A stretch of DNA of 24,000 bases from an uncultured Rhodocyclaceae bacterium (GTDB taxonomy: Bacteria > Pseudomonadota > Gammaproteobacteria > Burkholderiales > Rhodocyclaceae): NCBI GenBank assembly GCA_964607005.1, contig CAZSHO010000001.1, positions 98,457-122,456 on the forward strand, in the 5' to 3' direction. The notes beneath the pieces were generated by a model, which searched no databases, had not been told where the DNA came from, and was given only the letters and a program-made list of their open reading frames with translations. Shown here one piece after another: positions 1 through 24,000 of the stretch; positions within the stretch are counted from its first letter, which is position 1; the number at the start of each line of letters is the position of its first letter. The position numbers were made by a program, and so were the translations under genes.

Positions 1-1
1 A

Positions 2-703
2 CAGGCGGCCCTCAATCAACCTGTCGGTGACTTCACGCTGCTCGATCGTCGTGAAAATCCGGTACGGCTGGCCGATTATCGCGGCAAGCCCCTGCTGGTG
101 AGCTTCATCTACACGGGCTGCTTCGAAGTCTGCCCGACCACCACACGCAACCTGCAGAAAGTCGTCACCGATACCGTTGCCGTCCTCGGCACCAACCGAT
201 TTAATGTGATCAGCATCGGCTTCAACCAGCCTTTCGATTCACCAGCAGCCATGAAGGCCTTTGCCAGCCAGAACGGCATCGTTTTCCCGAACTGGGAATT
301 TCTCAGCCCTGCACCCGCCATCGTCAACAAACTGACACAAAATTTCGGCTTCAGTTATGTGCAGAATCCCTCCGGCTTCGACCACATCGTGCAGGTCACG
401 CTGGTGGATGCACAAGGGAAAATCTATCGACAAATCTATGGCGAGAAGCTGACATCCGACCAGCTGGTCGAACCAATGAAGCAGCTGATTGCCGGCGCAC
501 CGGTCGCGCAGAGCGGGGCCGTTGCCGACCTGTTCGACCGGGTGCGCATCCTCTGCTCGCGATACGATCCGAAAACCGGGGAATATCGTGTCAGCTACGG
601 GCTGGTTTTCGAAATTCTCGGCTTTCTCACCTTTCTCGGCTACATCGGCTGGTTTCTCTGGCAGGAGCTGCGCCAGCGCAGGTTCACGAATCCCGGCAAG
701 TAG
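2..703 (+). CDS. SCO1/SenC-family copper chaperone / thioredoxin-fold protein (5' end cut by window edge)
   Basis: The frame stays open back to position 2 (QAALNQPVGDFTLLDRRENPVRLADYRGKPLLVSFIYTGCFEVCPTTT). It has the SCO-type CxxxC motif (CFEVCP) and a downstream His (GFDHIVQV). The GTG at 98 in the ORF track is internal. A C-terminal hydrophobic helix is present (VFEILGFLTFLGYIGWFLW). Confidence 0.8.
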   Translation, partial: QAALNQPVGDFTLLDRRENPVRLADYRGKPLLVSFIYTGCFEVCPTTTRNLQKVVTDTVAVLGTNRFNVISIGFNQPFDSPAAMKAFASQNGIVFPNWEFLSPAPAIVNKLTQNFGFSYVQNPSGFDHIVQVTLVDAQGKIYRQIYGEKLTSDQLVEPMKQLIAGAPVAQSGAVADLFDRVRILCSRYDPKTGEYRVSYGLVFEILGFLTFLGYIGWFLWQELRQRRFTNPGK

Positions 704-774
704 GCTGAAGCACGTCGCATCCTGCGGACAAGCTTTATAATCATTCACTGATATAAGCCTGCCGTTTAACCCCA

Positions 775-2352
775 ATGGTGCATCCGCAGCCACGTCACTC
801 CTGGCATCCTCTCGCCGTGATTCAGCGCCTGGAAAGCTTCCTGGACCGCTTCTTCGGTGCCCGGGGCAATCCGCTGCGGCATCTGGGAGCACTGGGTTTT
901 TATTTTCTCTGGATCGCGCTCGCCAGCGGCATTTATCTGTTCATCGTTCTGGATACGGGCATCGAGAAAATTCACGCCTCGATCGAGTACTACACGCATG
1001 AGCAATGGTGGCTGGGCGGCATCATCCGCAGCCTGCACCGCTACGCCGCCGACGGGCTCGTCCTGGTCATGATCCTGCATGTCCTGCGCGAGCTCGCTCA
1101 TGGCCGTTTTCGCGGTTTTCGCAGCTTTACCTGGCTCACCGGAGTTCCGGTTATCTGGCTGGTCTATGCCTCCGGAATTGGCGGTTACTGGCTGGTCTGG
1201 GATCAGCTCGGGCTGTTCTCCGCGCTCGCCAGTGCCGAATGGTTCGACTGGCTGCCGTTCCTGCATAATGTGACAACACGCAATTTTCTGCCGGGCGTGC
1301 TGAATGACCGGTTTTTCACCTTGCTGCTGTTTCTTCATATCGGCATCCCGCTGCTCTTGCTGCTCGCCTTGTGGGCACATATCCAGCGCATTGCCCGGGC
1401 CGACGTCTTTCCTTCGCGCAGTCTCGCCGGCGGCACGCTCGCCATGCTGCTGGTGCTCGCCCTGATCAAACCCACTGTCTCGCACGGCAAGGCGGAGCTG
1501 TCACAACTGCCCTCCGTGCTGCAGATCGACTGGTACTACCTGTTCATTCACCCGTTGATGTACCTGACCTCCCCGGCCTTCCTCTGGTTTCTGTCTGCCG
1601 TGCTCACGCTGCTCCTGCTCGCCCTGCCCTTGCTGTCACCAGGGCGTGCGCAGGCACCGGTGGCGATCGTCGATCCGGACTATTGCAATGGTTGCCGTCG
1701 CTGCTTCGACGACTGCCCTTACAGCGCCATCACCCTGCGGCCCCATCCGGATCGGCCGGGGCACGAACTGGCCGGTGTGGATGCCCATCTATGCGCTTCC
1801 TGCGGCATCTGTGCAGGTGCCTGTCCTTCGTCGACGCCTTTTCGCAGCACTGACGCACTCGTCACCGGTATCGACATGCCCTCGCAACCGATCGGCGCAC
1901 TGCGCGCCGAAATGGAACGCAAGCTTGCCGCGCTCGAGGGTCCGGTTAAAATCCTGGTGTTCGGTTGTGATTGCGCCGTTGCGACCGCGCCTCTCGAAGA
2001 CGCGCAAACCGCAGTGCTGAGCCTTTTGTGTGTTGGCCTTTTACCGCCAAGCTTCATCGAATACGCCCTGCGCAGCGGTGCCGGCGGCGTGCTGGTGACC
2101 GGTTGCCGGGAAGGCAGTTGTGCCTACCGGCTGGGCAACCGCTGGATGGAAGAGCGCCTGGACGGCCAGCGCGAACCGCACCTGCGCCGCACCACCCCTC
2201 TTGATCGCCTGCGTGTCGTTCTCGCCGATGCTCATGAAATGAGCCAGCTCAAGGCGCAGCTCGATAAATTCCGCGAAGATTTGAATGTTTTGGACAAGAA
2301 TGGACAACACCCCCACACCACGCCCCCCAAAAGGATGACTCGACATGGTTAG
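775..2352 (+). CDS. Fusion protein: diheme cytochrome b (bc1/b6 N-terminal type) + 2x[4Fe-4S] ferredoxin + MvhD/FlpD-like iron-sulfur domain
   Basis: The N-terminal membrane domain has two His pairs spaced 14 residues apart, as in cytochrome b helices B and D (RSLHRYAADGLVLVMILHVL; FLHIGIPLLLLLALWAHIQ). Two CxxCxxCxxxCP motifs follow (CNGCRRCFDDCP, CASCGICAGACP). The C-terminus carries an MvhD-like signature (ILVFGCDC...LLCVGLLPPSFIEYALRSGAGGVLVTGCREGSCAYRLGN). No obvious SD precedes the ATG at 775, so the start is uncertain. Confidence 0.8.
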   Translation: MVHPQPRHSWHPLAVIQRLESFLDRFFGARGNPLRHLGALGFYFLWIALASGIYLFIVLDTGIEKIHASIEYYTHEQWWLGGIIRSLHRYAADGLVLVMILHVLRELAHGRFRGFRSFTWLTGVPVIWLVYASGIGGYWLVWDQLGLFSALASAEWFDWLPFLHNVTTRNFLPGVLNDRFFTLLLFLHIGIPLLLLLALWAHIQRIARADVFPSRSLAGGTLAMLLVLALIKPTVSHGKAELSQLPSVLQIDWYYLFIHPLMYLTSPAFLWFLSAVLTLLLLALPLLSPGRAQAPVAIVDPDYCNGCRRCFDDCPYSAITLRPHPDRPGHELAGVDAHLCASCGICAGACPSSTPFRSTDALVTGIDMPSQPIGALRAEMERKLAALEGPVKILVFGCDCAVATAPLEDAQTAVLSLLCVGLLPPSFIEYALRSGAGGVLVTGCREGSCAYRLGNRWMEERLDGQREPHLRRTTPLDRLRVVLADAHEMSQLKAQLDKFREDLNVLDKNGQHPHTTPPKRMTRHG

Positions 2353-2863
2353 CAAATCTCCCGTCAATCCGGCCGTACTGATCGGCCAGGTGCTGTTTTA
2401 CGGCCTGTTTGCCGTCATCATCGGCTATTTTTCAACGTCTCCCACCTTCACGCACATCGATCCTGGCCTGTCGTTGATCAAGCTCTCCTTCAGTACCCAG
2501 GCCGAGCCGGTGGGCGAGTGCCGCAACCGGACACCGGAAGAGCTCGCCAAGCTCGCACCGAATATGCGCGCACCGCGTATCTGCCCGCGCGAGCGCTCGC
2601 CGATCAAGGTCAGCATCAGCCTGGACGGCCAGCCGCTGTTCGAAGGCAGTGCACCCCCGGCCGGGCTGTCGAAGGACGGCCCCTCGACGCTCTACGAACG
2701 CTTTGAAGTCTCCGCAGGCAAGCATACGCTCTCGGTCAAGATGAACGATAACGTCAATATTCCCGGCTTCAATCATGTGCGCGAAGAAACGGTTGACCTG
2801 AAACCAGCGCAGATCCTCGTCATCGATCTGCGCAAGGACCGTGGCGGCATCATCTTTGAATGA
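2345..2863 (+). CDS. Small membrane-anchored protein of unknown function (one N-terminal TM helix plus a soluble beta-rich domain)
   Basis: The ATG overlaps the upstream stop by 8 nt (ATGGTTAG). Third codon positions are GC-rich. The N-terminal helix is VLIGQVLFYGLFAVIIGYF. There are two Cys (GECRNR, RICPRE) but no CxxCH and no CuA-type ligand set. Confidence 0.6.
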   Translation: MVSKSPVNPAVLIGQVLFYGLFAVIIGYFSTSPTFTHIDPGLSLIKLSFSTQAEPVGECRNRTPEELAKLAPNMRAPRICPRERSPIKVSISLDGQPLFEGSAPPAGLSKDGPSTLYERFEVSAGKHTLSVKMNDNVNIPGFNHVREETVDLKPAQILVIDLRKDRGGIIFE

Positions 2864-4257
2864 AGGCAAGTCTTGAATGCGGGCCGGAGGCGGCAGGGAC
2901 GGCTTTCCTCCTGACACCTGCTGATGCACGGCTCACCGGCATCGCCCGCGGCTGGCTCTGGCTGGGCCTGCTCGCCCTGATCGGTTCGGGGCTGCTATCG
3001 ATCATCCTTGTCCTCTCGCGCGCGCCACAATTTCAAAAACTCCTGCCGGCCGGAGACTTCTTTCGCACGGCCCTCGTGGTGCACGTTGATCTCTCCGTTC
3101 TCGTCTGGTTCATCTCGCTGGGCGGCATCCTGTGGACGCTGTCGGGCACGGTGCGCGCACTCTGGCTCAATCGCGCGGCCCTGCTCATCGCCGGACTGGG
3201 CACCCTGCTGATAACCCTCTCGCCATTCATCGGCCACGGCACGCCGATCATGGCCAATTACATTCCGGTACTCGACAATCCCGCCTTCCTCTGGGGATTG
3301 GTGATTTTCGGCTCAGGGGCGGTCGTGCTGGTACTGCGCAGCCTGATCGCCATGCCCGGCTGCTCCATGCCCCGAAGCGGCGAGGAAGCCCTGCAGGCCG
3401 GGCTCTCGCTCGGTCTGCTGCCCGCCGTCATCGCCATCATGGCCTTTGTCTGGTCTTGGCTGACGCAACCGGCCGGTCTGGGTGACAAAGCCTTTTACGA
3501 AATCCTTTTCTGGGGCGGCGGCCACGCACTGCAATTCATCTGGACGCTGTTCATGCTGGTCGCCTGGCTATGGCTGGCAAGTGCCTGTGGCGCACGCGTG
3601 CCGATGAGTCCGCGCATTGCTCTGCTCTGCTTTTTCCTGGCGGTGATCGGTGCGCTGGCAATCCCGGTTGCCTATCTCCTCTGGCCTGCCCATGCCGTCG
3701 AACACCGCAACCTGCTCACCTTTGCCATGGGGCTGGGCGGCGGGCTGCCGATCCTGCCCGTGGCGCTGGCCGTGCTGCTGGCCGTGCCTCCCGCACGTTC
3801 CATCGACGATGATGCGCGTCCCCTGCGTGCTGCCCTGTATGCCTCACTCGCCCTGTTCTGTTTCGGCGGTCTCATCGCGTTCACCATTTCGGGCAGCAAC
3901 GTCAAGATTCCTGCCCACTATCACGGCTGCATCGTCGGTGTCACCCTGGCGCTGATGGGGCTGGTGTATCACCTGCTGCCACACCTCGGTTATGCCCGGC
4001 CGGCACGCAAGGCCGCCACCTTTTCTTCGTATTGCTATGCCGCGGGACAGGCCCTGCACATCGGCGGCCTGATGTGGTCGGGCGGTTACGGCGTGCAGCG
4101 CAAGGTGGCCGGTGCTGAACAGGCCCTGAGGAGCACCAGCGAAATCGTCGCCATGGGCATCATGGGCATGGGCGGGCTCGTCGCCATCATCGGCGGACTG
4201 GTATTCGTCGTGGTTGTCCTGCTCGCCATGCGAAACAGACGGAGGAATGTCCCGTGA
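2860..4257 (+). CDS. Divergent heme-copper oxidase / NO-reductase superfamily subunit I-like protein (12 predicted TM)
   Basis: It shares an ATGA overlap with the upstream gene. There are twelve hydrophobic segments. His residues sit at HCO ligand-equivalent positions: H75 (VVHVDLSVLVWF, helix II), H222 (LFWGGGHALQF, compare aa3 WFFGHPEVY, helix VI), H278/H282 (WPAHAVEH, helix VII region) and H353/H355 (PAHYHGCIV, compare AHFHYV, helix X). The spacing H75-H222-H278-H353 (147/56/75) resembles cbb3 CcoN. Confidence 0.7.
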   Translation: MKASLECGPEAAGTAFLLTPADARLTGIARGWLWLGLLALIGSGLLSIILVLSRAPQFQKLLPAGDFFRTALVVHVDLSVLVWFISLGGILWTLSGTVRALWLNRAALLIAGLGTLLITLSPFIGHGTPIMANYIPVLDNPAFLWGLVIFGSGAVVLVLRSLIAMPGCSMPRSGEEALQAGLSLGLLPAVIAIMAFVWSWLTQPAGLGDKAFYEILFWGGGHALQFIWTLFMLVAWLWLASACGARVPMSPRIALLCFFLAVIGALAIPVAYLLWPAHAVEHRNLLTFAMGLGGGLPILPVALAVLLAVPPARSIDDDARPLRAALYASLALFCFGGLIAFTISGSNVKIPAHYHGCIVGVTLALMGLVYHLLPHLGYARPARKAATFSSYCYAAGQALHIGGLMWSGGYGVQRKVAGAEQALRSTSEIVAMGIMGMGGLVAIIGGLVFVVVVLLAMRNRRRNVP

Positions 4258-4442
4258 ACGATCCGCAAGGCCTTGCCGAAACCGTACGACGCGCCTGTAT
4301 CGAGGTAGCGCTGGAAGCCTACGAAGATGCCCAGGTGCGCGGCCTGTGCCACGAAGGCGCATGGGAAGTGGCCATCGGCGCCCTGCGCTCCCTCGACCTC
4401 AAAGCCCTCCTCGCCGCAGCCGGGAAAGAACAACCCGATTAA
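4254..4442 (+). CDS. Small 62-aa conserved-looking hypothetical protein, translationally coupled to the HCO-like gene
   Basis: Its GTG start overlaps the upstream TGA (GTGA). Third codon positions are GC-rich, like the neighbouring genes. It contains a Cys/His pair (RACIE...GLCHEGAW). No family was recognised. Confidence 0.5.
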   Translation: MNDPQGLAETVRRACIEVALEAYEDAQVRGLCHEGAWEVAIGALRSLDLKALLAAAGKEQPD

Positions 4443-5590
4443 TCGGCACAGCCCTGCCGTCCGCTCAGTGCCGTCAGCGCCCACAGCACCTGTACGAAAA
4501 ACACCGCCAGCCCGGCGAATGCCAGCCAGAAACCGGCAGTCCAGCCGAATGCCACCAGCCCGCCTCCGAGGAGAAAAGTCAGTCCTCGCAAGACGGCGTG
4601 ACGTCCCAGCCGCAGGCGTACCCCACGATGCCAATCGCCCTGCATGCCGGGCCGCAGCCAGACCGGCAACAACTGGCTGGCCGCACCGGTGACCAGCGGT
4701 AGCAAAAACATCAGCAGAAACCCGGGAATCGCCTCGCGTGCAGGCAACACGCCTGCCGCATGCAGCACGCCGAGGAGAAGCAGCAATCCCCATCCGCTCA
4801 AGGCAAGAGCAAGCAGCGGTGCGGCACCATGCCGGCAGAGCACTTGCATGCGAAGCGAGCGCAGCCAGCCACGCCCGAGCAAAAAAAACGGCACGAGCAA
4901 AAGCAACGCACCTGCATACGCCAGAGGCGGCCACCAAGCGGCACCCGCAGCCACCAGCAGTGCACCGGCAAGGCTGGGCATACGCATGCGCCGCAGCCAG
5001 TGCGCGGCCTGTGGATCAGGCTTCGCGGCCGCCGTCGGCAGCAGCACGGCAAGCGTGCCCAGGGCGGCGAGTCCGACAAACCCGAGCGTGTTCAGATGCA
5101 GATGGAACAGCCGCAAGGCTGTGCGTTGTTGCGGCCAGAGCGGCAGGATCAGCGCCGCCAACAAGGCCAGGACGAGACACAGCACGGCGGCCAGATACCA
5201 GTACAGACCGGGGTGTGGCGCCCCCAGGGTGGCGCGAGCTCGCCGCACGATCCACGCCGCCATGATCAGGGCGGCGACGAGCACCAGCGTGGCAGCGGCA
5301 TGGACAAGCGGGTTGAAAAATACCGGATGGTGAAAGGCAGCCACCACCAGCACGCCGGCGGCCAGCGGCAGCCACGGCAGATAGCACAGTGGCGTGGCCG
5401 GTGCCGCACTGCGCGTGAGCACCGGCACGAAATACAATATGGCGGCAAAGATCAGCGGCAGAACACCAATGGCAAAAGCCACGTGCGCGGCCAGCGCCGG
5501 GCTGGTGTACCCGGTGACGAAAAGGCCCAGCGCCACGGCAAACGCTGCACCGGCGACGGCCACCAGAAACGGCAGGATGCTGCCTCGCAC
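4439..5590 (-). CDS. Polytopic integral membrane protein (about 10-12 TM), possibly a distant NnrS-like protein
   Basis: 383 aa, very hydrophobic, with a GTG start. The motif HLHLNTLGFVGLAALGTLAVLLPT resembles the NnrS HAHEMLFGF..GF..T..P core but is not canonical. It lies directly downstream of a DUF2249 gene, a common NnrS neighbour. Confidence 0.45.
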   Translation of the reverse strand: MRGSILPFLVAVAGAAFAVALGLFVTGYTSPALAAHVAFAIGVLPLIFAAILYFVPVLTRSAAPATPLCYLPWLPLAAGVLVVAAFHHPVFFNPLVHAAATLVLVAALIMAAWIVRRARATLGAPHPGLYWYLAAVLCLVLALLAALILPLWPQQRTALRLFHLHLNTLGFVGLAALGTLAVLLPTAAAKPDPQAAHWLRRMRMPSLAGALLVAAGAAWWPPLAYAGALLLLVPFFLLGRGWLRSLRMQVLCRHGAAPLLALALSGWGLLLLLGVLHAAGVLPAREAIPGFLLMFLLPLVTGAASQLLPVWLRPGMQGDWHRGVRLRLGRHAVLRGLTFLLGGGLVAFGWTAGFWLAFAGLAVFFVQVLWALTALSGRQGCAD

Positions 5591-5616
5591 GCGGCCCGGG
5601 CTTGAAGAGGGAACGA

Positions 5617-5877
5617 TTATTTCTTCTTGGCGAAATCGATGACGACCTCGCCCGGCACCCGCTGCACGTAGCTGATCTCGATCTTGTCACCGAAGCGCGA
5701 CATCAGTTGTTCGAGCAGGGGCAACGGATCGTGATCGTTGCAAAAGCGCATCGTCTCGCCGGGGAACAGGGCTTCGAAAGCTCCGAAGATCGCCGCATGG
5801 CGAAAGCGCTTGGCAATGCCACGCGCATCGAAGGGATAGAGCTTGTCATCCTGCAGGTGCAGATGGGGATCGGCCAT
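5617..5877 (-). CDS. DUF2249-domain protein
   Basis: 86 aa with the DUF2249-like pattern FDARGIAKRFRHAAIFGAFEALFPGETMRFCNDHDPLPLLEQL. A strong SD (AAGGAG) precedes the ATG, and an FNR/DNR box lies upstream. Confidence 0.75.
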   Translation of the reverse strand: MADPHLHLQDDKLYPFDARGIAKRFRHAAIFGAFEALFPGETMRFCNDHDPLPLLEQLMSRFGDKIEISYVQRVPGEVVIDFAKKK

Positions 5878-5942
5878 GTTTTTCTCCTTGGGCTGTTTTC
5901 AGTGCGAAAATGGAATTGTCCGTGCCACATCCCATGACGGCC

Positions 5943-5956
5943 TTGATGCAAATCAT
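5943..5956. promoter_or_regulatory. FNR/DNR/NnrR-type binding box TTGATgcaaATCAT in a divergent promoter region
   Basis: It matches the TTGAT-N4-ATCAA consensus at 9 of 10 positions. The centre is about 72 nt from the DUF2249 ATG and about 94 nt from the 6044 ATG. -10-like hexamers lie about 22 nt away on both sides (TATGTT toward the plus gene, GACAAT toward the minus gene). Confidence 0.6.
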
Positions 5957-6043
5957 GGAAGCCGGATCATTAAGGTCTTATGTTTCCTCATAAATTAAAA
6001 GGTTATCCTTCCCGACAGATACTCCCCGACCTGGCAGACCTCC

Positions 6044-7972
6044 ATGCTCAAGCTGACCCACAAAACCCTGCAATGGTTTTTCATGCGTGTCGAAGGCCTT
6101 TTCAACCTGGCTTTTGGCGAAAAACTCAATCCGCTCTATCACCTGGGCACCATCACCTTCTGGCAGTTCTGGCTGGTCGCCGTGAGCGGCCTGTACCTCT
6201 TCGTCTTCACCGACACCGGCGTCAAGGATGCCTACCTGTCTGTCGAACGCATCACCCATGTCCAGTGGTGGGCCGGCGGCATCCTGCGCAGCATCCACCG
6301 CTACGCCTCGGACGGCATGATCCTCACCATGTTGCTGCACATGGTGCGCCATTTCGCCTTTGACCGCTATCGCGGTTTTCGCTGGTTCTCCTGGATGACC
6401 GGTGTCGTGCTGATCTGGCTGGTGTACATCTCGGGCATCAATGGCTTCATGCTGGTGTGGGACCGTCTTGCGCAATTCGTGACCGTCACCACCGCCGAAA
6501 TGTTCGACTGGTTTCCGATGTTTCATGGCGTGGTCATCCGCAACTTCATTTTCGAGGGTGCGGTCAATGACCGTCTGTTCACCCTGTTCGCCTTCATTCA
6601 TCTGGGCGCGCCCCTGCTGGTGCTGATGGTGATGTGGATCCACGTCCAGCGCGTGCCGCGCGCCAACATCAATCCGCCACGGACGATCGCCCTCTGGGTG
6701 ACGCTCACCTTCGTCGTGCTCTCCCTCGTCAAGCCGGTCGTCAGCCAGGGGCCGGCCAACCTCTCGGTCGAAGTGGGCAAGCTCGATTTCGACTGGTTCC
6801 TGCTGCCGGTCTTTGCCCTCGTCTATGAATGGCCGATGAAATACATCTGGGGGCTGCTCTTCGGTCTCACCGGTCTGCTGTATCTGTTTCCCTGGCTGCC
6901 GCCCAAACGGCGTGGCGCAGCCAAGGCCGAACTGGACATCAGCGTGCATCCGGACAACAAAACGGTGCAGGCGCACTTTGGCGAAACCATCCTCGATGCC
7001 GGCCTGCGCAACGACATCAATCTGCCCTACGAATGCCGCAATGGCGGCTGCGGCCTGTGCAAGTGCTCGGTACTGCAAGGCGAGGTCGATGCCGGTCTCT
7101 ACCAGCCGGAAGCACTCAGCGAAGCCGAGCGGGCGATGGGCAAGGTGCTGATGTGCTGCGCCACACCGCTCACCGACATCGAAATCGAATACGAACCGCA
7201 GTTCGCCCTGGTGCGAGCCCCCATCAAGGAATACGCCGGCACCGTCGACAAGATGGAAAAACTCACCCATGACGTCATGGGAGTGACGATCCGGCTGCCG
7301 CAAGGCGAGCGCATCGCCTTCAGCGCCGGTCAGTACATCAACATCATCCTCGAGGATGGTGCGCGGCGTGCCTTCTCGTTTGCCAGCGCACCGCACAACG
7401 CCGAACACATCGAGCTGCAGATCCGCCTCGTGCCGGGCGGACGCTTCACGACACAGGTCTTCGAGACGATGAAGGTGGGTGATCCGGTCCGCTTCGAAGG
7501 CCCGCTCGGCGACTTTGTCCTGCGCGAATCGAGCCGGCCGATCATCTTCGTCGCCGGCGCCACCGGCTTCGCACCGGTGAAGAGCATGGTCGAGGATGCC
7601 TTCCACCGCGGGCTGAAACGGCCGATCCGTCTCTACTGGGGCATCCGCCATCCGCAGGACCTCTACATGGCCGACCTGCCGGAAAAATGGCAGCAGGAAC
7701 ACGGCACTTTCAAGTTCATCCCGGTCGTCTCGGAACCTGCGGACGGGGATGGCTGGAACGGGCGCACCGGCCTCGTGCATGAGGCCATCCTGCAGGATTT
7801 CCCCAGTCTGGCCGGCAATGAAATCTACGCCTGCGGCTCGGTGCGCATGGTTGAGGCAATCTTTCCCCAACTGAAGAACCATGGGGCGGAAGAAGGCATG
7901 TGCTTCTCGGACGCTTTCACCCTCTCGGCACGCTCCATGGCGCTGCAGGTACCGGAGGACCCGGCGGGCTGA
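6044..7972 (+). CDS. Fusion protein: diheme cytochrome b + plant-type [2Fe-2S] ferredoxin + FNR-family FAD/NAD(P)H oxidoreductase
   Basis: The N-terminal domain is paralogous to 775-1500, with the same two His pairs 14 residues apart (RSIHRYASDGMILTMLLHMV; FIHLGAPLLVLMVMWIHVQ). It has the C-x4-C-x2-C...C motif (YECRNGGCGLCKC...VLMCCATP). FNR-family motifs are present: RAFSFAS, GPLGDF, FVAGATGFAPVKSM and YACGS. Confidence 0.85.
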   Translation: MLKLTHKTLQWFFMRVEGLFNLAFGEKLNPLYHLGTITFWQFWLVAVSGLYLFVFTDTGVKDAYLSVERITHVQWWAGGILRSIHRYASDGMILTMLLHMVRHFAFDRYRGFRWFSWMTGVVLIWLVYISGINGFMLVWDRLAQFVTVTTAEMFDWFPMFHGVVIRNFIFEGAVNDRLFTLFAFIHLGAPLLVLMVMWIHVQRVPRANINPPRTIALWVTLTFVVLSLVKPVVSQGPANLSVEVGKLDFDWFLLPVFALVYEWPMKYIWGLLFGLTGLLYLFPWLPPKRRGAAKAELDISVHPDNKTVQAHFGETILDAGLRNDINLPYECRNGGCGLCKCSVLQGEVDAGLYQPEALSEAERAMGKVLMCCATPLTDIEIEYEPQFALVRAPIKEYAGTVDKMEKLTHDVMGVTIRLPQGERIAFSAGQYINIILEDGARRAFSFASAPHNAEHIELQIRLVPGGRFTTQVFETMKVGDPVRFEGPLGDFVLRESSRPIIFVAGATGFAPVKSMVEDAFHRGLKRPIRLYWGIRHPQDLYMADLPEKWQQEHGTFKFIPVVSEPADGDGWNGRTGLVHEAILQDFPSLAGNEIYACGSVRMVEAIFPQLKNHGAEEGMCFSDAFTLSARSMALQVPEDPAG

Positions 7973-7989
7973 AAGGCATCCACCCGACA

Positions 7990-8017
7990 GAAAACGGCCT
8001 CGATCGAGGCCGTTTTC
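7990..8017. terminator. Bidirectional rho-independent terminator between convergent genes
   Basis: A perfect 28-nt palindrome (GAAAACGGCCTCGA/TCGAGGCCGTTTTC) with A-runs and T-runs on both sides, located between the stops at 7972 (+) and 8042 (-). Confidence 0.8.
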
Positions 8018-8041
8018 GTTGCAGCAGGAGAGACGTTACAC

Positions 8042-9289
8042 TCAGTCCGGCAGCGCGATCCTGCCGTCCTTGCTGAGGAGATAATCCCTGAAGACGTGTT
8101 CGGCACTGAGCAGCTGATAGCTGCCATCGGCCAGTTTGTGCGAGGTGTCCTTCAGGCGATACGTGGTTGCACCGCAAGTCCAGCAGTCAAAGTTGCGCAT
8201 GTGGGTGCACAGGCAGGTTTTGTCCTTGACGCTGATCGTCTTGGCGCCAGGGTTTTTTGCCAGCTCCCGATAATAGGCGTCGATATAGTCGCAATGCCCC
8301 TTGGCATCGAGCAGATAGCCATAGGCCTCACAATTGGGCCGGATGCCGGCGCCGATCGCCGGGCTGCTCTTCAGCATGCGCATCGGATATCCGGTCGGCG
8401 AAATGCCGTTGACCTCGATGTCCTCTTCGTTTGCCTTGAAGTATTCCTGCTTGACATCGTCCGGCAGACCGCATTCGTGCGTCACGGTGAAGCGCGTGGC
8501 CACCTGGATGGCCGCGGCACCGGCTTCGAGATACTCGACGGCGTCGCTGCCAGTGAAGATACCCCCGGCCGGAATCACCGGAATGTCGAGTTTTTCCTCG
8601 CGCAGCCACTGCATGATTTCGGCAACGATGGCGCGCAGATCGTATTTCATCCAGTCGTCGAGACCGAAACCGAGGTGCCCTCCGGCCAGCGGTCCTTCCA
8701 CCACGACATAATCGGGCAAGCGACCGGTGCGTGCACTTTTCTTGATGAAGATTTTCAGCGCGCGCAAGGATGAGACGATGATGCCCAGTTTCACATCCGC
8801 AAAGCGCGGGTGCTCTTCGATCAGATCGAAGGTTCCCATGTGCAGGCCGGCCGCCAGTGTGATGCCGTCGATGCCGGCATCCATGGCGGAAGTCAGACGG
8901 ATGCGCAGCGTCTCCTTGGGCGCATTCATCGTCAGCTTTTCCATGCAGTTGATGAAGATCAGCCCGTCGCCGCGCTTGGCATCCATGGTGCGCCCGACAT
9001 GCAGGCGCGTCGCCTCGGCGACGTCGCTCAGATCGAACTGGACTTCGGACTTGTCCGGGTTGGCGACATTGTATTTGTAGCGCTTTTGCTTGGCACTGAC
9101 GAATTTGGTGTCGTAGCGGCGATCGGTCACCGTGCGGGTCATCGCATCCGAGATATGGCCGATGCCGCCCAGGCGGGCCGCCACCAGGGCCAGATCGGTC
9201 GCCGAGATGTCCACGCCCATGCCGCCAATCATGATCGGCACCAGTTCGCGCCCGCTCAGACGCAGACGAAAATCATCCACACTTTTCAT
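8042..9289 (-). CDS. Nitronate monooxygenase (2-nitropropane dioxygenase, NPD)-family FMN oxidoreductase with a Cys-rich C-terminal extension
   Basis: It has the N-terminal IMIGGMGVDIS...LGGIGHIS motif, plus VVVEGPLAGGHLGF and IPVIPAGGIFTGSD, which are typical of the NMO/FabK-like TIM-barrel family. The C-terminal roughly 90 aa carry 7 Cys. Confidence 0.7.
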   Translation of the reverse strand: MKSVDDFRLRLSGRELVPIMIGGMGVDISATDLALVAARLGGIGHISDAMTRTVTDRRYDTKFVSAKQKRYKYNVANPDKSEVQFDLSDVAEATRLHVGRTMDAKRGDGLIFINCMEKLTMNAPKETLRIRLTSAMDAGIDGITLAAGLHMGTFDLIEEHPRFADVKLGIIVSSLRALKIFIKKSARTGRLPDYVVVEGPLAGGHLGFGLDDWMKYDLRAIVAEIMQWLREEKLDIPVIPAGGIFTGSDAVEYLEAGAAAIQVATRFTVTHECGLPDDVKQEYFKANEEDIEVNGISPTGYPMRMLKSSPAIGAGIRPNCEAYGYLLDAKGHCDYIDAYYRELAKNPGAKTISVKDKTCLCTHMRNFDCWTCGATTYRLKDTSHKLADGSYQLLSAEHVFRDYLLSKDGRIALPD

Positions 9290-9619
9290 TGAAGCCTCTG
9301 GAATACAGCCAGCGAGGATCGCGCCGGCGCGAAAGGGGAAGCGAAAGCGTCATTCTACGCCATGCGCGTCACCCGTATCCGGGAAATCGTGCCGCCGGAG
9401 ACGGCAGGGCAGCACCGATCAGCACCCCGCCGGGCAAGTGGCCGGCCGGCAAAAAGTCAGTTCCCGCGATACGGCGCTCGATGCATGCAACGCGCCGGCC
9501 GGGCAACAGCAGGAAAGCAGCACTTTGCCAGTGAACCGCCATAATCCGGACAGATTCCGGCCGCAGCCGGCCATTTGTGCTGCATAGAGTGGCCGCTTCT
9601 GCACACACCGGGAGGTACC

Positions 9620-10966
9620 ATGCAAAAAACATTGCTGCTCAAGGCCGCGCTGGTCGCCCTGATTCTGCTGCTGCTCAAGGGGCTACTGCTATTTTTTGGC
9701 AACGTCGTGGACGAACGCCAGGGACGCCAGCAGGCAGTTATCCAGGAGATCGCCGCCAGCCAGTATGGCGCGCAGGTGTTCGCCGGCCCGATCCTGTCCG
9801 TGCCCTATATCGAGGAATACGACAAAACCATCACGGTCGGGGGCGTCAAGAAGATCGAGAAGCGGCGCGTCGAGCGGACATTGCGTCTTTTCCCCGACAA
9901 TCTGGACGTGCGCGGTGAAGCCACCCTCAGCCGCAAGTCGCGTGGCCTGTTCAAGGCCCTCCTCTTCGACTGGCAGGCCAGCGTGAGCGGCGAATTCCTG
10001 TTGCAGGCCGTGTCTGTCCCGCGCAGCACGCCGCAGTCGAACATCATCTGGGGGCAGCCGGTGTTGAGTCTGACGCTGGGCGACCCGCGCGGCCTCTTCG
10101 GTACCCCCACCCTGCAATGGGACGGCGCACCGCTCGCCTTCGCGCGCGGCAGCGGCCTGGCCCATGGCGGCAGCGGCATCCACGCCCTGCCCGGCAAGTT
10201 CGACCCGACGCAGACGCAACGCCATGCCTTCACCCTCACGCTTGGCCTGCGCGGCAGTGATTCCCTCTCCTTCGTGCCGCTGGCCAGCCGCAACCACATT
10301 GCACTCACCTCACCCTGGCCGCATCCGAGCTTCGGCGGCCAGTTCCTGCCCGACCCGCAATCGCAGCGCGTCACACAGAAGGGTTTCGTCGCCGAATGGC
10401 AGATCAGCGCCCTGGCCAGCCGCGCCCAGCAGCAGTTCGCCGCGTACCTCGAGCAGCCGGCCGAGTGCGGCAACCCTCCCTGCACCGAGCGGGCGACGGT
10501 CAGCTTCATCGAGCCGATCAACATCTACATGCTCTCCGAGCGCGCCATCAAGTACGGCCTGCTGTTCATCCTGCTCACTTTCGCCGGCTTCCTGCTCTTC
10601 GAACTGCTCAAGCACCTGCCCATCCACCCGGCACAGTATTTCCTCATCGGCCTTGCCATGGCGGTCTTTTTCCTGCTGCTGATCGCCCTGTCGGAGCATA
10701 TCGCCTTCGTTCTGGCCTACCTGGTTGCCGCCGCCGCCTGCATTCTGCTGATCAGCATCTACCTGAGTGCCGTGCTGCGCAGCGTCCGGCGCGGTGCGGC
10801 ATTTGGCGCACTGCTCACGCTGCTCTACGGAGTGTTGTACGGGTTGCTGGCCTCAGAGGACAATGCACTGCTCCTCGGCGCACTGCTCGTCTTTGCCATG
10901 ATCGCCCTGATCATGCTCGCCACGCGCAAGGTTGACTGGTACACGCTCGATGCGACGAAGCGCTGA
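9620..10966 (+). CDS. creD: Inner-membrane protein CreD (cell envelope integrity protein)
   Basis: The ATG at 9620 is preceded by GGAGG. The ORF-track start at 9575 adds 15 residues with no RBS. The protein is 448 aa, with one N-terminal TM, a large periplasmic domain and a C-terminal cluster of TM helices (LSERAIKYGLLFILLTFAGFLLFE), matching CreD architecture. Confidence 0.7.
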   Translation: MQKTLLLKAALVALILLLLKGLLLFFGNVVDERQGRQQAVIQEIAASQYGAQVFAGPILSVPYIEEYDKTITVGGVKKIEKRRVERTLRLFPDNLDVRGEATLSRKSRGLFKALLFDWQASVSGEFLLQAVSVPRSTPQSNIIWGQPVLSLTLGDPRGLFGTPTLQWDGAPLAFARGSGLAHGGSGIHALPGKFDPTQTQRHAFTLTLGLRGSDSLSFVPLASRNHIALTSPWPHPSFGGQFLPDPQSQRVTQKGFVAEWQISALASRAQQQFAAYLEQPAECGNPPCTERATVSFIEPINIYMLSERAIKYGLLFILLTFAGFLLFELLKHLPIHPAQYFLIGLAMAVFFLLLIALSEHIAFVLAYLVAAAACILLISIYLSAVLRSVRRGAAFGALLTLLYGVLYGLLASEDNALLLGALLVFAMIALIMLATRKVDWYTLDATKR

Positions 10967-10990
10967 CACGTGCGGCCCGCACCGCTCCAG

Positions 10991-11044
10991 CAGAAAAGTC
11001 AGTCGCTGCGGCACGGCGCCAGCGGGCGGCGTTGCAGGCGACTG
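10991..11044 (-). terminator. Possible terminator of the nir operon (imperfect GC-rich hairpin followed by a short T-run on the minus strand)
   Basis: On the minus strand, CAGTCGCCTGC...GCAGCGACTG forms a 10-bp stem with one bulge. It is followed by ACTTTTCTG and lies 17 nt after the nirN stop. Confidence 0.35.
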
Positions 11045-11060
11045 GCGCGCGCGACCCGCC

Positions 11061-12656
11061 TCAGTGGCTGGTGCCCTCCGAACGGGTGATCTTGTTCCAG
11101 ACATTGTATTTACCGACCGGTTTGCACGCCGGGATGCGCTTCACTTCCTTCAGCGTCGCCGCATCAAAGACGATCAGCGCACCTTCCTGTTCCATCAGGC
11201 TCGCCAGCGCATAGCGGCCGTCCTTGGTGAATTCGACGTGCGCAAGTGTCTTGCCCGGTTCCGGACGCAGATGGGCGACAACTTCCAGCGTCTGCTTGTC
11301 GATCACCGTCAGGGTGTCCTTGTGTTCGCGGCTCATCATCGAATCGGTCCAGGCATAGCGGGAGTTCTCATGACTACGCATGAAAAATCCCGGACCGGGT
11401 GTCGGAATCTGCCGCACCGTCTTCCAGGTCTTCATGTCAATGACGCTGATGACGCCTTCTTTCAGATTCGGTGTCGCCATGACGCGGCGGCCCTGCCAGT
11501 CCCAGGTGATGCCCGAACCCAGATGCGGCATACCGGGCAGATCGAGTGTGGCGATGCTGCGCCGGACATCCAGATTCACCACCTGTCCCTTGCCGGCGCC
11601 CTGGCTCGCACCCATCACTTCCTTGTAATCCTGGGTGAAGAAGAAATCATCGAGAAAATCATCGACAATCGAACGGCGCGGATTGAGGAAACCCGGCACG
11701 AAAGCACCTTCACGGTATCGATAGTCATGGATATAGCCGGCGGGAATGTCCGGCGCCGTCCTGTCATAGCTGACTTCCCAGACTTCCTTGACGTCCTTGA
11801 GCGCGGCGACAAAGCTCTTGCGCGGCGCGGCATCATAGACGGCCGAGACGCGTGAGCTGCGCTTGCCTTCCTCCTCGCGCACCTCGAGAATTTTCACCGG
11901 ATTGAGATCGGCATCGAGGATTACCAGGGTATGCGGCAGATAATTGGCAACCGCCACATACTGGCCATCGCCGGAGACGGCGGCATTGCGCGTGTTGATG
12001 CCGGCGCGCACTTCGGCAACCATCTTCAGGTTCCACAAGTCGTACTTGGAGATCCAGCCATCGCGCGAGGCAAAGAAGACATAGCGCCCATCCGGTGTGA
12101 ATTTCGGCCCGCCATGCAGGGCAAAGCGCGAAGCAAAACGTGCAATCGGCTCGAGCTTGTCGCCGTCGAGAATCGTCACGTGGTGATCACCGCCTTCGAC
12201 CACGACGAACAGATTCATCGGATCGGCCGAAAATACCGGTCTGGCGGGAAGGCTGCCCGGTGCATGATGGATCACGTGAGAGGCGCGAATCTGCGCTTCA
12301 TCCCACTGCGGCATCGGCACCGGCGTGTAGAGGTAATCGGCGAGCGCCTGGATCTGCCCGGGCGTGAGCGTCTGCCGAAATGCCGGCATCTGCACGTTCG
12401 GACGACTGTCGCGGATCACCTTGAGCGCTTCGGGCTTACGCAGGCGCGCAAGATTCTCCGGCAGCAGGGCCGGCCCCATGCGGCCAAAACGATCGGCGCC
12501 ATGACACTCGGCGCAGTGCTGGCGATACAGTTCGGGCACCGTCTCGGCAGCGGTTGCAGAAGCATTCACCACAGAGAGGCAGAGACACAGGAAGAAAAGA
12601 AGATACCTGGCTGCCCTCTGTGCCGGTGTGTCTCCATGATGAAACAGGGTTTTCAT
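11061..12656 (-). CDS. nirN: NirN, cytochrome c + cd1-like beta-propeller protein (dihydro-heme d1 dehydrogenase)
   Basis: It starts at MKTLFHH, with an ATGA overlap onto the nirJ stop. It has a signal-like N-terminus, a CAECHG heme c motif, a cd1 propeller, and the conserved C-terminus GKYNVWNKITRSEGTSH. The ORF-track N-terminal 81 aa lie inside nirJ in another frame. Confidence 0.9.
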   Translation of the reverse strand: MKTLFHHGDTPAQRAARYLLFFLCLCLSVVNASATAAETVPELYRQHCAECHGADRFGRMGPALLPENLARLRKPEALKVIRDSRPNVQMPAFRQTLTPGQIQALADYLYTPVPMPQWDEAQIRASHVIHHAPGSLPARPVFSADPMNLFVVVEGGDHHVTILDGDKLEPIARFASRFALHGGPKFTPDGRYVFFASRDGWISKYDLWNLKMVAEVRAGINTRNAAVSGDGQYVAVANYLPHTLVILDADLNPVKILEVREEEGKRSSRVSAVYDAAPRKSFVAALKDVKEVWEVSYDRTAPDIPAGYIHDYRYREGAFVPGFLNPRRSIVDDFLDDFFFTQDYKEVMGASQGAGKGQVVNLDVRRSIATLDLPGMPHLGSGITWDWQGRRVMATPNLKEGVISVIDMKTWKTVRQIPTPGPGFFMRSHENSRYAWTDSMMSREHKDTLTVIDKQTLEVVAHLRPEPGKTLAHVEFTKDGRYALASLMEQEGALIVFDAATLKEVKRIPACKPVGKYNVWNKITRSEGTSH

Positions 12657-13795
12657 TTCAGCCCGATCTCCTCGTCGGTGAGATAGCAGCCCGGGTCTTC
12701 CGCCCAGGGGTTGCCCGTCAGTTGCAACGCACGCACGCGCGTGTTGCCATCGCAGATGTCGAAGTGGGCGCAGCCGGCGCAGCGCCCGCCGATCCGGCGC
12801 GGCTTGTTCTTCAGCCCGGCCATGATCGGGTCGGTGGTGTCTGGCCAGATTGCGGAGAAGGGCCGTTCGCGCACATTGCCCAGGGTGTGGTGCCACCACA
12901 TCGTGTCGGGGTGGACATTGCCGAGGTTATCGATGTTGGCGACATTCACACCGGAGGAATTGCCGCCCCACTGGACGAGTCTGGCGCGGATATGGGCGGC
13001 ACGCTCGGGAAAGTGCTTTTCCACCCAGTGGAGGAAATACACGCCGTCGGCATCGTTGTTGCCCGTGGTGAATTCCTTCTTCAGGCCGCGCTGCATATAG
13101 CTCCAGCAGGTGTCAAAGAGCAGGTCCATCGCCTGGCGCGTCATCTGGTGATGGGCATCATCCTTGCGATTCTTGTTGCCGCGGCCAGCATAGTTCAGAT
13201 GCGAGAAGTAGAAGCGGTCGATACCCTCGTCCTCGACCAGTTGCAGCAGCTGCGGCAGGTCCTGGACGTTGTCCCGCGTCAGGGTGAAGCGCACGCCGAT
13301 CTTCAGATCAAGCTCCCGGCACAGGCGGATGCCGGCGAGCGAGCGCTCGAAGGCGCCCTGCAGGCGACGGAACTGGTCATGCGTCTGGCGGATGCCGTCA
13401 AGGCTCACCCCCACGTAGTCAAAGTCAGTTGCGGCGATACGGCGGATATTGGATTGATCGATAAGAGTGCCGTTGGTCGACAGCCCGACATAGAAGCCCA
13501 TCTCCTTGGCGCGCCCGGCAATCTCGAAAATGTCCGGGCGCAGCAACGGCTCGCCGCCGGAGAGGATCAGCACCGGCACACGAAAGCGCTTGAGATCCTC
13601 CATCACCGTGAAGACTTCCTGCAGATTCAGTTCGCCGGCAAACTCCTTGTCGGCGGAAATCGAATAGCAGTGCTTGCAGGTGAGGTTGCAGCGGCGGATC
13701 AGGTTCCAGATAACCACCGGTCCCGGAGGATTGCGCTTCTCGCCCGGCGGCGTGGGATGGGCAATCTCTTCCATGTATTGGGAAATTCTGAACAT
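12653..13795 (-). CDS. nirJ: NirJ, radical-SAM heme d1 biosynthesis protein
   Basis: It has the CNLTCKHCY radical-SAM CxxxCxxC motif and a C-terminal Cys cluster (GGRCAGCAHFDICDGNTRVRA). The preferred start is ATG 13795 (MFRISQYM), with GGAGA 7 nt upstream. The ORF track uses the TTG at 13801. Confidence 0.9.
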   Translation of the reverse strand: MFRISQYMEEIAHPTPPGEKRNPPGPVVIWNLIRRCNLTCKHCYSISADKEFAGELNLQEVFTVMEDLKRFRVPVLILSGGEPLLRPDIFEIAGRAKEMGFYVGLSTNGTLIDQSNIRRIAATDFDYVGVSLDGIRQTHDQFRRLQGAFERSLAGIRLCRELDLKIGVRFTLTRDNVQDLPQLLQLVEDEGIDRFYFSHLNYAGRGNKNRKDDAHHQMTRQAMDLLFDTCWSYMQRGLKKEFTTGNNDADGVYFLHWVEKHFPERAAHIRARLVQWGGNSSGVNVANIDNLGNVHPDTMWWHHTLGNVRERPFSAIWPDTTDPIMAGLKNKPRRIGGRCAGCAHFDICDGNTRVRALQLTGNPWAEDPGCYLTDEEIGLK

Positions 13796-13910
13796 GCTCA
13801 ATTCTCCGCCAGGCCGCGCCGGGGAGGGCTGCGGTCATCAGCATGAAAGTCGCACAGCGACTGAACCGTTGTCACCCCTTTCCTCGGGGAAGGGGACGGA
13901 GGACAGATCG

Positions 13911-14408
13911 TCATATTCCGATGCGCAGTCCGGTTTTCTTCAGGATCCGGCTGCTGTAGAGAACATCATGGGTGCGGCACGCCGATCCGAGCAGGCCGGC
14001 GATTTCCAGTACCTGTCCCTCAACGTCCTCCCGGCTGCGGCCATGCACCATGGCGAACAGATTGTAGGGCCACAATGGCAAGGCGCGCGGGCGGTGATAG
14101 CAATGTGTGACGAAAGGCAGACGCCCTACCGCCGCGCCGAGTGTATCGATGCGTTCATCCTCGACATCCCAGACGCTCATGCCGTTGGCAACATAGCCGA
14201 GCGCATAGTGGTTGGGTACCGCGCCGATGCGGCGGATGATGCCCTCTTCAAGCATGCGCGCCAGACGCAGTTTGACTTCTTCCGCGTCGATACCGAGACG
14301 ATCCGCCAGTGCCGCATAGGGGCGTGGCACCAGCGGCAAACCGCCTTGCGTCTCCAGGATCAGGCGGCGATCAAGCCCGTCGAGCGGTTGCACCATGCCT
14401 GCCTTCAT
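13911..14408 (-). CDS. nirH: NirH, AsnC/Lrp-like siroheme decarboxylase subunit
   Basis: The start MKAGMVQPLDGLDRRLILETQGGLPL has an ATGA overlap with the nirG stop. It has Lrp/AsnC-like NirD/L/G/H family motifs (VPNHYALGY, VTHCYHRPR..WPYNLFAMVHG). Confidence 0.85.
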   Translation of the reverse strand: MKAGMVQPLDGLDRRLILETQGGLPLVPRPYAALADRLGIDAEEVKLRLARMLEEGIIRRIGAVPNHYALGYVANGMSVWDVEDERIDTLGAAVGRLPFVTHCYHRPRALPLWPYNLFAMVHGRSREDVEGQVLEIAGLLGSACRTHDVLYSSRILKKTGLRIGI

Positions 14409-14848
14409 GCCGCCAGCTTCATCCCGACAAAATATTCCTTCAACTTCGGAAAGGCATGAACCTTCAAACCCGTAGCGCATTCGATCTTTTCAATCGCTGC
14501 CGTAATCCCTGCGGGTGCCTCGGTGGCGAGCACGAACCACATGTTGAGCGTGTGCTCGCGCCGATAGTTGTGGGCGACTTCGGGCAGCGCATTGACGCAG
14601 GCAGCGATCCGGTCATAGTCGGCCTCCGGCACGACCAGTGCCGCCAGTACAAAGGCACCGCCCATGCGCTCGACCTGGAACATCGGGCCGAAACGCGTCA
14701 GCGTTCTGGTCTCCAGCAGCCGTTGCAGGCGCATGATCAGGACCTCTGCGGTCAGGCCCAATGACTCGGCAACTTCGCGGTAGGGCTCATCGCTGAGCGG
14801 AAAGCCGCCCTGCACGGCATTGATGATGGCGCGATCCGTCTCATCCAT
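14405..14848 (-). CDS. nirG: NirG, AsnC/Lrp-like siroheme decarboxylase subunit
   Basis: MDETDRAIINAVQGGFPLSDEPY...EVAHNYRREHTLNMWFVLA. It overlaps the nirDL stop by 8 nt and sits between nirDL and nirH. Confidence 0.85.
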   Translation of the reverse strand: MDETDRAIINAVQGGFPLSDEPYREVAESLGLTAEVLIMRLQRLLETRTLTRFGPMFQVERMGGAFVLAALVVPEADYDRIAACVNALPEVAHNYRREHTLNMWFVLATEAPAGITAAIEKIECATGLKVHAFPKLKEYFVGMKLAA

Positions 14849-15833
14849 GTGCGGCTTCGACCTGCGGGATGTAGAGGGCGCCGCGCTGCTTGAAGCGGCG
14901 GCGCGAAAAAAGCACTTCGTAACGTACTGCTTCGAGCCCCAATCGGTCGCGCAGACGCACCACCGCAGCCTCGACCTCGGTGCGGCTACGCCCGTGAATC
15001 ATGCAATAGAGATTGTAGGGCCACTGTGGCAGATGGCGGCGACGCTTGTAGCACAGGGTTACTTCGGGTTCGGCGGCGAACAGGCGGCCGATGCGCTCGG
15101 CCTCGTGGTCGGGCAGGTCCCAGACAACCATGGCGTTGGAGACGAAGCCCAGTTCGTGATGCCGCACGATGATGCCAAAGCGCTTGATGAGACCCTCGCC
15201 ACGCCAGGCCTTGATCATGGCAATCACTGTGGATTCATCCAGACCGGCCTGTTCGGCAAGGCGAGCGAAAGGACGTGACACCAGCTCAAGACCGTATTGC
15301 AGCACGCCAAGCAGGCGCTCCTCATCGAAAGTCAGTGTTCGCAACACGGCGCCATCGATGCGCCGTGCGGCATAGGGCGACTTGCAGACACCCGCCAGAT
15401 CGAATCCGAGGTCGATGTAAAACTCGTATTCGAGCGGCAGGGAGAGTACCGGATAGCCCAGCTCGCGGCCGATATCGGCAAGCGCCCCGTCCAGATGTGC
15501 CTGGTCGGGTGCAGTGACGACGAACCACAGGTTGTAATGATGCTCGCGCTCGTAATTGTGATTGACTTCGGGCCGGGCACTCACTTTGCGCGCCAGCTCG
15601 ACAAGCTGCGGCGGCGGCACGGCCACCGCCGCCAGGGTGCTTGCGCCGATGCGGCGCGGTGCGAGCACGGCGCCCACACGGCTCACCACACCGCAGGCCT
15701 GCAGCCGGCGCAATGCCGCCAGGACCGTCTCCTCATCGATGCACAGCCGCCAGGCCAGTTCGGCGAATGGCTCCGAATCGAGCGGGAAGCCGCGCTGGAA
15801 TTCATTGACCAGGCGAAAATCAAGCGAGTCCAT
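14841..15833 (-). CDS. nirDL: NirD-NirL fusion (NirDL), siroheme decarboxylase
   Basis: 330 aa made of two tandem AsnC/Lrp-like modules (FRLVNEFQRGFPL...EVNHNYEREHHYNLWFV and LLGVLQYGLELVSRPF...TLCYKRRRHLPQWPYNLYCMIHG). Confidence 0.85.
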   Translation of the reverse strand: MDSLDFRLVNEFQRGFPLDSEPFAELAWRLCIDEETVLAALRRLQACGVVSRVGAVLAPRRIGASTLAAVAVPPPQLVELARKVSARPEVNHNYEREHHYNLWFVVTAPDQAHLDGALADIGRELGYPVLSLPLEYEFYIDLGFDLAGVCKSPYAARRIDGAVLRTLTFDEERLLGVLQYGLELVSRPFARLAEQAGLDESTVIAMIKAWRGEGLIKRFGIIVRHHELGFVSNAMVVWDLPDHEAERIGRLFAAEPEVTLCYKRRRHLPQWPYNLYCMIHGRSRTEVEAAVVRLRDRLGLEAVRYEVLFSRRRFKQRGALYIPQVEAAHG

Positions 15834-15842
15834 GCGCTTTCC

Positions 15843-17012
15843 CTAGAAGCCGATACGATGGGCGCGGCTGGTGAAGAAAATGCCGGAGGGTCCGGACACG
15901 GGGAGTTGTGCCAGACGGGCAAAGCTTGACGTGTCGTAGATCACCACGCGGTTATCGTCGCGTGCCGAGATCCACACCTGATCGCCGCGCGGCGTGAATT
16001 CCATATGAAGTACCGCCTTGCCGGGGGCAAGCGTCTGCACGATCTTCTGCTCGAAGGTGTCGATCACCTGCACCTGGCCATAATCCGGAAAGGCGAAGTT
16101 CACCCAGATCTGGCGGCCATCCGGGCGCGCCATGACGAACACCGGCTGTCCCTTGACGGCAATGCGCCCCACTTCCTGCCAGCTGGTCGTATCCACCACC
16201 AATACTTCATGACGCCCGATCGCCGGCAAATAGGCGCGGTTGCCGGCCACCGCCCAGCCACGCAGATGCGGCATCTTGAACACCGGCAGCTTCTCCTCCC
16301 CCCGGCCGTAATTGGCCAGGATCCGTTTCACGCCCTGCTGTGGCTGCCACAGGTCCAGCAAGGCCAGGCCATCCTCGCCGAACAGGCCGGCGATGTAATA
16401 GCGGCCATCGGGAGTGATCAGCGCATCGTAAGGCTGTCTGCCGATCGACTTGAATTTCGTGATGTGCGGCTGGCGCGGATCGGTCAGATCAGCCACCCAG
16501 ATCTCGCCGGCATCAAAGAGGGAGAAGACGAATCTATTGCCCGGTGCATCGGCAAGCCCGACCACCTTGGAAAACTGCCGGCCATCGCCGTAGGCGGCCG
16601 GAATGTCGGCGAGCAGTTCCAGCGTGCCGGCATCGAACACCTTGACACCACCGGGCTGGTAATTCTGTGCGGCGACCAGCCGTCCGTCCTGCGAGATGGC
16701 ACCACCGATGGAATTGCCGGCCTGCAGGATGCGCCGCTCGATCTTTTGTGCAAGCACATCGACCTTGCTCAGGCCCCCATCGCGGCCAAACACATAGGCA
16801 TAGCGTCCATCACGCGCATAGACAACGGAAGCATGGGACAGATCGCCCAGTCCTTCGACCTCACCCAGCATTGTGCGCGCAGAGGTATCGACCACCGCCA
16901 CGGCACCACGGGCGCGCTCGATGACCACGCCCAGATCGCCCGTACCGCGCAGTGCCGGTGTCGCACAGGCGGCAAGCAGCAGGGCGGACAGGAGCGGGAG
17001 CAGGAGTTTCAT
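15843..17012 (-). CDS. nirF: NirF, cd1-like beta-propeller heme d1 biosynthesis protein (lipoprotein-type signal)
   Basis: MKLLLPLLSALLLAAC lipobox. Propeller repeats are homologous to NirS/NirN, and the conserved C-terminus is GIFFTSRAHRIGF. The ATG at 17012 overlaps the nirC TGA by 1 nt; a GTG at 17015 is also possible. Confidence 0.9.
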   Translation of the reverse strand: MKLLLPLLSALLLAACATPALRGTGDLGVVIERARGAVAVVDTSARTMLGEVEGLGDLSHASVVYARDGRYAYVFGRDGGLSKVDVLAQKIERRILQAGNSIGGAISQDGRLVAAQNYQPGGVKVFDAGTLELLADIPAAYGDGRQFSKVVGLADAPGNRFVFSLFDAGEIWVADLTDPRQPHITKFKSIGRQPYDALITPDGRYYIAGLFGEDGLALLDLWQPQQGVKRILANYGRGEEKLPVFKMPHLRGWAVAGNRAYLPAIGRHEVLVVDTTSWQEVGRIAVKGQPVFVMARPDGRQIWVNFAFPDYGQVQVIDTFEQKIVQTLAPGKAVLHMEFTPRGDQVWISARDDNRVVIYDTSSFARLAQLPVSGPSGIFFTSRAHRIGF

Positions 17013-17359
17013 CACTTTGTCTCTTCAGGAAAGCCGTGTCTGAGCTGACGGACCACCCAGTCCGCCTCGTTTTCGTTCATGAAACGCTTCCAGGGCGGCA
17101 TCGCCGTCCCCGGACGGCCGTTCAGAATGGTGTCGCGCAGCGATCCGGCCGGCTTGTCGCGCAGGGCCTGGGGCAGCAGCGAAGGCCCGAGCCCGCCCTT
17201 GAGTGTCAGGCCATGGCACGAACCACAATCCTCGCGCACCATATGCACCAGCTCCTGTGCGCGTTCAGGCGACGGGTCGGCCGCCCGGGACAGCAACGGA
17301 ACCCACTGTATCGCAAGCAGCGCGAAAAGAATTGGGCCCGTCTTCAGATTGGCGTTCAT
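17012..17359 (-). CDS. nirC: NirC, monoheme cytochrome c (c55X)
   Basis: 115 aa with a signal peptide (ILFALLAIQWVPLLSRA) and a single CGSCHG heme c motif with PPW downstream. It sits between nirS and nirF. Confidence 0.85.
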   Translation of the reverse strand: MNANLKTGPILFALLAIQWVPLLSRAADPSPERAQELVHMVREDCGSCHGLTLKGGLGPSLLPQALRDKPAGSLRDTILNGRPGTAMPPWKRFMNENEADWVVRQLRHGFPEETK

Positions 17360-17410
17360 CGTTCCGCTCAGGATGCCTGTAATTACCCCGGGAAGCTTTG
17401 ACTTTTCTCA

Positions 17411-17445
17411 ATTTTTAAAACAAGCGGGGGCCCGCAGGCCCCCGC
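17411..17445 (-). terminator. Rho-independent terminator/attenuator downstream of nirS
   Basis: On the minus strand, GCGGGGGCC-tgcg-GGCCCCCGC forms a 9-bp GC stem followed by TTGTTTTAAAAATT. It starts 27 nt after the conserved nirS stop codon at 17472-17474. Confidence 0.8.
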
Positions 17446-17471
17446 TCGATTCGGCTTGCGCCGATGCCGGA

Positions 17472-19329
<1,858 letters not shown>

Positions 19330-19370
19330 TTAATCTGGAGCAAATCAGTCAAGCTTTCATCTGTCCGGCA

Positions 19371-21194
19371 TCAGTGTTCTTCGGCACTCACGGACAGGCC
19401 GGGGGAAGCCTTCCCTGCTTCGTGGCCGCTCTTGATGCGTTGCTCGCGCCGCTTGCGCCGTTCGATCAGCGGCGGACACGTCTTGTCGTCGTAATAGATG
19501 ACCTGACAGTCCAGACAATAGTGGCATTCGTTGGCATTGATCTCTCCGGTCGGGCGGATCGCCCGCACCGGGCACTGGCTGGCACAGACCTGACAGGGCT
19601 TGCCGCATTCCTTGCGCCGGCGCAGCCACCATTCGAACAACCGGAAGCGGCCCGGAATGGCCAGAGCCGCCCCGAGCGGACAAAGGTACTTGCAATAGAA
19701 TTTGCGATTGACCGCCGCCAGACCAATGAGGATCAGCGCGTACAGGATGTAGTGCCAGTCACGCTGGAAGCGCATGGCGATCACGGTCTTGAACGGCTCC
19801 ACCTCGGCGAACCAGGCAGCCTGGGCAATCGACTGCAGCGAGACACCGAAGAGCAGGATGAGGATGATGTACTTGAGCGCAACGAGCCGCTCATGCACGG
19901 CATTGCTGAATTCGAACTGCGGCAGATTCAATTTGCGCGAAGCGACAAGGATCAGTTCCTGCAAGGCGCCAAACGGGCAGAGCCAGCCGCAATACACCCC
20001 ACGCCCCCAGAGCAGGAGCGTCATCGCCACGAATCCCCAGAGGATGAAGAGCATCGGATCAATGAGGAAATGCTCCCAGCGGAAGCCGCCCATCACCGAG
20101 TTGGTGAAGGTCAGCACATTGATCACCGACAGCTGGGCGAGGCCATACCAGCCGAGGAAGAAAAGTGAATAAACATGAAAACCATAGCGTACCCGCTTGA
20201 GTAATTTCGGGCGCCTGGCCAGCCAGTCCTGGAAGATCAGAATGATGAACAGCGTCGCCAGGCCCAGCACCAGCACGGTGATCTCGAAGACGCGGTTACG
20301 CCAGATGCCGATCCACATCGGCTCGTCCTCTTGCAGCGCCGTCACAACTGACGATGGCCATGAAGTCTGGGCAGGGCCGCCTACCGACTCGGCCCGCGCT
20401 GGTACGGCGGAGGTCCTGCCGGACATCGGTTGTTCCAACGATTTTTCCGGCGACTTTGATGAGGCTTCCGGTCCCGATACCGCCTGCGCCGGACGCTGGC
20501 GTGCCGGAGCCGGCTTGGCTTGCGGGCGCTTTACCGGCTCTTCGACCGACGGCAGCGGCCCGGTCACCTGTTGCGACCCCGCCGGCCCGGGCAGGAGCAC
20601 CGGTTCACTGGTTGAAGCGGGTCCGGCTTTCGCTTCCGGGGCGACTTCCTGCGCCACCGCAGAGGGAACGGGAGGAACAATCCCGCGTGCAGTCGCTACC
20701 GCCCGGGCCGAGCGCATCACGGTGGAATTGATGACCATCACCGTGATGGTGGCGCCGGAAATGCCATCGACGGCAATATGCCCGGAGCGGGGCGCACCAA
20801 TGATCACCTTGTCGAAGGCATTCTTGCCCTGATACTGCGCGGCATAGCGTGCCAGGCGTTCATGGGTGATGCCGACCGCCAGAATCGGCTCATCGTGATT
20901 GACAATCGTGAGCCCCGCGATACGCCCGCTCAGATCCAGCCCGACCAGCACATTGATCGGCTTGCCGGAATACGCCGGGATGCGCAGCACATCGTCGCTC
21001 AGGAACACATAGCCGATCGTTTTGCCATCCTGGAAAACGGCGGCCGAGGGAGGAGACCCCTCGAAGTCCCCATATCTTTCGGCCTGCGGGAAAATCGAGT
21101 GCAGCTGAGGATAGGTCGTGGACAATTCGGCCGCCTGCGCCCATCCGCCCAGGCAAATGGCCAGCAGTCCGAAGAGGAATCGTCTGATGATCAA
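19371..21194 (-). CDS. nirI: NosR/NirI-family membrane-bound FMN-binding iron-sulfur regulator/electron donor
   Basis: It has a periplasmic FMN_bind-like motif (VDGISGATITVMV), TM helices with CPFGALQE and CKYLCPLGA motifs, and a C-terminal ferredoxin-like region (CGKPCQVCASQCP, CHYCLDCQ). The ORF-track start (21350) overlaps the tRNA. I propose the TTG at 21194, which gives the signal peptide MIIRRFLFGLLAICLGGWAQA. The start is uncertain. Confidence 0.75.
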   Translation of the reverse strand: MIIRRFLFGLLAICLGGWAQAAELSTTYPQLHSIFPQAERYGDFEGSPPSAAVFQDGKTIGYVFLSDDVLRIPAYSGKPINVLVGLDLSGRIAGLTIVNHDEPILAVGITHERLARYAAQYQGKNAFDKVIIGAPRSGHIAVDGISGATITVMVINSTVMRSARAVATARGIVPPVPSAVAQEVAPEAKAGPASTSEPVLLPGPAGSQQVTGPLPSVEEPVKRPQAKPAPARQRPAQAVSGPEASSKSPEKSLEQPMSGRTSAVPARAESVGGPAQTSWPSSVVTALQEDEPMWIGIWRNRVFEITVLVLGLATLFIILIFQDWLARRPKLLKRVRYGFHVYSLFFLGWYGLAQLSVINVLTFTNSVMGGFRWEHFLIDPMLFILWGFVAMTLLLWGRGVYCGWLCPFGALQELILVASRKLNLPQFEFSNAVHERLVALKYIILILLFGVSLQSIAQAAWFAEVEPFKTVIAMRFQRDWHYILYALILIGLAAVNRKFYCKYLCPLGAALAIPGRFRLFEWWLRRRKECGKPCQVCASQCPVRAIRPTGEINANECHYCLDCQVIYYDDKTCPPLIERRKRREQRIKSGHEAGKASPGLSVSAEEH

Positions 21195-21318
21195 GAGACA
21201 AGCCTCATGCCGGATGACCGTCCATGGGGCCGGAAAACCTTTCGAGAATCCGCGCCGATCGCATCTGAAGAGAAGAGAGTCTGTCGTATGTCTTGCAGGA
21301 CTGCCTGCGCTGCATTCA

Positions 21319-21405
21319 TGGTGCCGGGAGGGGGACTCGAACCCCCACACTGTCGCCAGCGGCGGATTTTGAGTCCGCTGCGTCTACCAATTCCGCCATC
21401 CCGGC
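21319..21405 (-). tRNA. tRNA-Leu (anticodon CAA), 87 nt with long variable arm and encoded CCA
   Basis: The minus-strand sequence is GCCGGGATGGCGGAATTGGTAGACGCAGCGGACTCAAAATCCGCCGCTGGCGACAGTGTGGGGGTTCGAGTCCCCCTCCCGGCACCA. The acceptor stem GCCGGGA/TCCCGGC, the anticodon stem GCGGA/TCCGC with loop CTCAAAA, and the T-arm GGGGG-TTCGAGT-CCCCC all pair. Confidence 0.95.
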
Positions 21406-21522
21406 TGAATGAACCCCATGCCTGCCAAGTCGTATTCCGCCACGCCGCCAGGCGGGCGCGTAGAATGCGGGCCAAAAAAGAGCCGGCATTATCCCGCATC
21501 CACCCACTTCAAATCAAACGAA

Positions 21523-23653
<2,131 letters not shown>

Positions 23654-23711
23654 TTTCGGACTTTTATTTTTCCTGTCCAGATATTCCGCATTTCCTTATT
23701 TGGAGAAAAGC

Positions 23712-24000
23712 ATGCTGATTTCGAATGCTTGGGCACAAGCCGCGCCTGCTGCCAACGCAGACCCCACTGCCAGCCTGATGGGCATGCTGCCCATCCTGCT
23801 GATGTTCGTCGTACTGTGGTTTCTCATGATCCGGCCACAAATGAAGCGGAGCAAGGAACACCGGGCAATGCTCGAAGCCATGCAGAAAGGCGACGAAGTG
23901 CTGACCAACGGCGGCATCGCCGGGCGCCTCGTCCAGGTCGGCGATGCATATGTCACGGTGGCGATTGCCGACAAGGTCGAGATCTCCGTGCAGAAGAACG
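23712..24000 (+). CDS. yajC: Preprotein translocase subunit YajC (3' end cut by window edge)
   Basis: This ORF is absent from the ORF track because it has no stop in the window. The ATG at 23712 follows a GGAGAA SD. The sequence MLISNAWAQA...LPILLMFVVLWFLMIRPQMKRSKEHRAMLEAMQKGDEVLTNGGIAGR is a typical YajC sequence, in the usual position after tgt. Confidence 0.9.
   Translation, partial: MLISNAWAQAAPAANADPTASLMGMLPILLMFVVLWFLMIRPQMKRSKEHRAMLEAMQKGDEVLTNGGIAGRLVQVGDAYVTVAIADKVEISVQKN

Follow-up and report, generated by a model that had tools for sequence, protein, structure and literature searches.

Here we report that the first 7972 nt of the window (the whole 24,000-nt stretch of DNA analysed) are most likely the accessory, downstream half of a gene cluster for eNOR, the clade-e haem-copper nitric oxide reductase. 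Tentatively, with a probability of roughly 45%, we read these genes as an eNOR-accessory module that, in the service of eNOR, would pass electrons through the membrane from NAD(P)H in the cytoplasm to a haem protein lacking CuB. The gene set is widespread and may bear on the microbial production of the greenhouse gas N2O.

The features of the region are listed in Table 1. The original prediction had described five co-directional open reading frames at 2-4442, with a 71-nt gap followed by overlaps of 8 nt (ATGGTTAG), ATGA and GTGA; these coordinates and junctions were reproduced, and its domain calls (SCO; cytochrome b with 2x[4Fe-4S] and MvhD/FlpD; COX1-like) were upheld by a Pfam search.

Table 1. 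Features of the analysed region, numbered from the first position of the window.
Feature	Position	Strand	Basis or remark
SCO/SenC copper chaperone, 3' 702 nt	2-703	+	Cut by window edge; Pfam SCO1-SenC 1e-15
Cytochrome b + 2x[4Fe-4S] + MvhD/FlpD-like domain (cyt b-FeS-MvhD, or cyt b-FeS-FlpD)	775-2352	+	Pfam, NCBIfam and PDB matches
p172, TM helix + periplasmic beta-sandwich	2345-2863	+	AF2 model; no family match
COX1-like paralogue of eNOR subunit I, 465 aa	2860-4257	+	Pfam COX1, hhalign
62-aa soluble ORF (p62)	4254-4442	+	GTGA overlap; no family match in Pfam search
383-aa His-rich membrane protein (m383), ~11 TM helices	4439-5590	-	No family
DUF2249 protein	5617-5877	-	Pfam DUF2249 3.5e-26
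FNR/DNR/NnrR-type box TTGATGCAAATCAT	5943-5956		~90 nt 5' of cyt b-Fdx-FNR gene
Cytochrome b + [2Fe-2S] ferredoxin + FAD/NAD(P)H reductase (cyt b-Fdx-FNR)	6044-7972	+	Pfam, NCBIfam

As originally observed, no protein encoded at 1-7972 contains a CxxCH or CuA motif. The electron-entry subunit seemed to be missing, however, because the window cuts off the upstream eNOR genes. On a contig (L090) that is 100% identical to positions 1-4102, the SCO gene starts 179 nt upstream of the window and encodes 293 aa, and an eNOR subunit I gene ends 291 nt upstream of position 1. This upstream COX1 gene carries GHSSQQ, AHH and GHFH motifs, and its Pfam COX1 score is 173 bits, compared with 45 bits for the 465-aa COX1-like protein. 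Gln at the Tyr site is diagnostic of eNOR (PMC8756737). Of the 79 loci whose upstream flank exceeds 4.5 kb, 76 have an eNOR subunit I gene before SCO, and the CuA motif is intact in all 83 subunit II genes recovered upstream (83/83). The lack of a subunit II was thus an effect of the window edge, and the idea of a self-contained unit without an electron-entry subunit gives way to a complete eNOR (CuA subunit II and GHSSQQ subunit I) directly upstream. The full cluster in this lineage comprises two ctaA genes (opposite strand), a small ORF, eNOR II (CuA), eNOR I, SCO, cyt b-FeS-MvhD, p172, COX1-like, p62, m383/DUF2249 and cyt b-Fdx-FNR.

The gene order recurs in about 160 loci (80 genome and 80 metagenome loci), and most often ctaB/sco and ctaA flank the module. 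The cyt b-FeS-FlpD gene is present in 79 of the 80 genome loci, p172 in 76 and SCO in 68, with the same orders in the metagenome loci; this linkage is far beyond chance. Among 63 SCO orthologues, at least 95% keep the CxxxC motif (C40, C44) and H128. COX1-like ORFs are intact in about 160 loci (55-83% identity, invariant haem ligands), and the family comprises 1412 clusters at 50% identity. A tblastn match to cyt b-Fdx-FNR was found in 77/80 loci, some of these being cross-hits that cover the cyt b domain only. Outside the window's clade its gene directly adjoins the COX1-like gene in most lineages, and it is often the gene before ctaA. Cyt b-Fdx-FNR, previously taken for a neighbour, belongs to the core of the module and provides it with an NAD(P)H-binding component, so that the claim that cyt b-FeS-MvhD is the only redox partner holds within 2-4442 but not beyond. 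A Nitrospirota locus is built along the same lines, with a NuoF-like NADH module where the other loci have the fused FNR. The p62 gene (tblastn matches in only 14/80 loci, all close Rhodocyclales relatives) is lineage-specific and outside the conserved core. The m383 gene, whose product has no Pfam match and no similarity to NnrS, occurs in 27/80 loci, only where the gene order is of the Rhodocyclales type, and the DUF2249 gene in 26/80; they are an inserted pair that interrupts the module in the clade of the window.

Both cytochrome b fusions have four haem-ligand histidines (H88, H102, H188 and H202 in cyt b-FeS-MvhD; H85, H99, H186 and H200 in cyt b-Fdx-FNR). Cyt b-FeS-MvhD matches Pfam Cytochrome_B (4e-14), Fer4 families and FlpD (5.7e-13), the C-terminal part of HdrA2 in NCBIfam (3e-25) and, across helices A-D, cyt b6 in the PDB (2e-15); it contains CxxCxxCxxxCP twice (2x[4Fe-4S]) and four conserved Cys in the MvhD/FlpD-like domain (C398, C419, C444, C449). 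Cyt b-Fdx-FNR matches Pfam Cytochrome_B, Fer2, FAD_binding_6 and NAD_binding_1, and BenC-like (1e-64) and Fre-like (4.5e-55) NCBIfam models. NAD(P)H is the substrate oxidised by BenC/Fre-type reductases. The p172 protein has no match in Pfam or NCBIfam; its AF2 model (pLDDT 86) has a TM helix (9-30) and eight strands, for which Foldseek returned generic sandwich folds only. A relationship to eNOR subunit II was rejected (hhalign prob 0.1). The 692- and 706-aa cyt b-FeS-FlpD proteins in the Nitrospirota locus carry a C-terminal extension homologous to p172 (BLASTP 1e-20; hhalign prob 98.6), which identifies p172 as the periplasmic C-terminal domain split off from cyt b-FeS-MvhD.

The predicted HCO homology of the 465-aa protein was corroborated by a Pfam COX1 match over the whole profile (6.9e-12), a confident 12-helix AF2 model (pLDDT 89.7) and a best Foldseek match to ba3 oxidase (TM 0.76). 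An hhalign comparison with 85 eNOR subunit I sequences (prob 99.9, E 4e-34, 23% identity) leaves little doubt that it is a paralogue of eNOR subunit I. The protein had been credited with His at all six ligand positions, but only four of the six canonical metal ligands are kept: the helix-VII CuB/FeB His-His pair aligns to A271/Y272 in two independent profile alignments (ba3; eNOR I), and the position of the cross-link Tyr or eNOR Gln aligns to F226. Contrary to the picture of an HCO with a complete binuclear site, the protein lacks the Tyr and has only one of the three CuB/FeB histidines. H278 is found in only 38 of 204 family members, and H282, found in 177/204, sits at the start of helix VIII. 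H75, H222, H353 and Q225 are invariant in 204 sequences and H355 is present in 203; the protein retains ligands for one low-spin and one high-spin haem. Further pocket residues are Y354 (204/204), E214 (199) and Y272 (194). The family also occurs in COX1-like::UbiA (haem O synthase family), COX1-like::TPR and cyt b::COX1-like fusions; the last, a single case at a contig end (P0121), hints at a physical connection between cyt b and the HCO-like protein.

The proposed link to denitrification was substantiated by the nirS neighbourhood and by FNR/DNR-type boxes. A box (at most one mismatch) lies 20-250 nt 5' of the cyt b-Fdx-FNR gene in 39/100 loci, against an expectation of about 2% and 0-1% for internal genes; boxes are also enriched 5' of the first eNOR gene (24/77) and of cyt b-FeS-FlpD (13/117; 2% expected). 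According to a May 2026 preprint, orthologous proteins are present in the proteome of Ferrigenium straubiae under denitrifying conditions, and transcripts are higher under denitrifying than under microoxic conditions on one reading of the supplementary table columns (bioRxiv 10.64898/2026.01.22.701106).

For the direction of electron flow, a physical complex and the end use of the module, we infer the following scheme. The pair of dihaem cytochromes b, which may form a heterodimer, would move electrons from cytoplasmic cofactors across the membrane, entering either from NAD(P)H via FAD and [2Fe-2S] or from [2Fe-2S](MvhD) via 2x[4Fe-4S], and the periplasmic-side haems of the CuB-less paralogue would receive them. 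The module would be co-expressed with eNOR under low O2 or with NO and would serve eNOR, not act as an independent canonical NOR. The favoured role is maturation of the haem-As/Cu enzyme, in which the module may supply haem A synthase with reductant, handle haem on a 'scaffold', or do both; alternatively, its end use would be an auxiliary NO or O2 reaction, haem-only and driven by NAD(P)H. Mitochondrial haem A synthase Cox15 needs ferredoxin and ferredoxin reductase, and we know of no electron donor for bacterial CtaA. Four redox subunits with six haems are heavy for an assembly factor, and the invariant polar residues round the high-spin haem (E214, Q225, Y272, Y354, K415) look, from their conservation, more like an active site than a scaffold. 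Some family members lie apart from eNOR, among them an orphan (L083), one after pntAB (L172) and one on the 11-kb contig L085. Because the eNOR of R. marinus purifies with two subunits and is active (PMC11214002), the module lies outside the eNOR catalytic core.

The pocket residues agree better with an amended form of the original prediction, in which COX1-like, p172 and the two cyt b fusions would constitute a stand-alone membrane NO or O2 reductase with a haem-only (or His/Glu/Tyr-metal) site, fed by cytoplasmic NAD(P)H/FeS via transmembrane dihaem b. With eNOR it would have in common only the operon, haem As and Cu biogenesis genes, and it could be regarded as a membrane-bound analogue of flavohaemoglobin or NorVW. 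Strict pocket conservation, dedicated electron-input proteins, the cyt b::COX1-like fusion, the boxes and nirS neighbourhood, and a reductase domain of the same superfamily as flavohaemoglobin reductase are consistent with it, as are orphan family members and contig L085, where CuA subunit II is directly followed by a family member and then ctaA, and which has no other subunit I. The stand-alone enzyme is nonetheless unlikely: two of three CuB/FeB ligands are missing from the binuclear site that, to our knowledge, every characterised HCO-type NOR uses, K-channel residues are not recognisable in the eNOR I alignment, the genes are almost always found with eNOR between ctaB/sco and ctaA, and the UbiA and TPR fusions suggest biogenesis. 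Only gNOR replaces even one active-site His (PMC11214002). A mere neighbourhood of unrelated genes, or decay of the COX1-like gene as a pseudogene copy of eNOR I, would fit the lost catalytic ligands and low Pfam score of the COX1-like protein, but is scarcely credible and already contradicted by the conservation data: intact ORFs, many clusters, a confident 12-helix model, detection in a proteome and a gene order kept across phyla.

More doubtful than a stand-alone reductase is the reverse flow put forward in the Ferrigenium preprint, with the cyt b fusions as quinol:NAD+ (or ferredoxin) oxidoreductases in an eNOR supercomplex, where the large amount of free energy released by reducing NO would drive one electron of quinol uphill via haems b and FeS/FAD to NAD(P)+; occurrence in chemolithoautotrophs that need reverse flow is in its favour (bioRxiv 10.64898/2026.01.22.701106). 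Such a scheme would amount to a Q-cycle-like bifurcation that lacks a Rieske protein. Points in its favour are a cyt b domain of bc1/b6f type, a D-W-[YF] motif that both cyt b paralogues conserve in the loop after helix E and that may correspond to PEWY in the quinol-oxidation site, a NuoF-like (reversible) NADH module in the Nitrospirota version, and the MvhD domain, which is typical of bifurcating Hdr/Mvh systems. Sequence homology to cyt b ends at helix D, however, so that any Qo site is putative, and no Rieske or equivalent high-potential acceptor was identified. Reverse flow would also require transfer against the membrane potential from haem b to low-potential FeS, BenC/Fre-type FNR modules usually pass NAD(P)H electrons to an acceptor, and most hosts here are heterotrophic or facultative denitrifiers (Rhodocyclales, Burkholderiales, Rhodanobacteraceae).

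The operon was first suggested to be a previously uncharacterised architecture, but the same preprint describes it in Ferrigenium (bioRxiv 10.64898/2026.01.22.701106). Gene set and domain descriptions of the 'eNOR scaffold protein' (a COX1-annotated hypothetical) and 'Cytbc1-like proteins 1 and 2' of F. straubiae (cyt b + FeS + FAD + NADH; cyt b + FeS 'F420-reducing hydrogenase delta subunit') match the window, orthology being based on synteny and annotation; in F. straubiae these genes come after those for eNOR II, eNOR I, haem o synthase and sco1. The cyt b genes are called 'rather unusual' Ferrigenium markers there, whereas we found them near-universal in proteobacterial eNOR clusters and also in Nitrospirota; CuB-ligand loss and the p172 fusion, found here, are absent from the preprint text covered. 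The accessory module proposed here resembles Cox15 with Yah1/Arh1 in associating a ferredoxin and an NAD(P)H reductase with haem A synthase, although its cyt b is membrane-bound and fused and the link is one of gene neighbourhood. Its proposed path from NAD(P)H via flavin and two stacked b haems to an outer-side acceptor is analogous to that of NOX/FRE ferric-reductase-type exporters and MsrQ + Fre, which are not homologous; the module has a bc1/b6f-type dihaem cytochrome b with an interposed [2Fe-2S] ferredoxin domain. The nearest solved structure to the COX1-like protein is the ba3 cytochrome c oxidase of Thermus thermophilus (1EHK; profile 2.7e-16; fold TM 0.76 with 20% identity), whose H282/H283, cross-linked Y237, CuA subunit II and K-channel analogue are not retained. 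Compared with the eNOR of Rhodothermus marinus (Murali et al. 2024; PMC11214002), the paralogue has A271/Y272 for the helix-VII His-His and Phe for the diagnostic Gln at His+4, and is coupled to cyt b fusion proteins but lacks its own CuA partner. Common to the two are the 12-helix fold, the two sets of haem ligands, the Arg/Lys propionate pair, Gln at His+3 and a place in the same cluster as ctaA, ctaB and sco.

The genes running from SCO to the cytochrome b-Fdx-FNR protein (bFNR), here called the module, are firmly shown to form the accessory half of a gene cluster for eNOR, the clade-e haem-copper NO reductase. The feature is real, conserved and widespread, and was recently noticed in one preprint (bioRxiv 10.64898/2026.01.22.701106). 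The five co-directional ORFs of the original prediction are all present, and their junctions were confirmed exactly: first a 71-nt gap, then overlaps of ATGGTTAG, ATGA and GTGA. The expected Pfam families were matched, with p172 and p62 giving no hit, and a motif search bore out that no protein in window 1-7972 has a CxxCH or CuA motif. The original prediction thus largely stood as a description, and its reading of a complete haem-copper oxidoreductase (HCO) with a novel, sole electron input was only partly right. The remaining genes of the window are creD, a nirN-J-H-G-DL-F-S cluster, queA and tgt. The NMO-like gene is situated between the module and the nir cluster; of the 18 loci in which it was found, 16 have it beside bFNR, conserved at 80-84% identity. 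Long antisense ORFs lie opposite real genes throughout the window (e.g. 239-892, 766-1485 and 5978-7882, all on the minus strand); one, opposite bFNR, has 634 aa. They gave no family matches where tested and are the usual by-product of a G + C content of ~61%.

Features of the module and neighbouring genes in the window
Feature	Position	Strand	Remarks
SCO ORF	2-703	+	5' end outside window; Pfam SCO1-SenC 1e-15
bFeS (cytochrome b-FeS-MvhD protein), 525 aa	775-2352	+	Pfam Cytochrome_B 4e-14, several Fer4 families, FlpD 5.7e-13
p172, 172 aa	2345-2863	+	No Pfam match
COX1-like, 465 aa	2860-4257	+	Pfam COX1 6.9e-12, 45 bits, profile positions 2-426 of 436
p62, 62 aa	4254-4442	+	No Pfam match
m383, His-rich, ~11 TM helices, 383 aa	4439-5590	-	No family match
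DUF2249 protein	5617-5877	-	Adjoins m383
bFNR (cytochrome b-Fer2-FAD-NAD)	6044-7972	+	Pfam Cytochrome_B, Fer2, FAD_binding_6, NAD_binding_1
NMO/FMN-type (nitronate-monooxygenase-like), 415 aa	8042-9289	-	
NosR/NirI-like gene	19371-21350	-	With nir cluster

The claim that no subunit II or other electron-entry subunit is encoded here proved to be an effect of the window edge, because both the window's own sequence and its relatives carry eNOR upstream of SCO. A second contig (L090) matches window 1-4102 with 100% identity and continues upstream for 1764 nt. There, SCO is complete (293 aa, L090 1586-2467) and starts 179 nt before window position 1. The end of a COX1 gene with the motifs GHSSQQ, AHH and GHFH lies 111 nt upstream of the SCO start; its product (Pfam COX1, 173 bits) has 74% identity to the 563-aa COX1 of the relatives and carries the Gln at the position of the cross-linked Tyr that is diagnostic of eNOR (PMC8756737). 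Upstream of SCO, the relatives encode a small ORF, a 179-aa COX2-like protein, the 563-aa COX1 and often a UbiA-family protein (haem O synthase), with CtaA nearby. Among 171 loci, an eNOR COX1 gene was present in 76 of the 79 whose sequence ahead of the first module gene exceeds 4.5 kb. The CuA motif (C-x-E-x-C-x3-H-x2-M) was intact in 83/83 subunit II sequences, and this CuA subunit sits before the true eNOR I. The spacer that separates eNOR I from SCO (L090 1475-1585, or 291 to 180 nt before window position 1) was seen by eye to hold a hairpin whose 7-bp stem is all G and C (GGGCCGC-GCAA-GCGGCCC), with T-rich TTTCTCCTT after it; a terminator scan of L090 made no call at this hairpin. Hairpin and T-rich tract suggest that the module may be a separate or attenuated transcription unit. 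The window's clade also carries a pair of adjacent but distinct CtaA/Cox15 paralogues that are divergently oriented to eNOR (in L001 at 208-2255, minus strand): a full-length one that scores 373 bits, and a shorter, divergent one that scores 117 bits.

With one genome scanned per species, relatives of the 465-aa protein turned up in 362 genomes. When the window proteins were searched against 80 fetched loci with tblastn, matches were obtained for bFeS in 79, p172 in 76 and SCO in 68 loci. The linkage is real and wider than had been described. The bFNR protein, previously handled as a neighbour, matched in 77/80 loci (with some cross-hits to the cytochrome b domain only) and is firmly shown to be an NAD(P)H-binding core member of the module. 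Matches were fewer for the 383-aa protein (27/80), the DUF2249 protein (26/80) and the 62-aa ORF (14/80). In relatives at 55-62% identity, bFNR comes immediately after the COX1-like gene or is placed between SCO and p172, which identifies the m383/DUF2249 pair as an insertion confined to the Rhodocyclales clade of the window. One of the two cytochrome b fusions is absent from about 6 of 77 long loci, and both are missing only in an orphan locus with the COX1-like gene alone (L083). The order in the window's clade (20 loci) is two ctaA genes (opposite strand), eNOR II, eNOR I, Sco, bFeS, p172, COX1-like, m383 and DUF2249 (both opposite strand) and bFNR. Two other orders are common: eNOR II, eNOR I, CtaB, Sco, bFeS, p172, COX1-like, bFNR and eNOR II, eNOR I, CtaB, Sco, bFNR, p172, bFeS, COX1-like, each with CtaA in some cases at the end. 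A metagenome scan with an alignment query yielded only close relatives (at least 51% identity), so that the more distant contexts rest on seven single look-ups. Identification of m383 as NnrS was rejected, as BLAST and Pfam gave no signal. One relative (L089) has a true NnrS beside DUF2249 in the corresponding neighbourhood, and m383 may therefore be a positional analogue of NnrS.

At the level of sequence, the COX1-like protein is firmly shown to be a CuB-less paralogue of eNOR subunit I. Its AF2 model (pLDDT 89.7, pTM 0.91) has 12 long helices, with a ba3 oxidase (1ehk_A) as best Foldseek match (TM 0.76, 20% identity). The protein is very divergent: the single sequence had no phmmer match in the PDB and fell into no NCBIfam family; a profile of 35 family sequences matched only B-family ba3 oxidases in the PDB (2.7e-16). 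An alignment with 85 eNOR I sequences of the same loci (hhalign) gave a probability of 99.9 and an E-value of 4e-34, with 23% identity over 440 columns. The CuB/FeB site of HCOs consists of three His, one in helix VI and two adjacent ones in helix VII. In both profile alignments, H75, H353 and H355 align with the haem ligands of ba3 and eNOR, and H222 with the helix-VI CuB/FeB ligand. In both independent alignments, the helix-VII His-His pair lies opposite A271/Y272, a register anchored by a common (K/V)PMSxR motif 20 residues before it and by a gap-free stretch in between. This leaves H222 as the only one of the three CuB/FeB ligands; the Tyr/Gln cross-link site (His+4) is opposite F226. Across 204 family sequences, H75, H222, H353, Q225 and Y354 are each invariant (204/204), followed by H355 (203/204), E214 (199/204), Y272 (194/204) and H282 (177/204), with H278 in 38/204 (19%); position 226 is F in 195/204 and Tyr in 8/204, and no conserved His pair was found. 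The original prediction of His at all six HCO ligand positions was accordingly wrong. H278 and H282 were also considered as displaced CuB ligands, which is unsupported, as H278 is conserved in so few sequences and H282 is found where helix VIII begins, ~10 residues beyond the canonical position. E281 and H282 could possibly belong to a putative clade-specific metal site.

The family comprises 1412 clusters at 50% identity (E up to 1e-3), or 572 at E up to 1e-30. Membership in the sNOR, gNOR, nNOR or N2O-red families was rejected, as those keep at least two of the three His and the best PDB matches were B-family only; gNOR is said to be the only NOR family that replaces a single active-site His (PMC11214002). 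The COX1-like family falls outside the families described there.

In both cytochrome b fusions, the four haem-ligand His (H88/H102/H188/H202 in bFeS, H85/H99/H186/H200 in bFNR) are conserved in at least 95% of orthologues. The domains match cytochrome b6 (2e-15) and cytochrome b over helices A-D, where detectable homology ends; a D-W-[YF] motif is conserved after helix E, a possible counterpart of the PEWY loop of a Qo quinol-oxidation site. With two further helices after the bundle, the FeS/MvhD or Fdx/FNR domains would be expected on the cytoplasmic side. In bFeS, the translation contains two CxxCxxCxxxCP motifs whose Cys are kept in orthologues, and the FlpD domain (Pfam 49 bits, cut-off 22) has conserved C398, C419, C444 and C449. 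The reductase part of bFNR is BenC-like in NCBIfam (1e-64), below the equivalog cut-off and hence at superfamily level only. The model of p172 (pLDDT 86) shows one TM helix and a beta-sandwich with generic sandwiches as the only Foldseek matches (best E 5e-3). A degenerate cupredoxin subunit II was rejected for p172 in view of these generic matches and an hhalign probability of 0.1 against 83 eNOR II sequences.

The origin of p172 is apparent from a Nitrospirota MAG (L175), in which the gene order is COX2, COX1, UbiA, SCO, cytochrome b-Fer4-FlpD (706 aa), NuoF-like, cytochrome b-Fer4-FlpD (692 aa) and COX1-like; its COX1 is of eNOR type (GHSSQQ, EHH, GHFH). Both long cytochrome b proteins end in a TM helix and a domain homologous to p172 (BLASTP 1e-20; hhalign probability 98.6), by which p172 is firmly shown to be a split-off C-terminal domain of the cytochrome b-FeS-MvhD protein, in keeping with the 8-nt overlap of the two genes. 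Its sandwich must be periplasmic. The NuoF-like NADH flavoprotein (Complex1_51K and NADH_4Fe-4S; 5989-7290) between the two ~700-aa fusions replaces the fused Fdx-FNR of Proteobacteria, so that the cytoplasmic NAD(H) module differs between the two groups (NuoF-type in Nitrospirota, FNR-type in Proteobacteria). In the SCO protein, which exceeds the Pfam cut-off, CxxxC (C40, C44) and H128 are conserved. Besides the usual N-terminal anchor it has a C-terminal hydrophobic helix, which is unusual for Sco proteins and is preceded by the conserved residues C185, Y188, D189, G193, Y195 and R196.

Several relatives of the COX1-like protein are fused to other domains: to cytochrome b in a single representative (P0121, at a contig end, followed by nirS), to a UbiA-family prenyltransferase in another (P0222, L082 2629-4875), and to a C-terminal TPR region in three (P0137, P0193, P0208), with one match to the CcmH/CycH TPR family. 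Distant members stand in other settings: in Deltaproteobacteria-type MAGs (L086/L082), the COX1-like gene follows eNOR II, eNOR I and a 42-aa ORF and precedes UbiA and SCO. Elsewhere (L085) it is flanked by a CuA subunit II gene, before it, and ctaA, after it; the 11-kb contig has no further subunit I gene. A member with 37% identity (P0163, L172 7610-10332) starts at the pntB stop codon, after pntAA-pntAB-pntB and with no eNOR within 9 kb, and is a second link between the CuB-less family and NAD(P)(H) metabolism.

At 5943-5956, ~90 nt upstream of the bFNR start, is a box that departs from TTGAT-N4-ATCAA by one mismatch. Boxes of this type, counted 20-250 nt upstream of genes (expected ~2%), precede bFNR in 39/100 loci, the first eNOR gene in 24/77 and bFeS in 13/117, as compared to SCO (1/109), p172 (1/135), COX1-like (1/155) and UbiA (0/70). 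NirS (>50% identity) is encoded within 10 of 77 long loci and also in the window. Two FNR/DNR-type boxes, TTGATATAAGTCAA (19285-19298) and TTGATAATTATCAT (19316-19329), are situated at, or a short way upstream of, the listed nirS start (19298), in the gap between nirS and the NosR/NirI-like gene.

The preprint (bioRxiv 10.64898/2026.01.22.701106, May 2026) describes this operon for Ferrigenium straubiae, with eNOR II, eNOR I, haem o synthase, sco1, 'Cytbc1CCC-like protein 1' (cytochrome b, FeS, FAD and NADH), a hypothetical protein, an 'eNOR scaffold protein', PerM and 'Cytbc1CCC-like protein 2'. There, the cytochrome b genes are regarded as unusual, the scaffold protein (KEGG COX1) is of a function unknown to the authors and 'a very common observation', and a quinol:NAD+ oxidoreductase coupled to NO reduction is proposed. 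Its proteome values under Fe(II)-oxidising denitrifying conditions are 31.6 for eNOR, 28.0 for the scaffold protein, 26.2 and 23.9 for cytochrome b proteins 1 and 2, and 24.7 for Sco1; transcripts appear several-fold higher under denitrifying than microoxic conditions, on our reading of the table columns. A literature search found no experimental characterisation of the module, and nothing relevant on MvhD, cytochrome b and HCO.

The dihaem b proteins would pass electrons from cytoplasmic NAD(P)H/FeS to the P-side haems of the paralogue, and this outward direction is favoured by the BenC/Fre-type reductase and the heterotrophic hosts. Reverse flow to NAD+ is possible, mainly for autotrophs. 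For the end use of the electrons, some evidence favours a maturation or 'scaffold' role: the module sits between ctaB/sco and ctaA, family members are fused to UbiA or TPR, and the COX1-like protein has lost ligands. In one version, the module might provide haem A synthase with reductant, in the manner of Cox15, Yah1 and Arh1. Some evidence likewise favours a catalytic role of the COX1-like protein, as its pocket residues are invariant, the redox machinery is large, and members occur away from eNOR.

A more specific reading, which we consider unlikely (about one in five), is that the four proteins form a membrane complex with six haems, FeS clusters and flavin that directly links the cytoplasmic NAD(P)(H)/ferredoxin pool to periplasmic NO chemistry. 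It would act either as a new NO-consuming enzyme that is driven by NAD(P)H and relies on haem only, built on an HCO scaffold without CuB, or as a device akin to the Q cycle that has no Rieske protein and draws on the energy released when eNOR reduces NO in order to reduce NAD(P)+ or ferredoxin. In either mode, such a complex would represent a new coupling mode in the bioenergetics of denitrification, conserved from Proteobacteria to Nitrospirota.

eNOR is reported to rank among the commonest NO reductases in nature, which makes it an origin of N2O (PMC11214002). Four redox proteins form a conserved set in its clusters. New here are the identification of the COX1-like member as a CuB-less paralogue of eNOR I, of p172 as a detached domain, of the two cytochrome b fusions as core components across orders and phyla that are not specific to Ferrigenium, and of a cytoplasmic end that is always of NAD(H) type. 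These findings make concrete the questions of how a haem-A-dependent NOR matures when O2 is scarce and whether NO reduction can couple to the NAD(P)H pool. Routine annotation labels these genes 'cbb3-type cytochrome c oxidase subunit I' or 'hydrogenase iron-sulfur subunit', and so misleads metabolic reconstructions.

SCO shares with SCO1/SenC the thioredoxin fold, the CxxxC and the distal His for Cu. Both fusions have the four-helix bundle with four His for two b haems of the N-terminal domain of bc1/b6f cytochrome b, and a Rieske gene was found in none of the loci. With MvhD/FlpD, bFeS has in common a domain with four Cys (for [2Fe-2S]), and the loci contain no hydrogenase or Hdr partner. bFNR has the Fer2, FAD_binding_6 and NAD_binding_1 arrangement of BenC/Fre-type ferredoxin-NAD(P)H reductases. 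The COX1-like gene resembles that of the 'eNOR scaffold protein' of the preprint in being COX1-annotated and located inside an eNOR operon after haem o synthase and sco1, a match by operon position and annotation. Its product agrees with HCO subunit I (Pfam COX1) in the 12-helix fold and the His ligands of the low-spin (helices II, X) and high-spin (helix X) haems, but differs in that two of the three CuB/FeB His are absent. The cross-linked Tyr (His+4) of O2-reducing HCOs (A and B families) is replaced by F226, as is the diagnostic Gln of GHSSQQ in eNOR I, with which only the preceding Gln (Q225) is shared. Whereas eNOR I adjoins a CuA cupredoxin subunit II, the COX1-like gene is instead preceded by p172, a non-cupredoxin sandwich.

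Follow-up and report, generated by a model that had tools for sequence, protein, structure and literature searches.

In ammonia oxidisers, norSY-senC-orf1 (sNOR) clusters consist of genes for subunit II, subunit I, SenC/SCO1 and one more gene (PMC4964001, PMC4940428), and in N. europaea the unnamed gene that follows senC, NE0681, was upregulated 2.2-fold together with norSY-senC under O2 limitation (PMC6967387 supplement). From Accumulibacter, a 'ba3' operon with FNR sites and anaerobic expression has been described (PMC6446978), and a 'novel quinol reductase / cytochrome b/b6' has been discussed for this organism (PMC4930944). For fusion proteins of the type considered below, nothing specific was found in the literature except one table row, which gives a 'cytochrome b6 + DMSOR_beta-like + FlpD' protein (PMC8756737).

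We analysed a 24,000-nt stretch of DNA (the window) from an uncultured Rhodocyclaceae bacterium, in which one gene encodes a fusion protein, designated FUS, made of a cytochrome b, a ferredoxin and an MvhD-like domain (Table 1). FUS is a variant of known cytochrome b/FeS modules, and its informative partners are the proteins p172, HCOL and cytbFNR plus a CuA heme-copper enzyme and SCO1 encoded just upstream. We tentatively read FUS and p172 as a dedicated transmembrane electron-transfer subunit of the sNOR-type heme-copper module of denitrifiers, in which electrons would probably flow from the cytoplasm outward; 'sNOR-type' is used here for enzymes that are B-family-like, tyrosine-less and CuA-containing, the label being taken from gene layout and motifs.

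Table 1. Features of the FUS locus, in window positions (residue ranges refer to FUS).
Feature	Position	Strand	Basis or remark
SCO1/SenC copper chaperone, 3' part	2..703	+	PF02630
FUS, 525-aa fusion protein (cytochrome b + 2x[4Fe-4S] ferredoxin + MvhD-like domain)	775..2352	+	ATG-start ORF; Pfam and NCBIfam domains
FUS cytochrome b membrane domain	871..1635 (aa 33-287)	+	AF2 helices; PF00033; Foldseek
FUS heme ligands H88, H102, H188, H202	1036-1038, 1078-1080, 1336-1338, 1378-1380
FUS Qo-type variant motif 'DWY' (D252-W253-Y254)	1528-1536
FUS two-cluster [4Fe-4S] ferredoxin domain	1663..1839 (aa 297-355)	+	Fer4 families; eight invariant Cys
FUS MvhD/FlpD-like domain, putative [2Fe-2S] ligands C398, C419, C444, C449	1891..2298 (aa 373-508)	+	PF02662; MvhD chains
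p172, orphan 172-aa protein	2345..2863	+	start overlaps FUS stop by 8 nt
HCOL, divergent heme-copper-oxidase subunit-I-like protein, 465 aa	2860..4257	+	COX1 PF00115, E 7e-12
62-aa ORF	4254..4442	+	overlaps HCOL stop
DUF2249 protein, 86 aa	5617..5877	-	domain search
cytbFNR, cytochrome b + plant-type [2Fe-2S] ferredoxin + FAD/NAD(P)H-binding domains (BenC-like reductase)	6044..7972	+	Pfam
NosR/NirI-like membrane polyferredoxin	19371-21350		in window

Architecture and conservation of the fusion protein

The sequence-only reading had placed three modules in one ORF, and this architecture was borne out: in FUS, a diheme cytochrome b of the bc type is covalently linked to three FeS clusters in a row, and the motifs that had been quoted in its favour (the His pairs, two CxxCxxCxxxCP motifs and an MvhD-type Cys pattern) were all legible in the translation. 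A frameshift or two-gene artefact was ruled out by hundreds of collinear full-length homologues, and homologues of full length and the same architecture were found in more than 120 clusters. The earlier description of the fusion as unusual was overstated: clustering at 50% identity gave 479 clusters (E <= 1e-30), and the fusion occurs in the genomes of several hundred species. The His pairs, whose conservation in homologues had been put forward as a check, were invariant in an alignment of 150 sequences (38-73% identity), as were the eight ferredoxin Cys and C398, C419, C444 and C449, and the four His were also invariant in a set of 26-41% identity. An AF2 model computed from the 150-sequence alignment, which included the distant long form, reached a pLDDT of 90 and a pTM of 0.87 and superseded a model from a 20-sequence alignment, which was unusable (pLDDT 58). 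Promoter and terminator scans of the DNA gave chance-level results only.

The membrane domain was assigned to the cytochrome b family by profile and by structure. PF00033 (Cytochrome_B) matched residues 37-205 (E 4e-14, 53 bits against a cut-off of 27), cytochrome b6 was a PDB profile match (E 9e-20), and a Foldseek search with the model returned cytochrome b/b6 for all of the top 50 matches, with TM-scores of 0.56-0.59 over ~285 columns against bc1 cytochrome b. The model contained six TM helices, A to F (aa 33-58, 78-108, 114-141, 178-203, 215-231 and 267-287), and the heme ligands formed the pairs H88/H102 and H188/H202 on helices B and D, about 13-14 residues apart within each pair, giving two bis-His sites. 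Between helices E and F lay a Qo-type variant motif, I-D252-W253-Y254, of which D252 and W253 were invariant in the 150 sequences. FUS is not part of a bc complex; neither a Rieske protein nor a cytochrome c1-like partner was seen among the genes listed in the window and the annotated neighbourhoods, and some loci carried other c-type cytochrome genes. The invariant Asp-Trp motif together with a b6-like cd region suggests quinol/quinone chemistry, as predicted from the conserved residues, over a passive wire, while leaving the direction unfixed.

The topology prediction that had been called for placed the FeS/MvhD part in the cytoplasm, on the basis of six TM helices, an N-terminus inside by cytochrome b homology, and positive-inside loops. 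This makes it reasonable to propose a membrane-spanning wire, or a connection of the quinone pool with the cytoplasm. The anatomy is as follows: a pocket motif of the Qo type (xDW[YF]) on the outer side, and helix F leading into a cytoplasmic ferredoxin domain and from there to a distal MvhD-type domain.

The ferredoxin domain carried the motifs C304/307/310/314-P and C340/343/346/350-P, was recognised by Fer4_6, Fer4_7 and Fer4 above their cut-offs on residues 297-353, and resembled the C-terminal ferredoxin domain of HdrA (5odc_A residues 562-630) in a PDB profile search (E 9e-11). Whether the C-terminal region would score as FlpD/MvhD had been set as a test, and it did so: PF02662 (FlpD) matched residues 410-506 with an E value of 6e-13 (49 bits against a cut-off of 22), and the MvhD chains 9sw2_D and 5odc_D were PDB profile matches (E 5e-15). 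The motifs of this part were GC398DC, LLC419VG and TGC444REGSC449AYRLGN; C419, C444 and C449 aligned with the MCSG, GCH and GDC motifs of MvhD, the invariant C398 fell in the expected N-terminal strand, and C400, the second Cys of 'GCDC', was not conserved.

Residues 292-510 were collinear with the last ~210-220 aa of HdrA2 (E 3e-25), and MvhD structures were the best matches of this region, both of which would fit a role in which FUS, as the membrane anchor of a heterodisulfide-reductase-like system, serves an Mvh-type hydrogenase or HdrA-like flavoprotein as its MvhD connector. The match to the HdrA2 profile NF040770, however, amounted to 88 bits against a cut-off of 1100 and was confined to profile positions 567-775 of 777, with neither a full-length nor an FAD-domain match. 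The earlier observation that the window lacks an HdrA-like gene holds and extends to HdrA and hydrogenase in all neighbourhoods examined; HdrB/C and CCG-domain genes were likewise absent from the window and the annotated neighbourhoods. Since the conserved partners of FUS are heme-copper enzymes, SCO1 and p172, and the hosts examined are denitrifying Proteobacteria, we consider this role extremely improbable, and an HdrA-like partner was rejected for want of any such neighbour.

Partner genes and the conserved neighbourhood

Stop and start codons overlapped at the FUS/p172, p172/HCOL and HCOL/62-aa ORF junctions, and FUS is translationally coupled to p172. The p172 protein consisted of one N-terminal TM helix and a beta-rich domain with a mostly conserved Cys pair (C59, C80), and it had no Pfam or PDB relative even by profile search. 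Its gene was adjacent to or fused with FUS in 81 of 82 loci; the fusion, in which p172 follows the FUS C-terminus, was seen in 48-50 of the best 150 cluster representatives and in thousands of ~690-aa proteins. From this linkage we infer that p172 is probably a subunit of FUS. The protein contains no metal ligands, and its cofactor-less domain must lie on the periplasmic side. The Cys pair was also considered as a thiol relay to SCO1; because the pair is not universal (it is missing in one homologue and is not invariant in an alignment), such a relay is unlikely and was rejected.

In HCOL the heme ligands were kept (H75, H353, H355), as was H222 among the CuB His; two CuB His were lacking, with V270-A271 aligned to the helix VII His-His. 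It was related to the neighbouring CuA-type subunit I with a probability of 99% (hhalign), and its profile had no PDB sequence match. The small ORF that follows it had no Pfam match, and a 60-62-aa gene adjoins the HCOL-like gene in distant relatives as well. The third partner, cytbFNR, is a paralogue of FUS: the TM domains were 40-48% identical and shared the same four His and a DWF motif, and its reductase part was BenC-like (E 1e-64). By its architecture cytbFNR looks like the Accumulibacter 'novel cytochrome b/b6' protein, assuming the domain composition that we take that protein to have; the Accumulibacter fusion architecture reportedly originates with Garcia-Martin et al. in 2006. Upstream, the complete SCO1/SenC protein, whose start lies outside the window and was recovered from identical DNA, comprised 293 aa with a CxxxC motif and a C-terminal TM anchor. 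Also within the window were nirS and heme d1 genes.

Synteny was surveyed across 87 distinct loci, with denominators that differ per gene. In 71 of 85 loci, FUS was directly preceded by SCO1, and the CuA-type subunits I and II were found upstream in 66/73 and 65/71 loci, respectively; cytbFNR (59/67) and HCOL (53/66) occurred within the FUS flank. The gene set of the module was kept despite shuffled gene order, and the core II-I-(CyoE)-SCO-FUS-p172-hemerythrin was present in Gammaproteobacteria and on one alphaproteobacterial plasmid. Both cytbFNR and HCOL were missing from some FUS-bearing lineages, and thus neither is an obligate partner. The neighbouring subunit II contained a complete CuA motif (H-x34-C-x3-C-x3-H-x2-M), and the neighbouring subunit I contained GHSSQQ and lacked the active-site Tyr. 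In Alpha-, Beta- and Gammaproteobacteria, FUS occupied the position of orf1, after SCO1 and 3' of the CuA subunit II and the Tyr-less subunit I, and it may be likened to the nitrifier 'orf1' by gene position alone.

In addition to SCO1, the neighbourhood was rich in assembly genes: CtaA was encoded near FUS in 36 of 63 loci, and some loci had CyoE placed between subunit I and SCO. FUS, and cytbFNR with it, could accordingly be pictured as a supplier of electrons for cofactor handling in the heme-copper enzyme, whether for heme A synthase, for copper reduction as by CcoG, or for reductive activation as for NosR and N2O reductase. Mitochondrial heme A synthase depends on ferredoxin and ferredoxin reductase, CcoG is a polyferredoxin that carries out copper reduction, and NosR has been proposed to act in the reductive activation of N2O reductase; cytbFNR holds both a ferredoxin reductase and a [2Fe-2S] ferredoxin, and a NosR/NirI-like polyferredoxin is encoded in the window. 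We nevertheless regard a biogenesis or maintenance role as distinctly unlikely, as an electron donor for assembly has no obvious use for a Qo-type motif, for a pair of conserved hemes in the membrane or for a partner domain in the periplasm, CtaA was not nearby in every locus, and the p172 Cys pair was variable.

Direction of electron flow

The reading that we tentatively favour, a transmembrane electron-transfer subunit serving the sNOR-type module, would work as a wire in the order [2Fe-2S] - [4Fe-4S] - [4Fe-4S] - heme bH - heme bL/Qo-like pocket, connecting a cytoplasmic reductant to the quinone pool and/or the adjacent heme-copper enzymes. The direction, presumably from the cytoplasm outward, is the least certain step, and it is suggested by the cytbFNR paralogue, in which the same kind of cytochrome b core is joined to a BenC-type NAD(P)H-FAD-[2Fe-2S] unit for electron input. 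An outward route would be downhill and helped by the membrane potential. Bypassing the bc1 complex, the system would deliver electrons to a heme-copper enzyme that reduces NO (or O2 at low levels), or would maintain that enzyme in the reduced state. In its support stand the architecture and its conserved ligands, the Rosetta-stone fusion of p172 with FUS, the overlapping codons, the synteny, the CuA motif and missing Tyr of the neighbouring enzyme, the cytbFNR paralogue and the nitrogen-oxide/low-O2 context. Several points count against it: no cytoplasmic donor for the MvhD domain was identified, the Asp-Trp motif and cd region speak for quinol/quinone chemistry, cytbFNR and HCOL are missing from some FUS-bearing lineages, and a redox cofactor on the periplasmic side is lacking in both FUS and p172. 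CuA sites normally take their electrons from a periplasmic carrier, and a direct step from heme bL to CuA or heme may be too long.

Electrons could also run the other way, in an inward redox loop like that of NarI-NarH or HdrE-HdrD, in which quinol would be oxidised at the outer pocket and both its electrons passed through the two hemes and FeS clusters to a cytoplasmic acceptor, for example a hemerythrin-type di-iron protein engaged in NO/O2 detoxification or FeS repair. A membrane diheme b with a cytoplasmic FeS chain is the NarGHI/HdrDE design, and conservation extends to both the DW[YF] motif of the Qo type and the b6-like cd region; furthermore, a hemerythrin gene lay 9-136 nt 3' of FUS/p172 in four of the six non-Rhodocyclales contexts examined, and in alpha- and gammaproteobacterial clusters a hemerythrin-family gene directly follows FUS/p172 in place of DUF2249. 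However, no hemerythrin gene was found in the window and only 4 of 77 Rhodocyclales loci had one, and hemerythrin-like genes go with NO reductase genes generally. On energetic grounds, ubiquinol oxidation through bL-type hemes would be uphill unless a high-potential first acceptor such as Rieske were at hand, and electrons moving inward oppose the membrane potential. In every relative that has been characterised, moreover, BenC-like modules such as that of cytbFNR serve for electron input. An inward loop is therefore rather unlikely in our judgement.

A third scheme would assign FUS and the FNR paralogue to a Rieske-less, Qo-type bifurcating quinol oxidoreductase, in which the first electron would enter a high-potential NO/O2-reducing heme-copper branch and the second, of low potential, would pass through bL, bH and the FeS clusters to the cytoplasm, where MvhD would hand it to a ferredoxin-level acceptor, or the FNR paralogue to NAD(P)+. 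Bifurcation is the sole scheme in which all conserved elements have a use, from the Qo motif and the two hemes to the FeS wire, the FNR paralogue and the obligatory linkage to a very high-potential terminal enzyme. It would also make workable an older suggestion, that the fusion of Accumulibacter makes NAD(P)H by re-oxidising quinol (PMC4930944). It is nonetheless entirely inferential and, to our mind, very unlikely: there is no high-potential acceptor at the pocket, p172 being devoid of metal ligands; the inward transfer would again proceed against the membrane potential; and BenC-type modules normally oxidise NAD(P)H. Were it true, reducing power could be moved from the quinone pool to a low-potential reductant without reverse electron flow through complex I, to the benefit of denitrifiers, polyphosphate accumulators and possibly nitrifiers.

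Significance and comparison with known systems

Returning to the transmembrane subunit reading, heme-copper enzymes of the sNOR type are predicted to rank among the major producers of N2O, and a conserved, dedicated cytochrome b-FeS subunit would fill a gap in their electron supply. Accumulibacter genomes lack norBC, and few have norZ (PMC6446978); an sNOR-type module could explain how NO is handled in such genomes. The 'novel cytochrome b/b6' fusion, on which models of phosphorus-removing bacteria have drawn (PMC4930944), would have its gene placed in a heme-copper/NO module and not in a TCA-cycle context. More broadly, a bc1-type cytochrome b that lacks Rieske and has an FeS wire at the place of the Qi site represents a natural experiment on Qo-site chemistry.

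FUS has in common with bc1/b6f cytochrome b the fold and the two His pairs on helices B and D, as well as a b6-like 'GYxLxWDQ' cd region and a PEWY-type motif (xDW[YF]). It differs in having six TM helices only and in belonging to a module that has no Rieske gene and in which no cytochrome c1-like partner was seen, and its inner face is taken by the fused FeS chain instead of, or beside, a Qi site; the heme cn-binding Cys of b6 corresponds to His36 in FUS and to Tyr in distant relatives. The order of the FeS modules, 2x[4Fe-4S] followed by MvhD, is the same as in the C-terminal part of HdrA with its ferredoxin and MvhD (fused in Methanosarcina HdrA2), whereas FUS has no FAD/thioredoxin-reductase domain, HdrBC or hydrogenase and carries its FeS module on a membrane cytochrome b. 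Compared with FUS, cytbFNR bears a BenC-like NAD(P)H-FAD-[2Fe-2S] cytoplasmic module in place of 2x[4Fe-4S]+MvhD and is restricted to part of the range of the FUS family.

By analogy, NarI-NarH, HdrE-HdrD and the diheme succinate:quinone reductases may in principle resemble FUS, in that two b hemes link an outer quinone site with a cytoplasmic FeS chain, and outward flow to a distal quinone site does occur in the Bacillus-type enzyme (SQR). In contrast to NarI, HdrE and SdhC, FUS has an unrelated cytochrome b fold (PF00033) and a fused FeS part, and no catalytic subunit was found. A precedent for a bc-type cytochrome b homologue that works with a heme-copper enzyme without Rieske is provided by Sulfolobus SoxABCD (SoxC with SoxB), yet SoxC has no FeS extension, and the subunit II beside FUS has CuA. 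The SoxC profile NF041076 scored 20 bits (E 3e-4) on FUS against a cut-off of 740, and in NCBIfam cytbFNR likewise matched SoxC, and the neighbouring subunit I SoxB, weakly and far below the cut-offs. The Accumulibacter proposal concerned the anaerobic redox balance of the TCA cycle (PMC4930944), as opposed to the heme-copper cluster described here. The norSY-senC-orf1 (sNOR) clusters, finally, have a gene order identical to that of the FUS module, a likeness of gene position.

Architecture and distribution of FUS

The sequence-only reading had described FUS as one frame joining a diheme cytochrome b, two [4Fe-4S] motifs and an MvhD-like domain, and this three-module fusion proved real: the Pfam domains all scored above their gathering thresholds, the C-terminus among them as FlpD, and the motifs it had quoted are present in the translation. 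NCBIfam showed residues 292-510 to be collinear with the final 210 residues of HdrA2, an HdrA-MvhD fusion (E 3e-25), and found the N-terminus similar to cytochrome b6 and ExtP; among solved structures the family profile matched cytochrome b6 (E 9e-20), MvhD chains (9sw2_D, E 5e-15; 5odc_D, E 2e-13) and the C-terminal ferredoxin domain of HdrA (E 9e-11). In an alignment of 150 sequences at 38-73% identity, both histidine pairs (H88, H102, H188 and H202) were invariant, as were D252-W253, the eight ferredoxin cysteines and C398, C419, C444 and C449; a more distant set (26-41% identity) retained the four histidines, the eight cysteines and three MvhD cysteines. The MvhD-type cysteine pattern stood at these four positions but not at C400, the second cysteine of 'GCDC', which varied among homologues. 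One polypeptide carries a conserved ligand set predicted to hold a pair of b hemes, a pair of [4Fe-4S] clusters and a single MvhD-type cluster, the FeS chain probably inside, and retains an apparent Qo-type Asp-Trp motif and b6-like cd region on the predicted outer side.

The AlphaFold2 model, built from a deep alignment (mean pLDDT 90, pTM 0.87), contained six transmembrane (TM) helices followed by two soluble domains. Only bc1-complex cytochrome b was matched by Foldseek in the PDB, over ~285 columns (TM-score 0.56-0.59, target-normalised), and no entry matched the entire length. Because the N-terminus of cytochrome b lies on the negative side of the membrane and six helices follow, the C-terminal domains are predicted to be cytoplasmic, as had been supposed, and arginine and lysine are richer on the inner side (sequence and model give 3 in the short BC loop, 3 in DE and 4 in the N-terminus, versus 1, 1 and 2 in the long outer loops). 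Since the ferredoxin domain directly follows helix F, it would be the proximal partner of heme bH, with the MvhD cluster distal.

The fusion had been called unusual, but it is not rare. In a word-indexed search >120 full-length clusters (500-550 aa) showed the identical Pfam set; they derive mainly from Rhodocyclaceae, Burkholderiales, Sulfuritalea and Azospira and bear the database names 'hydrogenase iron-sulfur subunit' or 'Cytochrome b6'. When 1.8 billion representatives were searched exhaustively with HMMER, 479 clusters (50% identity) reached E<=1e-30, many full-length despite just 28-35% identity. Scanning a single genome for each species yielded at least 560 confirmed relatives, some possibly partial; the matches listed include Candidatus Accumulibacter phosphatis UW-1, Dechloromonas, Propionivibrio, Sulfuritalea and Azonexus. 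Abundant full-length homologues with the same architecture ruled out a sequence artefact. The family is common and automatically annotated, and any function assigned to it is a prediction; FUS belongs among cytochrome b plus FeS membrane electron-transfer modules, a known kind.

The product of p172, the gene whose start overlaps the FUS stop, comprises a TM helix and a beta-rich domain (motifs ECRxRTPEELAKLPPNMR...CPRER...DG.S), with no relatives in Pfam or the PDB, no conserved metal-ligand set, and a cysteine pair that is frequent, not universal. It exists either as a separate gene after FUS or as the C-terminal part of FUS, the latter in 48-50 of the best 150 representatives. Owing to this C-terminal homologue, distant relatives reach ~690 aa (P0245, P0269, P0310, P0343), and a profile of this long form matched 4197 clusters at E<=1e-20, the best matches listed being ~660-710 aa. 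A few proteins (P0298, P0365) seemingly combine cytochrome b and p172 without the FeS part. Because it is fused to the C-terminus of FUS in relatives, p172 is probably a FUS subunit, and since its helix comes after the MvhD domain in the cytoplasm and would span the membrane, its own domain is predicted to be periplasmic. An extra TM helix and a periplasmic domain would be supplied by p172, which adjoined or was fused to FUS in 81 of 82 loci.

Features of FUS and its surroundings in the window
Feature	Position	Strand	Details
SCO1/SenC gene, 3' part	2-703	+	window starts inside gene; L001:1586-2467
FUS	775-2352	+	single ORF, ATG start, 525 aa
Cytochrome_B	FUS residues 37-205		Pfam, E 4e-14, above gathering score
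Fer4 families (several)	FUS residues 297-353		Pfam, above gathering score
FlpD (delta subunit, methyl-viologen-reducing hydrogenase)	FUS residues 410-506		Pfam, E 6e-13, above gathering score
Six TM helices	FUS residues 33-58, 78-108, 114-141, 178-203, 215-231, 267-287		AlphaFold2 model
Small ferredoxin domain	FUS residues 297-355		AlphaFold2 model
Alpha/beta MvhD domain	FUS residues 373-508		AlphaFold2 model
p172	2345-2863	+	172 aa
HCOL	2860-4257	+	465 aa, COX1 family
62-aa ORF	4254-4442	+	
Polytopic membrane protein	4439-5590	-	383 aa; no Pfam or NCBIfam match
DUF2249 protein	5617-5877	-	after 383-aa membrane protein gene
cytbFNR	6044-7972	+	642 aa; Cytochrome_B + Fer2 + FAD_binding_6 + NAD_binding_1 (Pfam); 3.7 kb downstream of FUS
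cd1 nitrite reductase gene cluster	11061-21350	-	
nirS	11061-12899	-	
Radical-SAM NirJ-like gene	12653-13801	-	
Three NirD/L/G/H-type genes	13911-15833	-	
NirF-like gene	15843-17015	-	
Second cytochrome c-d1 protein	17649-19298	-	
NosR/NirI-like membrane protein	19371-21350	-	FMN_bind + Fer4_5
queA + tgt	21409-23653		after NosR/NirI-like gene

Gene neighbourhood and conserved linkage

Genes upstream of the window were read from contigs with identical DNA and from related contigs. Upstream of SCO1 lie a subunit II (~180 aa) with a complete CuA motif and a subunit I (~561 aa) that has GHSSQQ at the site of the oxygen-reductase cross-linked tyrosine and retains the helix VII HH; two CtaA (heme A synthase) genes stand farther upstream of these CuA subunits. 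The SCO1/SenC homologue bears, besides its N-terminal signal/anchor, an extra C-terminal hydrophobic helix (…VSYGLVFEILGFLTFLGYIGWFLWQEL…), which is unusual among SCO proteins. The spacer ahead of FUS (704-774, 72 nt) has a high AT content for this genome (…CAAGCTTTATAATCATTCACTGATATAAGCC…); it contains neither a clear Shine-Dalgarno sequence nor a canonical FNR box, and a consensus promoter scan stayed at chance level.

HCOL, a divergent gene resembling heme-copper oxidase subunit I, has its start within the end of p172, and its stop in turn overlaps the 62-aa ORF. The latter encodes an acidic product with no family match; a similar-sized gene stands beside a COX1-like gene in the distant relatives L005, L088 and L089. 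HCOL retains the heme ligands H75, H353 and H355 and the first CuB histidine, H222, but profile-profile alignment placed V270-A271 at the helix VII His-His, followed directly by an invariant Y272 and, ~ten residues on, by an invariant E281-H282; the active-site tyrosine at H+4 is missing (F226). No sequence relative was found in the PDB. A survey of NO-reducing heme-copper families names gNOR as the first to replace even one active-site histidine (PMC11214002), and HCOL may represent an undescribed family within the superfamily. Downstream lie DUF2249, a nitronate-monooxygenase-like gene, nirS and heme d1 biosynthesis genes. The pair of 383-aa membrane protein and DUF2249 genes is divergent from cytbFNR and conserved among the nearest relatives, at 15 and 13 loci. 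Context suggests an NnrS-like role, but Pfam and NCBIfam scans left the membrane protein without a match.

Among 87 distinct loci, a sample skewed to Rhodocyclales and Burkholderiales, SCO1 was directly upstream of FUS in 71/85, CuA-type subunits I and II were upstream in 66/73 and 65/71, and the flanks held cytbFNR in 59/67, HCOL in 53/66 and CtaA in 36/63. The gene set was constant and its order variable (FUS-p172-HCOL...cytbFNR; FUS-p172-cytbFNR...HCOL, with HCOL on the other strand; cytbFNR-p172-FUS-HCOL). Because of this skew, distant relatives were examined too. Four of five long-form contexts comprised a small ORF, subunit II (~183 aa), COX1 (~570 aa), an optional CyoE, SCO and FUS-p172, with a COX1-like gene of ~455 aa close by (beside a 60-62-aa gene in two), CtaA nearby, and nirS nearby in two; in the fifth, the neighbours of FUS-p172 are CtaA, nirS and a regulator of the Crp/Fnr type, and the opposite strand carries SCO1 and a COX1 gene. 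On the alphaproteobacterial Defluviimonas plasmid NZ_CP156080.1 the genes are subunit II, subunit I, heme o synthase, SCO, FUS, p172 and hemerythrin, with neither HCOL nor cytbFNR within 9 kb; its FUS is annotated 'cytochrome b N-terminal domain-containing protein'. This leaves the CuA heme-copper enzyme, SCO1, FUS and p172 as the universal core. FUS is consistently tied genetically to a tyrosine-less CuA enzyme and its copper chaperone, and the module is embedded among denitrification and low-O2 genes.

These surroundings bear on three readings. An MvhD connector linked to HdrA or a hydrogenase is highly improbable, since no such gene lies in the window or in the annotated neighbourhoods; the sequence-only reading's framing by a missing HdrA-like partner is not supported, and the context is that of a heme-copper NO-reductase-type module. 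The neighbouring assembly genes would fit a role in biogenesis or maintenance, with FUS supplying electrons for heme A synthase, copper reduction (CcoG-like) or NosR-like activation, but this leaves the two conserved hemes, the Qo motif and p172 unexplained and is rather improbable. A hemerythrin gene directly follows the FUS-p172 fusion in three of the four similar long-form contexts, and in an inward NarI/HdrE-like redox loop the electrons of quinol would end on an acceptor in the cytoplasm, for example this protein; we consider such a loop unlikely, as hemerythrin is patchy in occurrence and the energetics are unfavourable without a high-potential first acceptor.

Direction of electron flow

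The transmembrane electron wire proposed earlier is a reasonable reading of the confirmed architecture, and the FUS cofactors would form such a wire as a functional part of the CuA heme-copper enzyme module. We tentatively favour outward flow, in which a putative donor in the cytoplasm would reduce the FeS chain and electrons would move on via bH and bL to reach quinone or the heme-copper enzymes. The paralogue cytbFNR argues for this direction because it bears an NAD(P)H-oxidising, BenC-like input module (E 1e-64; [2Fe-2S] Fer2, FAD and NAD(P)H domains) on the same core, which is 40-48% identical to that of FUS, shares the four histidines and has the DWF motif. In addition, every step would be downhill, the membrane potential would aid electrons moving outward, and precedents exist in NADPH oxidases and in the diheme succinate:quinone reductase of the Bacillus type. 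Against it, no donor to the MvhD domain was identified, no periplasmic cofactor reaches CuA, and the conserved Qo motif suggests genuine quinone chemistry. A Rieske-less Qo-type bifurcation, sending the first electron to the heme-copper enzyme and the second via the FeS/FNR chain to ferredoxin or NAD(P)+, would use every conserved element, but it is built on inference alone and seems a long shot beside outward flow. FUS would offer a case of a bc-type cytochrome b operating without a Rieske protein.

Relation to Accumulibacter and sNOR clusters

The module bears on the long-standing 'novel cytochrome b/b6', on how few canonical NO reductase genes Accumulibacter has and on electron supply to sNOR, a proposed heme-copper NO reductase. 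Garcia-Martin et al. in 2006 reportedly described an Accumulibacter fusion of cytochrome b/b6 with domains for FeS, flavin and NAD(P), and by this architecture the Accumulibacter 'novel quinol reductase' is presumably cytbFNR, not FUS. That reductase was proposed for quinol re-oxidation in anaerobic TCA-cycle operation (PMC4930944); with an outer-face Qo-like site, the published quinol-to-NAD(P)+ direction would have to overcome both an unfavourable redox step and the membrane potential. Accumulibacter genomes have no norBC and few have norZ, and the 'ba3' operon of UW-1 is highly expressed in the anaerobic phase, with predicted FNR regulation (PMC6446978). We found no discussion of FUS itself in the papers searched, the one trace being a table row for RME88945.1 as cytochrome b6 + DMSOR_beta-like + FlpD (PMC8756737).

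The survey cited for gNOR describes sNOR as B-family-related, without the tyrosine and CuA-containing, and mentions no FUS-type partner (PMC11214002). In N. europaea, NE0684 (norS), NE0683 (norY), NE0682 (senC) and the unnamed NE0681 follow in this order and rose 10.8-, 5.5-, 2.7- and 2.2-fold under O2 limitation (PMC6967387 supplement). From gene position only, we infer that FUS is homologous to nitrifier orf1: the layout of the FUS cluster is that of norSY-senC-orf1, the genes for sNOR in ammonia-oxidiser genomes (PMC4964001, PMC4940428), with FUS at the orf1 position.

Follow-up and report, generated by a model that had tools for sequence, protein, structure and literature searches.

The gene at positions 2860..4257 (+) of the stretch analysed here, a window of 24,000 nucleotides from an uncultured Rhodocyclaceae bacterium, codes for a genuine, though highly diverged, relative of cytochrome oxidase subunit I. 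Its product falls into a large and so far uncharacterised family of haem-copper-oxidoreductase (HCO) subunit-I paralogues. As judged by alignment, this family retains the haem-binding residues but only one of the three His ligands of the active-site copper or iron. The analysis shows how the protein folds, how its residues map and are conserved, and which genes surround it; from these we infer that it would bind haem, would carry no non-haem metal and would act in assembly or haem handling. It may serve haem-a-containing HCOs as an accessory factor with two haems and no CuB site, and not reduce NO or O2 on its own; the chances that this reading is right are about even.

The open reading frame codes for 465 amino acids with 12 predicted transmembrane helices. 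Pfam COX1 matches the protein above its cut-off (45.4 bits) over essentially the full length (residues 28-432), and the AlphaFold2 (AF2) model has 12 helices (pLDDT 89.8, pTM 0.91). Foldseek matches it to subunit I of the aa3, ba3, bo3 and cbb3 enzymes at TM-scores of 0.63-0.75, with the highest sequence identity among these structural matches to ba3 (18-20%); NorB is absent from the 50 best. The 12-helix subunit-I fold of the superfamily is present, and the Pfam and Foldseek matches bear out the HCO-like assignment of an earlier note on this DNA, whose reading frame and quoted motif strings are all found where it had placed them. Searches of PDB sequences, with the single sequence or with a 24-sequence profile, did not find HCO chains, and an NCBIfam search gave no meaningful family. 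The family comprises 1,280 clusters at 50% identity (E<1e-10), to which PGAP routinely gives the label ‘cbb3-type cytochrome c oxidase subunit I’.

Residues were mapped by hhalign, aligning the family with a profile of eNOR and ba3 sequences (Prob 100%, E 7.8e-48). H75 of helix II (3082..3084, +) aligns with ba3 H72, is 99-100% conserved and is a predicted low-spin haem ligand. Helix X reads PAHYHG and carries H353-Y-H355 (3916..3924, +; H353 at 3916-3918, H355 at 3922-3924), which aligns with ba3 H384/H386 and is 98-100% conserved; H353 is predicted to bind the high-spin haem as its proximal ligand, and H355 to be the second ligand of the low-spin haem. R414-K415 (4099..4104, +; 96-97% conserved) aligns with ba3 R449-R450, which we take to be the pair that binds the haem propionates. 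The histidines of both haems of the superfamily are found by alignment and conservation, as predicted haem sites.

Helix VI, EILFWGGGHALQFIW, contains the motif W218-GGG-H222-AL-Q225-F226 (3511..3537, +). It pairs with ba3 as W218 with W229, H222 with H233, Q225 with V236 and F226 with Y237, and W218, H222 and Q225 are conserved at 99-100%. H222 (3523-3525) is the first CuB-type His and Q225 an invariant Gln. At F226 (3535-3537), the position of the cross-link Tyr, 77% of representatives have F and 10% have Y; the cross-link Tyr of the A-, B- and C-family oxygen reductases, located at His+4 of helix VI or, in the C family, on helix VII, is missing, F226 standing at ba3 Y237.

The canonical HH pair of helix VII, whose histidines are copper or iron ligands, has A271-Y272 as its counterpart (3670..3675, +), aligned with ba3 H282/H283. 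An independent second profile, made from aa3, places HH in a gap immediately C-terminal to Y272. The AF2 boundaries put helix VII at 251-274, a coil at 275-279 and helix VIII from 280. In ba3, 49 residues separate the helix-VI His from the first His of HH, and the same count reaches residue 271 here; this spacing to the helix-VII ligand position is conserved (49-51 residues) and points to A271-Y272. A by-eye alignment of bovine HHMFTVGM with R283-N284-L-L-T287-F-A-M290 was rejected, as hhalign, the AF2 boundaries and the 49-residue spacing favour 271-272. Among 128 cluster representatives a His is found at the first HH position in none and at the second in only ∼7%, and Y272 is present in 165 of 171 loci. 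The second HH position, where Y272 sits, is, we presume, distinct from that of the C-family cross-link Tyr. Because the helix-VII pair is lost, the classical three-His CuB/FeB site does not exist, H222 being the sole His that remains of it. The earlier note was right that the first CuB His is kept, that Phe replaces the cross-link Tyr and that an adjacent HH is absent, and its caution that the active-site metal cannot be called from sequence is upheld.

The invariants across the family are H75/H355, H353, R414-K415, W218, H222 and Q225, and five of these residues (H75, H222, Q225, H353, H355) are conserved at 98-100%. Very strong conservation around the high-spin haem pocket also extends to G221, N133-Y134, T287, M290 and H400, alongside W218, H222 and Q225.

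The motif WPAHAVEH (W275-H282; 3682..3705, +) had been read in the earlier note as the replacement of the helix-VII HH pair. According to the alignment, the AF2 model and conservation, it occupies the VII-VIII loop and the first turn of helix VIII. The residues H278 (3691-3693), E281 (3700-3702) and H282 (3703-3705) pair in hhalign with ba3 I290, T293 and W294; H278 is part of the loop, and E281 and H282 are among the first residues of helix VIII, on the P side. Hence the alignment, the helix boundaries and the 49-residue spacing contradict the HH-replacement reading, since all of them lead to A271-Y272 and leave H278 and H282 outside the HH position.

Conservation of the motif is uneven. H278 is retained in 2% of the 128 cluster representatives, 7% of the 171 loci and 11% of 148 homologues; the corresponding values for H282 are 29%, 93% and 95%. 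The H278 position is A, T, S, V, D or G in >89% of homologues and is already A, S, T or Y in relatives at 57-68% identity. E281 is E in 113 of the 171 loci and 48% conserved across the family, and H282 is H in 159 of the 171. As Phe or Tyr stands at the H282 position in 48% of wide-family representatives, about half, H282 has no family-wide role as a metal ligand. With 10 His in the protein, chance alone would give ∼0.2 H-x3-H pairs, and there is another such pair (H371/H375) that is not conserved; the H-x3-H pair is weak evidence on its own. On these sequence comparisons, it appears to be a local quirk and not a new metal site, with H278 probably an incidental lineage-specific residue. E281-H282, on the periplasmic side where helix VIII begins, is conserved within one subfamily; for either residue a part near the haem pocket is conceivable.

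These data bear directly on the proposal that H222, H278 and H282 together with E281 are the ligands of a modified binuclear centre for Fe or Cu, and that the protein is an alternative NO reductase. The four residues do exist, E281-H282 is conserved in the subfamily, the cross-link Tyr is missing as in NO reductases, and the locus is a denitrification locus. Against this stand the rarity of H278 and its early replacement among relatives, the position of H278 and H282 in a loop and at a helix start while A271-Y272 occupies the place of HH, the Phe or Tyr at H282 in so many representatives, and the Phe at the position of the cNOR-type Glu. What the earlier note had itself named as telling against its proposal is largely what was found; the reading is already close to refuted and we regard it as very improbable.

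Comparison with characterised HCO families places the protein nearest to, but outside, the B-family and eNOR enzymes. Thermus ba3 subunit I and the eNOR-type subunit I together give the best profile-profile match, by the alignment used for the mapping, and share with the protein the His of helices II, VI and X, the Arg/Lys pair and the 49-residue spacing from helix VI to helix VII. The neighbouring eNOR-type protein, with its GHSSQQ motif, has a Gln at helix-VI His+3, as does the present protein with Q225. Unlike ba3 and eNOR, the HCO-like protein has A271-Y272 in place of HH and lacks a CuA subunit II as partner.

The cNOR and qNOR enzymes are likened to it by the HCO fold, the absence of the cross-link Tyr and the denitrification context. 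In cNOR the Glu lies four residues after the helix-VI His (H207/E211 in P. aeruginosa NorB); this position is F226 here, and the HH pair is missing. Three His and a Glu are given as FeB ligands of cNOR and qNOR (NorB) in the literature. Such a set is not found in the HCO-like protein, in which HH is absent, the residue at His+4 is Phe and E281 belongs to helix VIII. Asp takes the place of one active-site His in gNOR, for which Murali et al. (2024, PMC11214002) claim the first such replacement in any HCO family. The HCO-like protein resembles it in the replacement of metal-binding His and the absence of the Tyr, but two of three His are replaced here (by Ala/Ile and Tyr) instead of one, and gNOR has a subunit II of cupredoxin fold. 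The combination seen in eNOR, sNOR, gNOR and nNOR, a cupredoxin-type subunit II and at least two to three His, is not found: the small partner protein p172 is not a cupredoxin and two His are missing. The putative HCO-type N2O reductase family, which is close to cNOR (Murali 2024), was judged an unlikely home for the protein on indirect grounds: the best profile match is to B-family/eNOR, NorB is missing from the top 50 structural matches, and >595 matches to the HCO-like family were obtained among GTDB species genomes, versus 293 listed for that family. Culturable carriers of the HCO-like gene include Castellaniella defragrans, Noviherbaspirillum sp. ST 5-3, Ramlibacter cellulosilyticus and Simplicispira lacusdiani, and alphaproteobacteria carry a copy divergent from ctaA.

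In the window, the HCO-like gene is embedded in a group of redox genes on the same strand. The 3′ part of a SCO1/SenC gene with a CFEVCP motif, open at the left edge (1..703, +), is identified by Pfam and by synteny in relatives. It is followed by a fusion of a cytochrome b N-terminal domain with two 4Fe-4S clusters and an FlpD/MvhD-like domain (775..2352, +), found in 84 of 89 loci, and by the gene of p172 (2345..2863, +), which adjoins the HCO-like gene in 83 of 89 loci and overlaps both of its flanking genes, by 8 nt and 4 nt. The 172-aa p172 is modelled as one transmembrane helix and a generic beta-sandwich (AF2 pLDDT 91.7). It has neither a significant match in the PDB nor one to cupredoxins or COX2, and the idea of a CuA-less subunit II was rejected. 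A 62-aa open reading frame lies over the stop codon of the HCO-like gene (4254..4442, +; 8 loci, 67-77% identity); it is conserved only in the closest relatives, and loci L001-L003 have a called gene of 60 aa in the corresponding position. Further downstream comes a fusion of cytochrome b, 2Fe-2S ferredoxin and FAD/NAD(P)H reductase (6044..7972, +), detected in 79 of 89 loci; some of these detections are cross-hits to the cytochrome b domain of the first fusion. The window also holds a denitrification island with nirS, nirF, nirDLGH, nirJ, nirN and a NosR-like gene. Pfam gave no support for a 383-aa neighbour as NnrS, and this candidate was set aside. A scan for promoters and terminators gave counts no higher than shuffled controls.

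The content upstream of SCO was read from relatives at 80-83% identity. In every close relative the order is CuA subunit II (CNEYCGIGHHTM), a canonical HCO subunit I with intact HH, and then SCO. This canonical subunit scores 177 bits to ba3, with Q at the Y237 position and the GHSSQQ motif, and the Pfam COX1 score of the eNOR-type neighbour is 209 bits versus 45 for the HCO-like protein. SCO belongs to this upstream, CuA-containing, eNOR-type NO reductase operon. The adjacent SCO gene had been taken as an argument for copper in the HCO-like protein; this was a misattribution, since relatives pair SCO with the CuA subunit II and the canonical HCO subunit I, which suffice to explain it.

A similar operon has been described in Ferrigenium straubiae (Becker et al., bioRxiv 2026, doi 10.64898/2026.01.22.701106), in which a COX1-type gene is named ‘eNOR scaffold protein of unknown function’ (IMG gene 2878407321, K02274), the label ‘scaffold’ being given without a rationale. 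This gene follows eNOR II, eNOR I, haem o synthase and sco1 and lies among two cytochrome b/Fe-S fusion genes; its product is expressed and was detected in the proteome, the operon content is termed ‘a very common observation’, and the cytochrome b fusions are proposed to form a redox supercomplex (same doi). The operon architecture is the same here: by synteny, a COX1-like gene is found within eNOR II, eNOR I, ctaB and sco1 together with cytochrome b/Fe-S fusions, and annotation and synteny suggest a common family. The preprint contains no active-site analysis and does not mention a link to ctaA or aa3 clusters outside eNOR operons. A literature search for a characterised relative of the family, or for such a gene described beside ctaA, returned only this preprint.

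Across the family the neighbourhood is broader. Among 171 loci, 129 lie in eNOR/SCO/cytochrome b/p172 clusters, 12 have only ctaA (haem A synthase) detected nearby and 9 neighbour assembly genes of aa3 cox clusters. Of 89 loci, 65 include an eNOR-type subunit I, and the synteny is repeated in many metagenome loci, where the cytochrome b fusion and p172 are again found together. ctaA lies within 400 bp of the HCO-like gene in 11 of 84 loci, upstream and divergent in 9 of the 11. It is divergent and adjacent in loci L008, L090, L091, L139, L157, L164 and L165, and directly downstream in L025, L026, L039, L041, L050, L054, L084 and L170. In the aa3 clusters L105, L111, L160 and L163 the gene abuts ctaB, and ctaA was not detected within the stretch fetched. 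Three distant members (38-43% identity) are lone genes transcribed divergently from ctaA.

The close packing of genes in the eNOR clusters raises the possibility that the protein is a catalytic enzyme without CuB, the terminal subunit of a membrane redox module formed with the cytochrome b/2x4Fe-4S/FlpD fusion and p172, and possibly with the cytochrome b/2Fe-2S/FNR fusion. Electrons would pass from cytoplasmic NAD(P)H, ferredoxin or quinol to the b haems, the low-spin haem and the high-spin haem, and the substrate would be NO, O2, nitrite or peroxide. Its site would be either a metal-free distal pocket of His, Gln and Tyr or a non-haem metal with H222, H282 and either E281 or Y272 as ligands. 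The overlaps of 8 nt and 4 nt speak for such a module, as do the frequency of the cytochrome b fusion and p172 and their joint recurrence in metagenome loci, the very strong conservation of the pocket residues, the setting in a denitrification island and the supercomplex proposed for the cytochrome b fusions. However, the distant members are lone genes without cytochrome b, p172 or a subunit II, which indicates that the core function is independent of these partners. Moreover, p172 is not cupredoxin-like, H282 is so often Phe or Tyr in the wider family, and the cluster already encodes a complete eNOR. We consider a catalytic role possible but rather unlikely.

As an accessory factor, the protein would have the upstream eNOR-type NO reductase as its partner here and aa3 oxidases elsewhere. 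Newly made haem o or haem a may be bound in the two conserved haem sites, with H222, the invariant Q225 and the largely conserved Y272 around the distal pocket of the high-spin haem. The haem would then be held or handed over while the catalytic subunit matures, which would fit the label ‘scaffold’ of the preprint. Against the accessory role, a pocket conserved this strongly is more often a sign of catalysis or ligand binding and less often one of a passive chaperone, and the overlap with membrane-anchored p172 and with the cytochrome b/Fe-S fusion in eNOR clusters suggests a redox complex.

The association with ctaA can also be understood in terms of haem A synthesis itself. The protein would be a partner of CtaA, an oxidant or electron sink or an O2-binding partner, in the conversion of haem o to haem a at very low O2, with the cytochrome b/2Fe-2S/FNR fusion supplying NAD(P)H-derived electrons in eNOR clusters. 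Eukaryotic Cox15 obtains its electrons from ferredoxin (Yah1) and ferredoxin reductase (Arh1). In keeping with this idea, no neighbour recurs across the family as persistently as ctaA, the gene abuts ctaB in some aa3 clusters with ctaA not detected in the stretch fetched, and eNOR needs haem a, CtaA being O2-dependent while the host denitrifies. On the other hand, its basis is genomic association, the sequence has no pointer to a substrate site for haem o, and in model bacteria CtaA needs no partner to make haem a. A direct role in haem A synthesis is, in our judgement, doubtful. The same doubt attaches to the wider idea that the family is the missing partner of bacterial haem A synthase, acting as oxidant or electron sink, in O2 capture or as first acceptor of haem a, so that cells short of O2 could still make and deliver haem a.

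In current HCO classifications the three metal-binding His count as all but universal, and the first reported exception, for a single His, was gNOR (PMC11214002). The present HCO-like family, of well over a thousand clusters at 50% identity, keeps the predicted haem sites and lacks two of those three His. Since PGAP labels its members as cbb3-type oxidase subunits, metagenomic surveys can overcount oxidases and NO reductases. The linkage to ctaA, ctaB, SCO, eNOR and aa3 assembly genes leads to a concrete hypothesis of haem-a handling or of maturation of haem-a enzymes, which bears on how denitrifiers growing anaerobically mature a haem-a-dependent NO reductase. If true, the reading as a partner of CtaA would help to explain this maturation in denitrifiers, reinforced there by the fusions that lead from NAD(P)H or ferredoxin to cytochrome b, in the role of Arh1 and Yah1.

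The open reading frame at 2860-4257 (+) encodes a 465-aa protein that is a true, though highly divergent, homologue of haem-copper oxidoreductase (HCO) subunit I. The homology is real but far diverged, since Pfam COX1 matches residues 28-432 (45 bits, cut-off 34.8), the AlphaFold2 model built from 148 homologues contains 12 long helices (pLDDT 89.8, pTM 0.91), and Foldseek aligns this model with subunit I of aa3, ba3, bo3 and cbb3 oxidases (TM 0.63-0.75, identity 12-20%). No NCBIfam model is matched by the protein, and searches of PDB sequences with the protein and then with the family profile matched no chain.

The motifs quoted in the earlier note are all present: LFWGGGHALQF in helix VI (H222, F226), WPAHAVEH (H278, E281, H282) and AHYHG (H353, H355). 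Their correspondence with known ligands comes from a profile-profile alignment of 128 family representatives with 62 eNOR-type subunit I sequences and Thermus ba3 oxidase (Prob 100%, E 7.8e-48). Within the HCO fold both predicted haem sites are kept: H75 aligns with ba3 H72, the low-spin haem ligand, H353/H355 with H384/H386, which are haem ligands, and R414/K415 with the haem-propionate pair R449/R450. One of the three His of the non-haem metal site is retained; H222 aligns with the CuB ligand H233, and A271/Y272 with H282/H283, the CuB HH pair. W218 corresponds to W229 and Q225 to V236, and the predicted distal pocket is lined by H222, Q225 and Y272. The cross-link Tyr is missing, as had been rightly noticed, F226 aligning with Y237, which is that residue in ba3.

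WPAHAVEH had been read as the equivalent of the helix-VII HH pair, yet H278/E281/H282 align with ba3 I290/T293/W294, in loop VII-VIII and at the start of helix VIII. Near residues 271-272 the alignment is of moderate confidence, and three independent observations agree with it. In the AlphaFold2 model, helix VII stops at 274 and is followed by coil (275-279) and by helix VIII from 280. The helix-VI His and the first helix-VII His are 49-51 residues apart in aa3, cbb3 and cNOR; the 49 residues of ba3, counted from H222, lead to 271. An A-type profile of aa3 genes from related loci places its HH in a gap right behind Y272, in a weaker match (Prob 70%). Because the alignment and these observations concur, the Phe-for-Tyr assignment holds and that of the HH pair does not.

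Among 24 homologues (57-82% identity), V280-E281-H282-R283 is invariant and the H278 position is occupied by Y, A, S or T. When the sample is widened to 128 sequences, each representing a 50%-identity cluster and 30-45% identical to the query, H278 is present in 2%, E281 in 48% and H282 in 29%, the last position being otherwise often Phe (27%) or Tyr (21%); in 171 genomic and metagenomic loci the values are 7% for H278, 93% for H282, 96% for Y272 and 100% for both Q225 and H400. Since Phe replaces H282 in some members, this His cannot be a metal ligand on which the whole family depends, and E281-H282, on the P side, at most characterises a subfamily. Near-invariance family-wide is found at H75, N133-Y134-x-P136, E214, W218, G221, H222, Q225, T287, M290, H353-Y-H355 and R414-K415, followed by H400 (84%). 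A second H-x3-H pair, H371/H375 (YHLLPH, window 3970-3984, helix X), is weakly conserved (16-51% and 3-11%, respectively), with about 0.2 such pairs expected by chance from 10 His in 465 residues; it shows that these pairs arise in this protein without functional meaning. The H-x3-H motif is thus real as sequence but misassigned, and it is not conserved. The NOR-like coordination deduced from it fails, the motif being outside the HH position and poorly conserved, and a metal site made of H-x3-H and Glu is now very improbable.

The window begins inside an SCO gene, left open at its edge. In close and mid-distance relatives (loci L001-L007), the region upstream contains ctaA, mostly in opposite orientation, a ~50-aa gene, a CuA subunit II of 179 aa (CNEYCGIGHHTM) and a canonical HCO subunit I of 561 aa (COX1 209 bits, ba3 177 bits), often with ctaB between it and SCO. 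The 561-aa subunit has an intact AHH and a GHSSQQ motif with Gln at the Tyr position. In L001, this HCO (5153-6838) has Gln at both His+3 and His+4, and the CuA subunit II (4601-5140) is intact. Q225 occupies the same His+3 position, which may mean that both proteins share an eNOR/B-type ancestor. A CuA subunit and haem a define the eNOR-type architecture (Murali et al. 2024, PMC11214002), and this is the architecture of the upstream pair. Because of it, SCO serves the eNOR-type enzyme and is uninformative on the metal of the 465-aa protein, for which its adjacency had been taken as a sign of copper.

Downstream of SCO lie a cytochrome b/2x4Fe-4S/FlpD fusion (775-2352, +) and the 172-aa protein p172 (2345-2863, +), which overlaps this fusion by 8 nt and the HCO-like gene by 4 nt; a cytochrome b/2Fe-2S/FNR fusion follows further on (6044-7972, +). 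Over 89 loci (80 from genomes and 9 fetched earlier), the first fusion is found in 84, p172 in 83 and the second fusion in 79, a figure to which hits on the cytochrome b domain of the first fusion contribute in some cases. The two fusions join paralogous cytochrome b N-terminal domains (b6/bc1 type) to cytoplasmic redox modules, respectively 2x4Fe-4S with an FlpD/MvhD-like domain, and 2Fe-2S ferredoxin with an FAD/NAD(P)H reductase (top NCBIfam match BenC, under cut-off). Conserved in eNOR clusters, both resemble conduits that would carry electrons across the membrane from NAD(P)H or ferredoxin; a quinol:NAD+ oxidoreductase has been proposed for them (Becker et al., bioRxiv 2026, doi 10.64898/2026.01.22.701106). 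The confident model of p172 comprises one TM helix and a generic beta-sandwich, for which structure searches gave neither a significant PDB match nor a cupredoxin. The protein has no Pfam family; two of its Cys, C59 and C80, are conserved, and its ~2,200 homologues are all labelled hypothetical. In L007 (Sulfuricaulis-like), a hemerythrin-domain gene (6868-7260) separates the cytochrome b/Fe-S fusion from p172, and two sulfite/nitrite-reductase-like genes follow the HCO-like gene.

A 62-aa ORF (4254-4442, +), with a GTG start that overlaps the HCO-like stop codon, is conserved (67-77% identity) only in the closest Rhodocyclaceae loci; in L001-L003 a 60-aa gene is called there. Between the HCO-like gene and the second fusion, a 383-aa polytopic membrane protein (4439-5590, -) adjoins a DUF2249 protein (5617-5877, -), a pair restricted to nearest relatives (10/89 and 16/89 loci). 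The former matches no Pfam family, and its identification as NnrS lacks Pfam support. The rest of the window (8042-9289, -; 9575-10966, +; 11061-19298, -; 19371-21350, -) is a denitrification island with an NMO-like flavoprotein, CreD, nirN, nirJ, nirD/L/G/H-type genes, nirF, nirS and a NosR/NirI-like FMN/4Fe-4S membrane protein, then queA and tgt (21409-23653).

The HCO-like family comprises 1,665 50%-identity clusters at E<1e-3 (758 at E<1e-30), with more than 595 matches among GTDB species genomes. Three members (38-43% identity) are lone genes divergently transcribed from ctaA, and another lies 1.4 kb from ctaB-ctaA-surf1-cox3-ctaG-cox1. In 80 metagenome loci picked around a distant member, eNOR clusters, ctaA pairs and aa3 cox clusters recur. 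The gene is persistently linked to haem-a enzyme biogenesis genes, and what its settings have in common is haem-a HCOs and haem o/a synthesis, rather than SCO or NO reduction in itself. A rival and rather unlikely reading is a catalytic haem enzyme that lacks CuB and is supplied by the overlapping cytochrome b/Fe-S partner; the very strongly conserved pocket and the overlaps between genes speak for it, the lone genes against it. In four metagenomic aa3-type cox clusters (L105, L111, L160, L163) the HCO-like gene abuts ctaB, and tblastn detects no ctaA between ctaB and surf1, where L009 carries one. This is a possible hint that the gene sits in the place of ctaA, unless ctaA simply lies elsewhere. 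A direct partnership with CtaA in haem A synthesis is improbable.

The best reading, for which the chances are about even when structure and function are taken together, is that of an accessory or "scaffold" protein with two haems and no CuB site. Its structural part is held with high confidence. Its functional part is more tentative, falling somewhat short of even chances: the protein would handle haem o or a or, alternatively, support the maturation of eNOR and aa3 subunit I.

Murali et al. 2024 (PMC11214002) described eNOR, sNOR, gNOR, nNOR, NOD and a putative N2O reductase as new HCO families, with gNOR the first to replace any active-site His; the present family is absent from those described there. 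Specialists are already aware of it, since the Ferrigenium straubiae preprint (doi 10.64898/2026.01.22.701106) reports the same operon, calls its content "a very common observation", names the COX1-like gene (IMG 2878407321) "eNOR scaffold protein", of function given as unknown, and detects the product in the proteome. The family has thus been noticed, and neither analysed nor characterised. Within the HCO superfamily it is a variant that had been noticed but not studied, and its link to the maturation of haem-a enzymes can be tested.

Follow-up and report, generated by a model that had tools for sequence, protein, structure and literature searches.

The window (the whole 24,000-nucleotide stretch of DNA analysed) carries on its forward strand, at positions 6044 to 7972, a single ORF of 642 aa that joins a cytochrome b, a [2Fe-2S] ferredoxin, an FAD and an NAD(P) domain. 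An earlier note, made from the letters alone, had described it as a cytochrome b with ferredoxin and FNR-type motifs, and Pfam searches recovered these domains as Cytochrome_B (aa 24-201, 3.9e-15), Fer2 (aa 302-375, 2.5e-15), FAD_binding_6 (aa 400-491, 3.2e-15) and NAD_binding_1 (aa 502-606, 3e-21). An overlapping antisense ORF of 634 aa (5978-7882) is a high-GC shadow ORF, since its GC3 is lower (0.61 versus 0.81 in the fusion frame). The domain survey that the note had proposed found the same five Pfam domains in more than 100 clusters at 90% identity, and the full-length gene was located at 42 genomic loci, including those in the complete genomes AP021857.1, LR778301.1 and CP107246.1. The fusion ORF is therefore not an assembly chimera, the case that the note had named as a refutation.

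The membrane domain (6044-6928, forward strand, aa 1-295) comprises six helices, A to F, and corresponds to cytochrome b6 together with helices E and F, the two leading ones, of subunit IV of the b6f complex. Its ligands are H85 and H186 (codons 6296-6298 and 6599-6601) for the p-side haem and H99 and H200 (codons 6338-6340 and 6641-6643) for the n-side haem. H85, H99, H186 and H200 align with H86, H100, H187 and H202 of cytochrome b6 and are unchanged in 40/40 full-length orthologues. The Qo-site signatures W139-D140 and D250-W251 are also invariant. The latter forms the centre of F249-D250-W251-F252 (6788-6799, forward strand), the putative PEWY equivalent in the Qo-site ef loop, whose alignment on the PEWY of subunit IV is marginal (E 0.13-0.8, the sole PDB matches for that comparison). 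The haem ci cysteine of the b6f type is missing from the fusion protein, which has His33 at the position of b6 Cys35.

The plant-type ferredoxin domain (6929-7198, forward strand, aa 296-385) carries the motif C331-x4-C336-x2-C339...C371, and the FNR-type part (7226-7903, forward strand; FAD domain aa 395-491, NAD(P) domain aa 500-620) has its best structural matches in GcoB, BenC and NqrF. The [2Fe-2S] motif, the FAD motif R442-x-F-S445 with G465/G466 and the NAD(P) motif G505-A-T-G-F-A-P, as well as C597-G598, are all invariant among the 40 full-length orthologues. As far as sequence can tell, the gene is thus real, and its protein combines a six-helix dihaem cytochrome b with a [2Fe-2S] ferredoxin and with domains for FAD and NAD(P). 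By the positive-inside rule the ferredoxin-FNR part is predicted to be cytoplasmic, beside the n-side haem. The motifs fit the chain of cofactors that the earlier note had proposed, NAD(P)H-FAD-[2Fe-2S]-haem b-haem b. The whole-protein AF2 model, built from a shallow alignment, is moderate (pLDDT 68.5, pTM 0.43).

The FNR/DNR-type box that had been noticed about 94 nt upstream of the gene is TTGATgcaaATCAT (5943-5956, forward strand), centred 94.5 nt ahead of the ATG in the divergent promoter region between a DUF2249 gene (reverse strand) and the fusion gene. Five boxes with at most one mismatch occur in the window, versus 0.55 expected by chance. The box lies 5' of the fusion gene in 14/14 related loci with the window's arrangement, that is with either a divergent DUF2249 gene upstream (L001-L010, L015, L023, L034) or the membrane-protein gene alone (L013). 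When the 13 DUF2249 loci were aligned with the window, it stood out as an island of identity amid diverged intergenic DNA, and a TAT(A/G)TT element was conserved 29.5 nt 3' of its centre. This -10-like hexamer starts at that distance as TATGTT in the window (5979-5984, forward strand) and reads TATATT in the orthologous loci. Class II FNR promoters follow a rule for the spacing between box and -10 element; the two elements show this geometry and appear to be directed at the fusion gene, so that in the window's lineage the gene is predicted to have its own FNR/DNR-type class II promoter, with a transcription start expected at about position 5991 in the window. The control by anoxia or NO suggested earlier is supported by the conserved box and the promoter geometry. 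A divergent two-gene unit on the reverse strand (4439-5877) shares the promoter region; it consists of the DUF2249 gene (5617-5877) and a gene for a polytopic membrane protein without known family (4439-5590). No FNR box with at most one mismatch was found within 700 nt 5' of the sco-like first gene of the module in 32 loci.

Four further genes of this module lie at the start of the window on the forward strand. The first (2-703), its 5' end cut by the window edge, encodes a Sco1/SenC-like thioredoxin-fold protein with an invariant CxxxC and His and a C-terminal membrane helix. The second (775-2352) encodes a paralogous cytochrome b fused to two [4Fe-4S] clusters and an MvhD/FlpD domain; its membrane domain is 47% identical to that of the fusion protein and shares with it all four His and the DW motif. 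Both cytochrome b paralogues retain the Qo-site signatures. The third (2345-2863) overlaps the reading frames of both its neighbours, which suggests translational coupling, and encodes a 172-aa protein with one membrane helix and a periplasmic beta-sandwich. The confident model of this protein (pLDDT 91.5) is a plain beta-sandwich; a structure search gave no match at E <= 0.001, the matches listed include neither a Rieske protein nor a cupredoxin, and motifs for CuA or Rieske centres are absent from the sequence. Its candidacy as a CuA subunit or Rieske analogue was rejected, with an hhalign probability of 0.2 against a CuA subunit and a model that matches generic beta-sandwiches only.

The fourth gene (2860-4257) encodes a divergent paralogue of haem-copper oxidase (HCO) subunit I of 465 aa. 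Both sets of haem ligands (H75/H355 and H353) and the haem-propionate motif GVQRK are kept, but of the three FeB/CuB histidines two are lost, the helix VII 'HH' reading A271-Y272. This HCO-like protein was also considered as eNOR itself and discarded: it had no PDB match in phmmer, a weak COX1 match and no helix VII HH. Orthologous loci carry a genuine eNOR-type pair upstream, in a stretch that the window does not reach; this pair has the CuA motif and the HH, and Gln in place of Tyr. Neither a Rieske domain nor a cytochrome c1/f was found among the ORFs of the window or within the module at any locus examined, no high-potential P-side first acceptor, Rieske or other, was identified among the encoded proteins, and no oxygenase component or nqr gene occurs in the neighbourhood of the fusion gene. 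Two opposite-strand genes stand between the fusion gene and the other module genes in the window.

At the 42 full-length loci the fusion gene is accompanied by the small protein in 41, the HCO-like gene in 40, the second cytochrome b and the Sco-like gene in 38 each and eNOR subunit I in 35; missing partners mostly reflect contig ends. This linkage is kept through four different gene orders, and the module lies directly 3' of eNOR subunits II and I and ctaB. Of this set the window itself includes sco and the genes for the second cytochrome b, the small protein and the HCO-like protein, and in its closest loci (L001-L010) eNOR II and I stand directly 5' of sco. At L050 the HCO-like gene and the fusion gene overlap by ATGA, a likely sign of translational coupling, and ctaA follows directly downstream. 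One metagenomic ORF, on a single 3.9-kb contig, is a direct fusion of a cytochrome b of the family with the HCO-like protein (54% identity over 421 aa). Other lineages vary the reductase: in L053 a cytochrome b at the same cluster position is fused to a CPR-like (diflavin) flavodoxin-FAD-NAD reductase, with PCuAC and CtaG in the cluster interior, and in L057 a NuoF-like NADH module lies between two cytochrome b-Fer4-MvhD genes. The module occurs in autotrophic Fe(II) oxidisers (Gallionellaceae), the family also in heterotrophic denitrifiers, and Ca. Nitricoxidivorans perseverans carries the cluster too. The fusion protein thus very probably belongs to an eNOR-linked module. The earlier claim that its redox chain is self-contained did not survive this survey, in which the gene almost always sits in a multi-gene module with eNOR genes; for the same reason the acceptor is probably a partner protein and not simply the quinone pool. 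Since three kinds of NAD(P)(H) module are found on the same cytochrome b, coupling between pyridine nucleotides and eNOR would be the conserved function.

The family has already been noted twice as a hypothetical quinol:NAD(P)+ oxidoreductase, in Accumulibacter in 2006 and in a Ferrigenium eNOR operon in a 2026 preprint. According to what PMC4930944 cites, the Accumulibacter 'novel cytochrome b/b6' or 'novel quinol reductase' (Garcia-Martin 2006; Skennerton 2015) was given this hypothetical role in 2006. The mention in the earlier note of such a protein in polyphosphate-accumulating Rhodocyclales was thus right in substance as far as PMC4930944 relates it, and an Accumulibacter genome encodes a full-length orthologue, 70% identical (L014), which may be the same gene. 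Full-text literature matches for the 'cytochrome b/b6' discussion in Accumulibacter were PMC4930944 and PMC2289847 only, and Oyserman 2015 makes no mention of the protein. In Ferrigenium straubiae the eNOR-operon protein IMG 2878407319 was named 'quinol:NAD+ oxidoreductase', and proteins of the operon were seen in the proteome of cells grown by denitrifying Fe(II) oxidation (bioRxiv 10.64898/2026.01.22.701106). The biochemical function of the family has so far been guessed at in these two papers as annotation-level hypotheses.

Taken together, these features point, tentatively (a probability of roughly 40% for direction and acceptor together), to a route that brings NAD(P)H electrons across the membrane into the eNOR/HCO-like system. 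The fusion protein appears to be a BenC/NqrF-type [2Fe-2S]-FAD-NAD(P) reductase set on the cytoplasmic end of a dihaem six-helix protein. Under anoxia or NO, cytoplasmic NAD(P)H would reduce FAD, then the [2Fe-2S] cluster and the n-side haem (H99/H200); electrons would cross the membrane to the p-side haem (H85/H186) and pass to a P-side acceptor inside the module. Likely acceptors would be the haems of the HCO-like paralogue and/or CuA of eNOR, reached possibly through a quinone in the retained Qo-like pocket. The net effect would be a bc1-independent, NADPH-oxidase-like electron wire for NO reduction.

This direction is favoured because the closest relatives of the reductase half, GcoB, BenC, CarAd, T4moF and NqrF, all oxidise NAD(P)H, and because of the CPR-like swap in L053 and the NuoF-like module in L057; the lack of any encoded Rieske or other high-potential P-side first acceptor favours NAD(P)H input as well. 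Ca. Nitricoxidivorans perseverans, which grows on NO, would need another electron route to its N-oxide reductases, since it was reported to be without bc1, b6f and ACIII (PMC10390337). The earlier note had allowed flow in either direction; quinol-to-NAD(P)+ transfer driven by the proton-motive force is topologically unfavourable, because electrons leaving a P-side (Qo-like) quinol site would face an opposing redox gradient as well as an opposing membrane potential. Against NAD(P)H input stand several points. The Qo-site signatures in both paralogues argue for quinol/quinone chemistry on the P side and against a simple wire, NuoF-type modules are reversible, and autotrophic Fe(II) oxidisers with the module would gain by making, not spending, NAD(P)H. 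Moreover, both published opinions prefer the quinol-to-NAD(P)+ direction, the cytochrome b-HCO fusion is known from a single 3.9-kb contig and the whole-protein AF2 model is moderate.

The main rival, which we hold to be rather unlikely, turns the chain around: a NO-driven quinol:NAD(P)+ oxidoreductase with Rieske-less Qo-type bifurcation ('NAD cycle'). Quinol would be oxidised at the P-side pocket, one electron going to the HCO-like protein or eNOR and finally to NO/N2O (+1.18 V), the second from the p-side to the n-side haem, the [2Fe-2S] cluster, FAD and NAD(P)+. The Qo motifs, invariant in both paralogues, and the tight linkage to eNOR speak for it, as do the reversible NuoF-like variant (L057), the presence of the module in autotrophic Gallionellaceae, which need reverse electron flow, and the overall thermodynamics, which would be favourable at a mean acceptor potential of about +0.43 V, above that of Q/QH2. 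The same idea was proposed for Ferrigenium straubiae, whose proteome contains the proteins (bioRxiv 10.64898/2026.01.22.701106), and the proposal for the anammox Rieske/cytochrome b complexes is a precedent (PMC12954380). However, neither a Rieske protein nor another first acceptor was identified among the encoded proteins, the second electron would have to run against the membrane potential and uphill into BenC- and CPR-type modules known only as NAD(P)H oxidisers, and the family is also found in heterotrophic denitrifiers, where NADH is plentiful; the original Accumulibacter version, anaerobic and without acceptor, offers no high-potential sink. Slightly more doubtful is the larger assembly in which both Rieske-less cytochrome b fusions, the HCO-like dihaem protein and eNOR would form a supercomplex bifurcating at a Qo-type site, with one quinol electron going to NO and the other to NAD(P)+ or the Fer4-MvhD acceptor.

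Two further explanations were weighed. As a maturation factor, which we regard as improbable, it would bring NAD(P)H electrons across the membrane to build the cofactors of eNOR, either by supplying haem A synthase (CtaA), as Yah1 and Arh1 do for Cox15 in yeast, or for metal-centre insertion with the HCO-like protein as assembly scaffold. The company of the four unknown genes would suit such a role: they sit among assembly genes, with ctaB and sco upstream, ctaA directly downstream in L050 and PCuAC and CtaG within the L053 cluster. The HCO-like protein keeps its haem ligands and not the catalytic metal ligands, eNOR has a modified haem a and ctaA occurs in many eNOR operons (PMC11214002), and 'eNOR scaffold protein' is a term of the Ferrigenium preprint (bioRxiv 10.64898/2026.01.22.701106). 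A chaperone system would nevertheless hardly account for invariant Qo-like motifs or for a second copy of the cytochrome b with an input domain of its own; the window has no ctaA, and our analyses found no direct link between the protein and CtaA. Ordinary aa3 oxidase operons are not known to need genes of this module. A stand-alone NAD(P)H:quinone oxidoreductase, a self-contained chain in need of no partner, is very unlikely: every cofactor of the chain does reside in one polypeptide, and the gene stands in the window under a promoter of its own, with two opposite-strand genes between it and the module, but the near-universal linkage through four gene orders and the translational coupling to the HCO-like gene predicted in L050 count against it, and quinone reduction on the P side would, unlike that by NDH-2, dissipate the proton-motive force.

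The family touches on the source of anaerobic reducing power in Accumulibacter, debated since 2006, on the making of NAD(P)H in nitrate-reducing Fe(II) oxidisers and on the electron route to N-oxide reductases in a NO-respiring bacterium without bc1 or ACIII. It now appears not as a free-standing quinol reductase but as one subunit of a widespread eNOR-attached module that includes an HCO paralogue stripped of catalytic metal ligands and in which three kinds of NAD(P)(H)-binding module have been recruited to the same cytochrome b. If electrons run from NAD(P)H, this would be a new bc1-independent path to NO, relevant to N2O emission; if the protein bifurcates, a new energy-conserving principle, and a bifurcating supercomplex would harvest the very high NO/N2O potential and let iron oxidisers and NO respirers make NAD(P)H directly. 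Two isolates, Denitratisoma oestradiolicum and Ferrigenium straubiae, are available as experimental hosts.

Among known systems, the Ferrigenium (IMG 2878407319) and Accumulibacter proteins have, by their published description, the same domain order of cytochrome b, [Fe-S], FAD and NAD(P)H. The Ferrigenium operon also has the same partners, namely eNOR II and I, haem o synthase, sco1 and a second cytochrome b-[Fe-S] gene, and the orthologues of Ca. F. altingense and Ca. F. bremense (L042, L049) show about 50% identity with the fusion protein and lie in the same gene set. The gene order differs from that of the window, and the separate FNR/DNR promoter is a feature of the window's lineage. The membrane domain resembles cytochrome b6 plus subunit IV of b6f and the bc1 cytochrome b, which likewise have four bis-His ligands on helices B and D and collinear helices A-F, and it shares with them the W-D motif with which the cd helix begins; its ef-loop motif aligns marginally on PEWY. 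The His-His spacing on helix D is bc1-like, and the reductase sits on the side where bc1 and b6f have the Qi site. Unlike these complexes, the fusion protein is without Rieske protein, cytochrome c1/f, the haem ci cysteine and helices G and H.

The reductase half is 27-33% identical to the class IB oxygenase reductases BenC, GcoB, CarAd and T4moF, in which a plant-type [2Fe-2S] domain at the N terminus precedes the FNR-type FAD and NAD domains, and 21-24% identical to NqrF of Na+-NQR, which has the same [2Fe-2S]-FAD-NAD order, is also membrane-anchored and feeds a respiratory complex. Foldseek E values for these proteins ranged from 1.8e-29 to 1e-18 (1krh, E 8e-27). The BenC-type motif set, CX4CX2C...C with RxYS, GxxGxxP and CG, is present (R442..S445; G505ATGFAP; C597-G598), and the NCBIfam scores are below every equivalog cut-off (BenC, 218.7 versus 430; nqrF, 121.6 versus 295; NAD(P)H-flavin reductase model, 186.5 versus 230; MmoC and AntC also below theirs). 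In contrast to BenC and NqrF, this reductase half has no oxygenase or Nqr partner and is joined to a dihaem membrane domain.

In the anammox complexes Kuste4569-4574 and Kustd1480-1485, for which bifurcation was proposed, a cytochrome b core likewise leads through cytoplasmic Fe-S and FAD to NAD(P), and N-oxide metabolism is common to both (PMC12954380). These complexes differ from the fusion protein in having Rieske proteins, multihaem c subunits and a separate NAD(P) subunit with [4Fe-4S]/[3Fe-4S] clusters. A functional analogy is offered by the NADPH oxidase/ferric reductase family, in which an FNR-type NAD(P)H/FAD module serves a b-haem domain and NOX electrons cross the membrane via two stacked haems, and by the NO-inducible flavohaemoglobin Hmp, which also combines such a module with a b-haem domain. 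The Hmp NCBIfam model matches aa 423-621 of the fusion protein. Compared with NOX and Hmp, the fold of the haem domain is unrelated, a [2Fe-2S] cluster is added and the Qo-like pocket is kept.

The fusion gene (6044-7972, plus strand) is an ORF of 642 aa. Its product gives Pfam matches well over the cut-offs to Cytochrome_B (aa 24-201), Fer2 (aa 302-375), FAD_binding_6 (aa 400-491) and NAD_binding_1 (aa 502-606). The plus strand is the coding one, since codon third positions have a GC content of 0.81 in the fusion frame and 0.61 in an overlapping antisense ORF of 634 aa. In a search against solved structures, aa 1-212 aligned to cytochrome b6 (E 1.7e-16), and H85, H99, H186 and H200 matched the four b6 haem ligands. 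The spacing of the helix D histidines is bc1-like, and the position of the haem-ci cysteine of b6 is occupied by His33. The sole PDB match of aa 220-283 was subunit IV of b6f, a collinear, marginal match (E 0.13-0.8) in which F249-D250-W251-F252 aligns with PEWY. The C-terminal half structurally matches GcoB, BenC, CarAd, T4moF and NqrF and remains under all NCBIfam equivalog cut-offs. An AF2 model of only moderate quality (pLDDT 68.5) has six membrane helices, with the ferredoxin, FAD and NAD domains after them. Basic residues are concentrated at the N-terminus, in the B-C and D-E loops and in the linker after helix F, a distribution that places the reductase part in the cytoplasm, beside the n-side haem.

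The four haem histidines, W139-D140, D250-W251, the [2Fe-2S] cysteines (C331, C336, C339 and C371) and the FNR motifs (R442..S445, G465/G466, G505xxG508 and C597-G598) are invariant in 40/40 full-length orthologues. The same five Pfam domains occur in more than 100 clusters (90% identity clustering, several data sources) that are 68-85% identical. A genome scan gave 49 loci, and the full-length gene was found in 42 loci once later look-ups were added. Taxa with such loci include Rhodocyclales, Accumulibacter, Gallionella, Sideroxydans, Ferrigenium, Rubrivivax and Polaromonas, and three of the genomes with the gene are complete (Ca. Desulfobacillus denitrificans, Denitratisoma oestradiolicum and Ca. 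Nitricoxidivorans perseverans). The nearest to the window are uncultured Rhodocyclales that are relatives of Ca. Desulfobacillus (84-85% identity). The earlier note had read a single ORF joining cytochrome b, ferredoxin and an FNR-type reductase, and had named an assembly chimera among the outcomes that would overturn it. The Pfam matches and invariant ligands bear out this reading, and the clusters, loci and complete genomes show that the gene is not a chimera. The finding is real and its domain-level reading correct.

Searches of the window proteins against related loci showed that the fusion gene co-occurs with four other genes, all on the plus strand in the window. They encode a Sco1/SenC-like protein (2-703, truncated by the window edge), a second cytochrome b with two [4Fe-4S] motifs and an MvhD/FlpD domain (cytochrome b-Fer4-MvhD, 775-2352), a small protein of 172 aa (2345-2863, overlapping the genes on both sides) and a 465-aa HCO-like protein (2860-4257) with only a weak COX1 match. 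The second cytochrome b is a paralogue of the fusion protein; its membrane domain is 47% identical and has the same four histidines and the same DW motif. Its MvhD/FlpD domain resembles the C-terminus of HdrA2, and longer forms (~690 aa) bear an additional C-terminal region without a Pfam match. Among the 42 loci, the small protein, the most constant partner, is found in 41, the HCO-like protein in 40, and the cytochrome b-Fer4-MvhD and Sco-like proteins in 38 each. Missing partners mostly correspond to contig ends, locus L013 being the clearest real exception.

The order in the window is sco, cytochrome b-Fer4-MvhD, small protein and HCO-like, then two minus-strand genes and the fusion gene. 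In Gallionellaceae it is sco, fusion, small protein, HCO-like and cytochrome b-Fer4-MvhD, while loci L050 to L052 have sco, cytochrome b-Fer4-MvhD, small protein, HCO-like, fusion and ctaA, the HCO-like and fusion genes of L050 being joined by an ATGA overlap. In Denitratisoma, Nitricoxidivorans and Accumulibacter the small-protein gene is followed by the fusion gene, with the HCO-like gene convergent. Since the linkage survives rearrangement into four orders at 50% identity, it is strong evidence for a functional unit.

The 172-aa family has about 2200 members, annotated as hypothetical throughout, and no Pfam family. A confident model (pLDDT 91.5) consists of one membrane helix and a beta-sandwich; C59 and C80 are invariant and H127 nearly so. 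Foldseek gave nothing at E <= 0.001, and the matches it listed include neither a cupredoxin nor a Rieske protein; profile comparison showed no similarity to the CuA subunit. One metagenomic ORF (P0238, in locus L055) fuses Sco to cytochrome b and Fer4. On account of this fusion, the Sco-like protein may be more than a CuA chaperone, namely a module subunit with a redox or copper function.

Profile comparison of the 465-aa protein with the eNOR-I family gave a collinear match over 446 columns (probability 100%, E 1.5e-81). In the protein, H75/H355 and H353, the two sets of haem ligands, are retained, and so are H222, the first of the metal ligands, and GVQRK, the haem-propionate motif. Its identification as an eNOR was rejected, as phmmer found no PDB match and the histidine pair of helix VII is replaced by A271 and an invariant Y272. 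Judged by its sequence, it is a dihaem eNOR-I paralogue without the canonical FeB/CuB site. The family exceeds 6000 sequences, named in the sources 'cbb3-type cytochrome c oxidase subunit I', 'cytochrome c oxidase subunit 1' or 'hypothetical protein'.

Directly upstream of sco, 35 of the 42 loci carry eNOR-type genes for subunits II and I, often followed by ctaB, and ctaA is frequently nearby. Subunit II (179-185 aa) has the CuA motif CGEYCG...HHTM, and the HCO subunit (563-569 aa) has HH in helix VII, HFH in helix X and a Gln instead of the cross-linked Tyr. The published eNOR has a CuA subunit, no active-site Tyr and ctaA in many operons, and is present in Accumulibacter and Gallionellaceae KS (PMC11214002); the upstream pair matches this description. 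The loci include the genomes of Ca. Ferrigenium altingense and Ca. Ferrigenium bremense, in which a 2026 preprint (bioRxiv 10.64898/2026.01.22.701106) names the same genes eNOR. The window's own eNOR genes would lie just past its left edge. In Ca. Nitricoxidivorans perseverans (L058, CP107246.1), the eNOR-plus-module cluster adjoins a Crp/Fnr regulator and has a norC/norB-like (cNOR-type) cluster within a few kb.

The FNR-type box seen upstream in the earlier note, TTGATgcaaATCAT (5943-5956), is centred 94.5 nt before the ATG of the fusion gene and is kept in 14/14 loci with the window's arrangement (DUF2249 divergent upstream in L001-L010, L015, L023 and L034, the membrane-protein gene alone in L013). 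Chance would give 0.55 boxes with one mismatch or none in the window, which has five. When the 13 DUF2249 loci and the window were aligned, the box stood out as an island of identity in otherwise diverged intergenic DNA, followed by a conserved TAT(A/G)TT (5979-5984 in the window, 29.5 nt past the box centre). Class II FNR promoters have the site at -41.5 and the -10 hexamer at -12 to -7, and the box and hexamer have this geometry, directed at the fusion gene. The region doubles as the divergent promoter of the genes for DUF2249 (86 aa) and a polytopic membrane protein of no known family (383 aa; both 4439-5877, minus strand), the latter conserved in Rhodocyclales loci (56-66% identity). In a scan of 32 loci that allowed one mismatch, no FNR-type box was found in the 700 nt upstream of the sco-like gene, the first of the remaining module.

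Two more boxes, with one mismatch each, lie at the start of a nirN-like gene (17649-19298, minus strand) and just upstream (19285-19298 and 19316-19329), adjoined by a NosR/NirI-like gene (19371-21350, minus strand). The nirN-like gene belongs to a cd1 nitrite reductase cluster (11061-19298: nirS, nirJ, nirD/L/G/H-type genes, nirF and nirN), followed by queA and tgt. The nirS ORF as listed (612 aa, GTG start) overlaps nirJ, and its start is probably over-extended. Convergent with the fusion gene is a nitronate monooxygenase-like (NMO/FMN) gene (8042-9289, minus strand), which is conserved at this position (81-84% identity) exclusively in Rhodocyclales loci.

An exhaustive search with residues 1-300 gave 2320 representatives (50% clustering). 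Among the best 150 of these, cytochrome b-Fer4-MvhD was the commonest recognisable architecture (53/150), and the ferredoxin-FNR fusion is a narrow offshoot of the family. In P0143 (L053, 8001-10484, 827 aa), cytochrome b is joined to flavodoxin, FAD and NAD domains, a CPR-like diflavin reductase, and this form replaces the ferredoxin-FNR form in the same kind of cluster. The L053 eNOR cluster also holds PCuAC, CtaG, Sco, NnrS, a Crp/Fnr regulator and hemerythrin-DUF2249. In L057, two cytochrome b-Fer4-MvhD genes stand on either side of a NuoF-like NADH module; this cluster (2069-13991) also contains eNOR-like genes, an HCO-like gene, a NirK-like gene, ctaB and sco. As the reductases of the fusion gene, P0143 and L057 differ, three kinds of NAD(P)(H)-binding module are joined to cytochrome b in eNOR clusters, which shows that the reductase module is interchangeable. 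On a single 3.9-kb contig, P0209 carries cytochrome b in frame with an HCO-like protein (54% identity over 421 aa). P0207, a distant member, lies outside any such eNOR cluster; therefore the association is not universal across the superfamily.

The analysis established the cofactor chain, topology, module membership and FNR/DNR-type promoter. We infer which way electrons flow and what accepts them, and tentatively favour (probability about 0.42) forward flow from NAD(P)H, ending at an acceptor on the P side within the HCO-like/eNOR system. Electrons would pass from NAD(P)H through FAD, the [2Fe-2S] cluster and the n-side haem to the p-side haem, and from there to that acceptor. This direction is favoured because, to our knowledge, all characterised BenC/GcoB/NqrF-type and CPR-type relatives of the module oxidise NAD(P)H. 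The main rival, which we consider doubtful, is an NO-driven bifurcation sending quinol electrons to NAD(P)+. In its favour are invariant Qo-like motifs, autotrophy among the hosts, the existence of a reversible NuoF variant and a precedent proposed for anammox (PMC12954380). Starting from a P-side quinol site, its path would face both an uphill step in potential and an opposing membrane potential. Moreover, Qo-type bifurcation requires a Rieske-like first acceptor, and none was found in the module. Both points argue for forward flow. Ca. Nitricoxidivorans perseverans is reported to be without bc1, b6f and ACIII (PMC10390337) and therefore needs another electron route; its possession of the cluster also favours forward flow.

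A maturation role, with electrons supplied for haem a synthesis or metal insertion, would fit the ctaB, sco, ctaA, PCuAC and ctaG genes flanking the module, and we regard it as improbable. Least likely of all is a stand-alone NAD(P)H:quinone reductase. The self-contained chain proposed in the earlier note did not hold up, as the fusion gene travels with module partners in most of the 42 loci. These readings of the function are all candidates.

The earlier note had also mentioned a hypothetical quinol:NAD(P)+ oxidoreductase of polyphosphate-accumulating Rhodocyclales. The Accumulibacter 'novel quinol reductase' is probably such a protein, a cytochrome b/b6 joined to NAD(P) and flavin domains. 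A passage of PMC4930944 cites a proposal (Garcia-Martin 2006; Skennerton 2015) that this reductase re-oxidises quinol anaerobically. In its passages on the eNOR operon, the Ferrigenium straubiae preprint (bioRxiv 10.64898/2026.01.22.701106) lists eNOR II, eNOR I, haem o synthase, sco1, a 'scaffold protein' and two bc1-chain-C-like genes, one with cytochrome b, [Fe-S], FAD and NADH domains and named quinol:NAD+ oxidoreductase. There the authors report the proteins in the proteome of denitrifying Fe(II)-oxidising growth and suggest a supercomplex coupling NO reduction to NAD+ reduction. In these passages, both sources make their proposals at annotation level, without biochemistry, and neither mentions that the HCO paralogue has a degenerate metal site or that alternative reductase modules exist. 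Since its family was already flagged there as hypothetical, the fusion protein is not a new sequence type. Its tie to eNOR and a degenerate HCO paralogue, with an interchangeable reductase, makes the question sharper and directly testable. Next to its eNOR-like cluster, L057 has a distinct pair of Rieske and cytochrome b genes, which adjoins a gene for a GltD-like NAD(P) oxidoreductase (15485-18121), an arrangement reminiscent of anammox complexes.
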